Assembly: GCA_036574075.1 (NCBI GenBank)
Contig: JAINCN010000025.1
Span: 3,336 to 67,335 of the forward strand
Origin: Deltaproteobacteria bacterium
GTDB lineage: Bacteria > Desulfobacterota > Dissulfuribacteria > Dissulfuribacterales > UBA5754
DNA length: 64,000 bases
Direction of reading: 5' to 3'
In this document: one piece after another, positions 1 to 64,000 of the stretch
Numbering within the stretch: the stretch's first letter is position 1
Layout: each line of letters opens with the position of its first letter
Made by a program: the position numbers and the translations under genes
The notes under the pieces: generated by a model
Told to the model about the DNA's origin: nothing
What the model saw: only the letters and a program-made list of their open reading frames with translations
Databases searched by the model: none

Positions 1-9
1 AGATATCAT

Positions 10-177
10 CCTGAATCCGTCGTTCGGGGTAGTTGTTCCGTGCGGCAAATAGCCTCCTGTCCATGGGGGCGGATTTGCCGTTTGAGCCCCGCCATGGGCG
101 CCTCCATCCACAAACACCCTGAACGTCGGCTTATTTTGAAAAATTGCCAAGTTAAGTTCATATCTCACGGATTCAGG
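10..177 (+). mobile_element. MITE-like palindromic repeat, copy A
   Basis: Starts CCTGAATCCGT and ends CACGGATTCAGG (terminal inverted repeat). Flanked by direct ATCAT (5-9 and 178-182). Internal IR CGTTCGGGGTAGTTGT (21-36) / ACAAACACCCTGAACG (110-125) encloses a twin-hairpin core. A 34-nt module sits at the right end (131-164). Lies just downstream of the cobQ stop. Confidence 0.8.
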
Positions 178-198
178 ATCATGTTCAGTGCGATCATG

Positions 199-1698
199 TT
201 ATTCTATCCCCACGAGGGAAAGGAGCCGGGGGAGATCCGCGTGGGATTCCAGCCAGCGGGCGAGGAGGTCGAACCGGGCCTCTCTGAGGGCCCGCCAGCA
301 CGTGGTCGTCCTGAGGGGTTCAAGACCTTTTCGTGTCCTCAGGAAGTCCAGAAAGGCCCGACGGAGTGCGTCATTGTCAAAGAGGCCGTGGATGTAAGTC
401 CCGATCACAGGAAGGGACGGATGGGCTGCCCCGATGTGTGTTCCGTGGTCTGGTCCGAGTGGCCGGAAGGGTCCTGTGGCCGTTGTCCGGCCCATGTGGA
501 TCTCGTAGCCCCGGACAGGGACGGTAGTCGGAAAGAAGGGCGGGGCATGGAAGGTGATGGCCGTCTGAACGAGGCGTTTTTCATTTGTCATCACCGTTTC
601 TACAGACAGAAGCCCGAGGCCCTGACACATGCCTTCGTGTCCGTCATGGCCGTGGGGGTCCAGTATCCGGGTCCCGAGCATCTGATAGCCGCCGCAGATC
701 CCGAGTATCGGGGTCCCCTCTTGCGCAAGATCGCAGATGACCCGGTCCCATCCGGAGGCCTTCAGGAAGGCGAGGTCGGAAAGTGTGGTCTTGGTGCCGG
801 GCAGGACGAGGCAGTCGCAGGGGCCGAGGTCAGAGGGAGAGCTCGGCAAGGCGAGGGAGACGTCCGGTTCCACGGCCAGGGGGGCGAAGTCCGTGAAATT
901 GCTGATGCGCGGAAGATGTATCACCGCGATTCGAATCCCATTTGCCTTTTCCGTTTCAAGGTTCTTGACGAAGACACCGTCCTCCTCGTCGAATCGGGCA
1001 TCGGGTATCCATGGCAGGACCCCCAGGCAGGGCAGATCCGGAATGATATCTGCGAACTGACGGATCCCCGGAGCGAGGAGGGAGACGTCCCCACGAAACC
1101 TGTTCACGAGATATCCGGCGAAACGCTTTCGGTGACGGTCAGGGACGAGGTCATACGTGCCCTTTATCCAGGCAAAGACCCCGCCCCGGTCTATGTCTCC
1201 CACGAGGACAACCGGGGCGTGGGCCATCTCCGCCACGAACATGTTTACGAGGTCTGTGGTCTGAAGGTTGATTTCAGCAGGGCTCCCCGCGCCCTCGATC
1301 ACGATGACGTCGTAGTCAGCGGAAAGCGATTCGTATGCCTCGCGCACAACAGCGGAGTGGGCCTCAAAGCGTGCGTAGTACTCCCTGCCCGGGATGGTTT
1401 CAGAAGGCACCCCCCGGAGGATGACCTGGGACCTGGCCTCGCCCGTGGGCTTGAGGAGGATGGGGTTCATGCTGACGTCCGGAAGGATGCCGCATGCCTC
1501 TGCCTGGAATGCCTGGGCCCGTCCCATCTCGCCCCCCTCCATGGTGACGAATGAATTGAGGGCCATGTTCTGTGCCTTGAAGGGTGCGACTTTGACCCCG
1601 CTCTTTGCAAGTACCCTGCAGAATGCAGCACATACGAGGCTCTTTCCGACCCCAGAGCCTGTACCCTGGAACATGATGGCGCGTGCCTTGCCGTGCAT
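199..1698 (-). CDS. cobQ: cobyric acid synthase (CobQ/CbiP)
   Basis: 499 aa. N-terminal MFQGTGSGVGKS P-loop, and a C-terminal glutamine amidotransferase-like region with ILGICGGYQMLG, typical of CobQ. Confidence 0.9.
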   Translation of the reverse strand: MHGKARAIMFQGTGSGVGKSLVCAAFCRVLAKSGVKVAPFKAQNMALNSFVTMEGGEMGRAQAFQAEACGILPDVSMNPILLKPTGEARSQVILRGVPSETIPGREYYARFEAHSAVVREAYESLSADYDVIVIEGAGSPAEINLQTTDLVNMFVAEMAHAPVVLVGDIDRGGVFAWIKGTYDLVPDRHRKRFAGYLVNRFRGDVSLLAPGIRQFADIIPDLPCLGVLPWIPDARFDEEDGVFVKNLETEKANGIRIAVIHLPRISNFTDFAPLAVEPDVSLALPSSPSDLGPCDCLVLPGTKTTLSDLAFLKASGWDRVICDLAQEGTPILGICGGYQMLGTRILDPHGHDGHEGMCQGLGLLSVETVMTNEKRLVQTAITFHAPPFFPTTVPVRGYEIHMGRTTATGPFRPLGPDHGTHIGAAHPSLPVIGTYIHGLFDNDALRRAFLDFLRTRKGLEPLRTTTCWRALREARFDLLARWLESHADLPRLLSLVGIE

Positions 1699-1828
1699 GG
1701 GAAAGGAGCTTATGCCTGATCAGGCGCGGGTGCAATGCCAAACCGGAGTTGACTTTTTCCTAAGAAGGGAGAAATCTGCACAAATCTCCATCGAGAGCAT
1801 TCCATCTTCGCATGTGCGCCCCAATACC

Positions 1829-3019
1829 ATGAAAAAGATAATCCCATCGCTAAGGACACAGCATATCACTTACGCCATTCGGGACATCATCGCCATCTCC
1901 GAGCAGCGGAAAAAGGCAGGCGGTGACCTCTTGTATCTCAATATCGGCGACCCGGTCCTTTTCGGTTTCTCGACACCTTCTCACCTCATCGAGGCGTGCT
2001 ACCGCGCCATGTGTGAAAACCGCACGAATTATTCGGCCTCCGAAGGGGTCCCAGAGGCCGTTGAGGCCGTCCGACAGGAGGCCCTGCGGGAGGGAATCGA
2101 GCCTTACGATATCCTCATTACGACCGGGGCGAGCGAAGGGATCGACTTTGCCCTTTCGGCCCTTGTCAACCGCGGGGAGAACGTCCTTGTGCCCTCGCCT
2201 GGCTATCCCCTTTACAATGCCCTCCTTGCGAGACTTCTCGGGGAGGCGAGGCCCTACCGTCTCGACGAGGAAAAAAACTGGGAACCTGACATCGAGCACA
2301 TCGAAAGGCAGATCGACGACATGACCAAGGGAATCGTGGTCATCAACCCCAACAACCCGACCGGGGCCATCTACTCGGAGAAGACCCTCCGCGCGATCAT
2401 CGCCGTGGCCAAACGGCACGACCTCGTGATCCTGAGCGACGAGATCTATAACAAACTCATCTTGAACGGGCAGCCGCACATCCCACTCGCCTCTCTGGAC
2501 AAGGAGATCCCCATCATAACCTTCAACGGGCTCTCGAAGAACTACCTTGCCCCAGGGTTTCGTATCGGTTGGGCCATTATAAGTGGTCTTCCTGAGCTCG
2601 TCGGCGACTATGTGGAGGCCATGAAAAAACTCGCCCGTGCCCGGCTTTGCGCATCCCATCCCAAGCAGTTCGCCATTCCCGTAGCACTTAACGGCAACCA
2701 TTCCCACATCGAAGAGACATTGGAGAAGCTAAGGCGGAGGCGTGACCTCACGGTCGAGCGCCTGAATGAGATTCCGGGCATCTCTTGTCAGAGACCGAAC
2801 GGGGCGTTCTACGCCTTTCCGAGGCTCGAGGTGGACGTCAACGACGAGGATTTTGTGAAAGATCTCATACGAGAGACCGGTGTGGTCGTGGTCCACGGAA
2901 GCGGTTTCGGCCCCTTGCCCACCTCGCCCCATTTCCGCATGGTCTTTCTCCCGGAGGAAAGTGCACTGGACGAGGCATTTAATCGTATCGACGCCTACAT
3001 GAGACGGCACTTCTTCTGA
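1829..3019 (+). CDS. class I/II pyridoxal-phosphate aminotransferase (alanine/aspartate aminotransferase-like)
   Basis: The ORF opens at 1394, but homology begins at MKKIIPSLRTQHITYAIRDI (ATG at 1829). It has the LNIGDP motif, NPNNPTG, and the FNGLSKNY PLP-lysine context. The upstream part overlaps cobQ on the opposite strand. Confidence 0.85.
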   Translation: MKKIIPSLRTQHITYAIRDIIAISEQRKKAGGDLLYLNIGDPVLFGFSTPSHLIEACYRAMCENRTNYSASEGVPEAVEAVRQEALREGIEPYDILITTGASEGIDFALSALVNRGENVLVPSPGYPLYNALLARLLGEARPYRLDEEKNWEPDIEHIERQIDDMTKGIVVINPNNPTGAIYSEKTLRAIIAVAKRHDLVILSDEIYNKLILNGQPHIPLASLDKEIPIITFNGLSKNYLAPGFRIGWAIISGLPELVGDYVEAMKKLARARLCASHPKQFAIPVALNGNHSHIEETLEKLRRRRDLTVERLNEIPGISCQRPNGAFYAFPRLEVDVNDEDFVKDLIRETGVVVVHGSGFGPLPTSPHFRMVFLPEESALDEAFNRIDAYMRRHFF

Positions 3020-3022
3020 TCA

Positions 3023-3853
3023 TTAGCGGGACCTCCGCGATCTGGGATCGAGTGCCTCCCTGAGCCCTTCTCCAAGGAGGTTGTATCCCAATACAGTGAT
3101 CAGGATGGCAAGCCCAGGAAAGACCGAAAGCCACCACGCTACCTCCAGGTTGTCCTTCCCCTCGGTGAGCATGTTGCCCCAACTGGGGGTCGGGACCTGG
3201 ACCCCGATGCCGAGAAAGCTGAGGGCGCTTTCCGTGAGGATGGCCCCCCCGACCCCGAGGGTGGCTGAGACGAGTATGGGGGCCACGGCGTTCGGAAGGA
3301 TGTGTGAGAAGATGATGCGGGCATCAGAGGCCCCTGCAATTCGGGCGGCCATGACGAATTCCCGTTCCTTGAGGCTCAGGAACTCGGCCCGGACGAGGCG
3401 GGCCACCCCCATCCATCCTGTGAGCCCTATGACCGCCATGATGTTCCATATGGAGGGTTCGAGAAAGGCGATGACCGCCATGATGAGAAAGATCGTGGGG
3501 AAGCAGAGCATCATGTCCACGAATCGCATGATGACCCCATCGATCCAGCCTCCGTAGAAACCGGCCACTGCCCCGAGGACCGTGCCTATGGCGGTCGCAA
3601 GCCCCACAGCCACGAAACCCACGAGAAGGGATATTCGGGCACCGTTGATGAGTCGGCTGAGGCAGTCCCTGCCGAGGGAATCGGTGCCGAGAAGATGCGC
3701 TGTGGAGGGAGGAAGAAGGATGGCCCTGGTATCGATGGCATAGGGGTCGTGAGGGGAGATCCAGGGGGCAAGGACCGCGACGACGGCAAGTGTGCCCACG
3801 ATGGCAAGCCCGGCGACGGCAAGGGGGTTACGAAGGAAGTCCTTCCACCACAT
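3023..3853 (-). CDS. peptide/nickel ABC transporter permease (DppC/OppC family), orphan
   Basis: 276 aa, polytopic. N-terminal LGTDSLGRD motif and the BPD-transporter core (FLSLKEREFVMAARIAGAS) typical of DppC/OppC. No partner permease, ATPase or binding-protein genes are adjacent. Confidence 0.85.
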   Translation of the reverse strand: MWWKDFLRNPLAVAGLAIVGTLAVVAVLAPWISPHDPYAIDTRAILLPPSTAHLLGTDSLGRDCLSRLINGARISLLVGFVAVGLATAIGTVLGAVAGFYGGWIDGVIMRFVDMMLCFPTIFLIMAVIAFLEPSIWNIMAVIGLTGWMGVARLVRAEFLSLKEREFVMAARIAGASDARIIFSHILPNAVAPILVSATLGVGGAILTESALSFLGIGVQVPTPSWGNMLTEGKDNLEVAWWLSVFPGLAILITVLGYNLLGEGLREALDPRSRRSR

Positions 3854-3858
3854 GAAGG

Positions 3859-4434
3859 CTAGTCCTCTCCTCCCTGAGCCAGAGGGAATCGCTCGATCGG
3901 TGTGTAGATGGCCCCCCGGGGGCTGAGATCGCTTTGATAGAGGACGAACTCCCGGACAGGAAAGGCCTGGGCCGAGAACCCATCAGCGAGAAAGGTCGGA
4001 AGGATCTCGGCGAGGGCAAGGGGAGATCGGACGCGCCCCAAGGTTATGTGCGGTGCAAAATTCCCGTCTTTTCCGGGACGGCCGAGGGCGTTTATAGCGG
4101 ATTCGAGCTCGTCGTGGAGATGGAATAGGCGTGGCAGGTCGCCACTGAGCCCGATCCACAGGACCCTGGGGCGTGCTGCATTGGGAAAGACCCCGGTGCC
4201 TTTGGGTTCGAGCGTGAAGGGGAAAATGCCCCTGGCCGCATGGCGGCAGGCCGCGCTGATCCCGTGGAGACTTTCTTTCAAGACGTCCCCGAGAAAGAGG
4301 AGGGTGACGTGGAGATTCTCCGGGGGGGTCCATGAGATCCGGCCCTTCTGGGTCTTCCGCCAGAGGGAGACGGCCTTGCCGATCCCTTGCGAGAGTTCAT
4401 CGGGCAGATCGATCGCAAGGAAGGCGCGTACCAT
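3859..4434 (-). CDS. thpR: RNA 2',3'-cyclic phosphodiesterase (2H phosphoesterase, ThpR/LigT)
   Basis: 191 aa. Two H-x-T-L motifs (LHVTLLFLG and PHITLGR), and an MVRAFLAIDLP start typical of the family. Confidence 0.85.
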   Translation of the reverse strand: MVRAFLAIDLPDELSQGIGKAVSLWRKTQKGRISWTPPENLHVTLLFLGDVLKESLHGISAACRHAARGIFPFTLEPKGTGVFPNAARPRVLWIGLSGDLPRLFHLHDELESAINALGRPGKDGNFAPHITLGRVRSPLALAEILPTFLADGFSAQAFPVREFVLYQSDLSPRGAIYTPIERFPLAQGGED

Positions 4435-5662
4435 ACTGGAGGGTGCGTCTCAGCCAGTCGAGGGCGGTCTCGGCCGTGGATTCCTGGATCATGGAACGGG
4501 TCCCGGAGAAGCGAAACCTGTGGCTCGCTGTCCAGTCCGGTGTGGCTAGGGCGATGTGGACCGTGCCTACGGGTTTTTCCTCTGTGCCTCCTGACGGTCC
4601 TGCAATCCCGGTGACTGCGATGCCAAAGGGGACATGGGCGATCCGTATGATGCCCTTCACCATGTGAATGGCGGTCTCTTCGCTTACAGCCCCGTGTCTT
4701 TCGAGGATCTCCTCCGGGACGCCGAGGATCTGTATCTTGGAGCAGTTGCTATAGGTGATGACACCGCGGTCGAACCAGGCCGAGCTTCCTGGCACACGAG
4801 TGATCCGCGAAGCGATGAGCCCTCCGGTACAGGATTCGGCCGTGGCGAGAAGCCCACCCCTTTCGGTGAGAAGACGCCCGACGACCGATTCGAGGGTGTC
4901 GTCGTCTGTTGCCACGATGTTTTCTCCAAGTCGGGCCTCGGTCTCTTTACAGGCAGCGAGAAAGGCCGCGTCCACAGCCCTTTTGTCATGGTCACGGGCC
5001 GTGACTGTGACGTGGACCTCTGGGAATACGGGATAGTATCCGATGGTGATCAGATCCCCATGTGCCAGATCCCCGACCATGGCGTTGATCTCGGTCTCAA
5101 GGAGGCCGAAGGTCCGGTAGGTCCGGCGCCGGACGGAAAAATCCGGCGAGACGAGGGCGTGAAGCCTGGGAAGTACGGCATCGACAAGGAGGCGCTCCAT
5201 CTGTTCCGGTATGCCGGGGAGAAAAAAGAAGGAGACGCCGCCGTGCTCTAAGGCGTATCCTGCGGCCGAACCGAAGGGGTCCAGCACCTGCGCGCCCTCG
5301 GGGAGATAGGCGAGTTTTCGAATCATGTCGGCCTGAGTCGCGCCCAATGTCTTTCCGTGGGCCATGATGCGTTTCTGGATTCCCTCGTTGAGGACGAGGG
5401 GAATGCCGAGGGCGACTGAGACCGTCTCGTTCGTGATGTCGTCCGTGGTGGGGCCGAGGCCACCTGTGACGATCACGAAACGGGATCGTGTCATCGCCCG
5501 GGTGACCGCCTCCTGAATGTCTTTCGGATCGTCCCCCACGGTCGTGATGCGGTTGATGGGGTAGCCGGCAGAAAAGAGGCGGCTTGCGGCAAAACTGCTC
5601 GTCGCGTTCATGACCCGTCCCGAGGTCAGCTCGTCACCAATGGCAATGATCTCACCACGCAT
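4397..5662 (-). CDS. cinA: CinA-family competence/damage-inducible protein (nicotinamide-nucleotide amidase)
   Basis: 421 aa. N-terminal MoCF-biosynthesis-like domain (MRGEIIAIGDELTSGR, TGGLGPTTDDIT) plus a C-terminal CinA deamidase domain (ESCTGGLIA). Confidence 0.9.
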   Translation of the reverse strand: MRGEIIAIGDELTSGRVMNATSSFAASRLFSAGYPINRITTVGDDPKDIQEAVTRAMTRSRFVIVTGGLGPTTDDITNETVSVALGIPLVLNEGIQKRIMAHGKTLGATQADMIRKLAYLPEGAQVLDPFGSAAGYALEHGGVSFFFLPGIPEQMERLLVDAVLPRLHALVSPDFSVRRRTYRTFGLLETEINAMVGDLAHGDLITIGYYPVFPEVHVTVTARDHDKRAVDAAFLAACKETEARLGENIVATDDDTLESVVGRLLTERGGLLATAESCTGGLIASRITRVPGSSAWFDRGVITYSNCSKIQILGVPEEILERHGAVSEETAIHMVKGIIRIAHVPFGIAVTGIAGPSGGTEEKPVGTVHIALATPDWTASHRFRFSGTRSMIQESTAETALDWLRRTLQYGTRLPCDRSAR

Positions 5663-6143
5663 TCTGTGTCACCGTGTCCCAGAATCGGCCGAGGAGGTTG
5701 GCGCCGAGACCAGCCAGGATGTCGTCCGCCGCCACCCCGATTCCGCCGGAAAGCCTTTTTTCCACCCATCCTATACCAAAAGGCTTGGTGATGTCGAGGA
5801 GGCGAAAAAGGACGAAGGCCCTAAGGACCACGAAGAGGGTCGGATCCGTGAATGCAAGGGCCACGGCCATGCCGGCCACCTCGTCAGCAACGATCGGCGA
5901 GGCGTCTTCCCGCCCGAAAAGCCTTTCGGCCCGTCCGGCAAGATATACGGCGCTGAGACAGAGGAGCACGACGGCCAAGGCCTCCCCGGTTGGGGACAAG
6001 GCATGTGCTCCGAGGGCAAAGGGGATGGCTGGCAGACTTCCCCACGTGCCCGGGGCAAGAGGGATCCGTCCGAGAAATCCTGCCGTCGCCCCGAAAAGTA
6101 CGAGACGGTCCCGAAGGGTGAGGCCTACGGGCCATTTCCCCAT
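5652..6143 (-). CDS. pgpA: phosphatidylglycerophosphatase A
   Basis: PLAPGTWGSLPAIPF motif and ADEVAGM, characteristic of PgpA. Start placed at MGKWPVGL (6143); the ORF is open to 6230. Confidence 0.8.
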   Translation of the reverse strand: MGKWPVGLTLRDRLVLFGATAGFLGRIPLAPGTWGSLPAIPFALGAHALSPTGEALAVVLLCLSAVYLAGRAERLFGREDASPIVADEVAGMAVALAFTDPTLFVVLRAFVLFRLLDITKPFGIGWVEKRLSGGIGVAADDILAGLGANLLGRFWDTVTQNAW

Positions 6144-6157
6144 CCGTTTGCCCTCGT

Positions 6158-6871
6158 TCACCTCTCGTCTCCTTCCTGGGGGCTGGCTTGGTGTTCCACC
6201 CATGCGTACAGGCGTTCCCTGGCGAGCCACGCAGGTAGTACTATGAGGGCCGTGGCTCCAAAAACGAGGGCCATGTGTCCCACGTCACCATCGTAGACGC
6301 TCGCTCCCTGAAGGGTGAGCATAAAGGTCCCGGGGATGCGTCCGATTGCGGTAATGAAGAGGAAGACCTGCCACGGCATGTGGGAAAGTCCGAGGATGTA
6401 GCAGAGAAAGTCCTTGGGAAAGCCCGGAAAAAGGAAGAGAAAAAAGAAGAGGAAGATCCCCTGGTGTTCGACGAGGTGCTCGAATCTGGCATAGGCCGAG
6501 GATCTTTCCAGGTATCTCTTGACGAGGCCCCGGAAGGATCTTGCGAGGGAAAAGGCAAGAAAGGATCCGAGGACAAGCCCGCCCATGGCGAGAAAAAAGC
6601 CCTCCCACGCCCCGAATAGGAAGCCAGCGATGAATCCTGTCGCCTCGCCCGGTACAGGGGCGGCCACGACCTGAAGGGCCTGGAGAAAAACGAATACGAG
6701 GGGTGCGAACGGGCCATGGGAAAGGATGAAGGCCCGGAGTGCCTCCTTGCTGTGGGAGAACCCGGCCCACATGTCATGTAATGCGGACATGACAGTGGGA
6801 GCGGTAAGAACTACTGCTACGGCAGTTATGGCAAGGGAACCGGCGATGAGAACCCGTCCCCTCTGTGTCAT
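6158..6871 (-). CDS. DedA/TVP38 (SNARE-associated) family membrane protein
   Basis: 237 aa from MTQRGRVLIAG. Multiple TM helices, with the VPGEATGFIAGFLFG motif. The ATG at 6871 overlaps the nadB stop (ATGA). The upstream 189 codons of the ORF are R/P/G-rich and overlap nadB. Confidence 0.75.
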   Translation of the reverse strand: MTQRGRVLIAGSLAITAVAVVLTAPTVMSALHDMWAGFSHSKEALRAFILSHGPFAPLVFVFLQALQVVAAPVPGEATGFIAGFLFGAWEGFFLAMGGLVLGSFLAFSLARSFRGLVKRYLERSSAYARFEHLVEHQGIFLFFFLFLFPGFPKDFLCYILGLSHMPWQVFLFITAIGRIPGTFMLTLQGASVYDGDVGHMALVFGATALIVLPAWLARERLYAWVEHQASPQEGDER

Positions 6872-8493
6872 GGGCGTGGGGCCTCTCGGGTGATGACGGT
6901 ATCCCTGCGCCAGTTCCAGTCGTCCTTGCGCGGATGGTCGGCGTTGAAATGCCCGCCCCGGCTCTCCGCGCGTCCGGACGCGCATTCGATGATGAGCTTG
7001 GCCACGAGGGCCAGGTTTCTCACCTCGATGAAATCGCTTGTGAGGATGTAATCCCAATAATGCCGCTGGAGCTCGTCGAGGATGGGGACGATCCGCTCCC
7101 GGGCAAGGGCGAGCCGTTTGTCGCTTCTGACGATTCCCACATAGTTCCACATGAGGCGGCGGATCACGTCCCAGTTGAAGGAGATGATGACCGCCTCGTC
7201 CAGGTCTACTGCCCCTCCAGGATCCCAGGGTGGGACAGGTGGCGGGGTCCACGGGGCGAGGAATGCCGGGTCTTTGGTCAGCCGCTCGGAGACCTGATGG
7301 GCCATGACGAGGCCCTCGAGAAGGGAATTGGAGGCGAGCCGGTTCGCACCGTGAAGGCCGGTGCAGGCCGTCTCCCCGAGGGCGAAGAGACCAGCTATGT
7401 TTGTCTCTCCGTATTCGTCCGTGACAACGCCCCCACACATATAATGGGCCGCAGGGACCACGGGGATGGGCTCCTTTGTGATGTCATAGCCGAATCTGAG
7501 GCACGTCTCGTAGATATTTGGAAAACGGGTCCGTATGAAATCGCTTGGTCTGTGGCTAATGTCCAGATAGACGCAATCCTTGCCGCTCTTTTTGAGCTCG
7601 TTGTCTATGGCCCTGGCGATGACATCCCGGTTTGCAAGTTCCATCTCCGTAGGGGCGTACTTCTCCATGAATCTTCGGCCCTCATGGTCGATGAGATGCG
7701 CACCTTCACCCCGGAGGGCCTCGGATATGAGAAAGTTCTTGGCCAGGGGGTGGAAGAGACAGGTGGGGTGGAACTGGACGAATTCCAGATTGGCGATCCT
7801 GGCCCCGGCCCGGTAGGCCATGGCGATGCCGTCTCCAGTGGCCACGTCCGGGTTGCTCGTGTAGAGATAGACCTTTCCGGTCCCGCCTGTGGCGAGAATG
7901 GTCGCCTTTGCCAGATAGGTATGGATGATGCCGGTCCGGGAATCTAGGACATAGGCCCCGAGACATCGCTCGGAGTAAGGGGAGGGGCGGGGGGAGCGCA
8001 CTGCGCACCGGGTGATGAGGTCCACGGCGACGTGGTATTCCTGTATGGTGATGGCAGGTGAATCTGAGACCCGCGAGACGAGGGTCTTCTCAAGGGATTG
8101 GCCAGTGAAGTCCTCCACATGGAGGACGCGGCGTCGGCTGTGTCCGCCTTCCCGGCCCAGATCAAGATGGGTGGACGCATCGGGCGATCGAGTGAAGGTA
8201 AGCCCCAAGGACTCGAGCTCCCGAATCCGATCCGGCCCCTGGGTGACCACGAGTCTCACTATGTCCTCGTGGCAGATCCCGTCTCCGGCCCGAAGGGTGT
8301 CCTGCATGTGGAGGTCCGGGGAGTCGTCCGCACCGATGGCGCAGGCGATTCCCCCCTGGGCATAGGTGGTGGCCGTGTCCGTGAGCCCTTTCTTGGTGAT
8401 GAGGGTCACACGGCCCACGCGTGCGAGTTTGAGGGCGAGGGAGAGGCCTGCTACCCCACTGCCGATGATCAGATAGTCCGTTTCATGTTCCAT
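6868..8493 (-). CDS. nadB: L-aspartate oxidase
   Basis: DYLIIGSGVAGLSLALKL FAD-binding fold, TTYAQGGIA, and an RGEGA motif. Length and order are typical of NadB. Start taken at MEHETDYLIIG. Confidence 0.9.
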   Translation of the reverse strand: MEHETDYLIIGSGVAGLSLALKLARVGRVTLITKKGLTDTATTYAQGGIACAIGADDSPDLHMQDTLRAGDGICHEDIVRLVVTQGPDRIRELESLGLTFTRSPDASTHLDLGREGGHSRRRVLHVEDFTGQSLEKTLVSRVSDSPAITIQEYHVAVDLITRCAVRSPRPSPYSERCLGAYVLDSRTGIIHTYLAKATILATGGTGKVYLYTSNPDVATGDGIAMAYRAGARIANLEFVQFHPTCLFHPLAKNFLISEALRGEGAHLIDHEGRRFMEKYAPTEMELANRDVIARAIDNELKKSGKDCVYLDISHRPSDFIRTRFPNIYETCLRFGYDITKEPIPVVPAAHYMCGGVVTDEYGETNIAGLFALGETACTGLHGANRLASNSLLEGLVMAHQVSERLTKDPAFLAPWTPPPVPPWDPGGAVDLDEAVIISFNWDVIRRLMWNYVGIVRSDKRLALARERIVPILDELQRHYWDYILTSDFIEVRNLALVAKLIIECASGRAESRGGHFNADHPRKDDWNWRRDTVITREAPRP

Positions 8494-9457
8494 AGCGTGT
8501 GTCCAGGGCCTGTGCAATAGGTGCGAAGACGTCAGGAAAACGGGAGACACATTCCGGAAGCAAGAGGAGCATGAGTTCCCTCATGGAAGGATCAGCGGCC
8601 TTGGAGGTCCGAAGACGCAGGATGTGGCGCCACTCGTCGAGGGTCGCGTGTACCATGATCTCGGTCTTGCAGGAGTTGGGAAGAACGGTCCTCGCCGCCT
8701 GTGGGGAAGAGGTCTCGAGGAGTTTCAGATAGCGTTTCTCCGCCTCTTCCATGGCCTCACGCCAGAGCGCAAACTCAGGCGTGCCCTCTGCGTAAAAACA
8801 CGGCCGGATAAACTCCACGGCGCACCCGAAACGGGGGTCGTCGTAACGGCAGTAACGCTGGGACTCCTGGAGATAGGACGCAACCCTGTGCCGGACAAGT
8901 TCGTGGGTGACTGCCCGGTTCGTTATGAAGTGGACGAGAAGTGTCCGGTGCCTGAGAGCAAGGTCAGGGGAGAGGGCCGCTATCTCGGATGGAGGAACGA
9001 TCCGAACGGCGATGCCGTCCTGGGGGATCCAGCCATGGCGGGGTGCTAAGTCTTCAAAGAGAACGGGATGGTGGGTGGTCAGTTCCCTGAGCACGGCCTT
9101 AGTGACCTTGAGGCCGGGAAAGTCCCGGGCCAGGTCCCGAAAGGAGCGGGGATTGCCGGACAGGAGGTAAACACCCTTTTCAATCCGGTCCGCCCGAAGG
9201 AAACGGGGGATGACGGCAAAGAGCTTCTGGATGATGGACTCGGCGTCGATCCGAAGCTCGAGGACGATCTGGGCGAGCTCGAGTACGGATTCATGCCCGC
9301 GGGATATGATCCCCTTGATGAAGGCGGTGGCAGAGCCTTCCGTGATCCTGTCCTCGCTCTTGTAGCAGACCCGTCCGCATCGCTCGATCTGTTCGAGGAT
9401 CCGCCCTTCCTTCCAGTAATCGTCGAGGATTCGGCAGGATTGTTCCCGTATCCGCAT
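8483..9457 (-). CDS. thyX: FAD-dependent thymidylate synthase
   Basis: ThyX signature RHRVASYLQESQRYCRY (RHR...S...SQRY). AAGGAG ribosome-binding site upstream of the ATG at 9457. At 324 aa it is longer than many ThyX proteins. Confidence 0.85.
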   Translation of the reverse strand: MRIREQSCRILDDYWKEGRILEQIERCGRVCYKSEDRITEGSATAFIKGIISRGHESVLELAQIVLELRIDAESIIQKLFAVIPRFLRADRIEKGVYLLSGNPRSFRDLARDFPGLKVTKAVLRELTTHHPVLFEDLAPRHGWIPQDGIAVRIVPPSEIAALSPDLALRHRTLLVHFITNRAVTHELVRHRVASYLQESQRYCRYDDPRFGCAVEFIRPCFYAEGTPEFALWREAMEEAEKRYLKLLETSSPQAARTVLPNSCKTEIMVHATLDEWRHILRLRTSKAADPSMRELMLLLLPECVSRFPDVFAPIAQALDTRYGT

Positions 9458-9506
9458 GGATTTACTCCTTCCTCAATGTGATACACGCAACCAATCGATT
9501 CATATC

Positions 9507-9535
9507 TCACCACAGAGAGCACAGAGGACACAGAG
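9507..9535 (+). repeat. CACAGAG-rich 29-nt motif, copy 1
   Basis: CTCACCACAGAGAGCACAGAGGACACAGAG, three tandem ~8-mers. A near-identical copy in reverse complement lies at 17323-17352. It sits immediately left of MITE copy B. Confidence 0.6.
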
Positions 9536-9555
9536 AAAATCTCCCTATCATCGTA

Positions 9556-9729
9556 CCTGAATCCGTGGGCCGACGGCTGGGGTATTTGTTCCGTGCGGCA
9601 AATAGCCCCCGTCCATGGGGGCGGATTTGCCTGCGGCGCCCGTCCATGGGCGCCTCACTCCACAAATATCCCCGCCGTCGGCTTATTCTATGAAATCGAA
9701 AGGTTGAGTGCATATCTCACGGATTCAGG
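9556..9729 (+). mobile_element. MITE-like palindromic repeat, copy B
   Basis: TIR CCTGAATCCGTG / CACGGATTCAGG. Flanking direct ATCGTA (9550-9555 and 9730-9735). IR 9570-9589 / 9662-9681. Hairpins at 9597-9631 and 9635-9654. A diverged ~34-nt module is at the right end. Located between the aminopeptidase stop and the thyX start. Confidence 0.85.
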
Positions 9730-9744
9730 ATCGTATCCCGCGTC

Positions 9745-11175
9745 CTATTCTGCAGAATAAAACGATGCGTACGCCCGATAGGTCATGTAGAGGTCTGCCT
9801 TGTGGGCGATCTCAAAGGGCGAATGCATGCCGAGAAGCGGTGGCCCTGCGTCCACGATGTCGAGTCCGTGGTATGCAAGGTACTTGGCCACGGTCCCGCC
9901 GCCGCCCTCGTCCACCTTGCCGAGTTCACCTGCCTGCCATACCACGCCCGCCCTGTTCCAGATCCTCCTGATCCATCCTATGTATTCTGCATGGGCATCG
10001 TTGGCAGCGGCCTTGCCGCGGGATCCGGTGTACTTGGTAAGGCAGATGCCGTATCCCATGCGGGCGTCGTTTCTTTTTTCATGGACATCCAGGTAATCTG
10101 GGTCGATGCCCGCAGTGACATCCGCTGATATGGCCTTGGAGGCGAAGAGGATGGAGAGGAGGGTATGGGGGTCGGCCGGTTTCCCCTCGCCTTTCATGAG
10201 TTCGTAGATGAGATGTTCAAGGAATCGGGACTTGGCCCCGGTATTCCCGTCGCTTCCGATCTCTTCCTTGTCGAGGAAGATGGCGATGGACGTAAGTGGA
10301 GGGTCTTCTACGTCGAGAATGGCCCGCAGGGAGGCGAATGCGCACGTCCGGTCGTCATGGCCGTAGGCACCGAGAAAGGCCCGGTCGAACCCCACGTCCC
10401 GCGCACTTCCCGCCGGGACGATTTCTATCTCTGCGCTCACCAGGTCCTCTTCCACGATGCCGTACCGGTCCCGGAGGAGCCGGAGGATGCCGAGCTTGAC
10501 AGCGTCCTTCAGGTCCTCGGGCCCGAGCAGGGGAAGCCCGCCGACGAGGACGTTCAGCTTCTCTGCAGGAAAGGCATCGCTAAGCTTCTTTTCTCCCTGT
10601 ACCTTGTATGCGAGGTGTGGCAGGAGATCGTTTATGACGAGGACCGGATCCGATGGGTCCTCGCCGAGACATATGGAGACCTTCTCCCCCCCTTCCGTGA
10701 GGACCACGCCATGGAGGGCGAGGGGGCGCGAGAGCCAGTGGTACTTCTTGATCCCCCCGTAATAGTGTGTCTTTAGGAATGCCATGGAAAAATCCTCGTA
10801 GAGGGGATTTTGCTTGAGGTCGAGGCGGGGCGCGTCGATATGGGAAGCAATGATGCGCAGACCATTCGAGAGGGGTTTTCTCCCGGGACGGACGAGGGCG
10901 ACGAGCTTGCCCCTGAAGGTCCGGATCTCGGGCCGGGCCTTTCCTGAGGACCCCCCGGGACGGACAAAGCCCGCCTTTTCGGCGATACCTTCGATGACGG
11001 AGACCGCCTCCCTCTCTGTCTTTGCCTGGGACAGGAAGGCCCGGCATGCGTCCGCATACGAGGCGCATTCCTCGCGTTCCTTGGGGCCCAAGGTCTCCCA
11101 GACGGGTTTTCCGGTTCGAAGGAGGTCTTTAGCGAGTTTCTTGCAATCGGATTTGGAAAGTCTTTCGTTGGGCAT
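9745..11175 (-). CDS. M18-family aminopeptidase (aminopeptidase 1-like)
   Basis: IIASHIDAPRLDLKQNPLYED and THYYGGIKKYHW motifs of the M18 family. Start taken at MPNERLSK (ATG at 11175); the ORF is open to 11238. Confidence 0.85.
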   Translation of the reverse strand: MPNERLSKSDCKKLAKDLLRTGKPVWETLGPKEREECASYADACRAFLSQAKTEREAVSVIEGIAEKAGFVRPGGSSGKARPEIRTFRGKLVALVRPGRKPLSNGLRIIASHIDAPRLDLKQNPLYEDFSMAFLKTHYYGGIKKYHWLSRPLALHGVVLTEGGEKVSICLGEDPSDPVLVINDLLPHLAYKVQGEKKLSDAFPAEKLNVLVGGLPLLGPEDLKDAVKLGILRLLRDRYGIVEEDLVSAEIEIVPAGSARDVGFDRAFLGAYGHDDRTCAFASLRAILDVEDPPLTSIAIFLDKEEIGSDGNTGAKSRFLEHLIYELMKGEGKPADPHTLLSILFASKAISADVTAGIDPDYLDVHEKRNDARMGYGICLTKYTGSRGKAAANDAHAEYIGWIRRIWNRAGVVWQAGELGKVDEGGGGTVAKYLAYHGLDIVDAGPPLLGMHSPFEIAHKADLYMTYRAYASFYSAE

Positions 11176-11360
11176 GGAGTCACCTCGGGAGGCGGAAAGT
11201 CCCGCACGGACGGTTCCCTGCGGGCGGAAATCTGGCATTTCGGGGAGACGTCGTATATTATACGAGGCTCTTCACAGGGGCATCCAGGTCCGCGCCTTTC
11301 GAGAGATAACGAAAGGGCGTCTTTAGTTATTTTACTACGTGTACCATTGGGAGAAGCCGC

Positions 11361-11642
11361 ATGGCAAGAGTAACCGTGGAAGATTGTCTGGAAAGGGTTC
11401 CGAGCCGATTCAACCTTATCTACCTCACCATTGAGCGGGTGAAACAGCTCAGGAATGGGGCCAAACCCCTTGTCGCCTGCAAGAACAAGGAGATCGTGAC
11501 CGCCCTCCGGGAGATTGCCCAGGGCAAGGTCACCTTCGATAACATCGATGATCTGGCCAAGGCCACTGAGGAGCAGCGTGTCCTCCTGACCTTGAAGGCC
11601 GGAGCCGTAAACGGGGAGCTGGCTGATTCGACGTCGGAGTAA
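11361..11642 (+). CDS. rpoZ: DNA-directed RNA polymerase subunit omega
   Basis: 93 aa. MARVTVEDCLERVPSRFNLIYLTIERVKQL is the canonical RpoZ N-terminus. Confidence 0.9.
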   Translation: MARVTVEDCLERVPSRFNLIYLTIERVKQLRNGAKPLVACKNKEIVTALREIAQGKVTFDNIDDLAKATEEQRVLLTLKAGAVNGELADSTSE

Positions 11643-11694
11643 GCCATATGCGGGTGCGCGGGAACAAGGCCTTCACCAAAGAGGGCGCAGATGA

Positions 11695-13346
<1,652 letters not shown>

Positions 13347-13352
13347 GAACCG

Positions 13353-13715
13353 ATGGATCAGAAGCAACTGGACCATTTCCGGTCCATCCTTAAAAGGCAG
13401 CTCGAGGAGCTCTTGAGCGAGGCGGGCAAGACCCTCGAAGAGATGACCGAGATGGAGGAGAATTACCCGGACCTCACCGACCGGGCCTCCGTGGAGTCGG
13501 ATCGGGGGTTCGAACTCCGAATCCGAGACCGGGAGAGAATGCTTATCAAGAAGATCAGAAAGGCCCTTGAACGAATCGAGAACGGGACATACGGGATCTG
13601 TGAAGGCTGCGGAGAGGAGATAGGGGTGAAACGTCTCGAGGCGAGGCCGGTGACGACCCTCTGCATAAAATGCAAATCCCGCCAGGAGCAGGAGGAGAAG
13701 GCCCGGGGGCAATAA
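13353..13715 (+). CDS. dksA: DksA/TraR-family C4 zinc-finger transcription factor
   Basis: 120 aa. Coiled-coil N-terminus and the CEGCGEEI...CIKC four-cysteine finger. Confidence 0.85.
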   Translation: MDQKQLDHFRSILKRQLEELLSEAGKTLEEMTEMEENYPDLTDRASVESDRGFELRIRDRERMLIKKIRKALERIENGTYGICEGCGEEIGVKRLEARPVTTLCIKCKSRQEQEEKARGQ

Positions 13716-13720
13716 AAAAG

Positions 13721-15880
13721 ATGAAACTCCATGTGGCCTTTCTCTGGCATATGCACCAGCCCCTTTATCTCGATCCGAGACGGGGCAGGTTTTCCATGCC
13801 ATGGGTCCGGCTCCATGGAGTGAAGGCCTACCATGACATGCTCACAAGCATCGAGGAGGTGCCCGGGACCCGGGCGACCTTCAACCTCGTCCCGTCCCTG
13901 CTCTTTCAGATCCAGGCCTATCAGAACGGAGTGACGGACGACTTTCTCGATGTGAGCCGGATCCCCGCTGGGGACCTGGACGAGCCATCCGTCGATTTCC
14001 TGCTCACACATTTTTTCAGCTGTCACTGGCCGACCATGGTGGCCCCCTATCCCCGCTATGTCCAGCTCCTCAACCTGCGGGGAAGGGAATATTCGCCTGC
14101 CAGGGCCCAAGATGCGAGACGAAGTTTTTCCCGTCAGGACCTCCTCGACCTCCAGGTCTGGTTCAACCTCACCTGGATTGGCTACACCGGCAGACGGGAT
14201 CCCTTTGTCCAGGGACTCTTTCAGAAAGGGCGCCTCTTCACCGAGGAGGAAAAGGGCAGGCTACTCGATTTCCACCTGGAGTACCTGGGAAGGCTCATTC
14301 CCAGATATACCGAGCTCTGGAACTGCGGCCACATAGACATTACGACAACCCCTTTCTATCACCCCATTCTTCCCCTGGTCTTCGACACCGACATCGCTGC
14401 CCGGGCCCGTCCGGGTGTCCATCTCCCCCCCCGCTTTTCCCACCCCAAGGACGTGGCGGTCCAGCTCGGCAGGGCCCGGCGGTTTTGCTCTGAGACGTTC
14501 GGCAGGGCGCCCACCGGCCTCTGGCCCTCGGAGGGGTCCGTTGCCCCGGAGGTGGTCCCGTTCGTGGCAGATGCGGGTTTTTCCTGGATGGCCACGGATG
14601 AATCCGTGCTTTTCTCTTCCCTTGAACATCCCGAACCCGAAAGCCTCTTCCAGCCCTACCGCTTCGAGTTCGAGGGAAAGGCTGTGGATATGGTTTTTCG
14701 TCACCACGAGCTCTCGGATCTCATCGGTTTTGTCTACAAGGGCAACGACCCCCATGTCTCCGTCAGCGATTTCATCGGTCGCCTCCACGAGATCCTGGGC
14801 CGGGCCCGGACCTTATCGCGTCCTCCTTTCGTCGCCGTCATACTCGACGGGGAAAATCCCTGGGAATACTATCCCGATGGCGGCGAGGCCTTTCTCGCCG
14901 AGCTTTATGCAAGGATCAACAAGGACCCGGACCTGGAGCTGGTCACCATCACCGACTACCTTTCCGGCCATCCACCCTCTAAGATGCTTAAAAGACTTCA
15001 TTCCGCCTCCTGGATCAACAACGATTTCGGGATCTGGATCGGTGGTGAGGAGGAAAACAAGGCCTGGCAGCTCCTTGGGGAGGCCAGGGAGGCCATCGAA
15101 CGCTTTCGCCGGAAGAACCCCGGAGACACACGTGCGGACAAGGCCTTAGAGTTCGTCCTGGCCGCTGAGGGAAGCGATTGGTTCTGGTGGTATGGGGACA
15201 AATTCGCAACCGATTACGCGTACGAATTCGACGAGCTTTTTCGTGCCAATCTCCAGAGGGTCTACATTGCCCTCGACCTCCCCGTTCCCCCGGCCCTGTT
15301 CGATCCTGTCCGCAGACCCAGGCCGGCCCGTCCCGCTGTTCTCCCTCTCGCCTTTATCCACCCAGTCATAGATGGCAGATTGAGCTATTATTGGGAGTGG
15401 GCCGGGGCGGGCGTGCTCCCGATAGAGGATAAAGGGGAAACCATGCACAAGGGAGAGGGGCGGATCTCGGAGCTGGCCTATGGGTTCGATCTCGCGTGGC
15501 TGTATCTCAGGATCACGGCGCGGGAATCCTTTTCCTCATGGAACAGTCAGGAAAGGCTCGTTGTCCGTCTGACCTCGCGTGACCTTGCCGTTTCCCTCAG
15601 GTTTGGACTACGGGAGGGCGATGTGCGGGCATGGGAATGTCATGTCACAAGGGATTCGGAGGATCTTCCCGTGATGGAAACCGGTGTCCGGTGGGCCGTG
15701 GGCGATGTGATGGAGATGGCCATCCCATTTGCCCTCCTTGCCGCTGGGGTCCATGATGAGGTCATGGTAACCTTAGAGATAGTGCTCAACGGCCTTGTCC
15801 AGGACCGGTGGCCCTCAGAGGGTTACATCTCTGTCATGGTCCCGGACGCGGATTTTGAAAAAAGGATCTGGCTTGTATGA
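13721..15880 (+). CDS. glycoside hydrolase family 57 protein (alpha-glucan-active enzyme)
   Basis: Start at MKLHVAFLWHMHQPLY (GH57 region I). Later WPSEGSV and DGENPWEYY motifs are typical of GH57. 719 aa. Confidence 0.85.
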   Translation: MKLHVAFLWHMHQPLYLDPRRGRFSMPWVRLHGVKAYHDMLTSIEEVPGTRATFNLVPSLLFQIQAYQNGVTDDFLDVSRIPAGDLDEPSVDFLLTHFFSCHWPTMVAPYPRYVQLLNLRGREYSPARAQDARRSFSRQDLLDLQVWFNLTWIGYTGRRDPFVQGLFQKGRLFTEEEKGRLLDFHLEYLGRLIPRYTELWNCGHIDITTTPFYHPILPLVFDTDIAARARPGVHLPPRFSHPKDVAVQLGRARRFCSETFGRAPTGLWPSEGSVAPEVVPFVADAGFSWMATDESVLFSSLEHPEPESLFQPYRFEFEGKAVDMVFRHHELSDLIGFVYKGNDPHVSVSDFIGRLHEILGRARTLSRPPFVAVILDGENPWEYYPDGGEAFLAELYARINKDPDLELVTITDYLSGHPPSKMLKRLHSASWINNDFGIWIGGEEENKAWQLLGEAREAIERFRRKNPGDTRADKALEFVLAAEGSDWFWWYGDKFATDYAYEFDELFRANLQRVYIALDLPVPPALFDPVRRPRPARPAVLPLAFIHPVIDGRLSYYWEWAGAGVLPIEDKGETMHKGEGRISELAYGFDLAWLYLRITARESFSSWNSQERLVVRLTSRDLAVSLRFGLREGDVRAWECHVTRDSEDLPVMETGVRWAVGDVMEMAIPFALLAAGVHDEVMVTLEIVLNGLVQDRWPSEGYISVMVPDADFEKRIWLV

Positions 15881-15887
15881 GGTAGGA

Positions 15888-16889
15888 ATGCCCGAACTCC
15901 GAAAAGACCCCATTGTCGCCCGCTGGGTGATCATCGCAAAGGAACGGGGAAAACGCCCAACGGATTTCGTCATAGAGGAAGAGAAGACGACCGGAGGATT
16001 TTGTCCCCTCTGCGAGGGAAACGAACACACCACACCTCCAGAGGTCCTCTCCTATGGCAGGCCCGGCTACGCCCCGAACATGCCAGGCTGGAGGCTCCGG
16101 GTCGTCCCGAACAAGTTTCCCGCCCTGATCATTGAAGGCAACCTGAACAAACGCGGAGAGGGCATGTTCGATAAGATGAACGGCATCGGGGCCCACGAGG
16201 TCATTATCGAGACACCCCGCCACGGCGAGACCATGGCTACCATGACTACGGAACAGATCTCGCTCATTTTCCAGGCATATCGGGACCGGATGGCAGATCT
16301 CACGCGGGACATGCGGTTCCGCTACATCATGATCTTCAAGAATTTCGGCAGGGCCGCAGGGGCATCTCTCGAACATTCCCATTCCCAGCTCATTGCCCTG
16401 CCCATTGTCCCGTACCTGATCCAGGAGGAGATCGACAGCGCCCACCGGTACTTCACATACAAGGACCGGTGCGTTTTCTGTGACATTATCCATCAAGAGC
16501 AGTCCCAAGGGGTGAGGGTCGTCTGTGAAAACGCCGAATTCATCACCGTCTGTCCTTTCGCTCCCCGCGCCCCTTTTGAGATGTGGGTCCTGCCCAAACG
16601 CCACGAATCCGATTATGTCGTCCTCGATGACCAGAGGCGGAGACTGCTTAGCGACCTCTTTCTCGAGACCATGCGCAGGCTCGACAAGGCCCTCCCACGC
16701 GTGCCGTTTAACTTTATGCTCCATACCGCCCCTCTGCGCACCCCGGATCTCGAACACTATCACTGGCATATTGAGATACTCCCCAAGCTCACCATGGTCG
16801 CAGGGTTCGAATGGGGAACGGGATTTTACATCAACCCGACACCGCCTGAGGAGGCGGCGAGTTTTTTGCGTGAAATCAGACTCGATTGA
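15888..16889 (+). CDS. galT: galactose-1-phosphate uridylyltransferase-like HIT-family nucleotidyltransferase
   Basis: Zinc site CPLCEGNE, and the active-site HSHSQ (H-x-H-x-Q). Start at MPELRKDPIV (ATG at 15888). Confidence 0.8.
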   Translation: MPELRKDPIVARWVIIAKERGKRPTDFVIEEEKTTGGFCPLCEGNEHTTPPEVLSYGRPGYAPNMPGWRLRVVPNKFPALIIEGNLNKRGEGMFDKMNGIGAHEVIIETPRHGETMATMTTEQISLIFQAYRDRMADLTRDMRFRYIMIFKNFGRAAGASLEHSHSQLIALPIVPYLIQEEIDSAHRYFTYKDRCVFCDIIHQEQSQGVRVVCENAEFITVCPFAPRAPFEMWVLPKRHESDYVVLDDQRRRLLSDLFLETMRRLDKALPRVPFNFMLHTAPLRTPDLEHYHWHIEILPKLTMVAGFEWGTGFYINPTPPEEAASFLREIRLD

Positions 16890-16907
16890 TAACAAGGGAG
16901 GTGTTTC

Positions 16908-17282
16908 ATGGCCGAGAACGGGAAAAAAAAGATCCTCGTGGTGGATGACGAAGAGAGCATACATTTCCTCTATCGGGAGGAATTCGAGGAGGAGGGCTAT
17001 GAAGTGACTTCTGCCATGTGCGGGGAGGAGGCCCTTGCCGCCTTTGATGCCGCCATGCCGGATCTCGTCATCCTGGATATCAACATGCCTGGGATGGACG
17101 GGATCGAGGTGCTGCGCCAGATGAAACAGAGGCGTCCTGATATCCCCGTGATCCTGAGCTCAGCCTATCCGGAGTACAAGCAGGATCTGGCCTCTTGGGC
17201 CTCGGACGACTACATCGTCAAGTCCTTCAGCCTCGATGAGCTGAAGGACTCAGTCAGGAGACATCTGGCCAAAAAAGGATGA
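16908..17282 (+). CDS. single-domain response regulator (CheY-like receiver)
   Basis: 124 aa. KILVVDDE, the phospho-acceptor context DLVILDINMPGMDG, and a conserved K (YIVKSF). GGGAGG ribosome-binding site upstream. Confidence 0.9.
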   Translation: MAENGKKKILVVDDEESIHFLYREEFEEEGYEVTSAMCGEEALAAFDAAMPDLVILDINMPGMDGIEVLRQMKQRRPDIPVILSSAYPEYKQDLASWASDDYIVKSFSLDELKDSVRRHLAKKG

Positions 17283-17288
17283 CACGCC

Positions 17289-17389
17289 CAGGAACACCTG
17301 TGCGAGAAGGCATGCAGGGCTACTCTGTGCCCTCTGTGTCCTCTGTGGTGAGTCTTTTCAGGAACACCTCGGCGAGAAGGAATGCGGGT
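17289..17389 (+). repeat. 31-nt imperfect direct repeat pair flanking the CACAGAG motif
   Basis: CAGGAACACCTGTGCGAGAAGGCATGCAGGG (17289-17319) and CAGGAACACCTCGGCGAGAAGGAATGCGGGT (17359-17389), 26/31 identical, separated by 39 nt. Confidence 0.6.
17323..17352 (-). repeat. CACAGAG-rich motif, copy 2 (reverse complement)
   Basis: The reverse complement reads CTCACCACAGAGGACACAGAGGGCACAGAG, closely matching 9507-9535. Confidence 0.6.
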
Positions 17390-17702
17390 CCTTTTTTCCT
17401 CTGACGCAGTAGACGGAAAATCCCACCGGAACGATACCCGACTGTCCCGTGCATACGGGATAGGGAGAGCTCTTTCCCCTCTTCCCATCGATCCACATGG
17501 TCGCATATTTGCAAAAGCAATAGCTGTTACCCGGTATTGATGGCTCGAAATGCCGGCAGACAAGGGTGTCCTGATCCATATAACCGGAGATCCGCGCTCT
17601 GGAACGCATGTCAGAAAATGGCAATCCTGCCATAATGTACCCCATGGATTGGGATGTTTTATGTATTATAATGCAATAAACATGCCACTAAAATTGATAT
17701 AA

Positions 17703-17721
17703 TTGTGACAATTTGTGACAA
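17703..17721. promoter_or_regulatory. tandem near-palindromic 9-mers (possible operator)
   Basis: TTGTGACAA-T-TTGTGACAA; each unit is TTGT-N-ACAA. It lies in an AT-rich patch ~320 nt upstream of the PilZ gene. No cognate regulator is identified. Confidence 0.3.
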
Positions 17722-17755
17722 TTATTTCGTATGCAAGGGCCATGTCAAGCCTTTT

Positions 17756-17930
17756 CCTGAATCCGTGAGATATGAACTTAACTTGGCAATTTTTCAAAAT
17801 AAGCCGGCGTTCGGGGTATTTGTTTCGTGCGGCAAATAGCCCCCCGTCCATGGGGGCGGATTTGCCGACGGCGCCCCTCCATGGGCGCCTCACTCCACAA
17901 ATACCCCGAACGCCGGCTCACGGATTCAGG
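17756..17930 (+). mobile_element. MITE-like palindromic repeat, copy C (shell inverted relative to A and B)
   Basis: TIR CCTGAATCCGTG / CACGGATTCAGG. Flanking direct CTTTT (17751-17755 and 17931-17935). Perfect 18-bp IR 17806-17823 / 17897-17914. The 34-nt module is at the left end (17769-17802) in reverse complement. The 50 terminal nt are 50/50 identical to the reverse complement of copy A 128-177. Confidence 0.85.
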
Positions 17931-18040
17931 CTTTTGTTCCTCTTTGATTGAATTTTTTCTTTGGCGAGAAAGATTTTTCCGGAAGTTTATTTCCTTTTCC
18001 CCGGAGCCGATACGAAAGGTGACAAGGAGGATCTGCCCAC

Positions 18041-18388
18041 ATGACCCATGCGGATCGGGATAAGAGAAGGTCTGTGCGTCTGCCGTTTCAGGCAGAAGTC
18101 GATTTTTCTGATGGCTCGAGGTTCTTTTCCGAACACATCGTCAACATAAGCACGGGAGGTATCCTCATAGAGGCATCGCGTTGCTGCGAGCCAGGAACCG
18201 AGCTCGTATTGATCCTTCCGTTCGTCCCCCCGCGAAAGGTCAGGGGGGTGGTCAGGTGGTGCACGAAAAAGGGCCGCGTGTATCAAGTGGGCATCCAGTT
18301 TGTGGACTTGACGCCTGAACAGGAAAGCTCCATCCGTCAATGCATGTCTGGGCTTTTCTGGAGTAGTGCAGATTCGCGTTTCTGTTGA
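18041..18388 (+). CDS. PilZ-domain protein (putative c-di-GMP receptor)
   Basis: 115 aa. RRSVR (RxxxR) and NISTGG (D/NxSxxG) PilZ motifs. AAGGAGG ribosome-binding site upstream. Confidence 0.8.
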   Translation: MTHADRDKRRSVRLPFQAEVDFSDGSRFFSEHIVNISTGGILIEASRCCEPGTELVLILPFVPPRKVRGVVRWCTKKGRVYQVGIQFVDLTPEQESSIRQCMSGLFWSSADSRFC

Positions 18389-18466
18389 CATAAGGAAGGG
18401 TGCGAGGTATTCCTTTAGCCTTCTTGGCTCCGTCTTGGAGCTGACTGAAAAATCAGGAGGTATGTC

Positions 18467-18757
18467 TTGGCCAATCACGCTTCCGCCCTCAAGAGGGCTC
18501 GACAAGCAGCAAAAAGGAATCTCAGGAATCGTTCCCGAAAGACGCGGGTCAAAAACGTCGTCAAGGAGGTCGAGGCAGCCATCTCCCGAAAGGCCTTCGA
18601 TGAGGTCGACATCCTTTTGAGAAAGGCACAAAAGGTCATCGACAAGGTTTCGGCCACCGGCACCATCCATAGGCGCACAGCTGCCCGCAAGATCTCCCGG
18701 CTCGGGAAAAAGGTCGCGCGTCTCTTATCCCAGCGTTCGGAAGGAGCCTCTTCCTAA
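18467..18757 (+). CDS. rpsT: 30S ribosomal protein S20
   Basis: MANHASALKRARQAAKRNLRNRSRK is the canonical S20 N-terminus. TTG start preceded by AGGAGG. The stop overlaps the lptE stop convergently. Confidence 0.9.
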   Translation: MANHASALKRARQAAKRNLRNRSRKTRVKNVVKEVEAAISRKAFDEVDILLRKAQKVIDKVSATGTIHRRTAARKISRLGKKVARLLSQRSEGASS

Positions 18758-19287
18758 AAAAGTCCAGCGATCCGGTGGTGGATGATCTCCGCCACCGTCC
18801 GGCTGAGTTTTCTGAGGGCCTCGTCCTTGAGGCCTTCGGTCTCCATGAGTTCTCTTCCCACAAGGAAATCCTCGTGGCGTGAAATGTCCGCCGTCTCCCA
18901 AAGGACATCCCCTGTTTTTCGGTCCACAAGACGGACGGAACAGACCGCGCTGATGCGCCGTTCGATAGTCAGGTCGTAGCGGACATAGGAAAGGCCGGAG
19001 GTGGCTACGCTTGCGACCTCACCTTCGAGGATGACGTCCGCTTCTTCTGGGGAGGCGAGGGTCAACGGGCCGCTCCTCAGGAATTCCTGCCTAAGTTCGT
19101 CAGTGATCCAGACACCGAGGAGAAGCTCGTTGGTTCGGTTTTCCCAAGGAGCCACATATACGGTCTTGATCCAGGACGGGATGGCGGGATTCGCTCCTTG
19201 CTGGAGGTGGTACCCGCAGCCGGAGAGGGACTCGAGGATGAAGAGTATGGATAGGAACAGTTTTCCCGCAGGTTTTGTGTACATCAC
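18754..19287 (-). CDS. lptE: LPS-assembly lipoprotein LptE-like
   Basis: 177 aa. Lipobox LSGC after a hydrophobic signal. Sits immediately downstream of leuS with a 4-nt overlap, the conserved leuS-lptE synteny. Confidence 0.65.
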
Positions 19288-21800
19288 TTGACCACGAGGT
19301 TGAGGAGCCGCCCTGGGACGTGGATGGTCTTAACTATGCGTTTCCCCTCCATGTGAAGGCGTATCTTTGGCTCCTGCATGACCCGGTAGACGATATCATC
19401 CTCTGTGGCCTCCCTTGGGACCTCAATCTCGCCACGGAGCCGTCCGTTTACCTGGACGGCGATCCTGACGGTCTCGGCCTGGGCGATTTGCCGATCCGCC
19501 TGGGGCCATGGGGTTTGGGAGAGAGAAACCTTGTGGCCGAGCATGGCCCAGAGTTCTTCGGTCATGTGGGGGACCATGGGGCTAAGAAGAAGGAGGATGC
19601 CCTCCACCGCCTCGGCAAGCACTGCCCAGGCTGCGCGTCCGTCCGCGTCCTGCGCGTTTTTTGGGGCTTGAGAGAGAAAGGCGGAAACCTCATTGACGAG
19701 CTCCATTACCGCGCTGATCGCCGTGTTGAAATGGAATCTTGCCTCCAGGTCATCCGTGACCCGGAGGATGGTGGTGTGGGTCTTTCGCCGAATGGCGCGG
19801 AGTTCGGCCGGAAGGGCATCGATAGGATCAAGGAGCTCCTTGTTCCGGGAGCCCGAGGAGAGCCCTTCCAGATTCTCGGTGACTAGACGCCAGACCCTTT
19901 GAAGGAAACGGTGAGCGCCCTCGACTGCCTGGTCGCTCCACTCAAGATCCTTTTCCGGTGGGGCCGCAAAGAGGATAAAGAGCCGGACCGTGTCTGCTCC
20001 GTAGCGCTGGATCATGGCGTCCGGATCCACGACGTTCCCCTTGGACTTGGACATCTTGGCCCCGTCCTTGAGGACCATCCCCTGGGTAAGGAGATTGGTG
20101 AAGGGCTCATCCACCTGGAGGTATCCCAGATCCCGCAGTACCCGGGTGAAGAATCGAGAGTAGAGAAGGTGGAGGATGGCGTGCTCGATCCCACCGATGT
20201 ATTGGTCCACAGGAAGCCAAGCGGCCGCCCGTTTGGGATCAATGGGGGCGTTGCCCTCGTTCGGACAGGTGTATCTGGCGAAATACCAGGAGGACTCGAC
20301 GAAGGTGTCCATGGTATCGGTGTCCCGCCGGGCCGGGCCTCCGCAGGAGGGGCAGGGGACGTTCACGAAATCTTGGAGCGAGGGAAGAGGGGAGCGGCCC
20401 GACGAGTCGAAAACGCAGTCCGTGGGCAGGACCACAGGGAGATCCTTTCGGGGGACAGGAACGATCCCGCACCTTTGGCAGTGGATCATCGGTATGGGGG
20501 TGCCCCAGTATCTCTGGCGGGAGATCCCCCAGTCCCGGAGCCGGTAGCTGACCGTCTTTTCGCCTAACCCGAGTCCTGAGAGATGGGCCACGATGGCCTC
20601 CTTGGCCGCATCGCTCTCCATCCCGTTAAACATCCCCGAAGAGACCAGTCTGCCAGGTCCCTCCCATGCTCCCTCATTGGGGTCCCATGATGTCCCGGCT
20701 TTCGGCTGGATGACCGTCCTGATGGGAAGCGAGTATCTCCTTGCGTATTCAAAGTCACGTTGATCATGGGCCGGGACGCCCATGACAGCGCCAGTGCCAT
20801 ATTCCATGAGAACGAAGTTGGCAAGGTGGATGGGGATCTCCTCTCCGGTCAGGGGATGACGGGCGAAGGCCCCGGAAAAGACCCCCAATTTCTCCTTCAC
20901 GTCCGTCTGCCGTTCCATGACCGGGGCCTTTCCCCATTGCTCGACAAAGGCCCTGACGGCGGATTCCTGGGATGTCCCGGAGGCGAGAACCAGGGCCGCA
21001 GGGTGACCGGGGGAGAGGGACAGGAAGGTCACCCCGAAGAGGGTGTCAGGGCGGGTGGTAAAGACGTCGATGGCTGAAAGGGATGCCGTTGGGGCCGCGA
21101 GCGGAAAGGTGATCCGGGCGCCGACGCTCTTTCCGATCCAGTTCCGCTGCATGGTGAGGACCTTCTCCGGCCATCCCCTGAGGGTATCACAGGCCGAGAG
21201 GAGTTCTTCAGCATAGGCAGTGATACGCAAGAACCAGCCTTCGAGTTCCTTTTCGACGACCGGGCTGTCGCATCTCCAGCAGCGGCCGTCGAGCACCTGT
21301 TCGTTGGCGAGAACGGTCCCGCAGGATTCACACCAGTTGACCGGGGAGGTCTTTCGGTAGGCCAGGCCCTTTTCGTACATCTCGAGGAAGAAGAGCTGCT
21401 CCCACCGGTAATAGGCGGGGTCGCAGGTGGCGATCTCGCGTCTCCAGTCATAGGAAAGACCGAGGCGCTTGAGCTGTTTCCTCATGTAGGCGATGTTTTC
21501 GTAGGTCCAGCGGGCAGGGTGGATGCCGTGCTTGATGGCGGCATTCTCCGCCGGGAGCCCGAATGCGTCCCAGCCCATGGGATGAAGGACATCAAAGCCC
21601 CGCATGCGTTTGTATCGTGCGATCACGTCCCCGATGGAGTAGTTGCGGACGTGGCCCATGTGGATACGGCCGGACGGGTAGGGAAACATCTCAAGCACAT
21701 AGCATGGCCGCGAGGGATCATCAGGCGCGATGAAGAGATTCTCCTCCTCCCATCTGGCCTGTTGCCTTTCCTCAACGGCCCGGAAATCATATGCGCTCAT
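19284..21800 (-). CDS. leuS: leucine--tRNA ligase
   Basis: 838 aa. HMGH ([15 protein letters not shown]) and KMSKS motifs, a CP1 editing domain, and zinc cysteines. Confidence 0.97.
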
Positions 21801-22222
21801 GCCGGGCGCCTCCCTTTCAGGACCCCGTCGAGTATCCCGTTCACAAAGGAACAGGATTCGGAATTCCCATATTTCTTCGCGAGCTCTACCGCCTCGTTGA
21901 TGGCCACCTTGGGGGGCACGTCAGGGCAATAGAGGATTTCCGCGACCCCGATCCGAAGGATGTTCCTGTCGATGGAAGACATGCGGTCGAGTCTCCAGTT
22001 TTTTGCATGTTTCCTTATGTCTGTGTCCGTTTCCACAGCGTGTTCCATTACGGTATTCACCAGTGAGCGTGCGAAATTCCAGGTCTCTTCATCCACGGGG
22101 GATTGGGGGGGGAAGTGCTCGAGAACGGTGCGGAACGCCGATTCCACCTCCATGTCCTTCGTCCACTCCAACAGGTAGAGGATCTGGAGGGCGATCTCCC
22201 GCCCCTGCCGACGTGAAGACAT
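21797..22222 (-). CDS. nusB: transcription antitermination factor NusB
   Basis: 141 aa. [13 protein letters not shown] start. ribH-nusB synteny. Confidence 0.9.
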
Positions 22223-22699
22223 CTAAGCCCGGGCATCGATGACCCGTAGGAGATTTGCCATCTCCACTGCACTCAAGGCCGCGTTCCATCCCTTGTTTCC
22301 TGCCTTGGTGCCGGCCCTTTCGATGGCCTGTTCGATGCTGTCCGTGGTGAGAACCCCGAATGCTACAGGGCATCCGGACTGGAGGGCGATCTGGGCTATG
22401 CCCTTGGAGGTCTCCGCAGCCACGTAATCGAAATGGGGTGTGGAGCCCCGAATGACGCACCCAAGGCAGATGATCGCGTCGTAACGGCCGGATGTGGACA
22501 TGCGTTTTGCAATAAGGGGGATCTCGAATGCCCCGGGGACCCAGGCGATCTCGATGTCGTCATCGGACGCCCCGTGCCTGATGAGGGCATCGATGGCCCC
22601 TTCAAGAAGTCGATTTGTGATGAATTCGTTGAAACGCGCTACGACAATTCCTATACGGAGCCCCTGGGCCTGCAGGTGCCCCTCGTAGTTCTTTGGCAT
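22223..22699 (-). CDS. ribH: 6,7-dimethyl-8-ribityllumazine synthase
   Basis: 158 aa. [13 protein letters not shown] and VPGAFEIP motifs. Confidence 0.95.
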
Positions 22700-22733
22700 G
22701 TATCCTCCTCATCGTGTTTGGGCCTTGGGGACC

Positions 22734-23948
22734 TCATTGACTGATATGAATGAGGTGACCCATCTTGTCCCGCTTGCATCTAAGATAACCGATGTTTTCA
22801 GCGTGCGGGGGGATCTCGATGGGGACCCGTTCTGTCACCTGGAGTCCGTAGCCTTCAAGTGCCACGATCTTCTTGGGGTTGTTGGTCATGAGGCGCATCT
22901 TTCGAACCCCCAGATCCCGCAAGATCTGGGCCCCTACTCCGTAGTCCCTAAGATCCGCCTTGAAACCGAGTTCGATGTTGGCCTCAACCGTGTCCCTGCC
23001 CTGGTCCTGCAGGCAATAGGCGCGGAGTTTGTTGAGGAGGCCGATGCCCCGTCCCTCCTGGCGCATGTAAAGGAGGACCCCGCGTCCGGCACGGGCGATC
23101 AGGTGCATGGCCGTCTGGAGTTGGGGGCCGCAGTCGCAGCGAAGTGATCCGAAGACATCACCAGTGAGGCACTCGGAGTGTACGCGGACGAGTATGGTCT
23201 CGTCCGGGCTGATCTCCCCCTCCCCGAAGATAAGGGCAAGGTGTTCATGCTCGTCGAGTATGCTCGTGTAGGCGATCAGCCGCCATTCTCCACCGAAACG
23301 CGAGGGCAAACGGGTCTCTACCTCCCTCTTCACGAGGCTCTCAGTCCGCAGGCGATAGGCGATGATGTCAGCCACGGTCGCGATCTTGATCCCGTGGCGT
23401 TCAGCAAACTTCTCCAGGTCAGGCATGCGGGACATGGTCCCGTCCTCGTTCATTATTTCGCAGATGACGCCCGCAGGCGTGAGGCCGGCGAGACGGGCCA
23501 GATCCACCGACCCCTCGGTCTGCCCGGCCCGTACCAGCACCCCTCCGTCGCGTGCCCTGAGAGGAAAGACGTGGCCTGGGGTCACTATGGAGTCTGGGCC
23601 GGCATCAGGGGCCACAGCCGCGAGGATCGTGGTTGCCCGGTCATGGGCGGAGATCCCTGTGGTAACGCCATGCGCCGCCTCGATGGATACAGTAAAGGCA
23701 GTCCCGTAACGGGAGGTGTTTCTGGTGGTCATCATGGGAAGCTGGAGCCGGTCCACCTGCTCAGATGTCAGGGCAAGGCAAATGAGTCCACGGCCGTGTT
23801 GGGCCATGAAGTTGATCGCCTCGGGCGTGACCTTTTCGGCCGCGATAACGAGATCCCCCTCGTTTTCGCGGTCTTCATCGTCCACGAGGATGATCATTTT
23901 CCCTTGTCTGAGGTCTTCCAGAATATCTTCGATGGGTGATATGGGCAT
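22734..23948 (-). CDS. ribBA: bifunctional 3,4-dihydroxy-2-butanone-4-phosphate synthase / GTP cyclohydrolase II
   Basis: 404 aa. [11 protein letters not shown] (DHBP synthase) and [18 protein letters not shown] (GTP cyclohydrolase II). Confidence 0.95.
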
Positions 23949-23983
23949 GGGGTTTCCCTTGCGCGGATGAACACGGTTTTCCT

Positions 23984-24649
23984 TCAGGAATAGCCGTGCT
24001 TTCTCAGAAAATCGAGACTGATTGGATTATCGCGGGCGGGCGCGTCCCGTCCGGCATCAAGTAATTTTTCAATATACTTCCCCAAAAGGTCGACCTCAAT
24101 ATTGACCGTGTCCCCTGGGGCGCGTCTCCCTATGGTCGTAACTGATGCCGTGTGGGGGATGACAGCCACGGAAAATACGCACCTGGTCCTGTCATTCGAG
24201 ACTTGGTTGACGGTGAGGCTCATGCCGTCAACCGTTATCGAACCCTTTTCGATGATGTATTTCCCATAGGAAGGGGGTATGGCGATCGTGAGGAAGGTGA
24301 AGGCGCCGGTTCTGTGTTTTTCAGTGATCTCTCCTATGCAGTCGATGTGGCCGGAGACGAAATGCCCTCCGAGACGGTCTGTGGGCAGGAGCGCCCGTTC
24401 GATGTTGACCGCGTCTCCCTTTTTGAGTAAGCCCAAATTGGATCTGGAGAGGGTCTCAGGGGAGACGTCCGCGGAAAAGGATGTGGTTGTGATCCGGGTC
24501 GCAGTGAGGCAGACGCCGTTGATCGCAATGCTTTCCCCGATGCGGGGGTCATGAAGGACGAACTTGGGTCGGATCTCCAGTTCTACGCCTTCCTGCTTGG
24601 GTCGAATCCCAGAGACGACCCCAATACCTTCTATGATACCCGTAAACAT
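23984..24649 (-). CDS. ribE: riboflavin synthase
   Basis: [10 protein letters not shown] start and the duplicated lumazine-binding repeat ([12 protein letters not shown] / [12 protein letters not shown]). Confidence 0.95.
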
Positions 24650-25893
24650 CAGTCGTGTTCCAGGAAGAACGTATCGTTTTGCAAGCAGAAGCCGGCGGTA
24701 TCCGTTTTCCCCGGCACCTTGGGATCTCGATATTTGTCGGGATCTCGGGATGCCTCCGTAGTTTCAAAGAATCTTCCAAGATGGGTAAGTCGGCCGTGGA
24801 CGAGCCAGTTGTCCCCGATCCTGCGGATGTCCACATGGTGGAGGCGTGCGGCATCATGGATGTTTTCGCATCCGGTTCCCTTTACTGCACACGGGGCGTC
24901 CTTTCCGCCTATGACTATGGGGCTCTGAAAGAAAAATGCCTCATCAACAAGGCCGAGATCAAAAAAGGATCCGTGAACGGTCGCCCCTCCCTCGACCAGG
25001 ACGGACTGGATGCCGTGGGCGCCCAGGTGTTCGAGCAGGGCGGAGAGATCCACCCTTCCTTTCGGATCCGCCGGAAGGAACAGGATTCGCGCCCCGGCCC
25101 TTTCCATCGCAGCCACGGCCTCTCTGGCCACAGCACCTTCCACGGCCGCGACCCAGGTCTCGGCCGAAGAACGGAGCCGAAAGATCTTGTGGCGTTCAGG
25201 ATCGAGGGAGAGGCGGCTATCCAGGACGACACGAAGGGGATCCCTGCCCCTTTTCGAGGAAATCCGGCAGGTGAGCTCGGGGTCATCAGCAAGGACCGTG
25301 CCCCTGCCTACGAGGATGGCGTCCGAGATATCCCGCAGGCGATGGCCGTAGGCTCGCGCCCTTTCGTTCGTGATCCACTGGGAGTGGCCGGTCCGGGTGG
25401 CGATCCTTCCGTCCAGGCTGCATGCGATCTTCACCCTGACCCAGGGAAGACCGGTGATGGAGTGCTTGGCAAAGGGCGCGATCAGGTCCCGGCACTCCGC
25501 CTCACGGCACCCCATCTCCACATGGACGCCGTGAGAAGCGAGGAACTGCGCGCCGTGTCCCGCTACCTTGGGGTTGGGATCCCGTGTTCCGATCACCACT
25601 CTGGAGATGCCCGCCTCGAGGATGGCACGGGTGCATGGTGGGGTGCGTCCCTCGTGGTTGCAGGGCTCGAGTGTGACGTACAGGGTCGCCCCGGAGGTTT
25701 CCCCCCGGACCGATGCGAGTGCGTTCACCTCGGCGTGGGGTGTACCTGCCTTTTTGTGGTAACCTCGCCCGATGATGGCCCCATCCCGGACAACAACCGC
25801 GCCTACGGCCGGGTTGGGGGAGGTCCTCCCGAGTCCGCGCCGGGCAAGGGCAACGGCCCGTCCCATGAATGCAATGTCGTCTTCAGTGATCAT
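24649..25893 (-). CDS. ribD: bifunctional riboflavin deaminase/reductase RibD
   Basis: Deaminase zinc motifs HAEVNAL and [11 protein letters not shown], followed by the reductase domain. 414 aa, with a ~40-aa C-terminal tail beyond the usual length. Confidence 0.9.
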
Positions 25894-26360
25894 CCCTTGG
25901 TGATCTTCCCCTCGTCGAGGAGCTCCTGAAGCTGGTCCATGAATTCATGGAGGTCCTTGAACTGTTTATAGACAGAGGCGAATCGGACGTAGGCCACGTC
26001 ATCCCAGGTCTTGAGCTGGGCCATGACCTGTTCTCCGATCCATCTGCTCGGGATCTCCCGCTCGCCCTTTTCCTGGATCTCCTTTTCCAGGTTGGCAACA
26101 AAGGCCTCGATGGCATCCATGCCGATGGGACGTTTCTCGCAGGCCTTGAGGATCCCGTCGATGACCTTCTTGCGTTCAAAGGGCTCGCGCCGTCCATCCT
26201 TTTTTACCACAAAGGGCTGGAATTCCTCCACGCGTTCGTACGTGGTGAATCGCTGGGCGCATGCCGGACATTCCCTACGCCTCCGGATGGATCTTCCGTC
26301 CCGGCTTGCGCGGGAATCAACCACCTTCGTCTCCGGCGCCGTGCAGAAAGGGCATCTCAT
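25890..26360 (-). CDS. nrdR: transcriptional repressor NrdR
   Basis: [17 protein letters not shown]...[12 protein letters not shown] zinc ribbon plus an ATP-cone. Confidence 0.95.
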
Positions 26361-26842
26361 TGCCGGTCCTCTCCGCGGGGCGTGTCAGTTTCCGGCTGTG
26401 GTATGCGCACGAGGTGAATGCCCGCCTCTTCGAGCATCTCCCGGGAGAGATCATCGGTGTATCCGTCCTGGTAGAAGATGGCCTGGATGCCCGCATTGAT
26501 AAGCATCTTCGTGCAGATCACACACGGCAGGTTGGTCCCGTAAAGGGTGGAGCCGGCCACGGAGATCCCATGTCGGGCGGCCTGGATGAGGACGTTTTGC
26601 TCTGCATGGAGTCCACGGCAGAGTTCGTGTCTCTGGCCGGAAGGGATCCCGAGCCTTTCCCGCAGGCATCCGATCTCGAGGCAGTGGCGAAGGCCGCTCG
26701 GCGCACCGTTGTAGCCAGTGGCAAGTATGCGTTTGTCCTTGACGAGAACCGCCCCGACCTTGCGCCTCAGGCAGGTGGAACGTTCGGCGACAAGACGGGC
26801 GATGGAGAGAAAATAGACATCCCAGGAGGGGCGCATGTCCAT
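26357..26842 (-). CDS. deoxycytidylate (dCMP) deaminase
   Basis: HAEQNVL and [14 protein letters not shown] zinc motifs of the CMP/dCMP deaminase family. 161 aa. Confidence 0.9.
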
Positions 26843-26910
26843 GGATTTTACTTATGCTCAAAAAGGTTGAAAATGCAAGGGCGAGCGGCGAAGCCTTTCA
26901 GGAGAAAAAG

Positions 26911-26939
26911 TTGTCAAAATCCGATATCTTTCGTAGATT
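26911..26939 (+). promoter_or_regulatory. candidate sigma-70-type promoter for ftsH
   Basis: TTGTCA - 17 nt - TAGATT, ending ~32 nt upstream of the ftsH TTG start. Pattern match only. Confidence 0.35.
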
Positions 26940-26971
26940 TGTGATACAGGAAAGCAGAACGGAGAATCCCT

Positions 26972-28810
26972 TTGAGCACATTTTACAAGAATCTCAGCCT
27001 GTGGCTGGTGATCGGCTTGGTCATGGTGTTTCTCTTCAACCTCTTCAACAAGCCGCAGGAGCCCGTTAAGGAGCTGACATACAGTGATTTTCTCGCCCAT
27101 GTGGAAACGGGGAATGTGGTCCGGGTCCAGATCGAAAACAGCCGGCTGAACGGAGTTTTTGCGGATCAGACCGTTTTCAGGACGGCGATCCCCCCACAGG
27201 ATGACGACTTCATCCGGATACTCAAGGAAAATGGGGTCACCATCCAGGTCAAGCCACCGGATGAGCTGCCATGGTATATGAACGTTTTCATCTCCTGGTT
27301 CCCTATGCTTCTTCTCATCGGCGTCTGGATATTCTTCATGCGTCAGATGCAATCAGGAGGCGGGCGCGCCATGTCCTTTGGAAGAAGCAGGGCAAGGCTC
27401 ATGACCAGCCAGAACGTGGGCATCACATTTGACGACATCGCCGGCATCCCGGAGGCCAAGGACGAGCTTTCCGAGATCGTCTCCTTTCTCAAGGATCCCA
27501 TGAAATACACCAAACTCGGAGGCAGGATTCCAAAGGGGGTCCTCCTCGTTGGCTCACCGGGCACGGGAAAGACCCTGCTTGCAAAGGCCATCGCAGGAGA
27601 GGCGGGCGTTCCCTTTTTCAGCATCAGCGGCTCTGATTTCGTGGAGATGTTCGTGGGTGTAGGGGCCTCCAGGGTCCGTGATCTCTTCGTTCAGGCCAAG
27701 AAGAATGCGCCCTGCATTATCTTCATCGACGAGATCGACGCCGTGGGCAGGCACCGGGGCGCCGGCCTCGGTGGGGGCCATGACGAAAGGGAGCAGACCT
27801 TGAACCAGCTCCTTGTGGAGATGGACGGGTTCGAGACCTCGGAGGCAGTAATCGTCATAGCCGCGACCAACCGGCCTGACGTCCTGGATCCTGCCCTCCT
27901 CCGTCCGGGACGTTTTGACCGTCAGGTAATCGTTCCGATCCCTGACATCAAGGGCCGGGAGGAGATCCTGAAGGTCCACGCAAAGAAGATCACCGTGGGG
28001 GCGGACGTGGATTTCGCCGCCATTGCCAAGGGGACACCGGGGTTCTCCGGAGCGGATCTGGAAAATCTCGTGAACGAGGCGGCCCTTCTCGCCGCCCGTG
28101 AGAACAAGGAAGCCGTTTCGAACCAGGATTTCGAGAAGGCGAAGGACAAGGTCCTTATGGGGGCGGAAAGAAAGAGCCTGCTACTGACTGACGAGGAAAA
28201 GAGGATCACCGCCTACCACGAGGCCGGGCACACCCTCGTAGCCAAGCTCATCCCCGGCACCGATCCCATTCACAAGGTGACCATCATCCCCCGTGGCCGT
28301 GCCCTTGGCGTCACCCAGCAGCTTCCGGAAGAGGAACGTCACACCTATCCCCGGTCCTATCTCCTCAACAACCTGACGATCCTTCTCGGCGGACGCGTGG
28401 CAGAGGAACTCGTTTTGAACGATTGCACCACGGGCGCGGGCAACGACATCGAAAGGGCCTCGGACCTTGCCCGCAGGATGGTCTGCGAATGGGGCATGAG
28501 TACGGATCTCGGCCCTGTCGCCTTTGGAAAGAGGGAAGAGCATGTGTTCCTCGGCAAGGACTTCGGCCAGGTGAAGGACTACAGCGAGGAGACGGCCCGA
28601 AAGATAGACGAGGAGGTGAGACGCATTGTCAAGGGCGCCTATGACCGGGCCAGCGAGCTCATCAAGAGCAATATCGCCTGTCTCCATGCCATTGCTCAGG
28701 GCCTTCTCGAACGCGAGTCCCTCGACTCGGAGGCCATCCAGGGGATCATGGATGCCTGCCGTGCAGGATGCATGGGCATTCCGCCCGGGGAGGTCGCTCA
28801 CAGGGCATGA
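26972..28810 (+). CDS. ftsH: ATP-dependent zinc metalloprotease FtsH
   Basis: 612 aa. Two N-terminal TM helices, Walker A GSPGTGKT, Walker [12 protein letters not shown], and the HEAGH zinc site. TTG start after GGAG. Confidence 0.97.
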
Positions 28811-29679
28811 GCCTGGCGTCCGTAGAACCCACTCCCATCAGGGTCCGGGGTCGTAGCTTTGTGTGGGGTTCCCGGACCTTTCTCATGGGGATCATCAACG
28901 TTACACCGGACTCCTTTTCAGACGGCGGCGAGGTGGCTTCTCCCGAGGACGCGGCAAAACGGGCCTTTTTACTTGAGAAAGAAGGGGCAGACATCATCGA
29001 CATCGGAGGGGAATCAACCCGCCCCTTTTCCGAGCCCGTGCCCGAATCTGAGGAGATAGCTCGGGTCATCCCTGCCATTCGTATGATACGGCAGGGATCG
29101 AACATTCCCATCAGCATCGACACACAAAAGTCTGGTGTGGCTGATGCGGCCCTTGCTGCAGGCGCTGACATCATAAACGACGTGAGCGCCATGAGGTTCG
29201 ATCCAGGTATGGTAGAGGTCGCCGCGCGCCGTGGTGCCCCGGTCATTATCATGCACATGTTGGGGACCCCGCAGGACATGCAGATCTCCCCCAGTTACGG
29301 CGACGTCGTTTCCGAGGTCGCGGGGTTCCTCGCCGAGAGGGCCCGATGGGCCGAGGCGCAAGGGATTCCGAAAGATCACATAATCCTCGATCCTGGAATA
29401 GGTTTTGGAAAGCGCCTTGAAGACAATCTCGTCCTCATCGATCACATCGGGATGATACGTGAGCTGGGATATCCTGTCCTCGTGGGGCCATCCAGAAAGG
29501 CATTCCTCGGCGTGCTCACGGGTATTAAAAACCCCAGAGAAAGGGATATCCCCACTGTAGGGGCGGCATGTGCCGCAGCCATCCGGGGGGCTGACCTGGT
29601 CCGGGTCCATGATGTAAGCACCGTGAGGCCCGCCCTTCTGGTGGCAGATGCCGTCTCCCGTGGTCCCCGCCATGGATGA
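28807..29679 (+). CDS. folP: dihydropteroate synthase
   Basis: MGIINVTPDSFSDGG and DIGGESTRP motifs. The ATG at 28807 overlaps the ftsH stop (ATGA). ftsH-folP synteny. Confidence 0.93.
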   Translation: MSLASVEPTPIRVRGRSFVWGSRTFLMGIINVTPDSFSDGGEVASPEDAAKRAFLLEKEGADIIDIGGESTRPFSEPVPESEEIARVIPAIRMIRQGSNIPISIDTQKSGVADAALAAGADIINDVSAMRFDPGMVEVAARRGAPVIIMHMLGTPQDMQISPSYGDVVSEVAGFLAERARWAEAQGIPKDHIILDPGIGFGKRLEDNLVLIDHIGMIRELGYPVLVGPSRKAFLGVLTGIKNPRERDIPTVGAACAAAIRGADLVRVHDVSTVRPALLVADAVSRGPRHG

Positions 29680-30466
29680 CTGGATCATCCGACTCCCCAT
29701 TCTCCGATGGCAGGACGCCCTTGACATCCTTGTCGTCGGGTACCTGATCTACCGGGTGATCCTCCTCATTCGAGGAACCAGGGCCGTGCAGATGCTCGCG
29801 GGGCTCGCGGTCCTGACGGTTGTCTTTTTTGCAGCCAAGACCTTTGAGCTCTACACCCTCCACTGGCTTCTCGGCACCGTACTTAGCTCCCTCTTCATCC
29901 TGATCGTCATCGTCTTTCAGGACGACATCCGCCGGGCCTTGGCCCAGATGGGGCAGAGTCCGTTTCTCAAGGGACGGGTCAAGACCTTCCATGCCCTTGA
30001 GGAGGTGGCGAAGGCCGCTTCCGCCCTGGCAGAAGACAAAACAGGTGCCATTATCGTTCTTGAGAGGGATATCGGTCTGACGAATTACGTGGAAACGGCG
30101 GTTCCCCTGGATGCCCAGGTGACCCGTGATCTCCTCTGTACCATCTTCTACAAGGGGACCCCGCTCCATGACGGTGCGGTGGTGATACAGAAGGGTCGCC
30201 TTGCGGCCGCCGGCTGCGTCCTCCCGCTGAGCACCAACCCAGAACTCAGCAGGCGCCTTGGAACGCGACACCGCGCAGGCATCGGCGTCACCGAGGAATC
30301 TGATGCCGTCTCCGTCATGGTCTCCGAGGAGACAGGGGGGATCTCCGTGGCGATCGGAGGCAAGATCACCCGGGACATCGATACAGGGACCCTCCGAAGG
30401 ATACTCCACAACGCCTTTTCCTTGGAGGAGGTCCAGACCCCATGGTGGAAGAGGAGGATCCTGTAG
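29672..30466 (+). CDS. cdaA: diadenylate cyclase CdaA
   Basis: Three N-terminal TM helices plus a DAC domain (DGAVVI, TRHRAGIGVTEESDA). An alternative ATG is at 29648. Confidence 0.9.
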   Translation: MDDWIIRLPILRWQDALDILVVGYLIYRVILLIRGTRAVQMLAGLAVLTVVFFAAKTFELYTLHWLLGTVLSSLFILIVIVFQDDIRRALAQMGQSPFLKGRVKTFHALEEVAKAASALAEDKTGAIIVLERDIGLTNYVETAVPLDAQVTRDLLCTIFYKGTPLHDGAVVIQKGRLAAAGCVLPLSTNPELSRRLGTRHRAGIGVTEESDAVSVMVSEETGGISVAIGGKITRDIDTGTLRRILHNAFSLEEVQTPWWKRRIL

Positions 30467-30472
30467 GTCGTC

Positions 30473-31408
30473 ATGGCCTCCTTAAAGGAGCTTTATCGAA
30501 AGGATTGGGTCCTCAAGGTCTTCTCCCTGGGTTTTGCCATGCTGCTTTGGTTTTTCGTGATCGGGGAGGAGAAGGCGGAGGTGAGTCTCTCCATTCCTGT
30601 GGAGATCGTCAACGTCCCTGGTGAGTGCGCTATTGCCAACGATGTCGTATCTACTATCAATCTCCGTGTCTATGGCCCCCGTGGCCTGGTCAGGGGGCTT
30701 TCCTCGCAGGACCTGACGCGGGTGATCGATCTGAGAAACGCAAGGCCCGGAACAGTGACTGTTCATATCACCCCTGACAGCATACCGGTGCCGAGCGGGG
30801 TCATCGTGACCCAGATCCAGCCGAGCGCCATCGACATCCTCCTTGAGCCTTATGAATACCGGGTCGTACCGGTGCATCCAGTCGTAACTGGCAAAGTCGC
30901 CCCGGATTACGAGGTCAAGGAGATCCAGCAGATGCCGAAAAACATCAAAATCTCAGGCCCCAGGACCGTTCTCTCCCGCATAAAGGAGGTGGGGACCGCA
31001 CCCATAGACATCACGGACGCCCATGAAACCGTTTCGAGGGATATACAGCTCGACCTCAAAGAACCCCGTGTTACTGCCGATGAGAATGTGGTCAGGGTCA
31101 CGGTTGTCATCGCCCCGGTGATCGGGCAGAGAAAGTTTACCCACGTCCCAGTGCGGGTCGAACCCCAATCCAATCATGTTGTGGTGAAGCCGGCCATACT
31201 GACCGTTGTGGTGGAAGGGGCACGCGCCCGGCTCAAGGACCTGGGAATCGAGGACATTTCGGCCTCTGTGGCCGTGGACGGGCTCGAGGCAGGTCGTCAC
31301 GAGATAGCCCCAGATGTCCTCGTGCCAGAAGGATTTTATGTCACGGAGATCATCCCGGACCGGATCAAGGTCCGCGTATCGTCTCCACCCAAGGGAGGTG
31401 GATCGTGA
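30473..31408 (+). CDS. cdaR: CdaA regulatory protein CdaR (YbbR-domain protein)
   Basis: An N-terminal TM helix followed by repeated YbbR-like beta-rich units. Conserved cdaA-cdaR-glmM order. Confidence 0.8.
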
Positions 31409-32769
31409 GGAGATACTTTGGAACGGATGGGGTGAGAGGGGTGGCAAACGTCCATCCCATGACCGTAGAAACGGCCATGAAGATCGGGCAGGCAGTGGCC
31501 CATATCTTCAAGGGCCGGGGGGCGAGGCACAGAAGGATCCTCATAGGAAAGGATACGCGTCTTTCCTGCTACATGTTCGAGCACGCCCTTGCTGCTGGCA
31601 TCTGCTCCATGGGGGTGGACGTCTTTCTCGTAGGGCCCATGCCGACCCCTGCCATTGCGTTTCTCACTGTTAGCATGCGGGCTGACGCGGGCGTGGTCAT
31701 CTCCGCATCTCACAACCCGTTTCAGGACAACGGCATAAAGATCTTTGCAGGCGACGGGTTCAAGCTTCCGGACGATGAGGAGCTCCGCATCGAGGCCCTG
31801 ATGGAGGCCCCTGTGCTCTGCAAGGAGCGGCCCACCGGCCGCGACGTGGGAAAGGCCTTTCGAATCGAGGACGCGCAGGGCCGCTACATCGTATTTCTTA
31901 AGCAGACCTTTCCGAGAGATCTCACCCTTGAGGGCTTGAAGATCGTAATCGATTGTGCCAACGGTGCCACGTACAAGGTCGCCCCCCTCGTTTTCGAGGA
32001 GTTGGGCGCCGATGTGATCAAGTTGGGCATATCACCCGACGGGACGAACATCAACAAGGATTGCGGGGCCTTGTATCCAGAGGCACTGAGAAGGGAGGTC
32101 CTGTCTCAGGGAGCCGACATGGGGATCGCCTTCGACGGGGACGGGGATCGGGTGATCGTCGTGGACGAAAAGGGCGGGATCGTGGACGGGGATCACAGCA
32201 TGGCCATCTGCGCCCGATCCCTCATCCAGGAGGGTCGTCTCAAAGGCAACACACTGGTGGCCACGGTCATGAGCAACATGGGGCTTGAGGTGGCCATCGA
32301 AGAGATGGGCGGGCGGCTCCTGAGGACCAGGGTCGGAGACCGGTATGTGGTCGAGGCCATGCGCGAGGGCCGGTACAATTTCGGTGGTGAGCAATCGGGC
32401 CACCTCGTCTTTCTGGACTACATCACCACCGGAGACGGAATACTTGCCGCCCTTCAGCTCCTTGCCGTCATGCAGTCGACCGGCAGGCCCCTTTCGGAGC
32501 TCGCCAAGGTCATGACGGCCTTTCCTCAGGTCCTCCTCAACGTGCGGGTGCGGGAAAAGAAGGCGGTGGAGGAGATCCCGGGCCTATCCGCCTTGCAGGA
32601 AGGTCTGCTTAAAGAGCTTCAGGGCCGGGGGCGCATCCTCGTCCGGCCTTCAGGGACAGAGCCGGTCTTCCGTGTCATGGTGGAGGGAGAAAACGAGGAG
32701 AAGATCTCGCGCATCGCCGCTTCCCTTGGCGAGCACATCCAGGAGGTATGCGGCACACCCTGTACTTAA
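31405..32769 (+). CDS. glmM: phosphoglucosamine mutase
   Basis: YFGTDGVRG start and the active-site [13 protein letters not shown]. 454 aa. Confidence 0.95.
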
Positions 32770-32947
32770 GCCGGGCCCTCCCGGGCCGCCGCCCCTGAGC
32801 AGGTGCGCGCACGCCTCGCAGCTGAACATGCAAAGGCGCACTACAAGGCAGTTTTCTCTCCCGAGGCCCAAATGCAGCTTGCCGACATCGGCATATTCTA
32901 CGTCGGACAGTGTTACGAAAGATTGATTCCTTCTGCCGCGCGGCCTC

Positions 32948-34117
32948 TCAGTCCGCCTTTTTTCGCAGGAAGGTCGGTCTGTCCAGTTGATCCCAGTCCA
33001 CCTCGTCAAGCGGGGACTGGATCGTGTGAGGCCTTCGGATCTGGCGTTTTGTCTCTGATGGAAACGCAGGGCCAGAGTACCCGGTCTCCTGCTCTGGCCG
33101 GGCCTTTTTCAGGATGTTCAGGTTTCTGACGACCTGTTCATCCGCAGGCTGGCGGAGTTCCGCCCCGATCCCCGTGGCAATGACAGTGACCCGGAGTTCG
33201 TCACCGGCTGCGTCGTCAAAGACCGTCCCCCAGATGATGTTGGCGTCCTCATGGGCCTCGTTGTGGATGAGCATGGAGGCCTCGTCCACCTCGTCCATGG
33301 TGAGATTGGCGCTGCTCGCGGTGATGTTCATGAGGATCCCGCGGGCACCGCTGATGGAGACGTCTTCGAGGAGGGGGTTTGCTATGGCCATCTGGACCGC
33401 CTCTACAGCACGGCGTTCACCCCGGGCAACACCCGTACCCATCAGGGCCATTCCCATTTCTCCCATGACGGTACGGACGTCGGCGAAGTCCACGTTCACG
33501 TATCCGTGGACCACGATGAGGTCCGATATCCCCCTCACCGCATAGTAGAGGACCTCGTCGGCCTTTTTGAACATCTCGTAAAAAGGGGTGTTGGCCTGTG
33601 CAAGTTTGCGGAGACGGTCGTTTGGGATGGTGATGATGGTGTCTACGACCTTTCTGAGACGCTCGATCCCATCCTCCGCCTGTTTCATGCGCCTCTTGCC
33701 CTCGAAGGCGAAGGGTTTGGTGACCACGGCCACCGTAAGGGCGCCGAGTTCCTTGCTGATCTCCGCAATGACCGGGGCGCCTCCCGTACCTGTTCCTCCG
33801 CCCATCCCAGCGGTGATGAAGACCATGTCGCTGCCCTCGATCGCGGAACGGATCTCTTCCGCGCTCTCTTCAGCGGCCTCCCGTCCGACCTCGGGATTGG
33901 CACCGGCCCCGAGGCCTTTGGTCAGGCTTTTGCCGAGCTGGATCTTGACTGCGGCACGGGACATCTCGAGGACCTGGGCGTCCGTGTTTGCGGCGATGAA
34001 CTCCACCCCCCTGAGCTCGGCGGAGATCATATTATTGACCGCGTTTCCTCCCCCGCCGCCGACACCTATTACCTTGATGCGCGCCGTATGTTCTGTATCC
34101 GCGAATTCAAACGACAT
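32948..34117 (-). CDS. ftsZ: cell division protein FtsZ
   Basis: [13 protein letters not shown] and [13 protein letters not shown] tubulin signature. 389 aa. Confidence 0.97.
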
Positions 34118-34154
34118 ATCTCATTCCCTCCGTCTTTGCCTCTGCACAAGGGGA

Positions 34155-35378
34155 TCAGATGCCGAACCAGGATCGCATGCGGCTGCTGACCCGGTGGAAG
34201 ATGTTCCCGTCCCGAATCCTGAACTGTTTTGACGGCATGTGCTCGGCCCCGTAAAGGACTAGGCCGACTGCAGTTGCGTACATGGGACTGTGGACCACGT
34301 CCACGAGCCCGGTGATCCCTTTGGGATAGCCGATCCGCGTGGGCAGTTGAAAGATCTGGTCTGCGATCTCTGCGATCCCGGGAAGAAGCGATGACCCCCC
34401 GGTGATGACTATGCCTGAGGTGAGATCAGATTTGAGCCCAGTCTTCTGGATCTCCGTATCCACGATGGTGAGGATCTCCTCCACCCGGGGTTCCAGGATC
34501 TCAGCGAGTATGTGGCGGGAGAGCATGCGGGGTTTTCGCCCGCCCACGCTCGGCACCTCGATTACCTCGTCCCGCTGGACAAGGGAGCTGAGACAGGTGC
34601 CGTAGAGAAATTTTATCTTTTCCGCCTCGGCCATGGGGGTCTTGAGGCCGACGGCGATGTCGTTCGTGAGGTTGTTGCCCCCGAGTCCCAGGACGGACGT
34701 GTGTTTGATGGAGCCGTCGATGAATATGCTCAGATCCGTGGTCCCCCCGCCGAAGTCCACGAGGGCGACTCCTAGATCCTTCTCCTCCTGGGTCAGGACG
34801 GCCTCGCCAGAGGCAAGGGGCTGCAGGACGATGTCGATGACGTCAAGTCCCGCCCGGTTCGCGCACTTGATGAGGTTCTGGGCGGCTGTGACCGCACCGG
34901 TCACGATGTGGACCTTGGCCTCAAGCCGGACACCCACCATGCCGACCGGGTCGTGGATGCCGTGCTGGTCGTCGATGATGTATTCCTGGGGAAGGATATG
35001 GATGACTTCCCTGTCTAAGGGGATGGCCACGGCCCGGGCCGCCTCGATCACCCGGTCTACGTCGTCCTGTGTCACTTCCTGGCCCTTGATGGCAATGACG
35101 CCGTGGCTGTTGAAACCCTTGATGTGACTACCAGCGATCCCCACATAGACCTTTCCGATCTCGAAGCCCGCCATGAGTTCGGCCTCTTCCACGGCCTTCT
35201 TGATGGAGGAGACCGTGCTTTCCACGTTTACGACCACGCCCTTGCGCAGACCGTTGGAAGGGTGTGTGCCGACTCCGATGATGTCCATGCCGGCCTCGCC
35301 GGCTTCTCCGACGATGGCGCAGATCTTGGTCGTGCCGATATCGAGGCCGACGACGATGTCAGGGGATCTTGCGGTCAT
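34155..35378 (-). CDS. ftsA: cell division protein FtsA
   Basis: Actin-like ATPase (VGLDIGTTKICAIVGE, VDFGGGTTD). ftsQ-ftsA-ftsZ order. Confidence 0.95.
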   Translation of the reverse strand: MTARSPDIVVGLDIGTTKICAIVGEAGEAGMDIIGVGTHPSNGLRKGVVVNVESTVSSIKKAVEEAELMAGFEIGKVYVGIAGSHIKGFNSHGVIAIKGQEVTQDDVDRVIEAARAVAIPLDREVIHILPQEYIIDDQHGIHDPVGMVGVRLEAKVHIVTGAVTAAQNLIKCANRAGLDVIDIVLQPLASGEAVLTQEEKDLGVALVDFGGGTTDLSIFIDGSIKHTSVLGLGGNNLTNDIAVGLKTPMAEAEKIKFLYGTCLSSLVQRDEVIEVPSVGGRKPRMLSRHILAEILEPRVEEILTIVDTEIQKTGLKSDLTSGIVITGGSSLLPGIAEIADQIFQLPTRIGYPKGITGLVDVVHSPMYATAVGLVLYGAEHMPSKQFRIRDGNIFHRVSSRMRSWFGI

Positions 35379-35391
35379 GTGTTCGGTGTCC

Positions 35392-36216
35392 TCAGTCCTT
35401 CATGCGGACAAGTGCACGGCTGCCGCCCATGTCCAGATCGATGGAATCCACCCGGGAGTAGTTCCCAGAGACGTAAAGTTGATAGAGGATCCTTTCTGCC
35501 CTCTTGAGTTGTTCCTTCAGGTCGGTTTTTGGGGAAAAAAGGAGCGCGATATCCACTCCGCCTGCATATACCACCAGCCCTCCGGATTCTTCAAGGCTGA
35601 TAGATCTAATGGAGGAGAGCCCGCTGGTCTTGGACCCGGATGCGGCAAGGGAGATGAAATCGAGGGCGCTGCGCCATCTCTCCGATAGGCAACCGTTTTG
35701 GATCTCATCCGGGGAGACGTTCGTGAGCCGAGGCAGATCATCCGGGGCAGGGTCGGGCGACGTGAGGATGCGGCCCGTCCGATCCACCAGTTTATCCGTC
35801 CCAATGACGGCCACGGGTTTGCGCTCCTTGACCGAGATCTCGACACGGTCAGGGAGGATCCTCTTGACCGTGCATGTCTCGATCCACGGGTGCCCTTCGA
35901 CCCCTTTTGCAACAGAGGAGAGGTCGATCGAAAGGGTGCTCATGCCGGCAGAGAGGCCGGATGCAGCAAGGATCTCGTCCTGGGGGACGCGAAAGTTCCC
36001 TGAGATGTGGATGTTTGTGAGGCGGAACACGGTGAGATTCTCCACCCAGTGCCCCAGCATGGGGGCCATATAAGCCCCCGCTGCCACGAAGAGACAGACG
36101 AGGATTGCAAGGGCCACCCGTCGAATGATCAGAAAAACACGGAGCCGGCGCCTTCCGGATCCCGGTCTTCGTGGAGATGCCTGGCGGCTCCCGTAGATCA
36201 CGAAACGGCCCTCCAC
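35392..36216 (-). CDS. ftsQ: cell division protein FtsQ
   Basis: N-terminal TM helix, then a POTRA-like segment (FRLTNIHISGNFRVPQDEIL). Position upstream of ftsA. Confidence 0.8.
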   Translation of the reverse strand: MEGRFVIYGSRQASPRRPGSGRRRLRVFLIIRRVALAILVCLFVAAGAYMAPMLGHWVENLTVFRLTNIHISGNFRVPQDEILAASGLSAGMSTLSIDLSSVAKGVEGHPWIETCTVKRILPDRVEISVKERKPVAVIGTDKLVDRTGRILTSPDPAPDDLPRLTNVSPDEIQNGCLSERWRSALDFISLAASGSKTSGLSSIRSISLEESGGLVVYAGGVDIALLFSPKTDLKEQLKRAERILYQLYVSGNYSRVDSIDLDMGGSRALVRMKD

Positions 36217-37100
36217 ACCTCGACCTCCGGTTCGAGCACGATGCCGTGCTCATCGTGGACCTTTCGGTGGACTAGTTGCATGAGGTTCATTACGTCCGAA
36301 AAGGTGGCACCGTCCTGATTGACGATGAAGTTGCCGTGTCGCCTGGAGACCTCCGCCCCTCCAACACGCATGCCCTTGAGGCCAGTCTGATCTATGAACC
36401 AACCTGCCGGTCCTTCTGGTGGATTCTTGAAGATGCAGCCGGCGCTGGGCCTGCCGATGGGCTGGGTGGATACCCGCCTTTTCATGACCTTTTTGATGGT
36501 GGCGAGGATCTCCTTCCTGTTTCCTGGGGCAAGAAGTATTCGAACCCCAGTGACCACGGTGTCCGCAGGGAGCCCTGTTTTTCTGTATCCGTACTTCAAG
36601 TCCTTAGCAGGGACCCATGCGCTTCCTTCAGAACTGGTCAGCAGGACGGATTCCGTGATGTCGCAGATGGACCTGTCACGGGTCCCTGCGTTCACGGCAA
36701 CCGCACCGCCCATGCTCGCTGGGATCCCTGCAAAGGGTTCAAGTCCTGTGAGCCCTGCCCGGACAGACCACGCAATCAGGAAGGGGAGGCTGCATCCCGC
36801 TCCCACAGTCACACGGAACCGCGATCCATCGAGCCTTTCCCATTCAAGGGCTGTGAGCCTCTCGAGCGAGAGGAGGGGGGGATGATGCCCCTCCTCCACA
36901 AGGAGATTGCTCCCCCGTCCGAGGACACGATATGGTAAGCCCGCTTTTGCAAAATGGCGCAGTGTCTGTTCGGTCGCCTTGATGGTCGCGGGACGATATA
37001 CGTCTGCCCTACCCCCGATGCGGAAGGTGGTGAGGCGAAAGAGTCCGCAATCCCGCTGGATGGCGAGGTCTTGAATAGGAGGGGGGTCAGGGATGGACAC
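36198..37100 (-). CDS. murB: UDP-N-acetylenolpyruvoylglucosamine reductase
   Basis: TTFRIGGRADVY and LGRGSNLLV FAD-binding motifs. 300 aa. Confidence 0.93.
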   Translation of the reverse strand: MSIPDPPPIQDLAIQRDCGLFRLTTFRIGGRADVYRPATIKATEQTLRHFAKAGLPYRVLGRGSNLLVEEGHHPPLLSLERLTALEWERLDGSRFRVTVGAGCSLPFLIAWSVRAGLTGLEPFAGIPASMGGAVAVNAGTRDRSICDITESVLLTSSEGSAWVPAKDLKYGYRKTGLPADTVVTGVRILLAPGNRKEILATIKKVMKRRVSTQPIGRPSAGCIFKNPPEGPAGWFIDQTGLKGMRVGGAEVSRRHGNFIVNQDGATFSDVMNLMQLVHRKVHDEHGIVLEPEVEVWRAVS

Positions 37101-38490
37101 AGGTCGCTCTCTCTCGCTGATTTAGAAGGGAGATCAATTTAGGACCGAGGGCACCGATGGACCCGGCTCCCAAGGTAAAGACCACGTCCCCTGGCGCAAG
37201 CGAGACGGATGCCTCGTAAAGGAGGTCCTGGCAGGTCGGGGCGTAGTGGACCGGTCTGTTTCCCACCTCCCGGATACGTCTGGCAAGCCGTTCCCCGCTC
37301 ACGCCCACGATGGGCCTTTCACTTGCGGGATAGATCTCTGTGATCCAGAGTTCGTCCGCATCGGCAAAGGCCGTGGCGAATTCTTCCATAAGGGCGCTCG
37401 TCCTCGTGTACCGGTGGGGTTCAAAGAGGGCGATGATCCTCCTGTCCGGCCAGCAGCCGCGCGCGGCCGCAAGGGTCGCCTTGATCTCCGTGGGGTGATG
37501 GGCATAGTCATCCACGACCAGGATCCCCTGTGGCTCTCCCAGTACCTCAAACCTTCTTCCCACGCCTTCGTAGTCCGCGAGCCCTTTCTGTATGGAGGAA
37601 AAGGGGATGTCGAGCTCGAGACCGACGGCCAAGGCCGCAAGGGAGTTCCGGACGTGATGGATCCCAGGGACCCTGAGGCGGATCTCCCCGATGGGCCTAT
37701 CCCGAAGGTATGCCGTGTAGGAGGACCGCATCCCGTCAAAGGCGATTCCCTGGGCAGTCAAATCCAGGCAGGGGCGTGTTCCGTAGGTCATCACCCTGCC
37801 CGGGAGCCGGGGAAGGACGTCGGAAGCGAGGATCGGATCGTCGCCGCAGAGGATGGAGATCCCGTAGAAGGGTATCCTTTCGAGAAACTCCACAAACGCC
37901 TTTTGGATATCCTGAAGGTCTCTGTAGTGGTCCAGGTGCTCCCGGTCGATGTTGGTGACCACGGCGATGCACGGGCACAGGCGCAGAAAACTTCCGTCGC
38001 TTTCATCCGCCTCGGCCACGAGGAAATCGCCGTTTCCCCAGCAGGCATTGGTCCCGAAGGCCTTGACCATGCCTCCAATGATCATCGTTGGGTCAAGTCC
38101 GCCTGCACGCAGTACTGAAGCCGTCATGGAGGTGGTGCTCGTCTTTCCGTGGGCACCGGCCACTGCTATCCCATATTTCTTGAGCCGCATGAGCCCGGCG
38201 AGCATCTCTGCGCGGGGGATCACCGGAATACCCGCCTCAATGGCCGCCTGGATCTCAGGATTGTCCTCCTTTACAGCAGAGGATACGACGACCACGTCCG
38301 CGCCTTTCACATGCCCTGCCTCGTGTCCCCGCCATATTCGGCCACCGAGGCGTTCGAGTCGGCGCGTTGCGTCGTTTTCCCTGAGATCCGAGCCGCTCAC
38401 CGTGTACCCAAGTTCGAGCAGGACGTGGGCGATCCCGCTCATTCCAATGCCACCGATACCAACAAAATGGATATGTTGTTTTTTATACAT
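37087..38490 (-). CDS. murC: UDP-N-acetylmuramate--L-alanine ligase
   Basis: Start at MYKKQHIHFVGIGGIGMSGIA (ATG at 38490); the ORF is open to 38712 but that part overlaps murG. Mur ligase P-loop AGAHGKTSTT. Confidence 0.93.
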   Translation of the reverse strand: MYKKQHIHFVGIGGIGMSGIAHVLLELGYTVSGSDLRENDATRRLERLGGRIWRGHEAGHVKGADVVVVSSAVKEDNPEIQAAIEAGIPVIPRAEMLAGLMRLKKYGIAVAGAHGKTSTTSMTASVLRAGGLDPTMIIGGMVKAFGTNACWGNGDFLVAEADESDGSFLRLCPCIAVVTNIDREHLDHYRDLQDIQKAFVEFLERIPFYGISILCGDDPILASDVLPRLPGRVMTYGTRPCLDLTAQGIAFDGMRSSYTAYLRDRPIGEIRLRVPGIHHVRNSLAALAVGLELDIPFSSIQKGLADYEGVGRRFEVLGEPQGILVVDDYAHHPTEIKATLAAARGCWPDRRIIALFEPHRYTRTSALMEEFATAFADADELWITEIYPASERPIVGVSGERLARRIREVGNRPVHYAPTCQDLLYEASVSLAPGDVVFTLGAGSIGALGPKLISLLNQRERATCVHP

Positions 38491-39664
38491 GGTCCTTGGC
38501 TTCTTTGCCTTTGATGTCGTTATTGTGTACCCCTTTTCCCCATTCCTTTGAAGCAGGCGAGCCGCGCAGGGCCTCCCCAAGGGAAAGGAGGTGGCGGGCC
38601 ATCTCGTCTGCCGACTCCGGCCTGCCGAACCGGCTGGCCCGCCTTCCCATGGCCATGAGCCGCTCCCTGTCCTCGGCAAGTCCCTGGATCTCGCCAGCCA
38701 GCCTGACCGCACCTATTCCGTCTTCCTGAAAGAAGAGGGCCGCACCGGCAGCCGCGAGCCCTTCGGCATTTGCGTCCTGATGGCCCCCTGCCGCGTGGGG
38801 ATAGGGGATGAGAATGGCGGGTTTGCCAAGGGCAGTGATCTCGGAGATGGTGCCTGCTCCGGCCCGGCATATGACGAGATCGGCCCAGGCGTAATAAGTA
38901 TGGATATCCGTGATGAAGGTAAAGACCCGCGCCGGGACCTGAGAGGTCCTGTACATGCCTTCGATCTCCTCCTGGTTGACAGCACCCGTCTGGTGGACCA
39001 CCTCAAGGGAGACCCCTGACCTCCAGAGGTTTTCTATGGCGGATGCAGCGAGTCTGTTCAGGGACGCCGCCCCTTGGCTTCCTCCCAGGACGAGGATTTT
39101 GAAGGGCCTGCCTCCCGCATCCTGTGAGATGGCCTCTGTTTTGGCAGCAAGGATGGAGGCGCGCACAGGGTTTCCCGTGTGGATCACCTTCTTTCCAGAA
39201 AAGTGGGATGCCGTCTCGGGAAAACTCACGAAAACCAGGTCGGCTAAGCGTGCAGCCATGCGATTGGCAAGGCCCGGCATGGCGTTCTGTTCGTGGATGG
39301 CAGTGGGGATTCCGAGCAGGCGTGCCGCAAGCACCACAGGGCCGGAGACATACCCTCCCACGCCGAGAGCCACGTGGGGAGAAAAGGACCTGAGCCACAG
39401 CGCTGCCCGTGCCGTGTGGATCGGAAGACCTGCAAGGGCGCGTAGCATGGCAAGGGGATTTGTGCCTGCGATGGGGCGGACCGGAAGTATCCGGTGCTCC
39501 CAACCGCGTCCTTTGAGGGCGTCCGTCTCCACAGGCCTTCCGGTGCCTATCCAGAGGACCGTGAGCCTTCGGGACCGGGCAAGGGCATCGGCCACAGCGA
39601 TCGCTGGAAAGACGTGCCCTCCGGTCCCTCCCCCGGCTATGACGAGTCTAAAGGGCGCCTTCAT
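38483..39664 (-). CDS. murG: undecaprenyldiphospho-muramoylpentapeptide beta-N-acetylglucosaminyltransferase
   Basis: IAGGGTGGHVFPAIAVA and EQNAMPG motifs. 393 aa. Its start overlaps the murD stop by 4 nt. Confidence 0.93.
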   Translation of the reverse strand: MKAPFRLVIAGGGTGGHVFPAIAVADALARSRRLTVLWIGTGRPVETDALKGRGWEHRILPVRPIAGTNPLAMLRALAGLPIHTARAALWLRSFSPHVALGVGGYVSGPVVLAARLLGIPTAIHEQNAMPGLANRMAARLADLVFVSFPETASHFSGKKVIHTGNPVRASILAAKTEAISQDAGGRPFKILVLGGSQGAASLNRLAASAIENLWRSGVSLEVVHQTGAVNQEEIEGMYRTSQVPARVFTFITDIHTYYAWADLVICRAGAGTISEITALGKPAILIPYPHAAGGHQDANAEGLAAAGAALFFQEDGIGAVRLAGEIQGLAEDRERLMAMGRRASRFGRPESADEMARHLLSLGEALRGSPASKEWGKGVHNNDIKGKEAKDHV

Positions 39665-41085
39665 GCGTCGACCGCCTCACCGGCCCGGACGGCTTCCATG
39701 AAAACGCATCCCCTTTCCTCGAAGTTCGAGAAGAGGTCGAAGCTTGCGCAGGCCGGGGCAAGCAGGATCACGTCTCCGGGCCGTGCATAGCCCTCTGCCA
39801 TCCGGACGGCGGCGTGCATGACGGCCCGACCGGATGTCTCTCCCTGGATACGGGATATGGGCACATGTCCGTCAAAGACCCGGTGGATGGACTCTGCCTC
39901 CTCCCCGAAGGCGACCACGGCCCGAAGGCGCCCCAGTCCCTTTTCGAGGAGCGGGGTATAGTCCTCCCCTTTGCCCCGTCCGCCCGCAATGAGCACGATG
40001 GGCCGGTCGATGGCGTCCAGGGCACGAAGAACGGATGCCACGTTCGTGGCCTTTGAGTCGTTGTAATAGCTGATCCCGTCCCTTGTGAGGACGAATTCGA
40101 GACGGTGTGCCGGGGCATGGAAGGCACCGATGGTCTGCTGGATGTCTTTGGGGCGTGCGCCTGCAAGACGGGCAAGCAAGATGGCTGCTGCGAGATTTTC
40201 CCTGTTGTGGCGGCCAGGAAGGGACCATCTTTCAAGGGGGTATTCCTCGGTTGCGCCGTCCGGCCACCGGACAACGATCCGCTCCTGCCAGATGGCGGCG
40301 CCCGCATCCAGGCCCGCGCCGTGGCCAAAGGTGAGGATGCAGCCCGGCGACTTCAGGATCCAGGGGGCGAGCTGGGGATCGTCTCGGTTCAGGATCCGGC
40401 ATCCATCCTGCCCGGCGAGATCGAGGATCCTGGCCTTGCTCCGCCCATAGGAGTCCAGATCGGGGTAGCGGTCCAGATGGTCCGGGGCGAGATTGAGCCA
40501 GGCTACCCCGCGCACGGGCGGGATCAATGCCCCGTCCGGAATCGCATCCAGCTGGAAGCTGCTGACCTCGAGGACTGCGACCGTCTTTTCGGTGTGCCCG
40601 TCAAGAAAGCAGGAAAGCGGGGTGCCGATGTTTCCGGCTACCCGGTGGTCTATACCCGCGGCCTCGAGCATGGCGCCCGTGAGTGCCGTGGTAGTGGTCT
40701 TGCCGTTCGTCCCTGTGAGGGCGAGGATCGGGCCCTTCCAGTGGGAGATGGCGAGATCCAGTTCTCCGCGTACCGGTATCCCCCGGAGCCGCGCCTCACT
40801 GATTGCGGGTATCGTTAAGGGGATGCCTGGGCTTACGACCACGAGGTCGGATCGAATGGCGGTCTCCACGCGGTTTGCCCCAGCCTCGATCCCGATCCCG
40901 TTCTCCTTGCAGAACGAGATGAACGTGAAGGGCCATGCATCGAGGGGATGCAGATCGCTCACCGTGACATGGGCGCCCTGAGAGTGGAGCCAGCGGGCTG
41001 CGGCCTGTCCAGACCTCCCGGCCCCGAGCACCAGGACCTTCTTGCCGTCAGGTGTATGGACTTCGGGTTTTGGCAGCATGGTCAT
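39661..41085 (-). CDS. murD: UDP-N-acetylmuramoylalanine--D-glutamate ligase
   Basis: [17 protein letters not shown] Rossmann fold and the [14 protein letters not shown]-loop. 474 aa. Confidence 0.93.
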
Positions 41086-42164
41086 CTGAGTTTGAGGGTG
41101 CTGATGGCTATGAGCCCGAGGATCACCGAAATGATCCAGAATCTGACGATCACCTTGGATTCCTGCCAGCCTCCGAGTTCGAAATGGTGGTGCAGAGGGG
41201 CCATGCGGAAGATCCTTCTCCCATTGGTCGCCTTGAAGTATCCGACCTGCATGATGACGGAGAGTGCCTCAAGGACGAATACCCCGCCCACAATGAGAAG
41301 CAGGATCTCCTGTTTGGCGAGGATCGCCACTGTCCCGAGGACGCCTCCCATGGCAAGGGACCCCACGTCCCCCATGAAGATGCTCGCTGGATGGGCGTTG
41401 TACCAGAGAAAGCCGAGTCCGGCGCCCACCATGGCCCCGCAGAGGATCGTGAGTTCTCCTGCTCCTGAGACCGATGGGATCTGGAGATACGAGGCAAGGG
41501 CCGCGTGTCCGGCCAGATAACTGAAGAGGGCATAGACCGCGGAGGAGACGATAAAGGGGCCTGTGGCAAGGCCGTCCAGCCCGTCTGTGAGATTGACGGC
41601 GTTGGATGCCCCGAGGATCACGAAAAGGGCGAAGACCGTATAGAGGGCAGGGCCCAGATCGGGCCGAAACCCCTTGAAGAATGGGACAGAGAGATGGGTG
41701 TCCCAGGTCCCATGGTGGGCGAGGATGCCCGCTGCCGCAAGCACGATGACCGCCTGACAGGTGAGCTTCCATCTGCCTGCAAGCCCCTTGGAATTTTTCC
41801 GGCGGATCTTTTTCATGTCGTCCACGAGGCCGATGGCGGCAAAACCCAGAAGTATGAAAAGGGAGATCCAGACAAAGAGGTTCGTGAGATCAGACCAGAG
41901 GAGACAGGCACAGGAGATGGCCCCGACGATGAGGATGCCACCCATGCTCGGGGTCCCGGCCTTGATCATGTGCGAGGCCGGGCCGTCGTCCCGGATCACC
42001 TGCCCCATCTGGAACTCCTGCATCTTTCTGATGAACCATGGCCCAAAGGAGAGGACGATGAGGAGGGCGGTGAGGGTCGCGTATACGGTCCGGAAGGTGA
42101 TGTAGCGAAAGACATTGAAAACAGGGATGGATTCATGGAGGGGATAGAGGAGGTGATAGAGCAT
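41082..42164 (-). CDS. mraY: phospho-N-acetylmuramoyl-pentapeptide transferase
   Basis: 360 aa, polytopic. [22 protein letters not shown] and HHHFEL motifs. Confidence 0.95.
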
Positions 42165-42166
42165 GC

Positions 42167-45124
42167 TTACCCCTCCGTTTCTGTGTCATACGCCGCTTCC
42201 AGGGCTTGAATGGCCTTTTCGAGCCGCATTCCTCTGGATCCCTTCACGAGTACGCATGCGTTTTCCGGGATGTGTGCCCGGGCCTCTTGTTGGATCCAGG
42301 AAACGAGATCGCAAGTCTCCGGAAAGACAAGGATGCGGGAGAGGGGAAGCCCTGCCTCCCTGGCCCCACGGCTTACGTCATCCCCATGCGTCCCGCATGC
42401 GATGAGGAGGGAGACGCCATGGCGGGCGGCGGATCTCCCGAGTTCCTGATGGAAAAGGTGGGCGGAATCACCCAGCTCCAGCATGTCACCGAGGATGGCG
42501 ACCCTCGGCCTTGACCCGCTCCAGATGGACAGGGTCTCAAGTGCCGCCTCCATGGAGGCGGGATTGGCGTTGTAGCTGTCATCCATGAGGGTGATCCCGG
42601 ACGGGAGATCCTTCGGGGTAATCCGGCCCGGGAGGGGTTTTGCCAGGGAAAGTCCCTGGATGACCTCGTAATGGGTGAGGCCGACTGCAAGACCCACGGC
42701 TGCAGCCGCAAGGGCGTTTTGAACAGCGGCCCTGCCCATGAGTGGGAAGAGAAAGGAGGTCTCCCGGCCCCGCATGGATATGGTTATCACGGCGCCTTCG
42801 GGATGTGGGGACCAGCCGGGACATGTTACAACGGTCTCGATTTCCCCTTTGGCATGGTCGGCTCCTGAGAGCGTATAGCCGATCTTTCGACAGGAAAGCC
42901 TGTTTGCCCTTTCTACGATGAGTGGTTCGTCCAGATTGACTACAGCGATCCCGTTTTTGCCGTCAAGGGCCTGTAAAAGCGCAGACTTTTCCCGGGCTAC
43001 TGCCTCAACGCTTCCCAGGCCCTCGAGATGCGCGGGTTTCACTGTGGTGACGATACCCACGTCAGGTCCGGCGATGGAGGCGAGCCTGGCGATCTCTCCT
43101 GGCTGATTCATGCCCATCTCGAGGACCATCCAGTCGAGGGGAGGGCGCAACCTGAGGATGCTGAGAGGGAGCCCGATGAGGTTGTTGAGGTTACCGGGGG
43201 TCTTTCCGACCCGCCATCTCTGGGCGAGGACGAGGGCGACGAGTTCCTTCGTCCCGGTCTTGCCGCAGCTTCCGGTTATCCCTACCACCCTGACCCCGAG
43301 GGTCTTTCTGAAAAGCGAGGCAATGGCGCCGAGGGCAAGGAGGGTATCCGGCGCGACAAGGACCGCCGCCTCCGGGGAGGAGGATCGCACCTCGTCCACG
43401 ATTTCGGGACGTCCGTCCTGGATGAGCACGCCAACTGCCCCGGTCCTTACCGCATGGCAGGCAAAGGCGTTGCCGTCGAAGCGGTTTCCGGAAAGGGCGA
43501 CAAAGAGCTCGCCTTTCTGAAGGGAGCGGGTGTCGGTGGTGATGCCGACAGGGACTGCGTCCGGATTTCCAGACAGTATCCGTGCCCCTGCGGCCTGAGC
43601 GATCTGGCGGATGGAGAGGGGAAAGGCATGCGGATTCGGGATCGAGACGGCTTCGCATTCGACAATCGCCTTGGTGGTCTCAGTTAGGTCGTTGAATGGG
43701 AGCCTTGAGGCGCCAATGATTTGATAGGTCTCGTGCCCCTTTCCTGCGATGAGTATGCAATCCCCGGGCCGGGCCTCCTGAACTGCATGGCGGATGGCCT
43801 CCCTCCGATCCGGGATCACCCGTACCCTTTTGCCGTCTTCCTGAGGAAAAGGGGGCTGTGGCAGATGCAATGTGGCTGTGGACTCCCAAAGGCCCTCGCA
43901 CATGTCGTCAAGGATGGCGATGGGGTCCTCGCTCCGGGGGTTGTCCATGGTAAAGACGGCAAGATCCGAGTGATCCCGGGCTATCCTCCCCATGAGCGGC
44001 CTTTTGCCCCGGTCCCTGTCCCCGCCGCACCCAACTACGGTGATGATCCTTTCGGGGCCAAGGGTCCGGAGGGTTTGAAGGACGCGTTCAAGGGCGTCCG
44101 GGGTGTGGGCGTAGTCCACGAAGGCAATGGGCCTGCCGGCGAAAACGACCGGATCCAGCCGGCCAGGCACGCGGCGGACACGGGAGATCCCGGCTGCTAT
44201 GGCGCCGGCGTCCACGCCAAGAGGGAGGACTGCGGCTATGGCCGCAAGGATGTTCATGAGGTTGTGGGCCCCGATGAGGGAGGAGTCAACCTCGATCCTT
44301 CCCGCCGGGGTCTCGACCGTGGCCCGTATGCCTGTGAGGTCCAGGGACAGGTCGGTGGGCCTTACCATGGCCTTGCGACCCATTCCGTAGGTCATGGCAT
44401 GGCCGGAGATGAGATCGCAGAGCCTCTTTCCATATGGGCAGTCGATGTTGATGGCCGAGGCCTTGGGGGCAAGCTCGAGAAAGAGGCGACATTTGGCTGC
44501 AAAATACCCATCCATGGATCCATGGTAGTCCAGGTGGTCATGGGTGAGGTTCGTGAAGACAGCTACGGAAAATTGGCACCCGGCAACCCGCATCTGGTCG
44601 AGGGCGTGGGAGGAGACCTCCATGACCGCCGATCGGGCACCGCGGTCCCGCAGGGAGGCGAGATAGGCCTGCAGACTGACCGCGTCCGGCGTGGTGAGTT
44701 CGGAGGGGGTGACCTCATCTCCAAAGCATCGGTGGATGGTCCCAATAAGGCCGGGCAAGAGTCCGGCCTCATTGAGGATCTCCTTGATGAGAAATGATGT
44801 GGTGGTCTTTCCGTTGGTACCTGTGATGCCGATTAGATGCATGTGCCGGCTTGGATGGCCGTGGAACTCGGCCGCGTATTCGCCGACTGCGCGCCTGACA
44901 TCATCGACTCCGATGACCTCGACCTTGCAGGAGAGATCTCCACGAAGCCGCTCTGCGTCCTCCCGTGGGACGAGGACAGCGACAGCACCTTTTTTGACGG
45001 CCTCGCCTACATAGGTCCTACCGTCCAGCTTCGTGCCCGGAATGGCTGCAAAAAGATATCCCGGACGGACGGCGCGGGAATCGGTTGTAAGCCCGCAAAT
45101 TGGTTTCACCCTGTTTCCCCCCAT
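42167..45124 (-). CDS. murE-murF: fused MurE-MurF (meso-DAP-adding ligase plus D-Ala-D-Ala-adding ligase in one 985-aa ORF)
   Basis: N-terminal half: [16 protein letters not shown]-loop [11 protein letters not shown], and the C-terminal GKGHETYQ of MurE. After a short linker (junction ...[13 protein letters not shown]..., about 43620-43670) comes a complete MurF: [17 protein letters not shown] and P-loop [12 protein letters not shown]. There is no stop codon between the halves. Confidence 0.88.
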
Positions 45125-45136
45125 CCAAAGGGCCTA

Positions 45137-45200
45137 ACTCCCCGGAATATTTGTAACGTGCGGCAAATCGACCCCATCCATGGGCCGAACAATATACCCT
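45137..45200 (+). repeat. decayed fragment of the MITE-like core, copy F
   Basis: CCCCGGAATATTTGTAACGTGCGGCAAATCGACCCCATCCATGGG matches the left IR plus the first hairpin arm and loop of the family. The right half is missing or diverged. It lies between the ftsI-like stop and the murE-murF start. Confidence 0.55.
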
Positions 45201-45231
45201 TTTCCATCCGACTGAGAAACATGGACCAGCC

Positions 45232-46776
45232 TCAAGGCAGGGAGGCCGCGATCTGGATCCGCGCCTCGGCAAGGCCCACACCCCGGTACGCGGTCTGGTG
45301 AAGCCCGGCCAGGATACTGGAAATGCGGGAGACGTCCCCAATGGTATCCATGACAAGGATGTAAGCGATTTCCGGGGCGTGCCGGGGGGCGAATCCCAGG
45401 GCGAGGAATTGGGCGGCCGTGTTGGTATCAGGCACCCTTCCGGAGACGTAAACAATGGACGGCCCATGCTCGCGGGAAAGTTCCTGCTGGAGGAATATGG
45501 AGGCCTTCTCTGTAATGGGTGGTCCTGCCTTCCCGAGGTCCGAGGCCAATCTCCAGAAGGACGGCGAGGTTTCGTGCTTGGTGAGGGTGATTCGGGGGGT
45601 AACGACCTTACCCCGGTTGATGAGTGCGCAAAAGGCCCGGAGGATCTGTATGGGTGTGGCGCTGAAGCCTTCGGTGAAGGGCTCGCTCCAGGTCCCTTCA
45701 AGGTGGGCGGGTATGCGTCCGGCAGCCTCTCCCTCAAGATCGATTCCAGTTGTCTGCCCGAAGCCCATTCTGGAAAGGGATCCCAGTATGCCGGGCAGGA
45801 TACGGATCTGCTCGATCTCTTCAGCACTCCATGGTGAGAAGATCTCCCTTCCTTGGGGAGAGACCGTCCACTGCCAGGCGTCTTGAGGTGGCCGAGGATA
45901 AGCGGATGGATCAGACTCCGGAGCGCACCCAAGGGATTCGGAGCGGGCTATGAGAAGGGGGATGGGAAACGGATCCACCTCCCCTTGAATGGCGAAATTT
46001 TTCTTGTGGAGGGTCTCTGACACCTGGGGCGCAGAGGGGGAGTCGGAGGGCTTGGCATTGGCCATAGCGAGGATCTCTCCTCTCTCCACATCCATGACAA
46101 TGAAGCATCCTCTGGCTGCCTGCGTGGTATTCAGTGCAGATTGGAGACCCTTTTCCGCTTCCATCTGGAGCCCGCGTTCCAGGCTGAGGATGACGTTGCC
46201 AGGGCCGGTGCGGGAAGGCATGACGCCGCTTTCTCCGAGGAGGTCATCATAAATGTATTCCACCCCGCTTATGCCGTGTCCATCCTCTCCGACGTCTCCT
46301 ATGATCTCGCCTGCCAGGTCTCTATAGGGAGAGATGCGCCTGTAGCTGGTAAGGATTCTTGCCCCGTCCAACCCGAGAGATTCAAGTCTTTCCCGCGCCC
46401 CTTCTCCCGGGTTGACCGCAATGGTGACAGGACCGCGTCCTGACCTGGCAGACCGGAGGAGGGCGTCGGGATCGAGGCCGAGGATGGTGCCCATATCCTT
46501 GGCCCATTCCTTACCCGGGGGCATTTGGGTGGGGTGGATGACAAGGACGTGTTCAGGAATGCTCCCGGCGAGCATTACCCCTGATCGATCGAGGATCGCC
46601 CCCCGGTAAGGCGACAGGGGAATGGAGGTCTGCCGGCAGGTCCCGGAAACGAGACACGTCCCCCCGACCCACATGCAGATGCCCATGGTGACAAAGACGG
46701 GTATGGGACGGATCCTCCGCCGAATGTTGACAGAGAAGAATCGGGCAAGATGCTTAGGGAATGCCGGGGCGTGCAT
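45232..46776 (-). CDS. ftsI: FtsI/PBP3-like class B penicillin-binding protein homologue, catalytic motifs absent
   Basis: N-terminal TM helix. Dimerisation-domain motif YRGAILDRSGVMLA, MDVERGEILAMAN, GFGQTTGIDLEGE and ATPIQILRAFCALINRG all align to PBP3. No S-x-x-K occurs anywhere in the 514 aa, and no SxN or K(T/S)G motif occurs in the C-terminal domain. Confidence 0.8.
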   Translation of the reverse strand: MHAPAFPKHLARFFSVNIRRRIRPIPVFVTMGICMWVGGTCLVSGTCRQTSIPLSPYRGAILDRSGVMLAGSIPEHVLVIHPTQMPPGKEWAKDMGTILGLDPDALLRSARSGRGPVTIAVNPGEGARERLESLGLDGARILTSYRRISPYRDLAGEIIGDVGEDGHGISGVEYIYDDLLGESGVMPSRTGPGNVILSLERGLQMEAEKGLQSALNTTQAARGCFIVMDVERGEILAMANAKPSDSPSAPQVSETLHKKNFAIQGEVDPFPIPLLIARSESLGCAPESDPSAYPRPPQDAWQWTVSPQGREIFSPWSAEEIEQIRILPGILGSLSRMGFGQTTGIDLEGEAAGRIPAHLEGTWSEPFTEGFSATPIQILRAFCALINRGKVVTPRITLTKHETSPSFWRLASDLGKAGPPITEKASIFLQQELSREHGPSIVYVSGRVPDTNTAAQFLALGFAPRHAPEIAYILVMDTIGDVSRISSILAGLHQTAYRGVGLAEARIQIAASLP

Positions 46777-46787
46777 GGAAAGCGGCG

Positions 46788-47153
46788 CTACTGGAGGAGC
46801 CTGACGATTTCCTCATCCTTGGGGGGACGGAGGCCGAGGGCCCTGCCGACCTTCGCCAATTCCTGGGATCTGGTGAGCCGGGCCTCTTCGGCGACAAGGG
46901 CGTCGTGTTCTGCTGCGAGGCGCTTGGACTCGAGCTCCAGGAGTTCGACCCGCTCCGAGACCCTTTTCACAGAGACGTGGGACCAGACGGTCACCGAGAT
47001 GACGAGGATTGCCAAGAGGGTGAGAAGGACGGAGCGCGCGGACAAGACGGCTGATGTCTGCCGTTCCGTACCGTAGATATTGCTCCCCTTGAAGGGATGA
47101 GGTCTTCTTGCCCTATGGACGGTAGGACGTATGGTGGCGGTTCGGATGCTCAT
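46788..47153 (-). CDS. ftsL: cell division protein FtsL
   Basis: 121 aa. A single TM helix followed by a coiled coil (ELLELESKRLAAEHDALVAEEARL). Lies between rsmH and ftsI. Confidence 0.75.
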   Translation of the reverse strand: MSIRTATIRPTVHRARRPHPFKGSNIYGTERQTSAVLSARSVLLTLLAILVISVTVWSHVSVKRVSERVELLELESKRLAAEHDALVAEEARLTRSQELAKVGRALGLRPPKDEEIVRLLQ

Positions 47154-48067
47154 GGCGTTTCTCCTTGCGGAATCGGCTTTGGGTGGATGCGCTCGGCGAT
47201 GCGCAGTTTGGCGCTCCTGGCCCGGGGGTTTGCAGCGATCTCGTCTTCTCCGGGGATGATGGGCCTCTTTGTTACGGGCATCAGGCGTATATCAGAACGG
47301 AAGGCATCCTTTACAAGTCTGTCCTCCAGGGAGTGGAAGGTAATGATGCAGAGCCTGCCTCCTGGCACGAGACATGAGGGAAGTGTGTCAAGGGCGTCCC
47401 GAAGGTTTTCGAGTTCCCGGTTGACGGCGATCCGAAGCGCCTGGAAGGTACGGGTGGCGGGGTGGATGTGTCTGGAATGAAATCGGGCAGGGATTGCGTG
47501 GGATACGACACGGGCCAGGTCCGCAGATGTGAAGATGGGCTGGATCTCGCGCCGCCTGACTATGGCCCCGGCGATCCTCCGTGCCCAGCGTTCCTCCCCG
47601 TAAGTCCGAATGATCTCCTCGATCTGGTCCTTGGGGAGTTCGTTTACCAGATCCGCGGCAGTGACAGACTCGAATCGGTCCATGCGCATATCAAGGAGCT
47701 CCTCCCTCAGGAAGCTGAAGCCCCGTTCCCCGGCCTCGAGCTGAAACGAGGAGAGCCCGAGGTCAAGGACAATGCCGTCCACTCCGTCGATGCCCTGTTC
47801 GAGGAGGAGGTCCGGGATGTCCCGGTAATTTCCATGCACAATGAGGATGCGGTCCGCATGCGCAAGGAGGCGCTTTTGTGCCAGCGCGAGGGCGTCCTGG
47901 TCCCAGTCCATCCCTATGACACGTCCAACCCCGGGGCCGTCTTCGAGGATGGCGCGTGCATGGCCTCCCAGGCCAAGGGTGCCGTCCACGTACACCCCCC
48001 CCGCCCGGAGACGGAGGCCCTCGAGGACCTCTCTCACCATTACGGGGACGTGGACGGGTTCAGGCAC
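47150..48067 (-). CDS. rsmH: 16S rRNA (cytosine1402-N4)-methyltransferase
   Basis: HVPVMVREVLEGL and YVDGTLGLGGHARAIL motifs. A GTG at 48067 overlaps the mraZ stop and puts the conserved His at residue 6, as in known RsmH. The ORF is open further upstream (ATG at 48136, and 48418). Confidence 0.88.
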   Translation of the reverse strand: MPEPVHVPVMVREVLEGLRLRAGGVYVDGTLGLGGHARAILEDGPGVGRVIGMDWDQDALALAQKRLLAHADRILIVHGNYRDIPDLLLEQGIDGVDGIVLDLGLSSFQLEAGERGFSFLREELLDMRMDRFESVTAADLVNELPKDQIEEIIRTYGEERWARRIAGAIVRRREIQPIFTSADLARVVSHAIPARFHSRHIHPATRTFQALRIAVNRELENLRDALDTLPSCLVPGGRLCIITFHSLEDRLVKDAFRSDIRLMPVTKRPIIPGEDEIAANPRARSAKLRIAERIHPKPIPQGETP

Positions 48068-48509
48068 GAAGGCCGGTTCCCGATATGGCTCGGCTGTAGC
48101 TGTCAAAGTTTTCCCGTGCCTTTTTGAGTTCCGCATCCAGGCGTTCCTTGTCCCAGATCTCGAAGTGGGTGAGCATGCCGGAGAGGACGATCTCCTTGTC
48201 GATCCCGGCTGGTTCACGCAGCGTGGGGGGAAGAAGGATCCTTCCGTGGGAGTCGAGGGGGCATTCCAGCCCCCCGGCGATGAAGTAGCGCTGAAAGGCG
48301 AGGACTTCGGGAGGGGCAAAACGGATCCGAGTGAATTCCTCTTCGAGGATGCGCCACTCGTCAAGGGGATAGGCCACGAGGCATTCGGGAAGGTTCGTGA
48401 CGATGAGGCGTTCCTCACCGTACTTGGCCCTCAGGACCTCCCGGAAACGGGCAGGTATGCTCAGACGCCCCTTGGCATCGAGGTTGTGTACGGAACGGCC
48501 CCGGAACAC
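48060..48509 (-). CDS. mraZ: division/cell wall cluster transcriptional regulator MraZ
   Basis: MFRGRSVHNLDAKGRLSIPARFR start with the duplicated SpoVT-AbrB-like DxxGR motif. First gene of the dcw cluster. Confidence 0.93.
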   Translation of the reverse strand: MFRGRSVHNLDAKGRLSIPARFREVLRAKYGEERLIVTNLPECLVAYPLDEWRILEEEFTRIRFAPPEVLAFQRYFIAGGLECPLDSHGRILLPPTLREPAGIDKEIVLSGMLTHFEIWDKERLDAELKKARENFDSYSRAISGTGLRA

Positions 48510-48605
48510 ACGATACCCCCTTCGCCCACTTTATCCCACTTGCTGACACTATATTGAAGCGCCGTCCCCTGTGTCAAGGCCTTTCAGCAGGCCTTGCAGG
48601 GATCA

Positions 48606-48770
48606 GTCAAAGTCAAAAGCATGAATCTGTGGGCCGACGTCCGGGTATTTGTTCCGTGCGGCAAATAGCCCCCATCCATGGGGGCGGATTTGCCGTTCGA
48701 GCCCCGTCCATGGGCGCCTCACTCCACAAATACCCGGACGTCGGCCCACAGAACCCTTGTTGACTTTGAC
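48606..48770 (+). repeat. MITE-like core, copy D (variant ends, extended palindrome)
   Basis: Perfect 21-bp IR GGCCGACGTCCGGGTATTTGT (48632-48652) / ACAAATACCCGGACGTCGGCC (48726-48746) around the twin-hairpin core. Outer arms GTCAAAGTCAA (48606-48616) / TTGACTTTGAC (48760-48770). No 34-nt module. An isolated CTGAATCCG string lies at 48815-48823. The copy sits ~100 nt upstream of the mraZ start. Confidence 0.75.
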
Positions 48771-48994
48771 GGAGCCCTGGCAGGCCTTGTCCTTCACGGT
48801 CCGGTTTATTCGCGCTGAATCCGCCCTTTGGGCGTGGGGAAAAGTGGGGCGTCCGCTCAAACGTCCTCATCGACCCCGAAGGCAGGATCCATGTAGGACG
48901 GGGTGAAGGACGCGGGACAGGCGAATGCGGTACGGGTCGGTCTCGAGGAACCGGGCGGGGGATCTGAAAGGATCCGCCAGAGATGTCTCCAGCC

Positions 48995-50536
48995 TTATTC
49001 CCTGACCGCCTGTCTTACGGCCCTGCAGATCCTCTCCAGGTCCTCCTCTTTGAGGTAAGGGTGCATGGGCAGGCTGAGGACCCTTTCTGCGGCCCTTTCT
49101 GCGACTGGAAAGTCCCCTTTAGCGTACCCAAGGTAGGAGAAGGCGGGCTGCATGTGCAGGGGGATGGGGTAGTGCACGGCCGTGGGGATCCCGTGGCCAT
49201 GGAGTTTTGCCTGTACCCGCTCCCGGTCCTCCACCTGGATGGTGTATTGGGCATAAACGCTCGTGTTCCAGGGTTCGATGTGGGGTACGACCGCCACATC
49301 AGAGAGAAGGACGCTGTAGCGCTGGCCAATGCGCCCTCTGGCCTGGATCTCGCGGGGCAGGATCTCGAGTTTTGCCAGAAGGACGGCGGCCTGGAGGGTG
49401 TCGAGACGGCCGTTGAGCCCAATGACCGCGTGGTGGTAACGGCGGTCCTGGCCGTGGTCCCGAATCCGGCGCATCTTTTCCGCGAGATCCGCGTCGTCAG
49501 TGAGACATGCCCCGCCCTCGCCGTAACAGCCCATAGGCTTGGAAGGGAAGAAGCTCGTGCAGCCGATGGTGGAGAGGGAGCATGAGGGCCTTCCCTTGTA
49601 TGTGGCCCCGAAGCTCTGGGCCGCGTCCTCGACGACCGCAAGCCCGTGTCTTCGGGCGATCTCGTTGATCCGGTCGAAATCCGCGCATTGTCCGTAGAGC
49701 GAGACAGGAAGGATTGCTCTGGTCCTTGGGGTGATGGCGGCATGGATCCCCTGGGGATCTATGTTGTATGTCGCCGGATCGATGTCCACGAACACGGGCC
49801 GCGCCCCGAGGATAGCGATGGTCTCTGCAGTCGCGATGAACGTGAAGGGTGTAGTGATGACCTCGTCGCCAGGGCCGATCCCAAGGGCCATGAGGGCGAT
49901 AAGAAGGGCGTCTGTCCCTGAGGAGACGGCCACACAGTGCCCCACCCCGGCATACCGGGCAAGACGATCCTCCAGCTCTGTCACCTCGGGTCCTGAGACG
50001 TACCGGCCGTGGAGGAGGACGCGGTGAAGGTTTTTTTCCAGGTGAGGCCTTATCTCGTCTTGTTGTGCGGCGAGATCCACAAAGGGGATGGAAGGGGGGG
50101 CAAACGTCCTTTCGCAGTATGCCTCCGGGGTCATGGCCTGTCCCGGTGCCGTCTCGAGTATGGCCGTGTTTCGCGTGAGTATGGCCGCGCCTCCCGGGGG
50201 AAAGCGATCTATGGCGCGAAGGAGTTGGGCGGCCTCCGGGTCCTTGGCGTCCAGGACATCTCCCTCGCCGGACAGGGCCGCAAGCCACTGGACACCTGCG
50301 AGGCATTCCCGGATGATCCCGCTCACGCGAGCGGATGGGTCTTGCCCGGCGTCTCCGACTTCGGATAAAAGATGTGTCCGTAGCCGTTCGCCCAGCCCTT
50401 GAGCAGACCCCACATGGATCCAGGCTCGTCCCCCATGCCCTTGGCAGAGGCGTATGGCCTGTCGGGATGCAGCCGCCTGGGGCGAATTCCTGTCGCAAAG
50501 ATCGATCACGATATCGGTATGGAGTATTATGTCCAT
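48995..50536 (-). CDS. DegT/DnrJ/EryC1/StrS-family sugar aminotransferase with a ~145-aa PIN-like N-terminal extension
   Basis: From about residue 150: IPFVDLAAQQDEIRP, VSSGTDALLIAL, DAAQSFGA and the FFPSKPMGCYGEGG PLP-lysine context. The N-terminus MDIILHTDIVIDL...AAILTRNTAIL resembles a PIN fold; this is a weak, by-eye call. An internal Met at about residue 137 is an alternative start. Confidence 0.8.
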   Translation of the reverse strand: MDIILHTDIVIDLCDRNSPQAAASRQAIRLCQGHGGRAWIHVGSAQGLGERLRTHLLSEVGDAGQDPSARVSGIIRECLAGVQWLAALSGEGDVLDAKDPEAAQLLRAIDRFPPGGAAILTRNTAILETAPGQAMTPEAYCERTFAPPSIPFVDLAAQQDEIRPHLEKNLHRVLLHGRYVSGPEVTELEDRLARYAGVGHCVAVSSGTDALLIALMALGIGPGDEVITTPFTFIATAETIAILGARPVFVDIDPATYNIDPQGIHAAITPRTRAILPVSLYGQCADFDRINEIARRHGLAVVEDAAQSFGATYKGRPSCSLSTIGCTSFFPSKPMGCYGEGGACLTDDADLAEKMRRIRDHGQDRRYHHAVIGLNGRLDTLQAAVLLAKLEILPREIQARGRIGQRYSVLLSDVAVVPHIEPWNTSVYAQYTIQVEDRERVQAKLHGHGIPTAVHYPIPLHMQPAFSYLGYAKGDFPVAERAAERVLSLPMHPYLKEEDLERICRAVRQAVRE

Positions 50537-50717
50537 CTCGTACGCTTTTCAGACATCTCTCGCCTTTTTGTGCCGTCTATGGTATGTGACCAGAAAATTC
50601 GCCGGATATCCGAACTGATGCGGCCAAAAAACCGATCCGCCATGTTCATGGCATCCATACGATCCCACATGGGGAGAAGCGGCTGCCTTTCATGTCTCGA
50701 TGTGACGGAAACGCGCG

Positions 50718-51644
50718 ATGACAACGGGCACCCCTTTGGAAGATAATTCATCGGTCGATTCCCCGCGCCTCTTGCTGGTGGATGACGACGCGTCCATTCT
50801 AACTCTCCTTTCCGAATTCGTCGAAGGCATGGGCTACCCTTACTCCACGGCCAGCGATGGGGTCGAGGCCATGGAAGCCATGGAGCGTCAGCCTGCGACG
50901 GTCGTGATCACCGATCTTCTCATGCCCCGCATGGACGGGATGGATCTCCTGAAAAGGATCAAGAGCCGGTGGCCGGATACAGACGTCATCGTGATCACTG
51001 GCCATACCCGGGAATTTCGCTACACGGACGTCGTGCGGGAAGGGGCGAGCGATTTCCTCCAGAAGCCATTCAGTCTGGACGAGTTCGAGGCCAAGCTCTT
51101 GCGGGTCCTGCGGGAACACGCCCTGCGGACCATGCTCCGGCGTCTCGCCGTCCGAGATCCCCTGACCGATCTCTACAATCGGCGCTTTTTCGAGGAGAGG
51201 ATCGAGGAGGAGGCGGAGCGGGCAGGGCGTCAGGGATATCCCCTTTTCCTGATCCTTGTCGACATCGACCAGTTCAAGGAGGTCAACGACACCCACGGTC
51301 ATCACGAAGGGGACAGGATCCTCAAGGTCCTTGCCGATGTGCTGATCAAGTCCACCCGCCGCCACGTGGACACGCCTTTCCGGTTCGGCGGGGACGAATT
51401 CGCCGTTCTTGTCCCCCAGGCCACGGAGAGACAGGCATGTCAGATCGCGGAGCGCATCCGCCAAAATTACGAGGCAGGAGACGTGAGAGGGACGACCCTG
51501 AGCCTGGGTGTGGCGGGTTTTGTGAGGACGCAGGCCCCTATTCGACAGGACATCGATATCCTTATAAGGAATGCGGACGACTCCCTTTATGCGGCAAAAA
51601 GGGCGGGAGGTAACTGCGTCCTGGTCAATGGCAGGACGGGCTGA
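50718..51644 (+). CDS. response regulator receiver-GGDEF diguanylate cyclase
   Basis: Receiver (LLLVDDDASIL, VVITDLLMPRMDG) followed by GGDEF (RDPLTDLYNRRFF, FRFGGDEFAVLV). 308 aa. Confidence 0.92.
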   Translation: MTTGTPLEDNSSVDSPRLLLVDDDASILTLLSEFVEGMGYPYSTASDGVEAMEAMERQPATVVITDLLMPRMDGMDLLKRIKSRWPDTDVIVITGHTREFRYTDVVREGASDFLQKPFSLDEFEAKLLRVLREHALRTMLRRLAVRDPLTDLYNRRFFEERIEEEAERAGRQGYPLFLILVDIDQFKEVNDTHGHHEGDRILKVLADVLIKSTRRHVDTPFRFGGDEFAVLVPQATERQACQIAERIRQNYEAGDVRGTTLSLGVAGFVRTQAPIRQDIDILIRNADDSLYAAKRAGGNCVLVNGRTG

Positions 51645-51670
51645 TCTGTAAGATTCCTCTCTCTCAATAT

Positions 51671-51682
51671 CCTGAATCCGTG
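51671..51682 (+). repeat. isolated MITE terminal-repeat string
   Basis: CCTGAATCCGTG is identical to the left TIR of copies B and C, but it is followed by unrelated sequence. No right TIR is found downstream. Confidence 0.4.
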
Positions 51683-51802
51683 TGCCGAAAATGTGGCGTC
51701 CTGCGCCCTTCGGACTTGCAAGACCGATCTCGACGTGGAGAGGCTTCCCTCTGGCAAGCTCGACACCAATGCAAACGCCAAAGGATCAAGACGGTGCTCC
51801 AG

Positions 51803-51878
51803 CATGAGTAGGTTGGGTTGCCCGTCCGCCGCACCGCCACCAAACACAACCATCAATCGGGCAACCTAACATTTCCGC
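51803..51878 (+). repeat. direct repeat DR-left of the AT-rich cassette
   Basis: CATGAGTAGGTTGGGTTGCC ... GGCAACCTAACATTTCCGC matches 52772-52813, but carries ~37 extra nt between the two halves. Confidence 0.65.
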
Positions 51879-51887
51879 ACAGGCATG

Positions 51888-51919
51888 AAAAAACCGCCCT
51901 TGATGATTTGAGGGCGGTT
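51888..51919 (-). terminator. Rho-independent terminator of the cassette gene
   Basis: The minus strand reads AACCGCCCT-caaatcatca-AGGGCGGTTTTTTC. That is a 9-bp perfect stem, a 10-nt loop and a T-run, 48 nt after the stop at 51967. Confidence 0.65.
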
Positions 51920-51966
51920 CAAGTCGAGGATCAGGCGTAGGGGGAAGTGTTGGGTTGAAATCCGTC

Positions 51967-52593
51967 TTACCCTAACCACTGCCGAGGCTTAAAGCCTTCT
52001 GGGACGGTAAGCTCGAATAGATTGCCATGAATGCGGGCGGTGTAAAGCCCTGCAGCCTGGGCGGCTTCAGCCACGTTTTGATCCCAATCCACCCCAGCAA
52101 GGATACCCATACGCACCTTGCCCTGGGTCAATTCTGGCAGAAGCTCAGGCAGTTCATCCAATTGAGCCAAAAGCTGATCTACCGCCTCACGCTTGACCCT
52201 GCTTTTGACCTCTACCAGTACGATGCTCTTGACCTTGTCATTGGCCCAGGCCAGCACGTCGTACTCACGCTCTTTGCCTCGACTGCGTACCCGGTGACGG
52301 GGCGAGATGTGTTCCATGCCAAAGCGCTCTTCCAAGATGCGCTCTAAGGAGGGAAGGGCCATGCCTTCAGTGAAGTAACCAAATTTATCGCCAAGCCCAG
52401 CAATCTGCTTGCCCAGCTCCTTGATTTGCTGATCCGTCTCGCGGCTTTCTTCTCGCAGCTCTCGAATGAGACGATCCGTTTCCTGCATGCGGCGATCCGT
52501 TTCGCGACCTTGCTCTATAAGGCCTGCAAGCATAGCTTTGAGGTCATCCCAACTTAGTTCGGAGGTTGAGGTGGTCATCATGAGAATGCCCAT
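51967..52593 (-). CDS. coiled-coil + PD-(D/E)XK nuclease-like protein (DUF3782-like), cassette-borne
   Basis: 208 aa. The N-terminal half is a charged coiled coil (ETDRRMQETDRLIRELREESRETDQQIKEL). The C-terminal half has YDVLAWAND...IVLVEVKSRV, consistent with a D...(E)VK restriction-endonuclease-like core. Family assignment is from memory of the architecture and was not searched. Confidence 0.6.
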   Translation of the reverse strand: MGILMMTTSTSELSWDDLKAMLAGLIEQGRETDRRMQETDRLIRELREESRETDQQIKELGKQIAGLGDKFGYFTEGMALPSLERILEERFGMEHISPRHRVRSRGKEREYDVLAWANDKVKSIVLVEVKSRVKREAVDQLLAQLDELPELLPELTQGKVRMGILAGVDWDQNVAEAAQAAGLYTARIHGNLFELTVPEGFKPRQWLG

Positions 52594-52622
52594 TTTGTTT
52601 ATTGTTGTCTAAATAATAAAAA

Positions 52623-52651
52623 ATTCTAGATAGTTACAACTAAATTGTCAA
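52623..52651 (-). promoter_or_regulatory. near-consensus sigma-70-type promoter of the cassette gene
   Basis: The minus strand reads TTGACA - 17 nt - TAGAAT, about 30 nt upstream of the ATG at 52593. It is embedded in a stretch with 23 G+C in 100 nt (52601-52700, counted by hand). Confidence 0.5.
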
Positions 52652-52771
52652 GTACAAAAATGCTATTCTTTTTTTGAAAATATCATAAGCAGCATTCATC
52701 GGTACATCCGACAGGGCATGTTGCCGGCGGATTGGGGAGGTTTGCCGATTCAGTTACCCAAGGGCGTGGGC

Positions 52772-52813
52772 CATGAGTAGGTCGGGTTGCCATCGGCAAC
52801 CTAACATTTCCGC
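52772..52813 (+). repeat. direct repeat DR-right of the AT-rich cassette
   Basis: CATGAGTAGGTCGGGTTGCCATCGGCAACCTAACATTTCCGC contains the perfect hairpin GGTTGCC-ATC-GGCAACC and abuts the Nudix stop codon (52814). Confidence 0.65.
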
Positions 52814-53278
52814 TCAACCTTTCGATCTCACAGAATCCTTTCTGGACGCCGCGTAGTCATGGAGGATCCTGCGGTGGTCAAAGGCCATCTCGTCCGGAAG
52901 CCGGTCCACGGGAAAGACTGCTACTTCGGCAGCGTCGTCTCCTGCCCGGGGAGACCCTTGGGCGCGTGCAGTGAAAACGGTGCTGATGGTGTGAAGCCGC
53001 GGGTCCCGGGCCGGGTCCGAATAGACCCCGAGGAGGGACTGGATACGTACGGAAAGCCCGGTTTCCTCCAGGGCCTCACGTATTGCCGCCTCCTCCACCC
53101 GTTCTCCGTAGTCCACGAATCCGCCGGGGATGGCCCAGCCTGGGGGAGGATTTTTACGCCTGACAAGCACGATCCCACCCTCGACCTCGATGATGACATC
53201 CACGGTAGGGACAGGATTTTTGTAAATCTGGATCACCTCGCCGCATTTCGGGCAGGTGACGGTTCGAGAGACGCTCAT
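52814..53278 (-). CDS. NUDIX hydrolase
   Basis: Nudix box [24 protein letters not shown]. An N-terminal CPKCG zinc-ribbon remnant. 154 aa. Confidence 0.9.
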
Positions 53279-54099
53279 GGCCTAAACCCCTGTAGGATCT
53301 CGGATAGTTCCCTGTGGATCAGGCGGTTGGTCGCCAGGATCTCCTGCAAGGACGGGTTATAGGGCCCGGATGCAAAGTCCGTGACCATGCCGCCTGCCTC
53401 TTCCACGAGCAGGAGGCCTGCGGCGGTGTCCCAGGGTTTGAGCTTCACCTCCCAGAATCCATCGAGACGTCCGGCAGCAACAAAGGCCAGATCCAGGGCC
53501 GCGGCCCCGGCCCTTCTGATGCCCTGGGCCTTTTTGATCACCGCTTGGAAGGCGGCCATGATGTGTTCGTGCGAGCTTCGAACGTCATACGGAAAACCCG
53601 TTCCCAAGAGGGCCACTTCCAGTTCCGCAATACGGGAAACCTGGATCCGTGTCCCGTTAAGCCATGCCCCGCAGCCCCTGACGGCGTGATAGATCTCCTC
53701 CTGCAGGGGCGCATAGACGACCCCGGCCTCGATCCCCGCCTCCTGGCCGAAGGCGATGGAGACCGCAAACCATGGGAATCCATGGGCGAAATTTGTGGTG
53801 CCGTCAAGGGGATCCACGATCCAGGATGCCCCTTGAGGGACATGACCTGTCGAGCTTTCCTCAGAAAGGACCGGGACTCCGGGCATGGATTCGCCAAGGA
53901 TCCCGAGGATCCTTTTTTCAGAGGCGATGTCCGCCTCAGTGACGAGATCAATGTCTCCCTTGTGCTGTATCCCGATGGGCCTGCCAAAGAGCCTCCGGAG
54001 GATGGCCCCGCCTTCGAGGGATGCCCGGAGGGCGGTCTCGAGGATAGGGCGAAGGTCTCTTCGGGGACAGGACTGAACGATTCGATCAATGCGCTCCAT
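53275..54099 (-). CDS. suhB: inositol monophosphatase family protein
   Basis: [11 protein letters not shown] and [12 protein letters not shown] motifs. Start at MERIDRIV (ATG at 54099); the ORF is open to 54222. Confidence 0.88.
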
Positions 54100-55459
54100 G
54101 AACCGGCAGTATATCCCTCTCCCGCAACTCCTGGTATCCCCTCCGAATGAGCTCGGCGCGGACCCTGCCCGCCAGGTAGAGGGACCCTGAGACACATAGA
54201 ACCCTTTCTGGCCCGCACGCACCGAGCGCCCTGTCCAAGGCCAGGCGCCAGTCCCTTTCCAGGACGAAAGGAAAAGACAGGGGGATCTGTCTCCAGCCTT
54301 CCAGGGTGACCGGGGCCCTGGGACCTGGAGGTTCGGTGATGACGACCTGCTCGAAGGGGGGGGAAAGGGTCTCGATCATGCTGCCCACGTCCTTTCCCCC
54401 TCCCTCATCCGTGGCGGCGAAGAGGAGTGCCCCCAGGGGGCGGGTTGCGTAGATCCTGTCGAGGAAGGCGCGAAGGGCCGCGGCCCCGTCCGGGTTGTGG
54501 GCCCCGTCGAGAAGGACGGTGCGCTCTCCTTCAAGGAATTCGCACCTGCAGGGCCAGCGGACCGAGGCGCATCCCTGCCGGACGGCCTCGTCCCCGATGG
54601 GGATGCCGCACCCTTGCAGGACCTCGCATGTGGCAAGGGCCAGGGAAAGGTTCCTGACCTGGTGTCCGCCAGCAAGGATCGGTCTGATGCCGTCCATTCG
54701 GCGCCCCTTGCCTTTGTATGTTATGGATCCTCCGTCTTCGCAGGTACAGCAAAATTCCCGCCCCAGTTCACGGAGCGGGGCCGCAAGCCTTTGGCACGTC
54801 TCCCGGACGACCTTTCCTGGCTCCCCGTCCACGGCCCCGTTCACCACCGGGACGCCTGGTTTTATGATCCCAGCCTTTTCCTTAGCGATCTCCCGCAGGG
54901 TCCTTCCCAGATATTTCTCGTGGTCCCAGGCCACGTTCGTGATGACGGAGACAAGGGGGGTGACGACGTTCGTGGCGTCGAGCCTTCCTCCGAGCCCGGT
55001 CTCGAGGATCGCGATGGCCACCCCGCGCATTCGAAACCAGAGGAAGGCGAGGACGGTCGTGTACTCGAAGTAGGAGAGCTCGTATCCGGCCTCCACAAGC
55101 CCCCTGATCTCGCCCGCAAGTTTCGTGAATTCCTCCGGGCTGATCTCCGTCTCGCAGACACGGAACCTCTCCCGGACCGAGACCAGATGGGGCGAGGTAT
55201 AGAGCCCGACCCGGAGCCCTGCTGCGGTCAGGATGCTTGAAAGGGTTGCTGAGACCGACCCCTTGCCGTTGGTGCCTGCGATGTGGATGCACTGGAAGGA
55301 CCGCTCCGGCGCTCCGAGGGCAGCGAGTATCCGCTCCATCCTCTCGAGCCCGAGGCGGAATCCGTGGAACTGGAACGAGTTGAGATACTCTATGGCCTCC
55401 CTATAATGGGGGTCACGTGCGAGGAATTCATCCTCGTCCTGTATCCTGGATAAACCCAT
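54086..55459 (-). CDS. folC: bifunctional folylpolyglutamate synthase / dihydrofolate synthase
   Basis: HIAGTNGKGSVSA P-loop and the Mur-ligase fold. Start at MGLSRIQDEDEF (55459) or 7 codons upstream (55480). The remaining upstream ORF overlaps the cytochrome gene on the other strand. Confidence 0.88.
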   Translation of the reverse strand: MGLSRIQDEDEFLARDPHYREAIEYLNSFQFHGFRLGLERMERILAALGAPERSFQCIHIAGTNGKGSVSATLSSILTAAGLRVGLYTSPHLVSVRERFRVCETEISPEEFTKLAGEIRGLVEAGYELSYFEYTTVLAFLWFRMRGVAIAILETGLGGRLDATNVVTPLVSVITNVAWDHEKYLGRTLREIAKEKAGIIKPGVPVVNGAVDGEPGKVVRETCQRLAAPLRELGREFCCTCEDGGSITYKGKGRRMDGIRPILAGGHQVRNLSLALATCEVLQGCGIPIGDEAVRQGCASVRWPCRCEFLEGERTVLLDGAHNPDGAAALRAFLDRIYATRPLGALLFAATDEGGGKDVGSMIETLSPPFEQVVITEPPGPRAPVTLEGWRQIPLSFPFVLERDWRLALDRALGACGPERVLCVSGSLYLAGRVRAELIRRGYQELRERDILPVHGAH

Positions 55460-56831
55460 GGCGCCTGTACTCTGTGTCATTTTTGTTTTCTGCTGCCTTT
55501 CAGGCTGCGCGGTGGACCCATCCGGACCGGCCTTCGACCGGAAAGGATGCCGTGCGTGCCATCCTGTCATTCTGGATCCTGCCCACGATATCGGTTGTGT
55601 CAACTGCCACTCGGGCAGGCCAGAGGCGCAGGAGAAGGCCGTTGCCCACGAAGGGCTCGTTCCTCGGCCAGCCCACCCGTCATCCATGGATGCCGTGTGC
55701 GGAAGGTGCCACGCGGCTGAGACCGCCCGCGCCAAGACGTCCCCCCACTTTACCATGTCAGGCATGATTTCTGCAGTCTGGAGGGCCTTTTTCCCGGGGG
55801 AGACCATGGATCTCTCCCGGCTTCCCTCAGATGCTCCGCACAGCTCCCCTGAGGCCCTCGTGGGGGATCTACTTCGCAGACGCTGTTTGCTCTGCCACAT
55901 TGCAGTTTCTGGGGACGGCTACTCCGGCACACAGCGGGGGACAGGATGTGCAGCCTGCCACACGGTCCTTGCAAAAGACCCGCGTGACCACCGCTTTCGA
56001 AAAGGGGTGCCGGACGATCGGTGTCTGGCCTGCCACTACGGAAACTTCGTGGGTTGGGACTATTACGGCCGGTTCGAAAAGGACTTCGAGGAAGACTTTC
56101 GGGCCCCCCTTGTGCGCGGAGACCTTCCGGATCGGCCCTACGGGGTCGAGTGGCACGAGATGACACCGGATGTCCACAGGACCGCTGGCCTTTCCTGCTC
56201 GAACTGCCATCCTGGCGGACCCTGTACGGATGAAAGGGCGGTGTCCTGTCTGGAGTGCCACGAAGGTTCCACGCAGCGCGTTTCGCACCCCGGCCCCCTT
56301 CTCGATCTTAGCAGGGTCGGCCATCGCCAGGAGGACCGGGAACACGTGGACTGTGCGGTCTGCCATGCCGTCTGGTCCTTCCAGGACAGGGGAAGGAGCC
56401 TTGTACGCCAGGACGACCCGTTCTGGGGTGAATGGGTCTATTTGGCCGTCCAGGGAAGCCGTGAGGTGGAGCTCGCTGTGGAGAAGGCGGTCCGCTGCAA
56501 GGATCCTTCGGCTGCGGGATATATGCTGGACAGGCTCACAGGGGAGGCTCGGCCCGGCATCTGGTTTCAGCTCTTTGAAGAGCGCCGCTCTTGGCCTGTC
56601 CCCTTTGCAGAGGACCTTCAGGGCCGTCTCAGGGTGACGAGGCCGCTTCTCGATCTCCACCTGAGTTACATAGATGCGGACGGCAGGGCCATTTTCGATG
56701 GGCTTTCCCCAGCCCCGGATGCCAGGTCCATCCCTTATACGCCCCATACCGTGGGCAAGGCCGATCATTTTCGGACCCTGGCCGTGGCGAAGCGGCTGAT
56801 GGGGCGGTCAGAGAACAGGGATCATAGATGA
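55458..56831 (+). CDS. nine-heme c-type cytochrome lipoprotein
   Basis: Signal peptide MAPVLCVIFVFCCLSGC with lipobox LSGC. Nine CxxCH motifs (CRACH, CVNCH, CGRCH, CLLCH, CAACH, CLACH, CSNCH, CLECH, CAVCH) within the first ~300 aa, followed by a ~150-aa heme-free C-terminal region. Confidence 0.85.
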   Translation: MAPVLCVIFVFCCLSGCAVDPSGPAFDRKGCRACHPVILDPAHDIGCVNCHSGRPEAQEKAVAHEGLVPRPAHPSSMDAVCGRCHAAETARAKTSPHFTMSGMISAVWRAFFPGETMDLSRLPSDAPHSSPEALVGDLLRRRCLLCHIAVSGDGYSGTQRGTGCAACHTVLAKDPRDHRFRKGVPDDRCLACHYGNFVGWDYYGRFEKDFEEDFRAPLVRGDLPDRPYGVEWHEMTPDVHRTAGLSCSNCHPGGPCTDERAVSCLECHEGSTQRVSHPGPLLDLSRVGHRQEDREHVDCAVCHAVWSFQDRGRSLVRQDDPFWGEWVYLAVQGSREVELAVEKAVRCKDPSAAGYMLDRLTGEARPGIWFQLFEERRSWPVPFAEDLQGRLRVTRPLLDLHLSYIDADGRAIFDGLSPAPDARSIPYTPHTVGKADHFRTLAVAKRLMGRSENRDHR

Positions 56832-56949
56832 AAAACCCTTGCCCCTTTTTACCTGGATGGTGTAGTCTCACACCATTTTCTGCCCTTGCCGCGTTCTCTT
56901 GATCGACACGAGAGATCCGGAACGCGGCTGGCGATCTCGAGGAAGGACC

Positions 56950-58020
56950 ATGGAACAGATTGAACGCGATCTCGTACCCGAGGACCTCAGAAAACCTGTC
57001 CCACCTGCAAACAATCTCGGCTTCGGACGCCACTTCACCGATCACATGTTCCTGATGGATTTCCATCGGGGCCGAGGCTGGCACAGACCCCGGATTTGTC
57101 CCTTCGGCGATCTCTCTTTGAGCCCGGCCGCAGCCTGTCTTCACTACGCCCAGGCCATCTTCGAGGGCCTCAAGGCCTACCGGGGGGTGGACGGGCAGGT
57201 CCGCCTCTTCCGGGCGCGGGACAACATGGCCCGATTCAACCGCTCCGCCCATCGCATGTGCATGCCCGAGGTGGACGAGGCCTTTCTCCTCGATGCCATC
57301 AAGGCCCTTGTCATGGTGGAGAAGCGATGGATTCCTGGTGACCGGGGGACGTCCCTTTACATCCGGCCCTTCATGGTGGCAACCGAGGGTTTCCTTGGGG
57401 TGCGTCCGGCCGACGAGTATCTCCTTGCCGTCATCCTGAGCCCGGTCGGCGCATATTATTCCGAGGGTTTCAACCCCGTGAAGATCTTTGTCACCGACAC
57501 TTACGTCCGTGCGGCCAGGGGAGGTGTGGGGGAGGCCAAGACCGCAGGAAACTATGCGGCAAGCCTCATGGCCTCTGAAGAGGCAAAGAAACTCGGTTTT
57601 ACCCAGGTCCTCTGGCTTGACGCCGTACAGAGGCGCTATGTGGAGGAAGTGGGCACCATGAACATCTTCTTTCTTTTCGGTGAGACCCTCGTGACCCCGC
57701 GCCTTTCCGGAAGTATCCTGCCTGGGATCACCCGGGCCTCGGTCATTGACATTGCCCGGAGCTGGGGACTGGCCGTAGAGGAGCGGCTCGTCACCATCGA
57801 CGAGGTCATCGAAAGGGCCGGGGACGGCTCCCTTGTCGAGTGTTTCGGGACCGGCACGGCGGCGGTGATCTCTCCGGTGGGCGCCCTCCACTATAAGGGC
57901 CGGACGGTTGCTGTGAATGGAGGCAGCACCGGCCCTCTCGCCCAGCGGTTGTTTGACGAGATCACCGGGATCCAGTACGGAGTTCTGGAAGACCGGTTCG
58001 GCTGGACCGAGGTCCTCTGA
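56950..58020 (+). CDS. ilvE: branched-chain amino acid aminotransferase
   Basis: FGRHFTDHMF, YAQAIFEGLKAY and GEAKTAGNYAAS motifs (class IV, long form). ATG at 56950 after GGAAGGA. Confidence 0.92.
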   Translation: MEQIERDLVPEDLRKPVPPANNLGFGRHFTDHMFLMDFHRGRGWHRPRICPFGDLSLSPAAACLHYAQAIFEGLKAYRGVDGQVRLFRARDNMARFNRSAHRMCMPEVDEAFLLDAIKALVMVEKRWIPGDRGTSLYIRPFMVATEGFLGVRPADEYLLAVILSPVGAYYSEGFNPVKIFVTDTYVRAARGGVGEAKTAGNYAASLMASEEAKKLGFTQVLWLDAVQRRYVEEVGTMNIFFLFGETLVTPRLSGSILPGITRASVIDIARSWGLAVEERLVTIDEVIERAGDGSLVECFGTGTAAVISPVGALHYKGRTVAVNGGSTGPLAQRLFDEITGIQYGVLEDRFGWTEVL

Positions 58021-58093
58021 TGACATCTTGCCCTTGGGAATAACGGCCTGCCCCTTCTGCCAGCACGGCGCTCTCGATTTGCCCGGACAGGTG

Positions 58094-58822
58094 TCAGGAG
58101 AGTCCCCGTACTGCGAGCAGCCCCCCTGTAACGATCAGGAGGCAGTGTATCGCCCGTTCCAGCGCACCGGCCGGGATGCGTCCGGCCAGGAGGTGCCCCG
58201 CCCATACGGAGAGCAAGACCGCTGGCATGGACCGGACAAGTAGCTCGAGCACCTCGCGCGTCCAGAGCCCGGAAAGGCCTTGGGCCAGGGCGACGATAGC
58301 CCCTGTTGCGAGGAAATAGCCCTGTAGGGTCGCCCGGAACGCCTGGGCGTCCCATCCCCGAAGGAGCCCGTAGACCACGATCGGGGGGCCGTTCGTGTTG
58401 TATGCCCCCCCGAGCACCCCTCCGGCAAGGCCGAAGAAGGGCAAGAATCGGTCGTTCTGAAGGCGTCCGGGACGTCTTCCGGCAAGGCAAAGGGCCGAAT
58501 AACCCGCGATGATGAGGCCAAGACCCGTCTTGAGGTAGGATTCATGACCACCGGTGAGTAGCAGGAGCCCGACAGGGATCCCGGCCAGGGACCATGCGAA
58601 GAGTCGGATCGCCGGGCCGAGATGGATCGAGCGGTGTGTTCGGGCAAGTATGATCAGGCTGAAGAGGAGGGACTGGATCGCAACAAGCGGGGTCAAGACC
58701 GTCATGTCGAGAACGAGCGCTAGCAGGGGCATGGCGATGAGGGCGTTTCCAAAGCCACAGACCACGCGTACTAGCCCGGAAAGGGCCACGACGAGGAGTA
58801 CATATACGGTCTCTGTCTCCAT
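58094..58822 (-). CDS. TauE/SafE (TSUP) family anion exporter
   Basis: 242 aa, ~7-8 TM helices. GFGNALIAMPLL and GGVLGGAY motifs of the DUF81/TSUP family. Confidence 0.8.
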   Translation of the reverse strand: METETVYVLLVVALSGLVRVVCGFGNALIAMPLLALVLDMTVLTPLVAIQSLLFSLIILARTHRSIHLGPAIRLFAWSLAGIPVGLLLLTGGHESYLKTGLGLIIAGYSALCLAGRRPGRLQNDRFLPFFGLAGGVLGGAYNTNGPPIVVYGLLRGWDAQAFRATLQGYFLATGAIVALAQGLSGLWTREVLELLVRSMPAVLLSVWAGHLLAGRIPAGALERAIHCLLIVTGGLLAVRGLS

Positions 58823-58942
58823 ACCCAGCCATCCTCCCGGGAAGGCCTTGCGCCCTATGCGGCGAGATTTTTTTGTTTCTATTCACCCCTTCGGACACTG
58901 CAGGGAGTGCCGGGCGTCCTAGGCGCCGCCCTATTCCTTCCG

Positions 58943-61014
58943 TTACTGCCGGGGCTGAATGGCCGAGAGGTCCCCGATCCGTAGGAAGAGACGAGAGATG
59001 TGCCAGAGGAGGGCGAGGCGGTTTTTCCTGAGTGCGGCATCCTCTGCCATGACCATGATCGAGTCGAAGAATCGGTCGATGGGTGTCTTGAGCCCGATAA
59101 GGTGATCCATGGCCTCGGGGTATCGCCGTGCCTCGATTAGGGGATCGACAGCCCCTTCGGTCTTCAGGAAGGCGTCGTAGAGATCGCGTTCCTGGCCTTC
59201 CTTCAGGAGATCCGGGGAGACGGAGCCGCCGGTATAGCCCTTGAGGATATTCATGACGCGCTTGAAGGCCGCGCTCAGGTCTTCGAACTCCGGACTCGTG
59301 CGGGCCTCAGAGATGGCATGGATGCGGGCAAGGCAGTCAGGCACGTCACCGAATCCGGAACGGGTCGCGGCCTCGATGATGTCCGCATCCCTGCCCCGGG
59401 AGACGAGGTCGTGGTGGAATCTTCGAAGGAAGAACTGGAGGATCTCATCCGCAAGTCCTGGACGGAGGGGGAGATGGGGTTCGATCTGGAGAAGTGCCTC
59501 GCCGATGATGGTGGCAAGGGATAGGGAGATGCCGCGTCCCTCGAGGATGTGTATGATCCCAAGGGCCAGTCTCCTTAATCCGTACGGGTCGGCAGCGCCC
59601 GTGGGCTGGAGCCCGAGGGCGAAGGTGGCACAGATGGTGTCCATCTTGTCGGCGATGGCAAGGATGGCCCCTGCCGGGCTTGCCGGGAGGTCTCCGCCTG
59701 CACGTACGGGAAGGTAGTGCTCGGCAATGGCGTCCGCTACCCTTGGGTCTTCTCCGGATACACGCGCATACTCCCGGCCCATGACACCCTGGAGCGTGGG
59801 AAACTCGCCCACCATGCCCGAGACGAGGTCGGCCTTTGCAAGATGTGCGGCCCGTTCGACCACGGTCGTGAGATCCGGGGCGATTTCACGGGCGATGCGG
59901 CCGGCTGTTGTCTCCACGCGGCGGGTCTTGTCAAGGAGGGTGCCGAGGCCCTTGTGGAAGACGACCCCGCCGAGTCTGGGGACCAGGTCCTCGAGGGGCC
60001 GTTTCGTGTCCTCGTTGAAGAAGAATTCTGCGTCAGCAAGCCGGGCGGAGAGGACCCGTTCATGACCGGATCTCACGATGTCCGGCCTCTTCGAAAGGGT
60101 GTTGGTGATGGCGACGAAGTAGGGCATAAGCCGCCCCTTCCCGTCCACCACGGCGAAGTATTTTTGGTGCTCACGCATGGATGTGATGAGGACATCCCTG
60201 GGGAGTGCGAGGAACCTCTTGTCAAAGGAGCCGAGGATTGCCCTGGGCCATTCGGTGAGCCCTGCATTGACGCTGGCAAGCTCGTCGTCAGGGAGGATGG
60301 TGCCTCCGCATTCTGCTGCGGCCTTCTCCGCCTCGGCACAGAGGATGCGCCTCCGCTCATGCGCGTCCAGGATGACCCCCCTTTCTGCAAGGGCCTTCTT
60401 GAAACGTTCGAGATCCGAGGATGCGGGGAAGGATCCGGAAGAGGCGAAACGGTGTCCACGGCTCTCAGCGCCCGCCCTGATGCCTGCGATCTCGAAGGGG
60501 ATGACATCTTTTCCGTATATGGCGCAGATCCATCGAATGGGGCGTGCAAACCGCACATCAAAGTCACCCCATCGCATGGATTTTGCAAAGGGGATGGCGA
60601 GGACGAGCCGGGGGAGGAGGTCAGGAAGGATCTCGCGGGCCGGTCTTCCTGGGATGTGCTTCCGCGCAACCACGTAAGGGCCGCGTTCAGTCTCCTCGAT
60701 AGAGAGTTCGGAGACCGGTATCCCGTTGTTTCTGGCAAAGCCCTCGGCTGCCCTGGTGGGCAGGCCGTCCGGTCCAAAAGCCACCTTGGCAGGGGGGCCT
60801 ATGACCCTCTCGTCTAGGTCTTCGCTCGTTTCCGCAAGGGCGGAGACGGAAAGGACGAGGCGTCTCGGGGTGGCAAAGGTCCGAATCCCGCCGTGCCCCA
60901 GGCGGTGGGAGGAAAACCCTTCCCTGGCAAGGCGTTCCATGGCCTCTAAGGCAGGGGAGAGAAAGGAGGCAGGGAGTTCTTCGGTCCCGATCTCGAGGAG
61001 GAGGTTCTTGGCGG

Positions 61015-61018
<4 letters not shown>
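58943..61018 (-). CDS. glyS: glycine--tRNA ligase beta subunit
   Basis: 691 aa. [12 protein letters not shown] start, typical of GlyS. The glyQ stop overlaps its start. Confidence 0.95.
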
Positions 61019-61881
<863 letters not shown>

Positions 61882-61921
61882 GGAGAAAACGTCCTTTCAG
61901 ATCGGTTGCGTTGGGTAAGGA

Positions 61922-63178
61922 TCAGGCCTCTATAGTGTCTCCGTCCGGAAGGGAGGGGATGCCGGCCCAGGAGGTCTCGGAAACGCGGGGTCCCACGATG
62001 CAGTTCGTTCCCACTTTTGTGCCGGCGGGACAGACAGCCCATTTGCCGATGACAGTGAGCCCGGTCGAAAGGTGTTTGGGATACCGCTTGTTTGGGATGG
62101 ATGGATCCCCAATCCCGATTCGGCAGCCATGGCCTATGGAAACATATTTGTCTGCGATGACCCGGCTGAGAACGGCCCCGGTCTCCACGAGGACATCGTG
62201 CATGAGGACCGAATCGTGGACCTCTGCGCCCCTTTCCACCTTGACCCCCGGAGAGAGGACTGAATTGACGACGGTCCCGTGGATGGAACATCCTGGGGCA
62301 ATTGCCGAATTGGCAACCCGTGCCCCTGGATGGATCTGGATGGGGGGCCGATCGTAAGGAAGGTCGCAGTCGAGGTTCGTCGCGATTCCCCAGTTCTCGG
62401 GATAGAGTCCGCTCGCCGGGCGGAGGAGGTCCATGTTCGCGTCCCAGAATGCGTGGATCGTGCCCACGTCCCTCCAGTACCCGTTGAACCGGTAGGCGAA
62501 GAGGACCCCGTCAGCGAGGGCCTGAGGTATGATGTGGTGGCCGAAGTCCACGTCCTTTGTCCGGTTAAGGGCGTCGAGGAGATATGGGGTGTTGAAGACG
62601 TAGATCCCCAAGGATGCCAGATTGGAACGGGCCTTTTTGGGCTTTTCCTCCCAATCCACGATGCGCCCCTTATCGTCCAGTATGCCGATGCCGAAGTGGT
62701 GCGTATCCTCCAGCGGGACGGGCATCATGGCGACCGTGACCTCAGCCCCGGTTTTCCGGTGGTGATTTACCATGTCCCGGTAGTCCATGTGGTAGATGTG
62801 GTCGCCAGAGAGGATGAGGATCTGCCGGGATGGACGGGCCTGTATGAAGTCCATGTTCTGGCGGACGGCGTCCGCGGTCCCCTTGTACCAGTCCGAATCC
62901 TTTTCTCCGGTCCGTGGAGGAAGGATCTCTATGATCCGGGTCCGGCCGGTGAAGTCCCAGGCGGACCCGGTGCCGATGTGTCGCATGAGGGAAAGCGGCT
63001 TGTACTGGGTGAGCACCGCAGCCCGGGTAAGCCCTGAGTTCATGGTGTTCGACAGGGCGAAGTCGATGATCCGGTAGATCCCGCCAAAGGGAACGGCTGG
63101 TTTTGCCCGGTGGCTTACAAGGACATTGAGGCGGCTTCCGACGCCGCCTGCCAGGATCATGGCAAGGGTTTCGTGCAT
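61922..63178 (-). CDS. glgC: glucose-1-phosphate adenylyltransferase
   Basis: ILAGGVGSRLNVLVSHRAKPAVPFGGIYRIIDFALSN and a C-terminal left-handed beta-helix. 418 aa. Confidence 0.95.
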   Translation of the reverse strand: MHETLAMILAGGVGSRLNVLVSHRAKPAVPFGGIYRIIDFALSNTMNSGLTRAAVLTQYKPLSLMRHIGTGSAWDFTGRTRIIEILPPRTGEKDSDWYKGTADAVRQNMDFIQARPSRQILILSGDHIYHMDYRDMVNHHRKTGAEVTVAMMPVPLEDTHHFGIGILDDKGRIVDWEEKPKKARSNLASLGIYVFNTPYLLDALNRTKDVDFGHHIIPQALADGVLFAYRFNGYWRDVGTIHAFWDANMDLLRPASGLYPENWGIATNLDCDLPYDRPPIQIHPGARVANSAIAPGCSIHGTVVNSVLSPGVKVERGAEVHDSVLMHDVLVETGAVLSRVIADKYVSIGHGCRIGIGDPSIPNKRYPKHLSTGLTVIGKWAVCPAGTKVGTNCIVGPRVSETSWAGIPSLPDGDTIEA

Positions 63179-63184
63179 CTTCTC

Positions 63185-63844
63185 TCAGGCCCGGGGTTCG
63201 ATGAAGACCTCCACTCTTCGGTTGAGCTGGCGCCCCTCTGGGGTGGCGTTACTTGCGATCGGCCTGCTCTCGCCGTATCCAAGGGCAGTGAGCCTTTCAG
63301 GTGCGATGCCGCGGGAGATGAGGGCGTTTTTTACGGCCTCGGCACGTCGCTGGGAGAGGTCCAGATTGGCCTGTTCGGAGCCAGTGCTGTCCGTATGGCC
63401 CTCGATGCGGATGCGGGTCTCGGGATACTGCTGAAGTACCTGGGCCATTCGGTCGATTTCCGCATAAGCGCCCGGCTGGATGGCGCTCGATCCGGTGGAA
63501 AAGAGGACATCGCCCTTGAACGTAACAGCGATGGCATCCCCGGTCCGCTGTATGGAAGTGGCGTTTGAATGCGCCATGGCGTTTCTGAGGGCCTGTTCCT
63601 GATTGTCCATGTAGCGACCGATGCCGGCCCCGGCAAGCCCGCCGACTGCAGCACCTATGGCCGTCCCGATGAGTGTGCCCTTGGTGTCATGGCCGATCGC
63701 TTGGCCGATTATGGCCCCGGCGGCAGCCCCCCCCGCCGTTCCGTAGAGTGCGCCCTGTCCCGTCTTGGTCTGGGGTGGCGCGCATCCGCTGATACCCGTC
63801 AAAAAGGTGAGTCCGACCCCTGCGGCGATCCATCTGTTATTCAT
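63185..63844 (-). CDS. OmpA-family lipoprotein with glycine-zipper region
   Basis: Lipobox ISGC, a Gly-rich zipper (GGAAAGAIIGQAIG), and a C-terminal OmpA-like domain (IEGHTDSTGSEQANLDLSQRRAEAV...NRRVEV). Confidence 0.88.
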   Translation of the reverse strand: MNNRWIAAGVGLTFLTGISGCAPPQTKTGQGALYGTAGGAAAGAIIGQAIGHDTKGTLIGTAIGAAVGGLAGAGIGRYMDNQEQALRNAMAHSNATSIQRTGDAIAVTFKGDVLFSTGSSAIQPGAYAEIDRMAQVLQQYPETRIRIEGHTDSTGSEQANLDLSQRRAEAVKNALISRGIAPERLTALGYGESRPIASNATPEGRQLNRRVEVFIEPRA

Positions 63845-63865
63845 GGCATGACCTCCTTTGGTTTT

Positions 63866-63945
63866 CCTGAATCCGTGGGCCTACGGACGGGGTATTTGTT
63901 CCGTGCGGCAAATAGCCCCCATTCATAGGGGCAGATTTGCCGTTT
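63866..63945 (+). repeat. MITE-like repeat, copy E (left half intact, right half decayed)
   Basis: CCTGAATCCGTGGGCCTACGGACGGGGTATTTGTTCCGTGCGGCAAATAGCCCCCATTCATAGGGGCAGATTTGCC matches the left TIR, left IR and hairpin 1. The downstream sequence no longer matches before the window ends. Confidence 0.65.
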
Positions 63946-64000
63946 ATACCCTATCCAAATATAGCATGAAAGGACCGGGAGAGCACAATCCTTAATGCGC

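Follow-up and report, generated by a model that had tools for sequence, protein, structure and literature searches.

A hairpin cassette resembling TwoAYGGAY occurs in both orientations within a MITE family of an unclassified deltaproteobacterium

Several systems are known in which a DNA segment is found in two orientations between inverted repeats. Invertons driven by a dedicated invertase, such as fimS with FimBE, Hin, and the Bacteroides promoters, consist of an asymmetric segment bounded by inverted repeats. The inverted terminal repeats (ITRs) of parvoviruses (AAV) and the telomeres of poxviruses exist as a 1:1 mixture of flip and flop forms, which arise because the ends of these linear genomes are replicated by hairpin priming. 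When template switching takes place between the arms of an inverted repeat, as in the Ripley model, the arms are homogenized and the spacer is inverted in recurrent, reversible events (PMC8604942). Correia repeat-enclosed elements of Neisseria and bacterial MITEs (PMC10969869) are small mobile elements, and in situ inversion of Correia elements is reported in the passage of PMC10969869 that cites Elbeyioglu 2017. Finally, TwoAYGGAY RNA (Rfam RF01731) was described by Weinberg et al. 2010 (PMC2864571) and extended in a recent preprint (bioRxiv 10.64898/2026.09.22.753630); its described hosts comprise the Gammaproteobacteria, the Clostridiales (Bacillota), and the human gut (PMC2864571; bioRxiv 10.64898/2026.09.22.753630), and its mobility has been suspected from copy-number variation and flanking repeats, with the mechanism left open (bioRxiv 10.64898/2026.09.22.753630).

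Here we describe a family of elements of approximately 175 bp that form a nested palindrome (a hairpin within a hairpin). An inner cassette of 114 nt, in which a 21-bp stem surrounds a 72-nt center with two AUGGAC-loop hairpins, is carried inside an outer shell with terminal inverted repeats (TIRs) and target-site duplications (TSDs). Like invertase-driven invertons, the family presents an asymmetric segment between inverted repeats in two orientations; unlike them, it has no nearby recombinase, no internal promoter, and variable inverted repeats, and it consists of dozens of dispersed copies within a transposon shell. The long stem with two small internal hairpins (T- or Y-shaped) and a tip in two configurations recalls AAV ITRs and poxvirus telomeres, but the present element lies inside a chromosome, with no indication of a role in replication. 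With the template-switching cases (PMC8604942) it shares short, near-perfect inverted repeats, a spacer that is inverted while the arms remain unchanged, and recurrent, reversible events that keep the arms complementary; spacers in those cases are a few bases long, whereas the present one is 72 nt and folds into two hairpins, and our events are deduced from paralogous copies rather than from orthologous sites on a phylogeny. Correia elements and other bacterial MITEs (PMC10969869) resemble it in size (approximately 100-200 bp), in being non-coding and intergenic, in possessing TIRs and TSDs, and in comprising subtypes with different ends and variants with internal deletions. Their sequences are unrelated, and what inverts here is a cassette nested inside the TIRs and equipped with 21-bp arms of its own, which alters the internal arrangement of the element and not its orientation as a whole. 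TwoAYGGAY (RF01731) is likewise multi-copy and intergenic and places two adjacent AYGGAY-loop hairpins on a common basal stem; the cassette described here differs in lying inside TIRs and TSDs, with an empty site for one copy, an arrangement undescribed for RF01731, and in its host, an unclassified deltaproteobacterium outside the described range.

The copy on which the analysis centers, element C, lies in the window (the whole 64-kb stretch of DNA analyzed) and begins with the left TIR1, CCTGAATCCGTGA, at 17756-17768 (plus strand), a repeat common to all shell-1 copies. It forms a perfect inverted repeat with the right TIR1 at 17918-17930 (minus strand), and CCTGAATCCGTGAG is perfect at both ends. 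The flanking TSD, CTTTT, is read at 17751-17755 and again at 17931-17935. Inside the left TIR lies a one-sided 34-nt module (17769-17802, minus strand), followed by the left arm of the 21-bp inner inverted repeat (17803-17823, plus strand), the asymmetric cassette center (17824-17896, assigned to the minus strand by folds, alignment, and covariance model), and the right arm (17897-17917, plus strand), the two arms being perfectly complementary and forming the basal stem of the cassette. The minus strand of the center is predicted to fold into hairpin 1 (17870-17889, loop AUGGAG) and an extended hairpin 2 (17831-17866, loop AUGGAC), and under the cassette covariance model this strand reaches 136 bits versus 52 bits for the plus strand. 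The module, predicted to fold as an asymmetric bulge, has homologs in 21 copies, though only two exact matches in the window, 131-164 (plus strand) and, opposite to it, 17769-17802 (minus strand); none was found in any shuffle of the sequence.

Copy C is a member of a non-autonomous transposable element (MITE) family. Within the 237 kb examined we found 35 copies or remnants, the copies being 140-190 bp in length, non-coding, and intergenic, and carrying one of two shells. All shell-1 copies are bounded by TIRs of 13-14 bp (CCTGAATCCGTGA/G), and the TSD typical of this shell is 5 bp; the ends may also be given as CCTGAATCCGTG (5-bp duplication) for shell 1 and as CAGGGATCCGTCAAAGTC (9-10-bp duplication) for shell 2, whose TIR2 is 20 bp long. 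Exact TSDs of 5-6 bp flank 10 of 20 shell-1 copies, C included, and another four of these copies have TSDs that agree at 4/5 positions; 9-10-bp TSDs flank 5/7 shell-2 copies. Logan contig SRR15502205_709 matches the window exactly except that element C and one of the two CTTTT copies are missing, which is a clean empty site, and copy C is therefore a very recent, still polymorphic insertion. A full-length IS sharing these terminal repeats was not found in the window or in 26 loci, and a transposase-like fragment beside locus L024b was rejected as parent because it does not share them. In terms of the ISfinder tables, shell 1 may be related to IS1380, for which CC ends and duplications of 4-5 bp would speak, and shell 2 to ISAs1, for which CAGGG ends and duplications of 8-10 bp would speak. 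One metagenome scan for the A/C-type module and another for a core 22-mer gave no hits, two viral-sequence scans returned no matches, and neither additional copies nor orthologous loci were thus recovered. Exact-protein look-ups of flanking genes left five proteins without any record, and the proteins with records all came from one sample, whose contigs break at repeats but nevertheless brought to light the empty site of C and corroborated the junctions of D.

Five further copies lie in the window. Copy A (10-177, minus strand) carries the module on its right arm (131-164) between TSDs of ATCAT at 5-9 and 178-182; its left arm has lost 7 nt, its stem is imperfect, its cassette center represents a different variant block from that of C, and a Logan contig links the cobQ flank to its TIR and module. 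Copy B (9556-9729, minus strand) also has the module on the right arm (9683-9716), with a TSD of ATCGTA. Copy D (48598-48779, minus strand), immediately upstream of mraZ, carries the cassette in shell 2, with the longer TIR2 CAGGGATCAGTCAAAGTC, unequal arms designated X and Y, and a 10-bp TSD, GCAGGCCTTG, at 48588-48597 and 48780-48789. Copy E (63866-63960, minus strand) keeps the left TIR1, the stem, and the first half of the cassette, has a degenerate right half, and lies 21 nt upstream of the point where an OmpA-family gene starts, while copy F (45120-45200, minus strand) is a strongly degenerate remnant between ftsI and a murE/F gene. All window copies lie on one strand, and the GC skew of the window is positive; a link to the replication strand was considered and dropped, as orientation in UBA5754, a different species-level metagenome-assembled genome (MAG), is unrelated to skew.

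The cassette consists of two adjacent hairpins with AYGGAY-type loops enclosed by a 21-bp basal stem, the two features by which TwoAYGGAY is recognized, and its minimum-free-energy folds have z-scores of -9 to -12. Both loops read AUGGAC in the consensus and in copy B; they read AUGGAG and AUGGAC in C, and AUGGCG and AUGGAC in A. In a search with Rfam RF01731, copy B scored 44.3 bits (9565-9686, minus strand) against a gathering score of 43 and was the only copy above it; copy D, matched on the same strand, fell below it at 39.3 bits, and there was no match for C, for the consensus-like L011, or for any of the 18 UBA5754 loci. We thus describe the cassette as TwoAYGGAY-like with a borderline Rfam match, and we do not assign copy C itself to RF01731, since neither it nor L011 was matched. 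The inverted repeats that the preliminary description had placed around the core are real; they are, however, the basal stem of a TwoAYGGAY-like three-way-junction fold, which lies inside a MITE. Double compensatory changes among copies affect 8/17 pairs of this stem, and its covariation score of 0.157 compares with 0.090 in shuffles (0/500 reach it) and with 0.025-0.036 when partners are slid; within the two hairpins of the cassette no covariation was detected. G.U pairs outnumber A.C pairs (22 vs 12) without significant excess, and the cassette is sense to genes in six and antisense in six of 12 unambiguous contexts defined by rough gene calls. Given no preference for gene orientation and no significant G.U excess, an RNA role remains unproven in this lineage.

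Comparison of copies A and C reveals the arrangement from which the question of inversion arises. The preliminary description had reported that 17756-17805 is the reverse complement of 128-177, that the cores nevertheless read in the same direction, and that shell and core have different histories, all of which hold. The first identity is 50/50 and runs just one base further on each side. Stem and core are 96/110 identical between A and C as they stand versus 69/110 when one is reversed; the core thus keeps its direction, and it is the arm with the module that has changed sides. Over the reported 18 bp (17806-17823 with 17897-17914) the inner repeat of C is perfect, and it extends to 21 bp as 17803-17823 with 17897-17917. 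TIR and module show no differences in 51 nt, whereas stem and core differ at 14/110 positions; the differences fall mostly in two blocks, GGATGGA/GGAGTGA and CTCAAA/CGCCGT, that are polymorphisms shared with other copies. The cassette is mosaic, with 36/210 site pairs failing the four-gamete test.

The A/C flip pattern recurs in a related genome and in the second type of outer shell. Orientation was scored in 29 complete copies from this window and MAG UBA5754, most of them from the latter. Applied to each copy, the covariance model of the cassette yields 111-145 bits on one strand versus 18-52 bits on the other, and this gap (about 85-95 bits) makes orientation unambiguous. Relative to the cassette, 17 shell-1 copies have the module on the right arm, four on the left (C, L003, L007, and L022), one on neither (L015), and none on both, while shell-2 arms are arranged Y-X in five copies, X-Y in two, and X-X or Y-Y in none. 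Both cassette orientations, relative to a conserved shell, thus occur in two shell types. By module sequence, C, L007, and L022 are each closest to copies with the module on the right, with 0, 3, and 4 differences, respectively, and this scatter of flipped copies among module lineages (polyphyly) indicates that the cassette switched independently no fewer than three times. Flips are more frequent in module type II (3/7 copies, vs 1/14 in type I), so some were perhaps inherited rather than independent. Every type II copy and no type I copy has a T at alignment column 9; since module subtype and stem variant are linked in this way, whole elements form lineages within which the cassette flips. 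A G.T marker in the upper stem keeps to the same cassette side in the X-Y copy L021 and in the Y-X copies L006, L013, and L019, which places the exchange in the lower stem. The flip is real and recurrent, and there is no sign of a dedicated genetic switch.

We consider the most probable explanation, at roughly 55%, to be that the cassette has been repeatedly inverted across its own 21-bp arms, in combination with gene conversion between copies. Exchange between the arms would invert the cassette relative to the shell, again and again, and the same process would keep the arms of the inverted repeat complementary. The flip would be spontaneous, arising through replication template switching between the arms or through short-homology recombination in a hairpin or cruciform, and would require no dedicated invertase. 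We infer this mechanism from geometry and literature; the flip itself may have taken place at the resident locus, in a donor copy, or in the course of transposition. Gene conversion among the many copies would then shuffle cassette variants, which would explain how A and C can be identical in TIR and module yet differ at 14/110 cassette positions. Recombination or template switching across inverted repeats was one of the readings that the preliminary description had offered for this geometry, and it fits best, with boundaries that fall within the inner repeats; its other reading, an invertible segment of the dedicated kind, is not supported. A single inversion suffices to explain each switch, where a moving arm feature would take two events and unseen intermediates.

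Some points run counter to this explanation, among them the enrichment of flips in module type II and the small size of the sample, 29 complete copies that come mostly from another species-level MAG. In situ inversion followed by drift alone would not predict the differences between C and A, so that inter-copy exchange must be added. In addition, no locus was observed in both orientations, and Logan contigs end at the repeats.

Inter-copy exchange could also be given the leading part. If gene conversion overwrites the cassette and palindromic stems can pair in either register, the flip would be a by-product, a reading that we hold to be unlikely but that accounts for part of the data: the TIR and module of A and C are identical over 51/51 positions while their cassettes differ mostly in blocks of shared polymorphism, the four-gamete test fails as described above, and C is a very recent insertion. 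It sits less well with the tight linkage of module subtype and lower stem, which swapping of stems would weaken, and it demands that a conversion tract cover the whole 72-nt center and stop in both arms. If arms of different copies crossed over reciprocally, there would moreover be copies with both modules or neither and copies of X-X or Y-Y type, which are absent or rare; such crossover was for this reason rejected as the main route.

That a feature of the shell moved, rather than the core, appears improbable. The module, or the X/Y difference, would have been inserted, or copied across the arms and then lost, and the preliminary description had considered that the module might be an independent insertion found on either arm, both arms, or neither. 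It is indeed found on either arm or, in L015, on neither, but never on both. Neither arm of L015 (2600-2740) has it, nor does the X arm of shell 2, which bears TIR1, so it must have been gained or lost at least once, and an insertion site would be present on both arms because the arms are palindromic. However, the intermediates that such movement calls for are not seen, with the module on both arms in 0/22 copies and X-X or Y-Y arms in 0/7, the shell-2 figure alone having P ~0.008 if arms assort freely. The asymmetry of shell 2 is a block of substitutions and indels instead of an insertion, and the same flip is seen there, which argues against independent insertion of the module. Each switch would take two events instead of one, and, since the modules of flipped copies are nearest to those of unflipped copies in three lineages, repeated hops would be needed.

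We are slightly more doubtful still that the 114-nt cassette is itself mobile and inserts in either direction into the palindromic center of MITE shells. Its presence in two shells with different TIRs and different duplications (5 bp vs 9-10 bp), and the exact coincidence of the flipping unit with stem plus core, would be expected from such behavior, and mobility is suspected for TwoAYGGAY elements in other settings (bioRxiv 10.64898/2026.09.22.753630). Yet a core-only probe detected 35 copies, each with a shell or shell remnant and none naked, and there is no duplication around the cassette within the shell. A clean empty shell was not found among these loci, the core-less shell of L015 (~5020-5090) retaining 8 nt of the right stem as after a deletion, and shell 2, which contains TIR1 remnants, looks like a shell-1 element captured once.

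A functional extension of this idea, which we grade as equally doubtful, treats the cassette as a portable invertible module captured by MITE shells that would act as an inversion-switchable post-transcriptional regulator, presenting AUGGAC hairpins (CsrA/Rsm-type GGA) in one orientation and an inert complement in the other. Rough gene calls give a hint in this direction: shell and transcription run the same way in 10/12 contexts, and the cassette is sense in only 6/12.

A programmed inverton, in which a site-specific recombinase would turn the cassette over at every locus and so switch the AUGGAC hairpins in neighboring transcripts, we judge very improbable. Perfect inverted repeats around an asymmetric segment, both orientations of which are found, are what an inverton would show, and RNAs from the two strands would differ greatly. 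Nonetheless, neither a serine or tyrosine recombinase nor a transposase is present among the ~55 genes of the window, whose Pfam matches are to housekeeping functions only, and a simple consensus scan found no promoter-like (sigma-70-like) or terminator-like site in copies B or C. The inverted repeats vary between copies with compensation, which is unlike a conserved recombinase site, and the even division of sense and antisense gene contexts points the same way. An assembly artifact, finally, can be set aside as scarcely credible: arms of k-1 or longer would leave spacer orientation undetermined by k-mers, so that a de Bruijn assembler might cross a spacer between perfect inverted repeats the wrong way, and Logan contigs are broken at repeats, but at 21 bp the arms are shorter than the final k normally used, independent Logan contigs contain the two junctions between arm and cassette in copy D, and flipped copies, which bear substitutions of their own, are present both in the window and in MAG UBA5754, two assemblies independent of each other.

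For TwoAYGGAY, a structured motif that is widespread and has no known function, a September 2026 preprint argued a mobile-element-like spread (bioRxiv 10.64898/2026.09.22.753630). The present family supplies direct transposon hallmarks for a TwoAYGGAY-like cassette, namely TIRs, TSDs of fixed length, an empty site in one population, and residence in two shells. Because homogenization of palindrome arms at the DNA level can itself produce covariation, basal-stem covariation alone is not evidence of RNA function. Paralogous copies of a repeat can also mimic an inverton, a point on which the flips urge caution. The recurrent flips of the cassette provide a clear bacterial case of long-spacer inversion between short inverted repeats.

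The element belongs to a family of MITEs (non-autonomous transposable elements) with a TwoAYGGAY-like cassette, of which six copies, sharing one strand, were located in the window with the core probe GTGCGGCAAATAGCC. These are copy A (10-177; flanking direct repeat ATCAT), copy B (9556-9729; ATCGTA), copy C (17756-17930; CTTTT), copy D (48598-48779; with the second type of outer arms, shell 2, and the duplication GCAGGCCTTG), which lies directly upstream of mraZ, and the degenerate copies E (about 63866-63960) and F (about 45120-45200), the latter between ftsI and a putative murE-murF fusion gene. A complete dcw cluster, mraZ to ftsZ, occupies 32948-48509 on the minus strand; its 985-aa protein at 42167-45124, with two Mur-ligase domain sets, is apparently this fusion. 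A core 22-mer, used in a single scan of species-representative genomes, returned 26 loci (L001-L026). Most of them belong to the MAG 'Deltaproteobacteria bacterium UBA5754', and short contigs of a sulfidic-cave study account for a few. Window and loci together contain 35 copies or remnants, 29 of them complete; the majority of copies are from a different MAG. A covariance model built from these copies found no additional ones, and two metagenome scans and two viral scans gave 0 matches. Five short cave contigs that carry or end in the element (L008, L009, L012, L018, L023) have been placed in Lentisphaera, Anaerolinea, Brevinema, and Syntrophus MAGs; for the repeat-ended ones this is probably mis-binning.

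Complete copies are nested palindromes. Shell 1 has terminal inverted repeats of 13-14 bp (CCTGAATCCGTGA/G). The direct repeats on either side of it measure 5 or occasionally 6 bp; they are exact in 10/20 copies and match at 4/5 positions in four more. Seven copies, D and six from UBA5754, have shell 2, in which the terminal repeat is longer (CAGGGATCCGTCAAAGTCA), duplications of 9-10 bp occur in 5/7 copies, and the sub-terminal arms are unequal, X with a full shell-1 terminal repeat and Y with a degenerate one. Both shells enclose the same 114-nt cassette, a 21-bp stem around a 72-nt asymmetric centre, which on one strand is predicted to form a 7-bp hairpin and a 7+6-bp hairpin, each with an AUGGAC loop. 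The modelled whole-element fold agrees with prediction (z-scores -9 to -12), with the module, a 34-nt arm segment of shell 1, as a one-sided bulge. One-hairpin cassettes (L003 2487-2571, L004 7684-7766, L014 7003-7084, L020 4353-4435) arose via deletion between two CCCATGGACGGG direct repeats and, since they occur with both module subtypes, this deletion seems recurrent. Core-less or truncated derivatives were found at L015 (about 5020-5090, minus), L001 (about 1742-1800), L012 (201-247), and window 51671-51690, the last a solo terminal repeat. That of L015 retains both terminal repeats together with the module and 8 nt of the right stem, the remnant that deletion of the hairpin would leave. 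At L024 (3100-3190) a transposase-like C-terminal fragment (...IEALNGIFQTAKAKARGYRNVE) adjoins the element's left terminal repeat; the fragment does not share the element's terminal repeats.

The preliminary description held that the core of copy C is inverted relative to its shell when compared with copy A, and this arrangement is correct and extends to further copies. The module lies on opposite strands in A (131-164, plus) and C (17769-17802, minus), with no other occurrence in the window and 0 matches in 100 shuffles. Positions 17756-17805 equal the reverse complement of 128-177 at 50/50 positions, identity ending one base beyond either side, and in copy C the 18 bp originally proposed for the inner inverted repeat pair perfectly, as do 21 bp when it is taken as 17803-17823 / 17897-17917. 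Stem and core of A and C match at 96/110 positions in the same direction vs 69/110 reversed, and the different histories suggested for shell and core are borne out by real heterogeneity (0 differences in 51 nt vs 14 in 110 nt).

Across the catalogue, orientation calls are unambiguous, since the covariance model gives each copy 111-145 bits on one strand but 18-52 bits on its complement. With all cassettes set in one orientation, the module of shell 1 occupies the right arm in 17 copies, the left in 4 (C, L003, L007, L022), neither in 1 (L015), and both in 0. In shell 2, Y is the left arm and X the right in 5 copies, and the order is reversed in 2 (D, L021); no copy is X-X or Y-Y, and pairing of X with Y in 7/7 copies has P of about 0.008 under free arm assortment. 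The contrast is drawn between copies at different loci, each locus being seen in one orientation. A single cassette inversion accounts for each switch, movement of arm features requiring two events and unseen intermediates. The shell asymmetries lie directly outside the stem, and the flipping unit is the entire cassette. An upper-stem G.T marker keeps the same cassette side in X-Y copy L021 and Y-X copies L006, L013, and L019, which places the exchange in the lower stem. Window cassettes A-F all lie on one strand and window GC skew is positive throughout; among the UBA5754 loci, no link was found between cassette orientation and local skew.

The flips have recurred. Module type I is found on the right in 13 copies and on the left in 1; for type II the counts are 4 right and 3 left. 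By module sequence, C, L007, and L022 are each closest to module-right copies (0, 3, and 4 differences, respectively), which implies at least three switches. A lower-stem T at alignment column 9 is present in every type II copy and in 0 type I copies, and this linkage indicates that entire elements make up lineages and that the cassette has turned over inside them. The cassette is also mosaic: 36/210 informative-site pairs fail the four-gamete test, three variant blocks occur in 6/8 combinations, and most A-C cassette differences fall in two blocks whose A versions also occur in unrelated copies (L006, L013, L018). Gene conversion between copies must therefore be added to inversion and, in the main rival explanation, to which the same mosaicism and shared blocks lend support, it may itself yield the flips via inverted-register pairing of the palindromic stems.

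Our preferred explanation is spontaneous exchange between the two 21-bp arms of the cassette, which would flip it either where it stands, or in a donor copy, or in the course of transposition. This preference rests on stem co-variation and on two precedents: template switching at short inverted repeats is documented to homogenise the arms and invert the spacer in a recurrent, reversible manner (PMC8604942), and inversion is reported for the Correia element, another bacterial MITE (PMC10969869). The basal stem has changes on both sides in 8/17 pairs and a co-variation of 0.157, compared with 0.090 in shuffles (0/500 reach 0.157) and 0.025-0.036 for slid partners, while the two cassette hairpins are almost invariant. 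Given that G.U and A.C mismatches (22 vs 12) significantly favour neither strand as RNA, and that unambiguous gene contexts divide into 6 with the cassette sense and 6 with it antisense (rough calls from a home-made gene caller), this co-variation may reflect DNA-level homogenisation of palindrome arms, not selection on RNA. By the same rough calls, transcription runs from the module-bearing arm towards the cassette in 10/12 unambiguous contexts; module-left copies (4/4) adjoin genes on the GTGCGG strand.

Of the two readings offered in the preliminary description, an inverton, a segment flipped by a dedicated invertase, does not fit, whereas recombination or template switching across inverted repeats does. 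An invertase is unlikely: the search for one nearby returned only housekeeping functions among the window's roughly 55 genes, which include the dcw cluster, riboflavin genes, and tRNA synthetases, a simple consensus scan of copies B and C gave no promoter-like or terminator-like site within the element, and the inverted repeats vary between copies. Independent insertion of the module on either arm cannot be the general explanation, since the asymmetry of shell 2 is a substitution block with small indels and no insertion, and 0 copies carry the module on both arms. Assembly artefact is countered by independent Logan contigs, which reproduce both arm-cassette junctions of copy D and join the module-bearing end of copy A to its cobQ flank.

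Mobility is documented for copy C. Exact-protein look-up located its flanking genes on two Logan contigs (L027 and L028) of SRR15502205, the only sequencing run carrying the exact proteins. One contig stops precisely at ...GTCAAGCCTTTT; the second opens with the same 30 nt, runs directly into GTTCCTCTTTG..., and matches the window with 17727-17755 joined to 17936 and beyond, lacking element C and one of the CTTTT repeats. This empty-site allele (L028 1-140 and L027 3760-3848), otherwise differing only by T8 vs T6 in a nearby downstream T-run, shows that a near-identical strain without the insertion is present in the same sample, making C a presence/absence polymorphism in that population. Copy C is most likely a recent insertion, precise excision being less likely. 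To its left lies a 470-nt AT-rich non-coding stretch (17283-17755), with the direct repeat TGTGACAATT twice at 17707-17726, a strong sigma-70-like site (minus strand, 17748 to 17721, 11/12), and a 95-aa ORF (17358-17645, minus) that has no Pfam match.

Copy B scores 44.3 bits against Rfam TwoAYGGAY (RF01731; gathering score 43), both hairpins and the basal stem aligning, and copy D, same strand, reaches 39.3 bits; searches of copy C, the consensus-like L011, and 18 UBA5754 loci reported no match. Membership by the curated model is thus borderline, copy C itself failing; as fold and loop motif fit, we call the cassette TwoAYGGAY-like. A sub-threshold match to the Vibrio antisense RNA V_AS9 (RF02820; 23748-23848, plus; 40.5 bits vs 50) falls within the ribBA coding region in antisense, and is therefore probably conserved coding sequence. 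TwoAYGGAY was described in gut metagenomes, Gammaproteobacteria, and Clostridiales (PMC2864571). A preprint notes its extreme copy-number variation and flanking repeats, suggests mobile-element-like expansion, and mentions Csr/Rsm proteins as proposed binding partners of its loops (bioRxiv 10.64898/2026.09.22.753630). The recurrent inversion inside the present element is a variation on known processes; the main value of this family is that it provides a concrete, testable case for TwoAYGGAY mobility.

Follow-up and report, generated by a model that had tools for sequence, protein, structure and literature searches.

The 64-kb stretch of DNA analyzed here (the window) contains a dcw cluster on its minus strand with the gene order mraZ-rsmH-ftsL-ftsI-murEF. 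The ftsI homologue, which begins with an ATG codon and encodes a protein of 514 aa, is found at the canonical position between ftsL and murE. The features of the cluster, followed by the domains and former motif sites of the FtsI homologue, are listed here.

48060..48509, minus strand: mraZ (Pfam MraZ)
47150..48106, minus strand: rsmH (mraW), 318-aa gene call (Pfam Methyltransf_5, E 7e-105)
46788..47153, minus strand: putative ftsL, 121 aa, between rsmH and the ftsI homologue (Pfam FtsL, E 0.0099, below the curated cutoff)
45232..46776, minus strand: class B PBP / FtsI homologue, 514 aa, 0/3 transpeptidase motifs, predicted pseudo-transpeptidase (ORF, Pfam, phmmer, AF2/Foldseek, dN/dS)
42167..45124, minus strand: murE-murF fusion, 985 aa (two full Mur ligase domain sets in one ORF)
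41082..42164, minus strand: mraY (Pfam Glycos_transf_4 and MraY_sig1)
39661..41085, minus strand: murD (Pfam MurD-like_N and Mur ligase M/C)
39661..39664, minus strand: murD/murG junction, a 4-nt overlap leaving the usual place of ftsW empty (ORF coordinates)
38483..39664, minus strand: murG (Pfam Glyco_transf_28 N and C domains)
37087..38442, minus strand: murC, 451-aa gene call (Pfam Mur ligase domains)
36198..37100, minus strand: murB (Pfam MurB_C and FAD_binding_4)
35392..36201, minus strand: ftsQ (Pfam POTRA_1 and FtsQ_DivIB_C)
34155..35378, minus strand: ftsA (Pfam FtsA and SHS2_FTSA)
32948..34117, minus strand: ftsZ (Pfam Tubulin and FtsZ_C)
46639..46707, minus strand: N-terminal TM anchor, residues ~24-46 (hydrophobic segment PIPVFVTMGICMWVGGTCLVSG; AF2 helix 24-46)
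46225..46614, minus strand: pedestal / PBP_dimer domain, residues 55-184 (Pfam PF03717)
45235..46191, minus strand: transpeptidase-like domain, residues 196-514, without a PASTA domain (full-length PBP3 alignment, Foldseek)
45955..45966, minus strand: former SxxK site, P271-I-P-L274, at the N-terminus of helix 271-283 (HMMER and MAFFT alignments, AF2)
45832..45840, minus strand: former SxN site, F313-S-P315 (MAFFT) or W316-S-A (HMMER pairwise)
45463..45471, minus strand: former KTG site, E436-H-G438, placement uncertain by a few residues (alignments)

At the ftsL position, most related loci with an FtsI of this type carry an ORF of 119-126 aa without a Pfam match (85 aa in Thiovibrio), and the murE-murF fusion is also found in relatives. 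No SEDS gene was detected anywhere in the window by tblastn with six FtsW queries, and the Pfam scan of further ORFs in the window revealed no PBP, SEDS or L,D-transpeptidase gene. The rest of the genome could hold an active FtsI paralogue and a relocated ftsW. The absence of ftsW between murD and murG had escaped the first-pass annotation. In Bacilli, ftsW is situated outside the dcw cluster.

The product of 45232..46776 had been assigned to the class B PBPs from its sequence, and Pfam, phmmer and AF2/Foldseek agree with that assignment. The protein is a full-length homologue consisting of a TM anchor, a pedestal domain and a predicted PBP3-like fold. All of the peptides originally quoted are present, beginning at residues 57 (YRGAILDRSGVMLA), 228 (MDVERGEILAMAN), 267 (VDPFPIPL), 338 (GFGQTTGIDLEGE), 373 (ATPIQILRAFCALINRG) and 445 (SGRVPDT). 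PF03717 matches residues 55-184 with 34.3 bits (E 4e-8, cutoff 24.4). PF00905 scores 46.1 bits (cutoff 22.1), yet it covers only a 64-residue fragment, residues 334-397 against profile positions 123-186 of 299. NCBIfam matching also supports FtsI-type homology, and phmmer against the PDB identifies PBP3/FtsI with E ~1e-20. The AF2 model has a pLDDT of 75.7, falling below 50 at residues 248-253, 286-300 and 411-419. Its best Foldseek matches are PBP3 and SpoVD (E ~1e-27), with a TM score of ~0.6 to full-length PBP3 and 20-24% identity to FtsI/PBP3 in the Foldseek alignments; identity to canonical FtsI is 22-27%. The fold of the transpeptidase-like domain appears to be kept, and its catalytic residues are gone.

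The loss of the catalytic motifs was examined in a full-length HMMER alignment to P. aeruginosa PBP3 and in a MAFFT alignment of 76 sequences comprising 72 canonical class B PBPs, the protein itself and its three nearest relatives. The HMMER alignment pairs EPGSTVKP with DPFPIPLL. The catalytic serine and lysine are replaced, as the first-pass annotation had proposed; Pro271 and Leu274 stand in their places, and MAFFT agrees. The HMMER alignment also pairs SSN with WSA and leaves KSGT in a gap beside G-P-S. Among the 72 canonical sequences, conservation is 96-100% for the SxxK serine and lysine, the SxN serine and G-K-T-G-T, and the SxxK columns are 100% S and K. The protein and its three relatives show P/I, L, F and REHGP/APVFT in these columns, with R-E-H-G-P at the KTG position of the protein itself. 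Three independent alignment methods give concordant substitutions, the alignment of the degenerate segments being uncertain by a few residues.

Independently of any alignment, a regular-expression search confirmed the reported absence of S-x-x-K and found neither S..K nor K[ST]G among the 514 residues. S.N is likewise missing from the transpeptidase-like domain, as claimed, its sole occurrence being at residue 15 in the cytoplasmic tail. In a sequence of this composition it is not unusual for short patterns of this kind to be missing by chance (P(0) = 0.39, 0.51 and 0.86 in shuffled sequences). The signal is the loss, in a clear homologue, at aligned columns that are otherwise invariant. The KTG position had been assigned to SGRVPDT (445-451), which is about 8-10 residues too C-terminal; the equivalent segment is REHGPSIV at about residues 435-442, before or at model strand 440-445. 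This shift leaves the conclusion of motif loss unchanged. The HMMER and MAFFT alignments, in line with the check that had been suggested, revealed no intact Ser-x-x-Lys/SxN/KTG triad, and homologues of the window type likewise have 0/3 motifs.

The gene is intact and under selection. The ORF is uninterrupted with uniform GC3 periodicity along its length, and it is present as 514 aa in three independent assemblies, the orthologues in independent assemblies of other samples (JGI, ENA, Logan) being 514 aa long and 83-88% identical. These observations exclude the frameshift or assembly error that had been named as a possible source of the divergence. Compared with the 83%-identical orthologue, dN/dS is 0.19, and the values for neighboring genes are 0.19 (murEF), 0.25 (murD), 0.19 (murG) and 0.18 (murB). 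Within the gene, based on one orthologue pair, the transpeptidase-like domain gives 0.15 and the pedestal 0.37, the weakest constraint. The frameshifts, premature stops and relaxed selection that mark pseudogenes were not found. Family homology and fold with lost catalytic residues, together with purifying selection and long retention, are instead the marks of a pseudoenzyme.

The pedestal motifs are intact. R58-G-A-I-L-D63-R64, R147-I-S-P150-Y and G168-I-S-G171-V-E173 conform to the class B PBP signatures RGxIxDRNG, RxYPxG and GxxGxE, and 21/25 pedestal columns conserved in canonical FtsI are kept. In six distant FtsIs that lack the catalytic motifs, R58-G-x-I-x-D63-R64, R147-x-x-P150 and G168-x-x-G171-x-E173 are invariant, and R58, I61, D63, R64, R147, P150, G168, G171 and E173 are each at least 90% conserved in 33 family members. 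The former SxxK, SxN and KTG segments contain no residue, polar or otherwise, that is conserved across these 33 members. Elsewhere in the transpeptidase-like domain, a GxGxxTGIDLxxE loop and a P375-Q377-F382 helix are conserved in the family and could form an interaction surface. The retained pedestal motifs and unconserved former active site are consistent with the scaffolding or regulatory role that the first-pass annotation had suggested.

We identified ten non-redundant loci with the order ftsL-ftsI-murE/F-mraY-murD-murG in which FtsI has 0/3 motifs and the cluster contains no SEDS gene. Among them are loci of Dissulfurimicrobium, Desulfurivibrionaceae, a Thermodesulfobacteriaceae MAG and the isolate Thiovibrio frasassiensis. 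In addition, a locus from Ca. Electrothrix has 0/3 motifs and no SEDS match; it lacks murG and is outside this count. By comparison, a SEDS gene is present in the cluster at 50/50 loci encoding an FtsI with 3/3 motifs.

Several candidates were rejected during this survey. Inserts after mraY and murD in Electrothrix, considered as SEDS genes, encode an HTH protein, a protein with a weak PLA1-like match and a GH5 cellulase. Apparent 'FtsW-MurG' ORFs of 700-780 aa in several loci are murG ORFs extended upstream in another frame across ftsW (checked in locus L010). An apparent lack of the triad in Acidobacteria and some Gammaproteobacteria reflects the presence of SxD or SxQ, and alignment-based scoring was used instead.

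Exhaustive HMMER searching recovered about 33 clusters (at 50% identity) of proteins of the window type, which are 24-31% identical to the protein described here; all have 0/3 motifs. A search with a single Desulfurivibrionaceae protein as query gave access to the Desulfobulbales type, of which a further 91 homologues all have 0/3 motifs. A profile of six motif-less FtsIs had yielded essentially the canonical matches already known from an earlier search, without picking up the Desulfobulbales proteins. Scanning a contig collection with an alignment of the four nearest proteins found no relative; a second scan of the collection used MraY as the query. The window lineage and Dissulfurimicrobium sp. 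are seemingly missing from this collection.

In a simple neighbor-joining tree built from linked dcw genes (MraY, MurD, MurG and MurC), the genomes with a motif-less FtsI are monophyletic with 95% bootstrap support. Their FtsIs share the derived residues L379, F382 and L385. However, the protein scores 175 bits against a canonical FtsI profile and 110 bits against a profile of the Desulfobulbales-type proteins, so this comparison of profiles lends no support to a single origin. What speaks for one origin is the species-level tree, together with the loss of ftsW that these genomes have in common. The most parsimonious reading is that the trait goes back to one ancestor of all sampled genomes with a motif-less FtsI, in a clade that joins the window lineage, Dissulfurimicrobium and the Thermodesulfobacteriaceae MAG with the Desulfobulbales. 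The perfect association between motif-less FtsI and ftsW loss is phylogenetically one event rather than ten. That the state is common to all sampled genomes of this kind had not been noticed in the first-pass annotation.

Alignments, fold model, selection and comparative genomics support the original proposal that the canonical place of FtsI is occupied by a catalytically dead class B PBP. We consider it likely, with a probability of roughly 0.75, that the protein is a pseudo-transpeptidase kept as a non-catalytic subunit of the divisome. It descends from FtsI/PBP3, from which it has kept its membrane anchor, its pedestal (the non-penicillin-binding module) and, as modelled, the overall transpeptidase fold; the nucleophile serine and general-base lysine of SxxK are lost together with the SxN and KTG motifs. 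From the established chemistry of PBPs, we infer that this loss abolishes acylation of the D-Ala-D-Ala stem peptide, cross-linking of peptidoglycan and covalent binding of beta-lactams. Purifying selection retains the gene in the place of ftsI within the dcw operon, and the catalytic loss co-occurs with the disappearance from the cluster of ftsW, the gene for the cognate polymerase. The protein most likely acts as a structural or regulatory subunit, whose TM helix and pedestal may link FtsQ/FtsL, and thereby FtsA/FtsZ, to a synthase of peptidoglycan that is encoded elsewhere and would supply polymerization and cross-linking alike. Candidates for this synthase are RodA-PBP2 (the elongasome pair), a SEDS protein whose gene has been relocated, and a class A PBP.

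The non-catalytic subunit might work in either of two ways. It may be an allosteric activator that uses its pedestal domain to stimulate a SEDS polymerase (RodA shared with the elongasome, or the product of a relocated ftsW) and recruit it to midcell, while PBP2, class A PBPs or L,D-transpeptidases form the cross-links. We regard this as a reasonable but tentative possibility. The strict retention of three pedestal motifs and the TM anchor across the family points to such a role, as do the ability of a TPase-dead B. subtilis PBP2B to support division (PMC5656894) and the retention of an mre-pbpA-rodA cluster in Desulfobulbaceae (PMC7873302). On the other hand, the pedestal is the least constrained part of the gene in the one orthologue pair compared, and neither the window nor any related locus shows a SEDS gene, so that no SEDS partner can be named.

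Alternatively, a class A PBP might make the septal peptidoglycan and the motif-less FtsI might serve as a structural member of an FtsQLB-type complex, in assembly or hydrolase signalling, with no SEDS partner. C. difficile, which divides without FtsW/FtsI by means of a class A PBP (PMC10693644), provides a precedent, and the reported absence of ftsW from Desulfobulbaceae genomes and the conserved loop and helix as a possible interaction surface are compatible with it. However, SEDS-type pedestal motifs would be less expected to persist, no class A PBP was seen in the window, and nothing ties one to this protein. This arrangement seems to us rather doubtful.

It is very improbable that the protein is still an enzyme, either a transpeptidase or hydrolase with non-canonical catalytic residues or one whose motifs were mis-aligned. 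Overall fold and domain size appear to be kept and the transpeptidase-like domain is strongly constrained, which speaks for an enzyme. However, S..K and K[ST]G are absent, the three alignment methods concur, the Pfam match is limited to the fragment noted above, and the former active-site segments have no conserved polar residue. Nearby Cys383, in an 'AFC' motif, was considered as an alternative nucleophile and rejected; it is not conserved across the window-type family, which leaves the protein without one. A decaying pseudogene or an assembly or frameshift artefact, which strong divergence and the loss of all motifs might suggest, has a negligible chance of being correct given an ORF that is whole in three assemblies with uniform GC3, a dN/dS equal to that of neighboring mur genes, and a family that persists with equal length and domain order at 24-31% identity in many lineages.

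FtsW-FtsI is regarded as a near-universal and essential engine of septal peptidoglycan synthesis and a major antibiotic target. To our knowledge, the only well-studied exception is that of Clostridioides and other Clostridia (published 2023), in which the dcw-encoded enzymes are still active, and a catalysis-independent role of a division class B PBP has hitherto been seen only with engineered point mutants. The homologues described here would represent a natural and complete inactivation conserved over very deep divergence, with ftsW gone from the cluster. Bacteria with such an FtsI probably build their septum in a manner unlike the textbook model. We would go further only with caution, to a deep diderm clade without any FtsW-FtsI septal synthase, in which FtsI after the loss of ftsW became a pseudo-transpeptidase adaptor that lets FtsQLB/FtsA/FtsZ control another synthase (the elongasome pair RodA-PBP2, or a class A PBP) at midcell. 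If true, this would be a natural and ancient split of class B PBP scaffolding from catalysis. Sampling of this clade covers Thermodesulfobacteriaceae, Dissulfurimicrobium-type lineages and Desulfobulbales, the last including a cable-bacterium genome and Thiovibrio.

The clade is environmentally important and partly cultured, as the T. frasassiensis isolate, Desulfurivibrionaceae, the cable-bacterium genome and the Thermodesulfobacteriaceae MAG illustrate. It offers a natural system for studying the catalysis-independent role of a division class B PBP, which could reveal the mechanism, the surfaces needed and the synthase controlled. Septation in these bacteria is predicted to be intrinsically insensitive to PBP3-specific beta-lactams.

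The loss of ftsW is itself known from the literature. Desulfobulbaceae have been reported to contain rodA but no ftsW, the latter being absent from Electrothrix and Desulfobulbus genomes that keep an mre-pbpA-rodA cluster (PMC7873302), and ftsW reportedly dropped out of the dcw cluster in Thermodesulfobacteria (PMC8871954). Our loci show the same missing gene in the same clade. However, FtsI is taken in both studies to be an ordinary, active enzyme, the loss of SxxK, SxN or KTG is mentioned in neither, and the window lineage, whose nearest named relative is Dissulfurimicrobium, is outside their coverage. We found no description in the literature of a natural class B PBP without SxxK, or of a dead FtsI in Desulfobulbales or Thermodesulfobacteria.

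The best match in both sequence and structure is FtsI/PBP3 (P. aeruginosa PBP3, PDB 3PBN/7ONK; E. coli FtsI). The protein resembles it in the ftsL-ftsI-murE position, in the succession of TM helix, pedestal and predicted transpeptidase fold, and in the pedestal motifs; it differs in its three replaced motifs, in the lack of ftsW in the cluster and in an identity of only 20-24%. B. subtilis PBP2B(S309A) has an essential, catalysis-independent structural role like that proposed here (PMC5656894). However, PBP2B(S309A) is a point mutant made in the laboratory, and its host still has FtsW as well as a back-up class B PBP, whereas the inactivation proposed here is natural, complete (3/3 motifs), ancient and clade-wide. 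In C. difficile and other Clostridia, septal peptidoglycan is likewise independent of a dcw-encoded FtsW-FtsI synthase (PMC10693644). However, the clostridial dcw pair SpoVE-SpoVD is catalytically intact and specialized for sporulation, whereas in these diderm, non-sporulating bacteria the SEDS gene is gone from the cluster and the class B PBP, although apparently dead, has been kept.

The window protein, a 514-aa FtsI/PBP3 homologue, is encoded in a complete dcw operon on the minus strand with the order mraZ, rsmH, ftsL (putative), ftsI homologue, murE-murF, mraY, murD, murG, murC, murB, ftsQ, ftsA and ftsZ. Gene identities were assigned with Pfam and from genes called on an independent Logan assembly of identical sequence.

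48060-48509, minus strand, mraZ
47150-48106, minus strand, rsmH
46788-47153, minus strand, putative ftsL, 121 aa
45232..46776, minus strand, ftsI homologue, 514 codons with an ATG start
42167-45124, minus strand, fused murE-murF, 985 aa
39661-41085, minus strand, murD
38483-39664, minus strand, murG
32948-34117, minus strand, ftsZ

The identical NCBI entry is named 'MAG: hypothetical protein K6360_04045 [Deltaproteobacteria bacterium]'. Upstream of mraZ lies a DegT-type aminotransferase gene (48995-50536), at a position occupied in two related loci by a YceG/MltG-family gene adjoining mraZ (L088:6799-7917 and L090:6904-7962). Outside the operon, a 604-aa ORF (54086-55900, minus strand) shows weak Mur_ligase_M and Mur_ligase_C matches. 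Its orthologue in locus L004 also matches FOL3_C, so the probable product is a FolC-like folylpolyglutamate synthase and not a peptidoglycan ligase. A plus-strand ORF with weak multihaem cytochrome c3/c7 matches (55458-56831) is overlapped by two minus-strand ORFs without Pfam matches (55869-56768, 299 aa; 56629-58026, 465 aa), and gene calls are ambiguous for all three. The window also encodes LptE and an OmpA-family protein, indicating a diderm envelope.

Sequence comparison and a predicted structure both indicate that the window protein is an FtsI homologue. The Pfam PBP_dimer model matches residues 55-184 and the Transpeptidase model is matched in part (residues 334-397, profile positions 123-186 of 299); matches to the NCBIfam SpoVD, PBP2 and FtsI models are all sub-threshold. 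P. aeruginosa PBP3 aligns over residues about 45-478 (phmmer against PDB sequences, E about 2e-20). When an AlphaFold2 model built from a 76-sequence alignment (mean pLDDT 75.7, pTM 0.76) was compared with the PDB by Foldseek, full-length structures of PBP3 ranked best together with C. difficile SpoVD (E about 1e-27, TM about 0.6).

The first-pass annotation reported that all three transpeptidase motifs (SxxK, SxN and KTG) are missing, and this observation is confirmed by pairwise alignment, multiple alignment and pattern search. Pairwise alignment with HMMER places EPGSTVKP of PBP3 opposite DPFPIPLL, with Pro271 in place of the Ser and Leu274 in place of the Lys; SSN lies opposite W-S-A, while KSGT meets a gap beside G-P-S. 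The KTG position had been read as SGRVPDT (445-451), about 8-10 residues too far C-terminal, which leaves the conclusion unaffected. In a MAFFT alignment of the window protein, its three nearest relatives and 72 canonical class B PBPs, the canonical set is 96-100% conserved at the SxxK Ser and Lys, at the SxN Ser and across G-K-T-G-T; the other four proteins read P/I, L, F and REHGP/APVFT at these columns. In the AlphaFold2 model Pro271 begins helix 271-283, the place that the nucleophile occupies in real PBPs. An alignment-free pattern search of the entire protein returned no S..K or K[ST]G, and the sole S.N, at residue 15, belongs to the cytoplasmic tail. That strings this short are absent is by itself not improbable by chance, so the evidence for motif loss is the substitution at invariant homologous columns.

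Positions conserved in at least 90% of 33 window-type family members make up four groups: the three classical pedestal motifs (R58, I61, D63, R64 and L69; R147 and P150; G168, G171 and E173), the initial strands of the transpeptidase fold, the GxGxxTGIDLxxE..G loop with the P375-Q377-F382 helix, and the GF.P...P segment. Among these members the former SxxK, SxN and KTG segments contain no conserved position and Cys383 varies, which makes a substitute nucleophile unlikely. Of the columns conserved in canonical class B PBPs, the window protein retains 21 of 25 in the pedestal but only 3 of 12 in the SxxK-to-SxN stretch. As the motif losses rule out acyl-enzyme formation under established PBP chemistry, the protein is, judged from its sequence, a pseudo-transpeptidase.

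Frameshift errors in the assembly had been raised as an explanation for the divergence. Orthologues at 83% and 88% identity are present in other samples, one of them 514 aa long, from a hydrocarbon-degrading culture metagenome and present in JGI, ENA and Logan assemblies, and GC by codon position is uniform along the gene; both findings argue against frameshifts. Together with a dN/dS of 0.19 (Nei-Gojobori, against the 83% orthologue) they rule out an assembly artefact or pseudogene. Neighbouring genes give 0.19 (murEF), 0.25 (murD), 0.19 (murG), 0.18 (murB) and 0.25 (ftsL). Within the gene, dN/dS is 0.15 for the transpeptidase-like part and 0.37 for the pedestal.

The first-pass annotation overlooked that ftsW is missing: murD and murG share a 4-nt overlap at its usual position. 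Six FtsW queries from canonical loci (tblastn) found no gene of the SEDS polymerase family, which includes FtsW and RodA, in the 64-kb window, and Pfam identified no PBP, SEDS protein or L,D-transpeptidase among its other sizeable ORFs. When motifs were scored by alignment, every one of the 50 loci whose FtsI has 3/3 motifs carried a SEDS gene in the cluster, and none of the 10 non-redundant loci with a 0/3-motif ('dead') FtsI did. Several loci carry 700-780-aa 'murG' ORFs resembling FtsW-MurG fusions (L010:12325-14670; similar in L024, L039, L062, L063 and L075). The L010 ORF is an extension artefact, since its SEDS match is read in another frame.

GTDB species representatives were scanned with MraY. 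None of them is a close relative (best 64% identity, a Desulfurivibrionaceae MAG), so the window lineage is sparsely represented, but the scan yielded 80 dcw loci to compare. The closest sequences come from the metagenome of a short-chain-alkane-degrading culture (SCADC, SRR636559) and from a Dissulfurimicrobium sp. MAG. The latter, the nearest named relative (30% identity in FtsI, 71% in MraY), matches the window in its 0/3 motifs, murE-murF fusion and murD-murG junction. Two of the 80 loci, one from a Desulfurivibrionaceae MAG and one from an uncultured 'delta proteobacterium', also combine a dead FtsI with abutting murD-murG, and a Ca. Electrothrix locus (L021), which is without murG, has a dead FtsI and no SEDS match. 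All 91 homologues of the Desulfurivibrionaceae protein (P0142-P0233 and P0239) have 0/3 motifs, including those of the isolates Thiovibrio frasassiensis, Thiovibrio sp. JS02 and Desulfurivibrio sp. D14AmB; canonical proteins lower in the same list have 3/3, save one with 2/3. When 1.84 billion representatives were searched exhaustively with a window-type profile (HMMER), about 33 further clusters emerged (24-31% identity to the window protein), all 0/3, one from a Thermodesulfobacteriaceae MAG. The order ftsL-ftsI-murE/F-mraY-murD-murG, with a dead ftsI and without ftsW, was seen in five of five loci inspected (Thiovibrio, the Thermodesulfobacteriaceae MAG and three other MAGs).

The murE-murF fusion recurs in the Thermodesulfobacteriaceae MAG, Ca. 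Electrothrix and other dead-FtsI loci and is absent from Desulfurivibrionaceae, Thiovibrio and L092; such chimeras were known before, delta-proteobacteria included (PMC10214165). A C-terminal PASTA domain is kept in dead FtsI of Desulfobulbales and Thermodesulfobacteriaceae (L007:4867-6858, L015:5024-6907, L021:4911-6872, P0269). The domain has been lost from the window protein, Dissulfurimicrobium and several other window-type members. In Ca. Electrothrix an HTH protein, a weak PLA1-like match and a GH5 cellulase, none of them SEDS, are inserted after mraY and murD (L021:11080-16047), in agreement with the interrupted cable-bacterium cluster (PMC7873302).

A neighbour-joining tree of concatenated MraY, MurD, MurG and MurC (1579 columns, 100 bootstraps; linked genes and a simple method) places the eight dead-FtsI genomes in one clade with 95% bootstrap. 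It has two fully supported halves, the window with Dissulfurimicrobium, Thermodesulfobacteriaceae and one MAG, and the Desulfobulbales. Sampled Desulfobacterales-, Desulfuromonadales-, Syntrophales (Smithella)- and Desulfovibrio-type loci fall outside, all with canonical FtsI and ftsW. Both halves share derived residues, seldom seen in canonical FtsI, in an 'L-x-AFC-x-L' helix. Given the single clade and shared residues, one ancient origin is most parsimonious; a profile-scoring test gave it no added support. Dead FtsI is thus a clade-level trait linked to ftsW loss, beyond a one-gene oddity. In a Thermodesulfobacteriota MAG (BMS9Abin23; L025:1723-3684) an otherwise canonical FtsI (SVLK, SSN) has K-T-A in place of K-T-G, and might lie near the canonical-to-dead transition; the contig stops before murD.

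The proposal of a catalytically dead PBP kept at the FtsI position is supported by the motif loss, the dN/dS value and clade-wide retention. We suggest, with a probability of roughly three in four, that the window protein is a non-catalytic divisome subunit that would link FtsL, FtsQ, FtsA and FtsZ to a synthase encoded elsewhere. By analogy with Bacilli, loss from the cluster need not mean loss from the genome, and the main uncertainty is that the genome could encode further SEDS genes or class B PBPs beyond the visible 64 kb. The synthase may be a SEDS protein, RodA or a relocated FtsW, activated via the retained pedestal, a tentative assignment in keeping with the mre-pbpA-rodA cluster that Desulfobulbaceae reportedly retain in the absence of ftsW (PMC7873302). 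A class A PBP is a slightly less likely candidate, although C. difficile septates in that way without FtsW-FtsI (PMC10693644).

This last case, and the catalytically inactive B. subtilis PBP2B that supports division provided PBP3 is present (PMC5656894), are the precedents for proposing a non-catalytic subunit; engineered examples separate a structural role of division class B PBPs from catalysis (PMC5656894). Two earlier studies mention ftsW loss briefly, one in Desulfobulbaceae and cable bacteria (PMC7873302), the other in Thermodesulfobacteria (PMC8871954). Both treat FtsI as a normal enzyme, and in the literature searched we found no account of an FtsI or other natural class B PBP without the motifs in these groups. 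The window protein is homologous to the FtsI D,D-transpeptidase but lacks its three defining features, so annotation as an active PBP3 is unwarranted; it is best classed as a pseudoenzyme derivative of FtsI.
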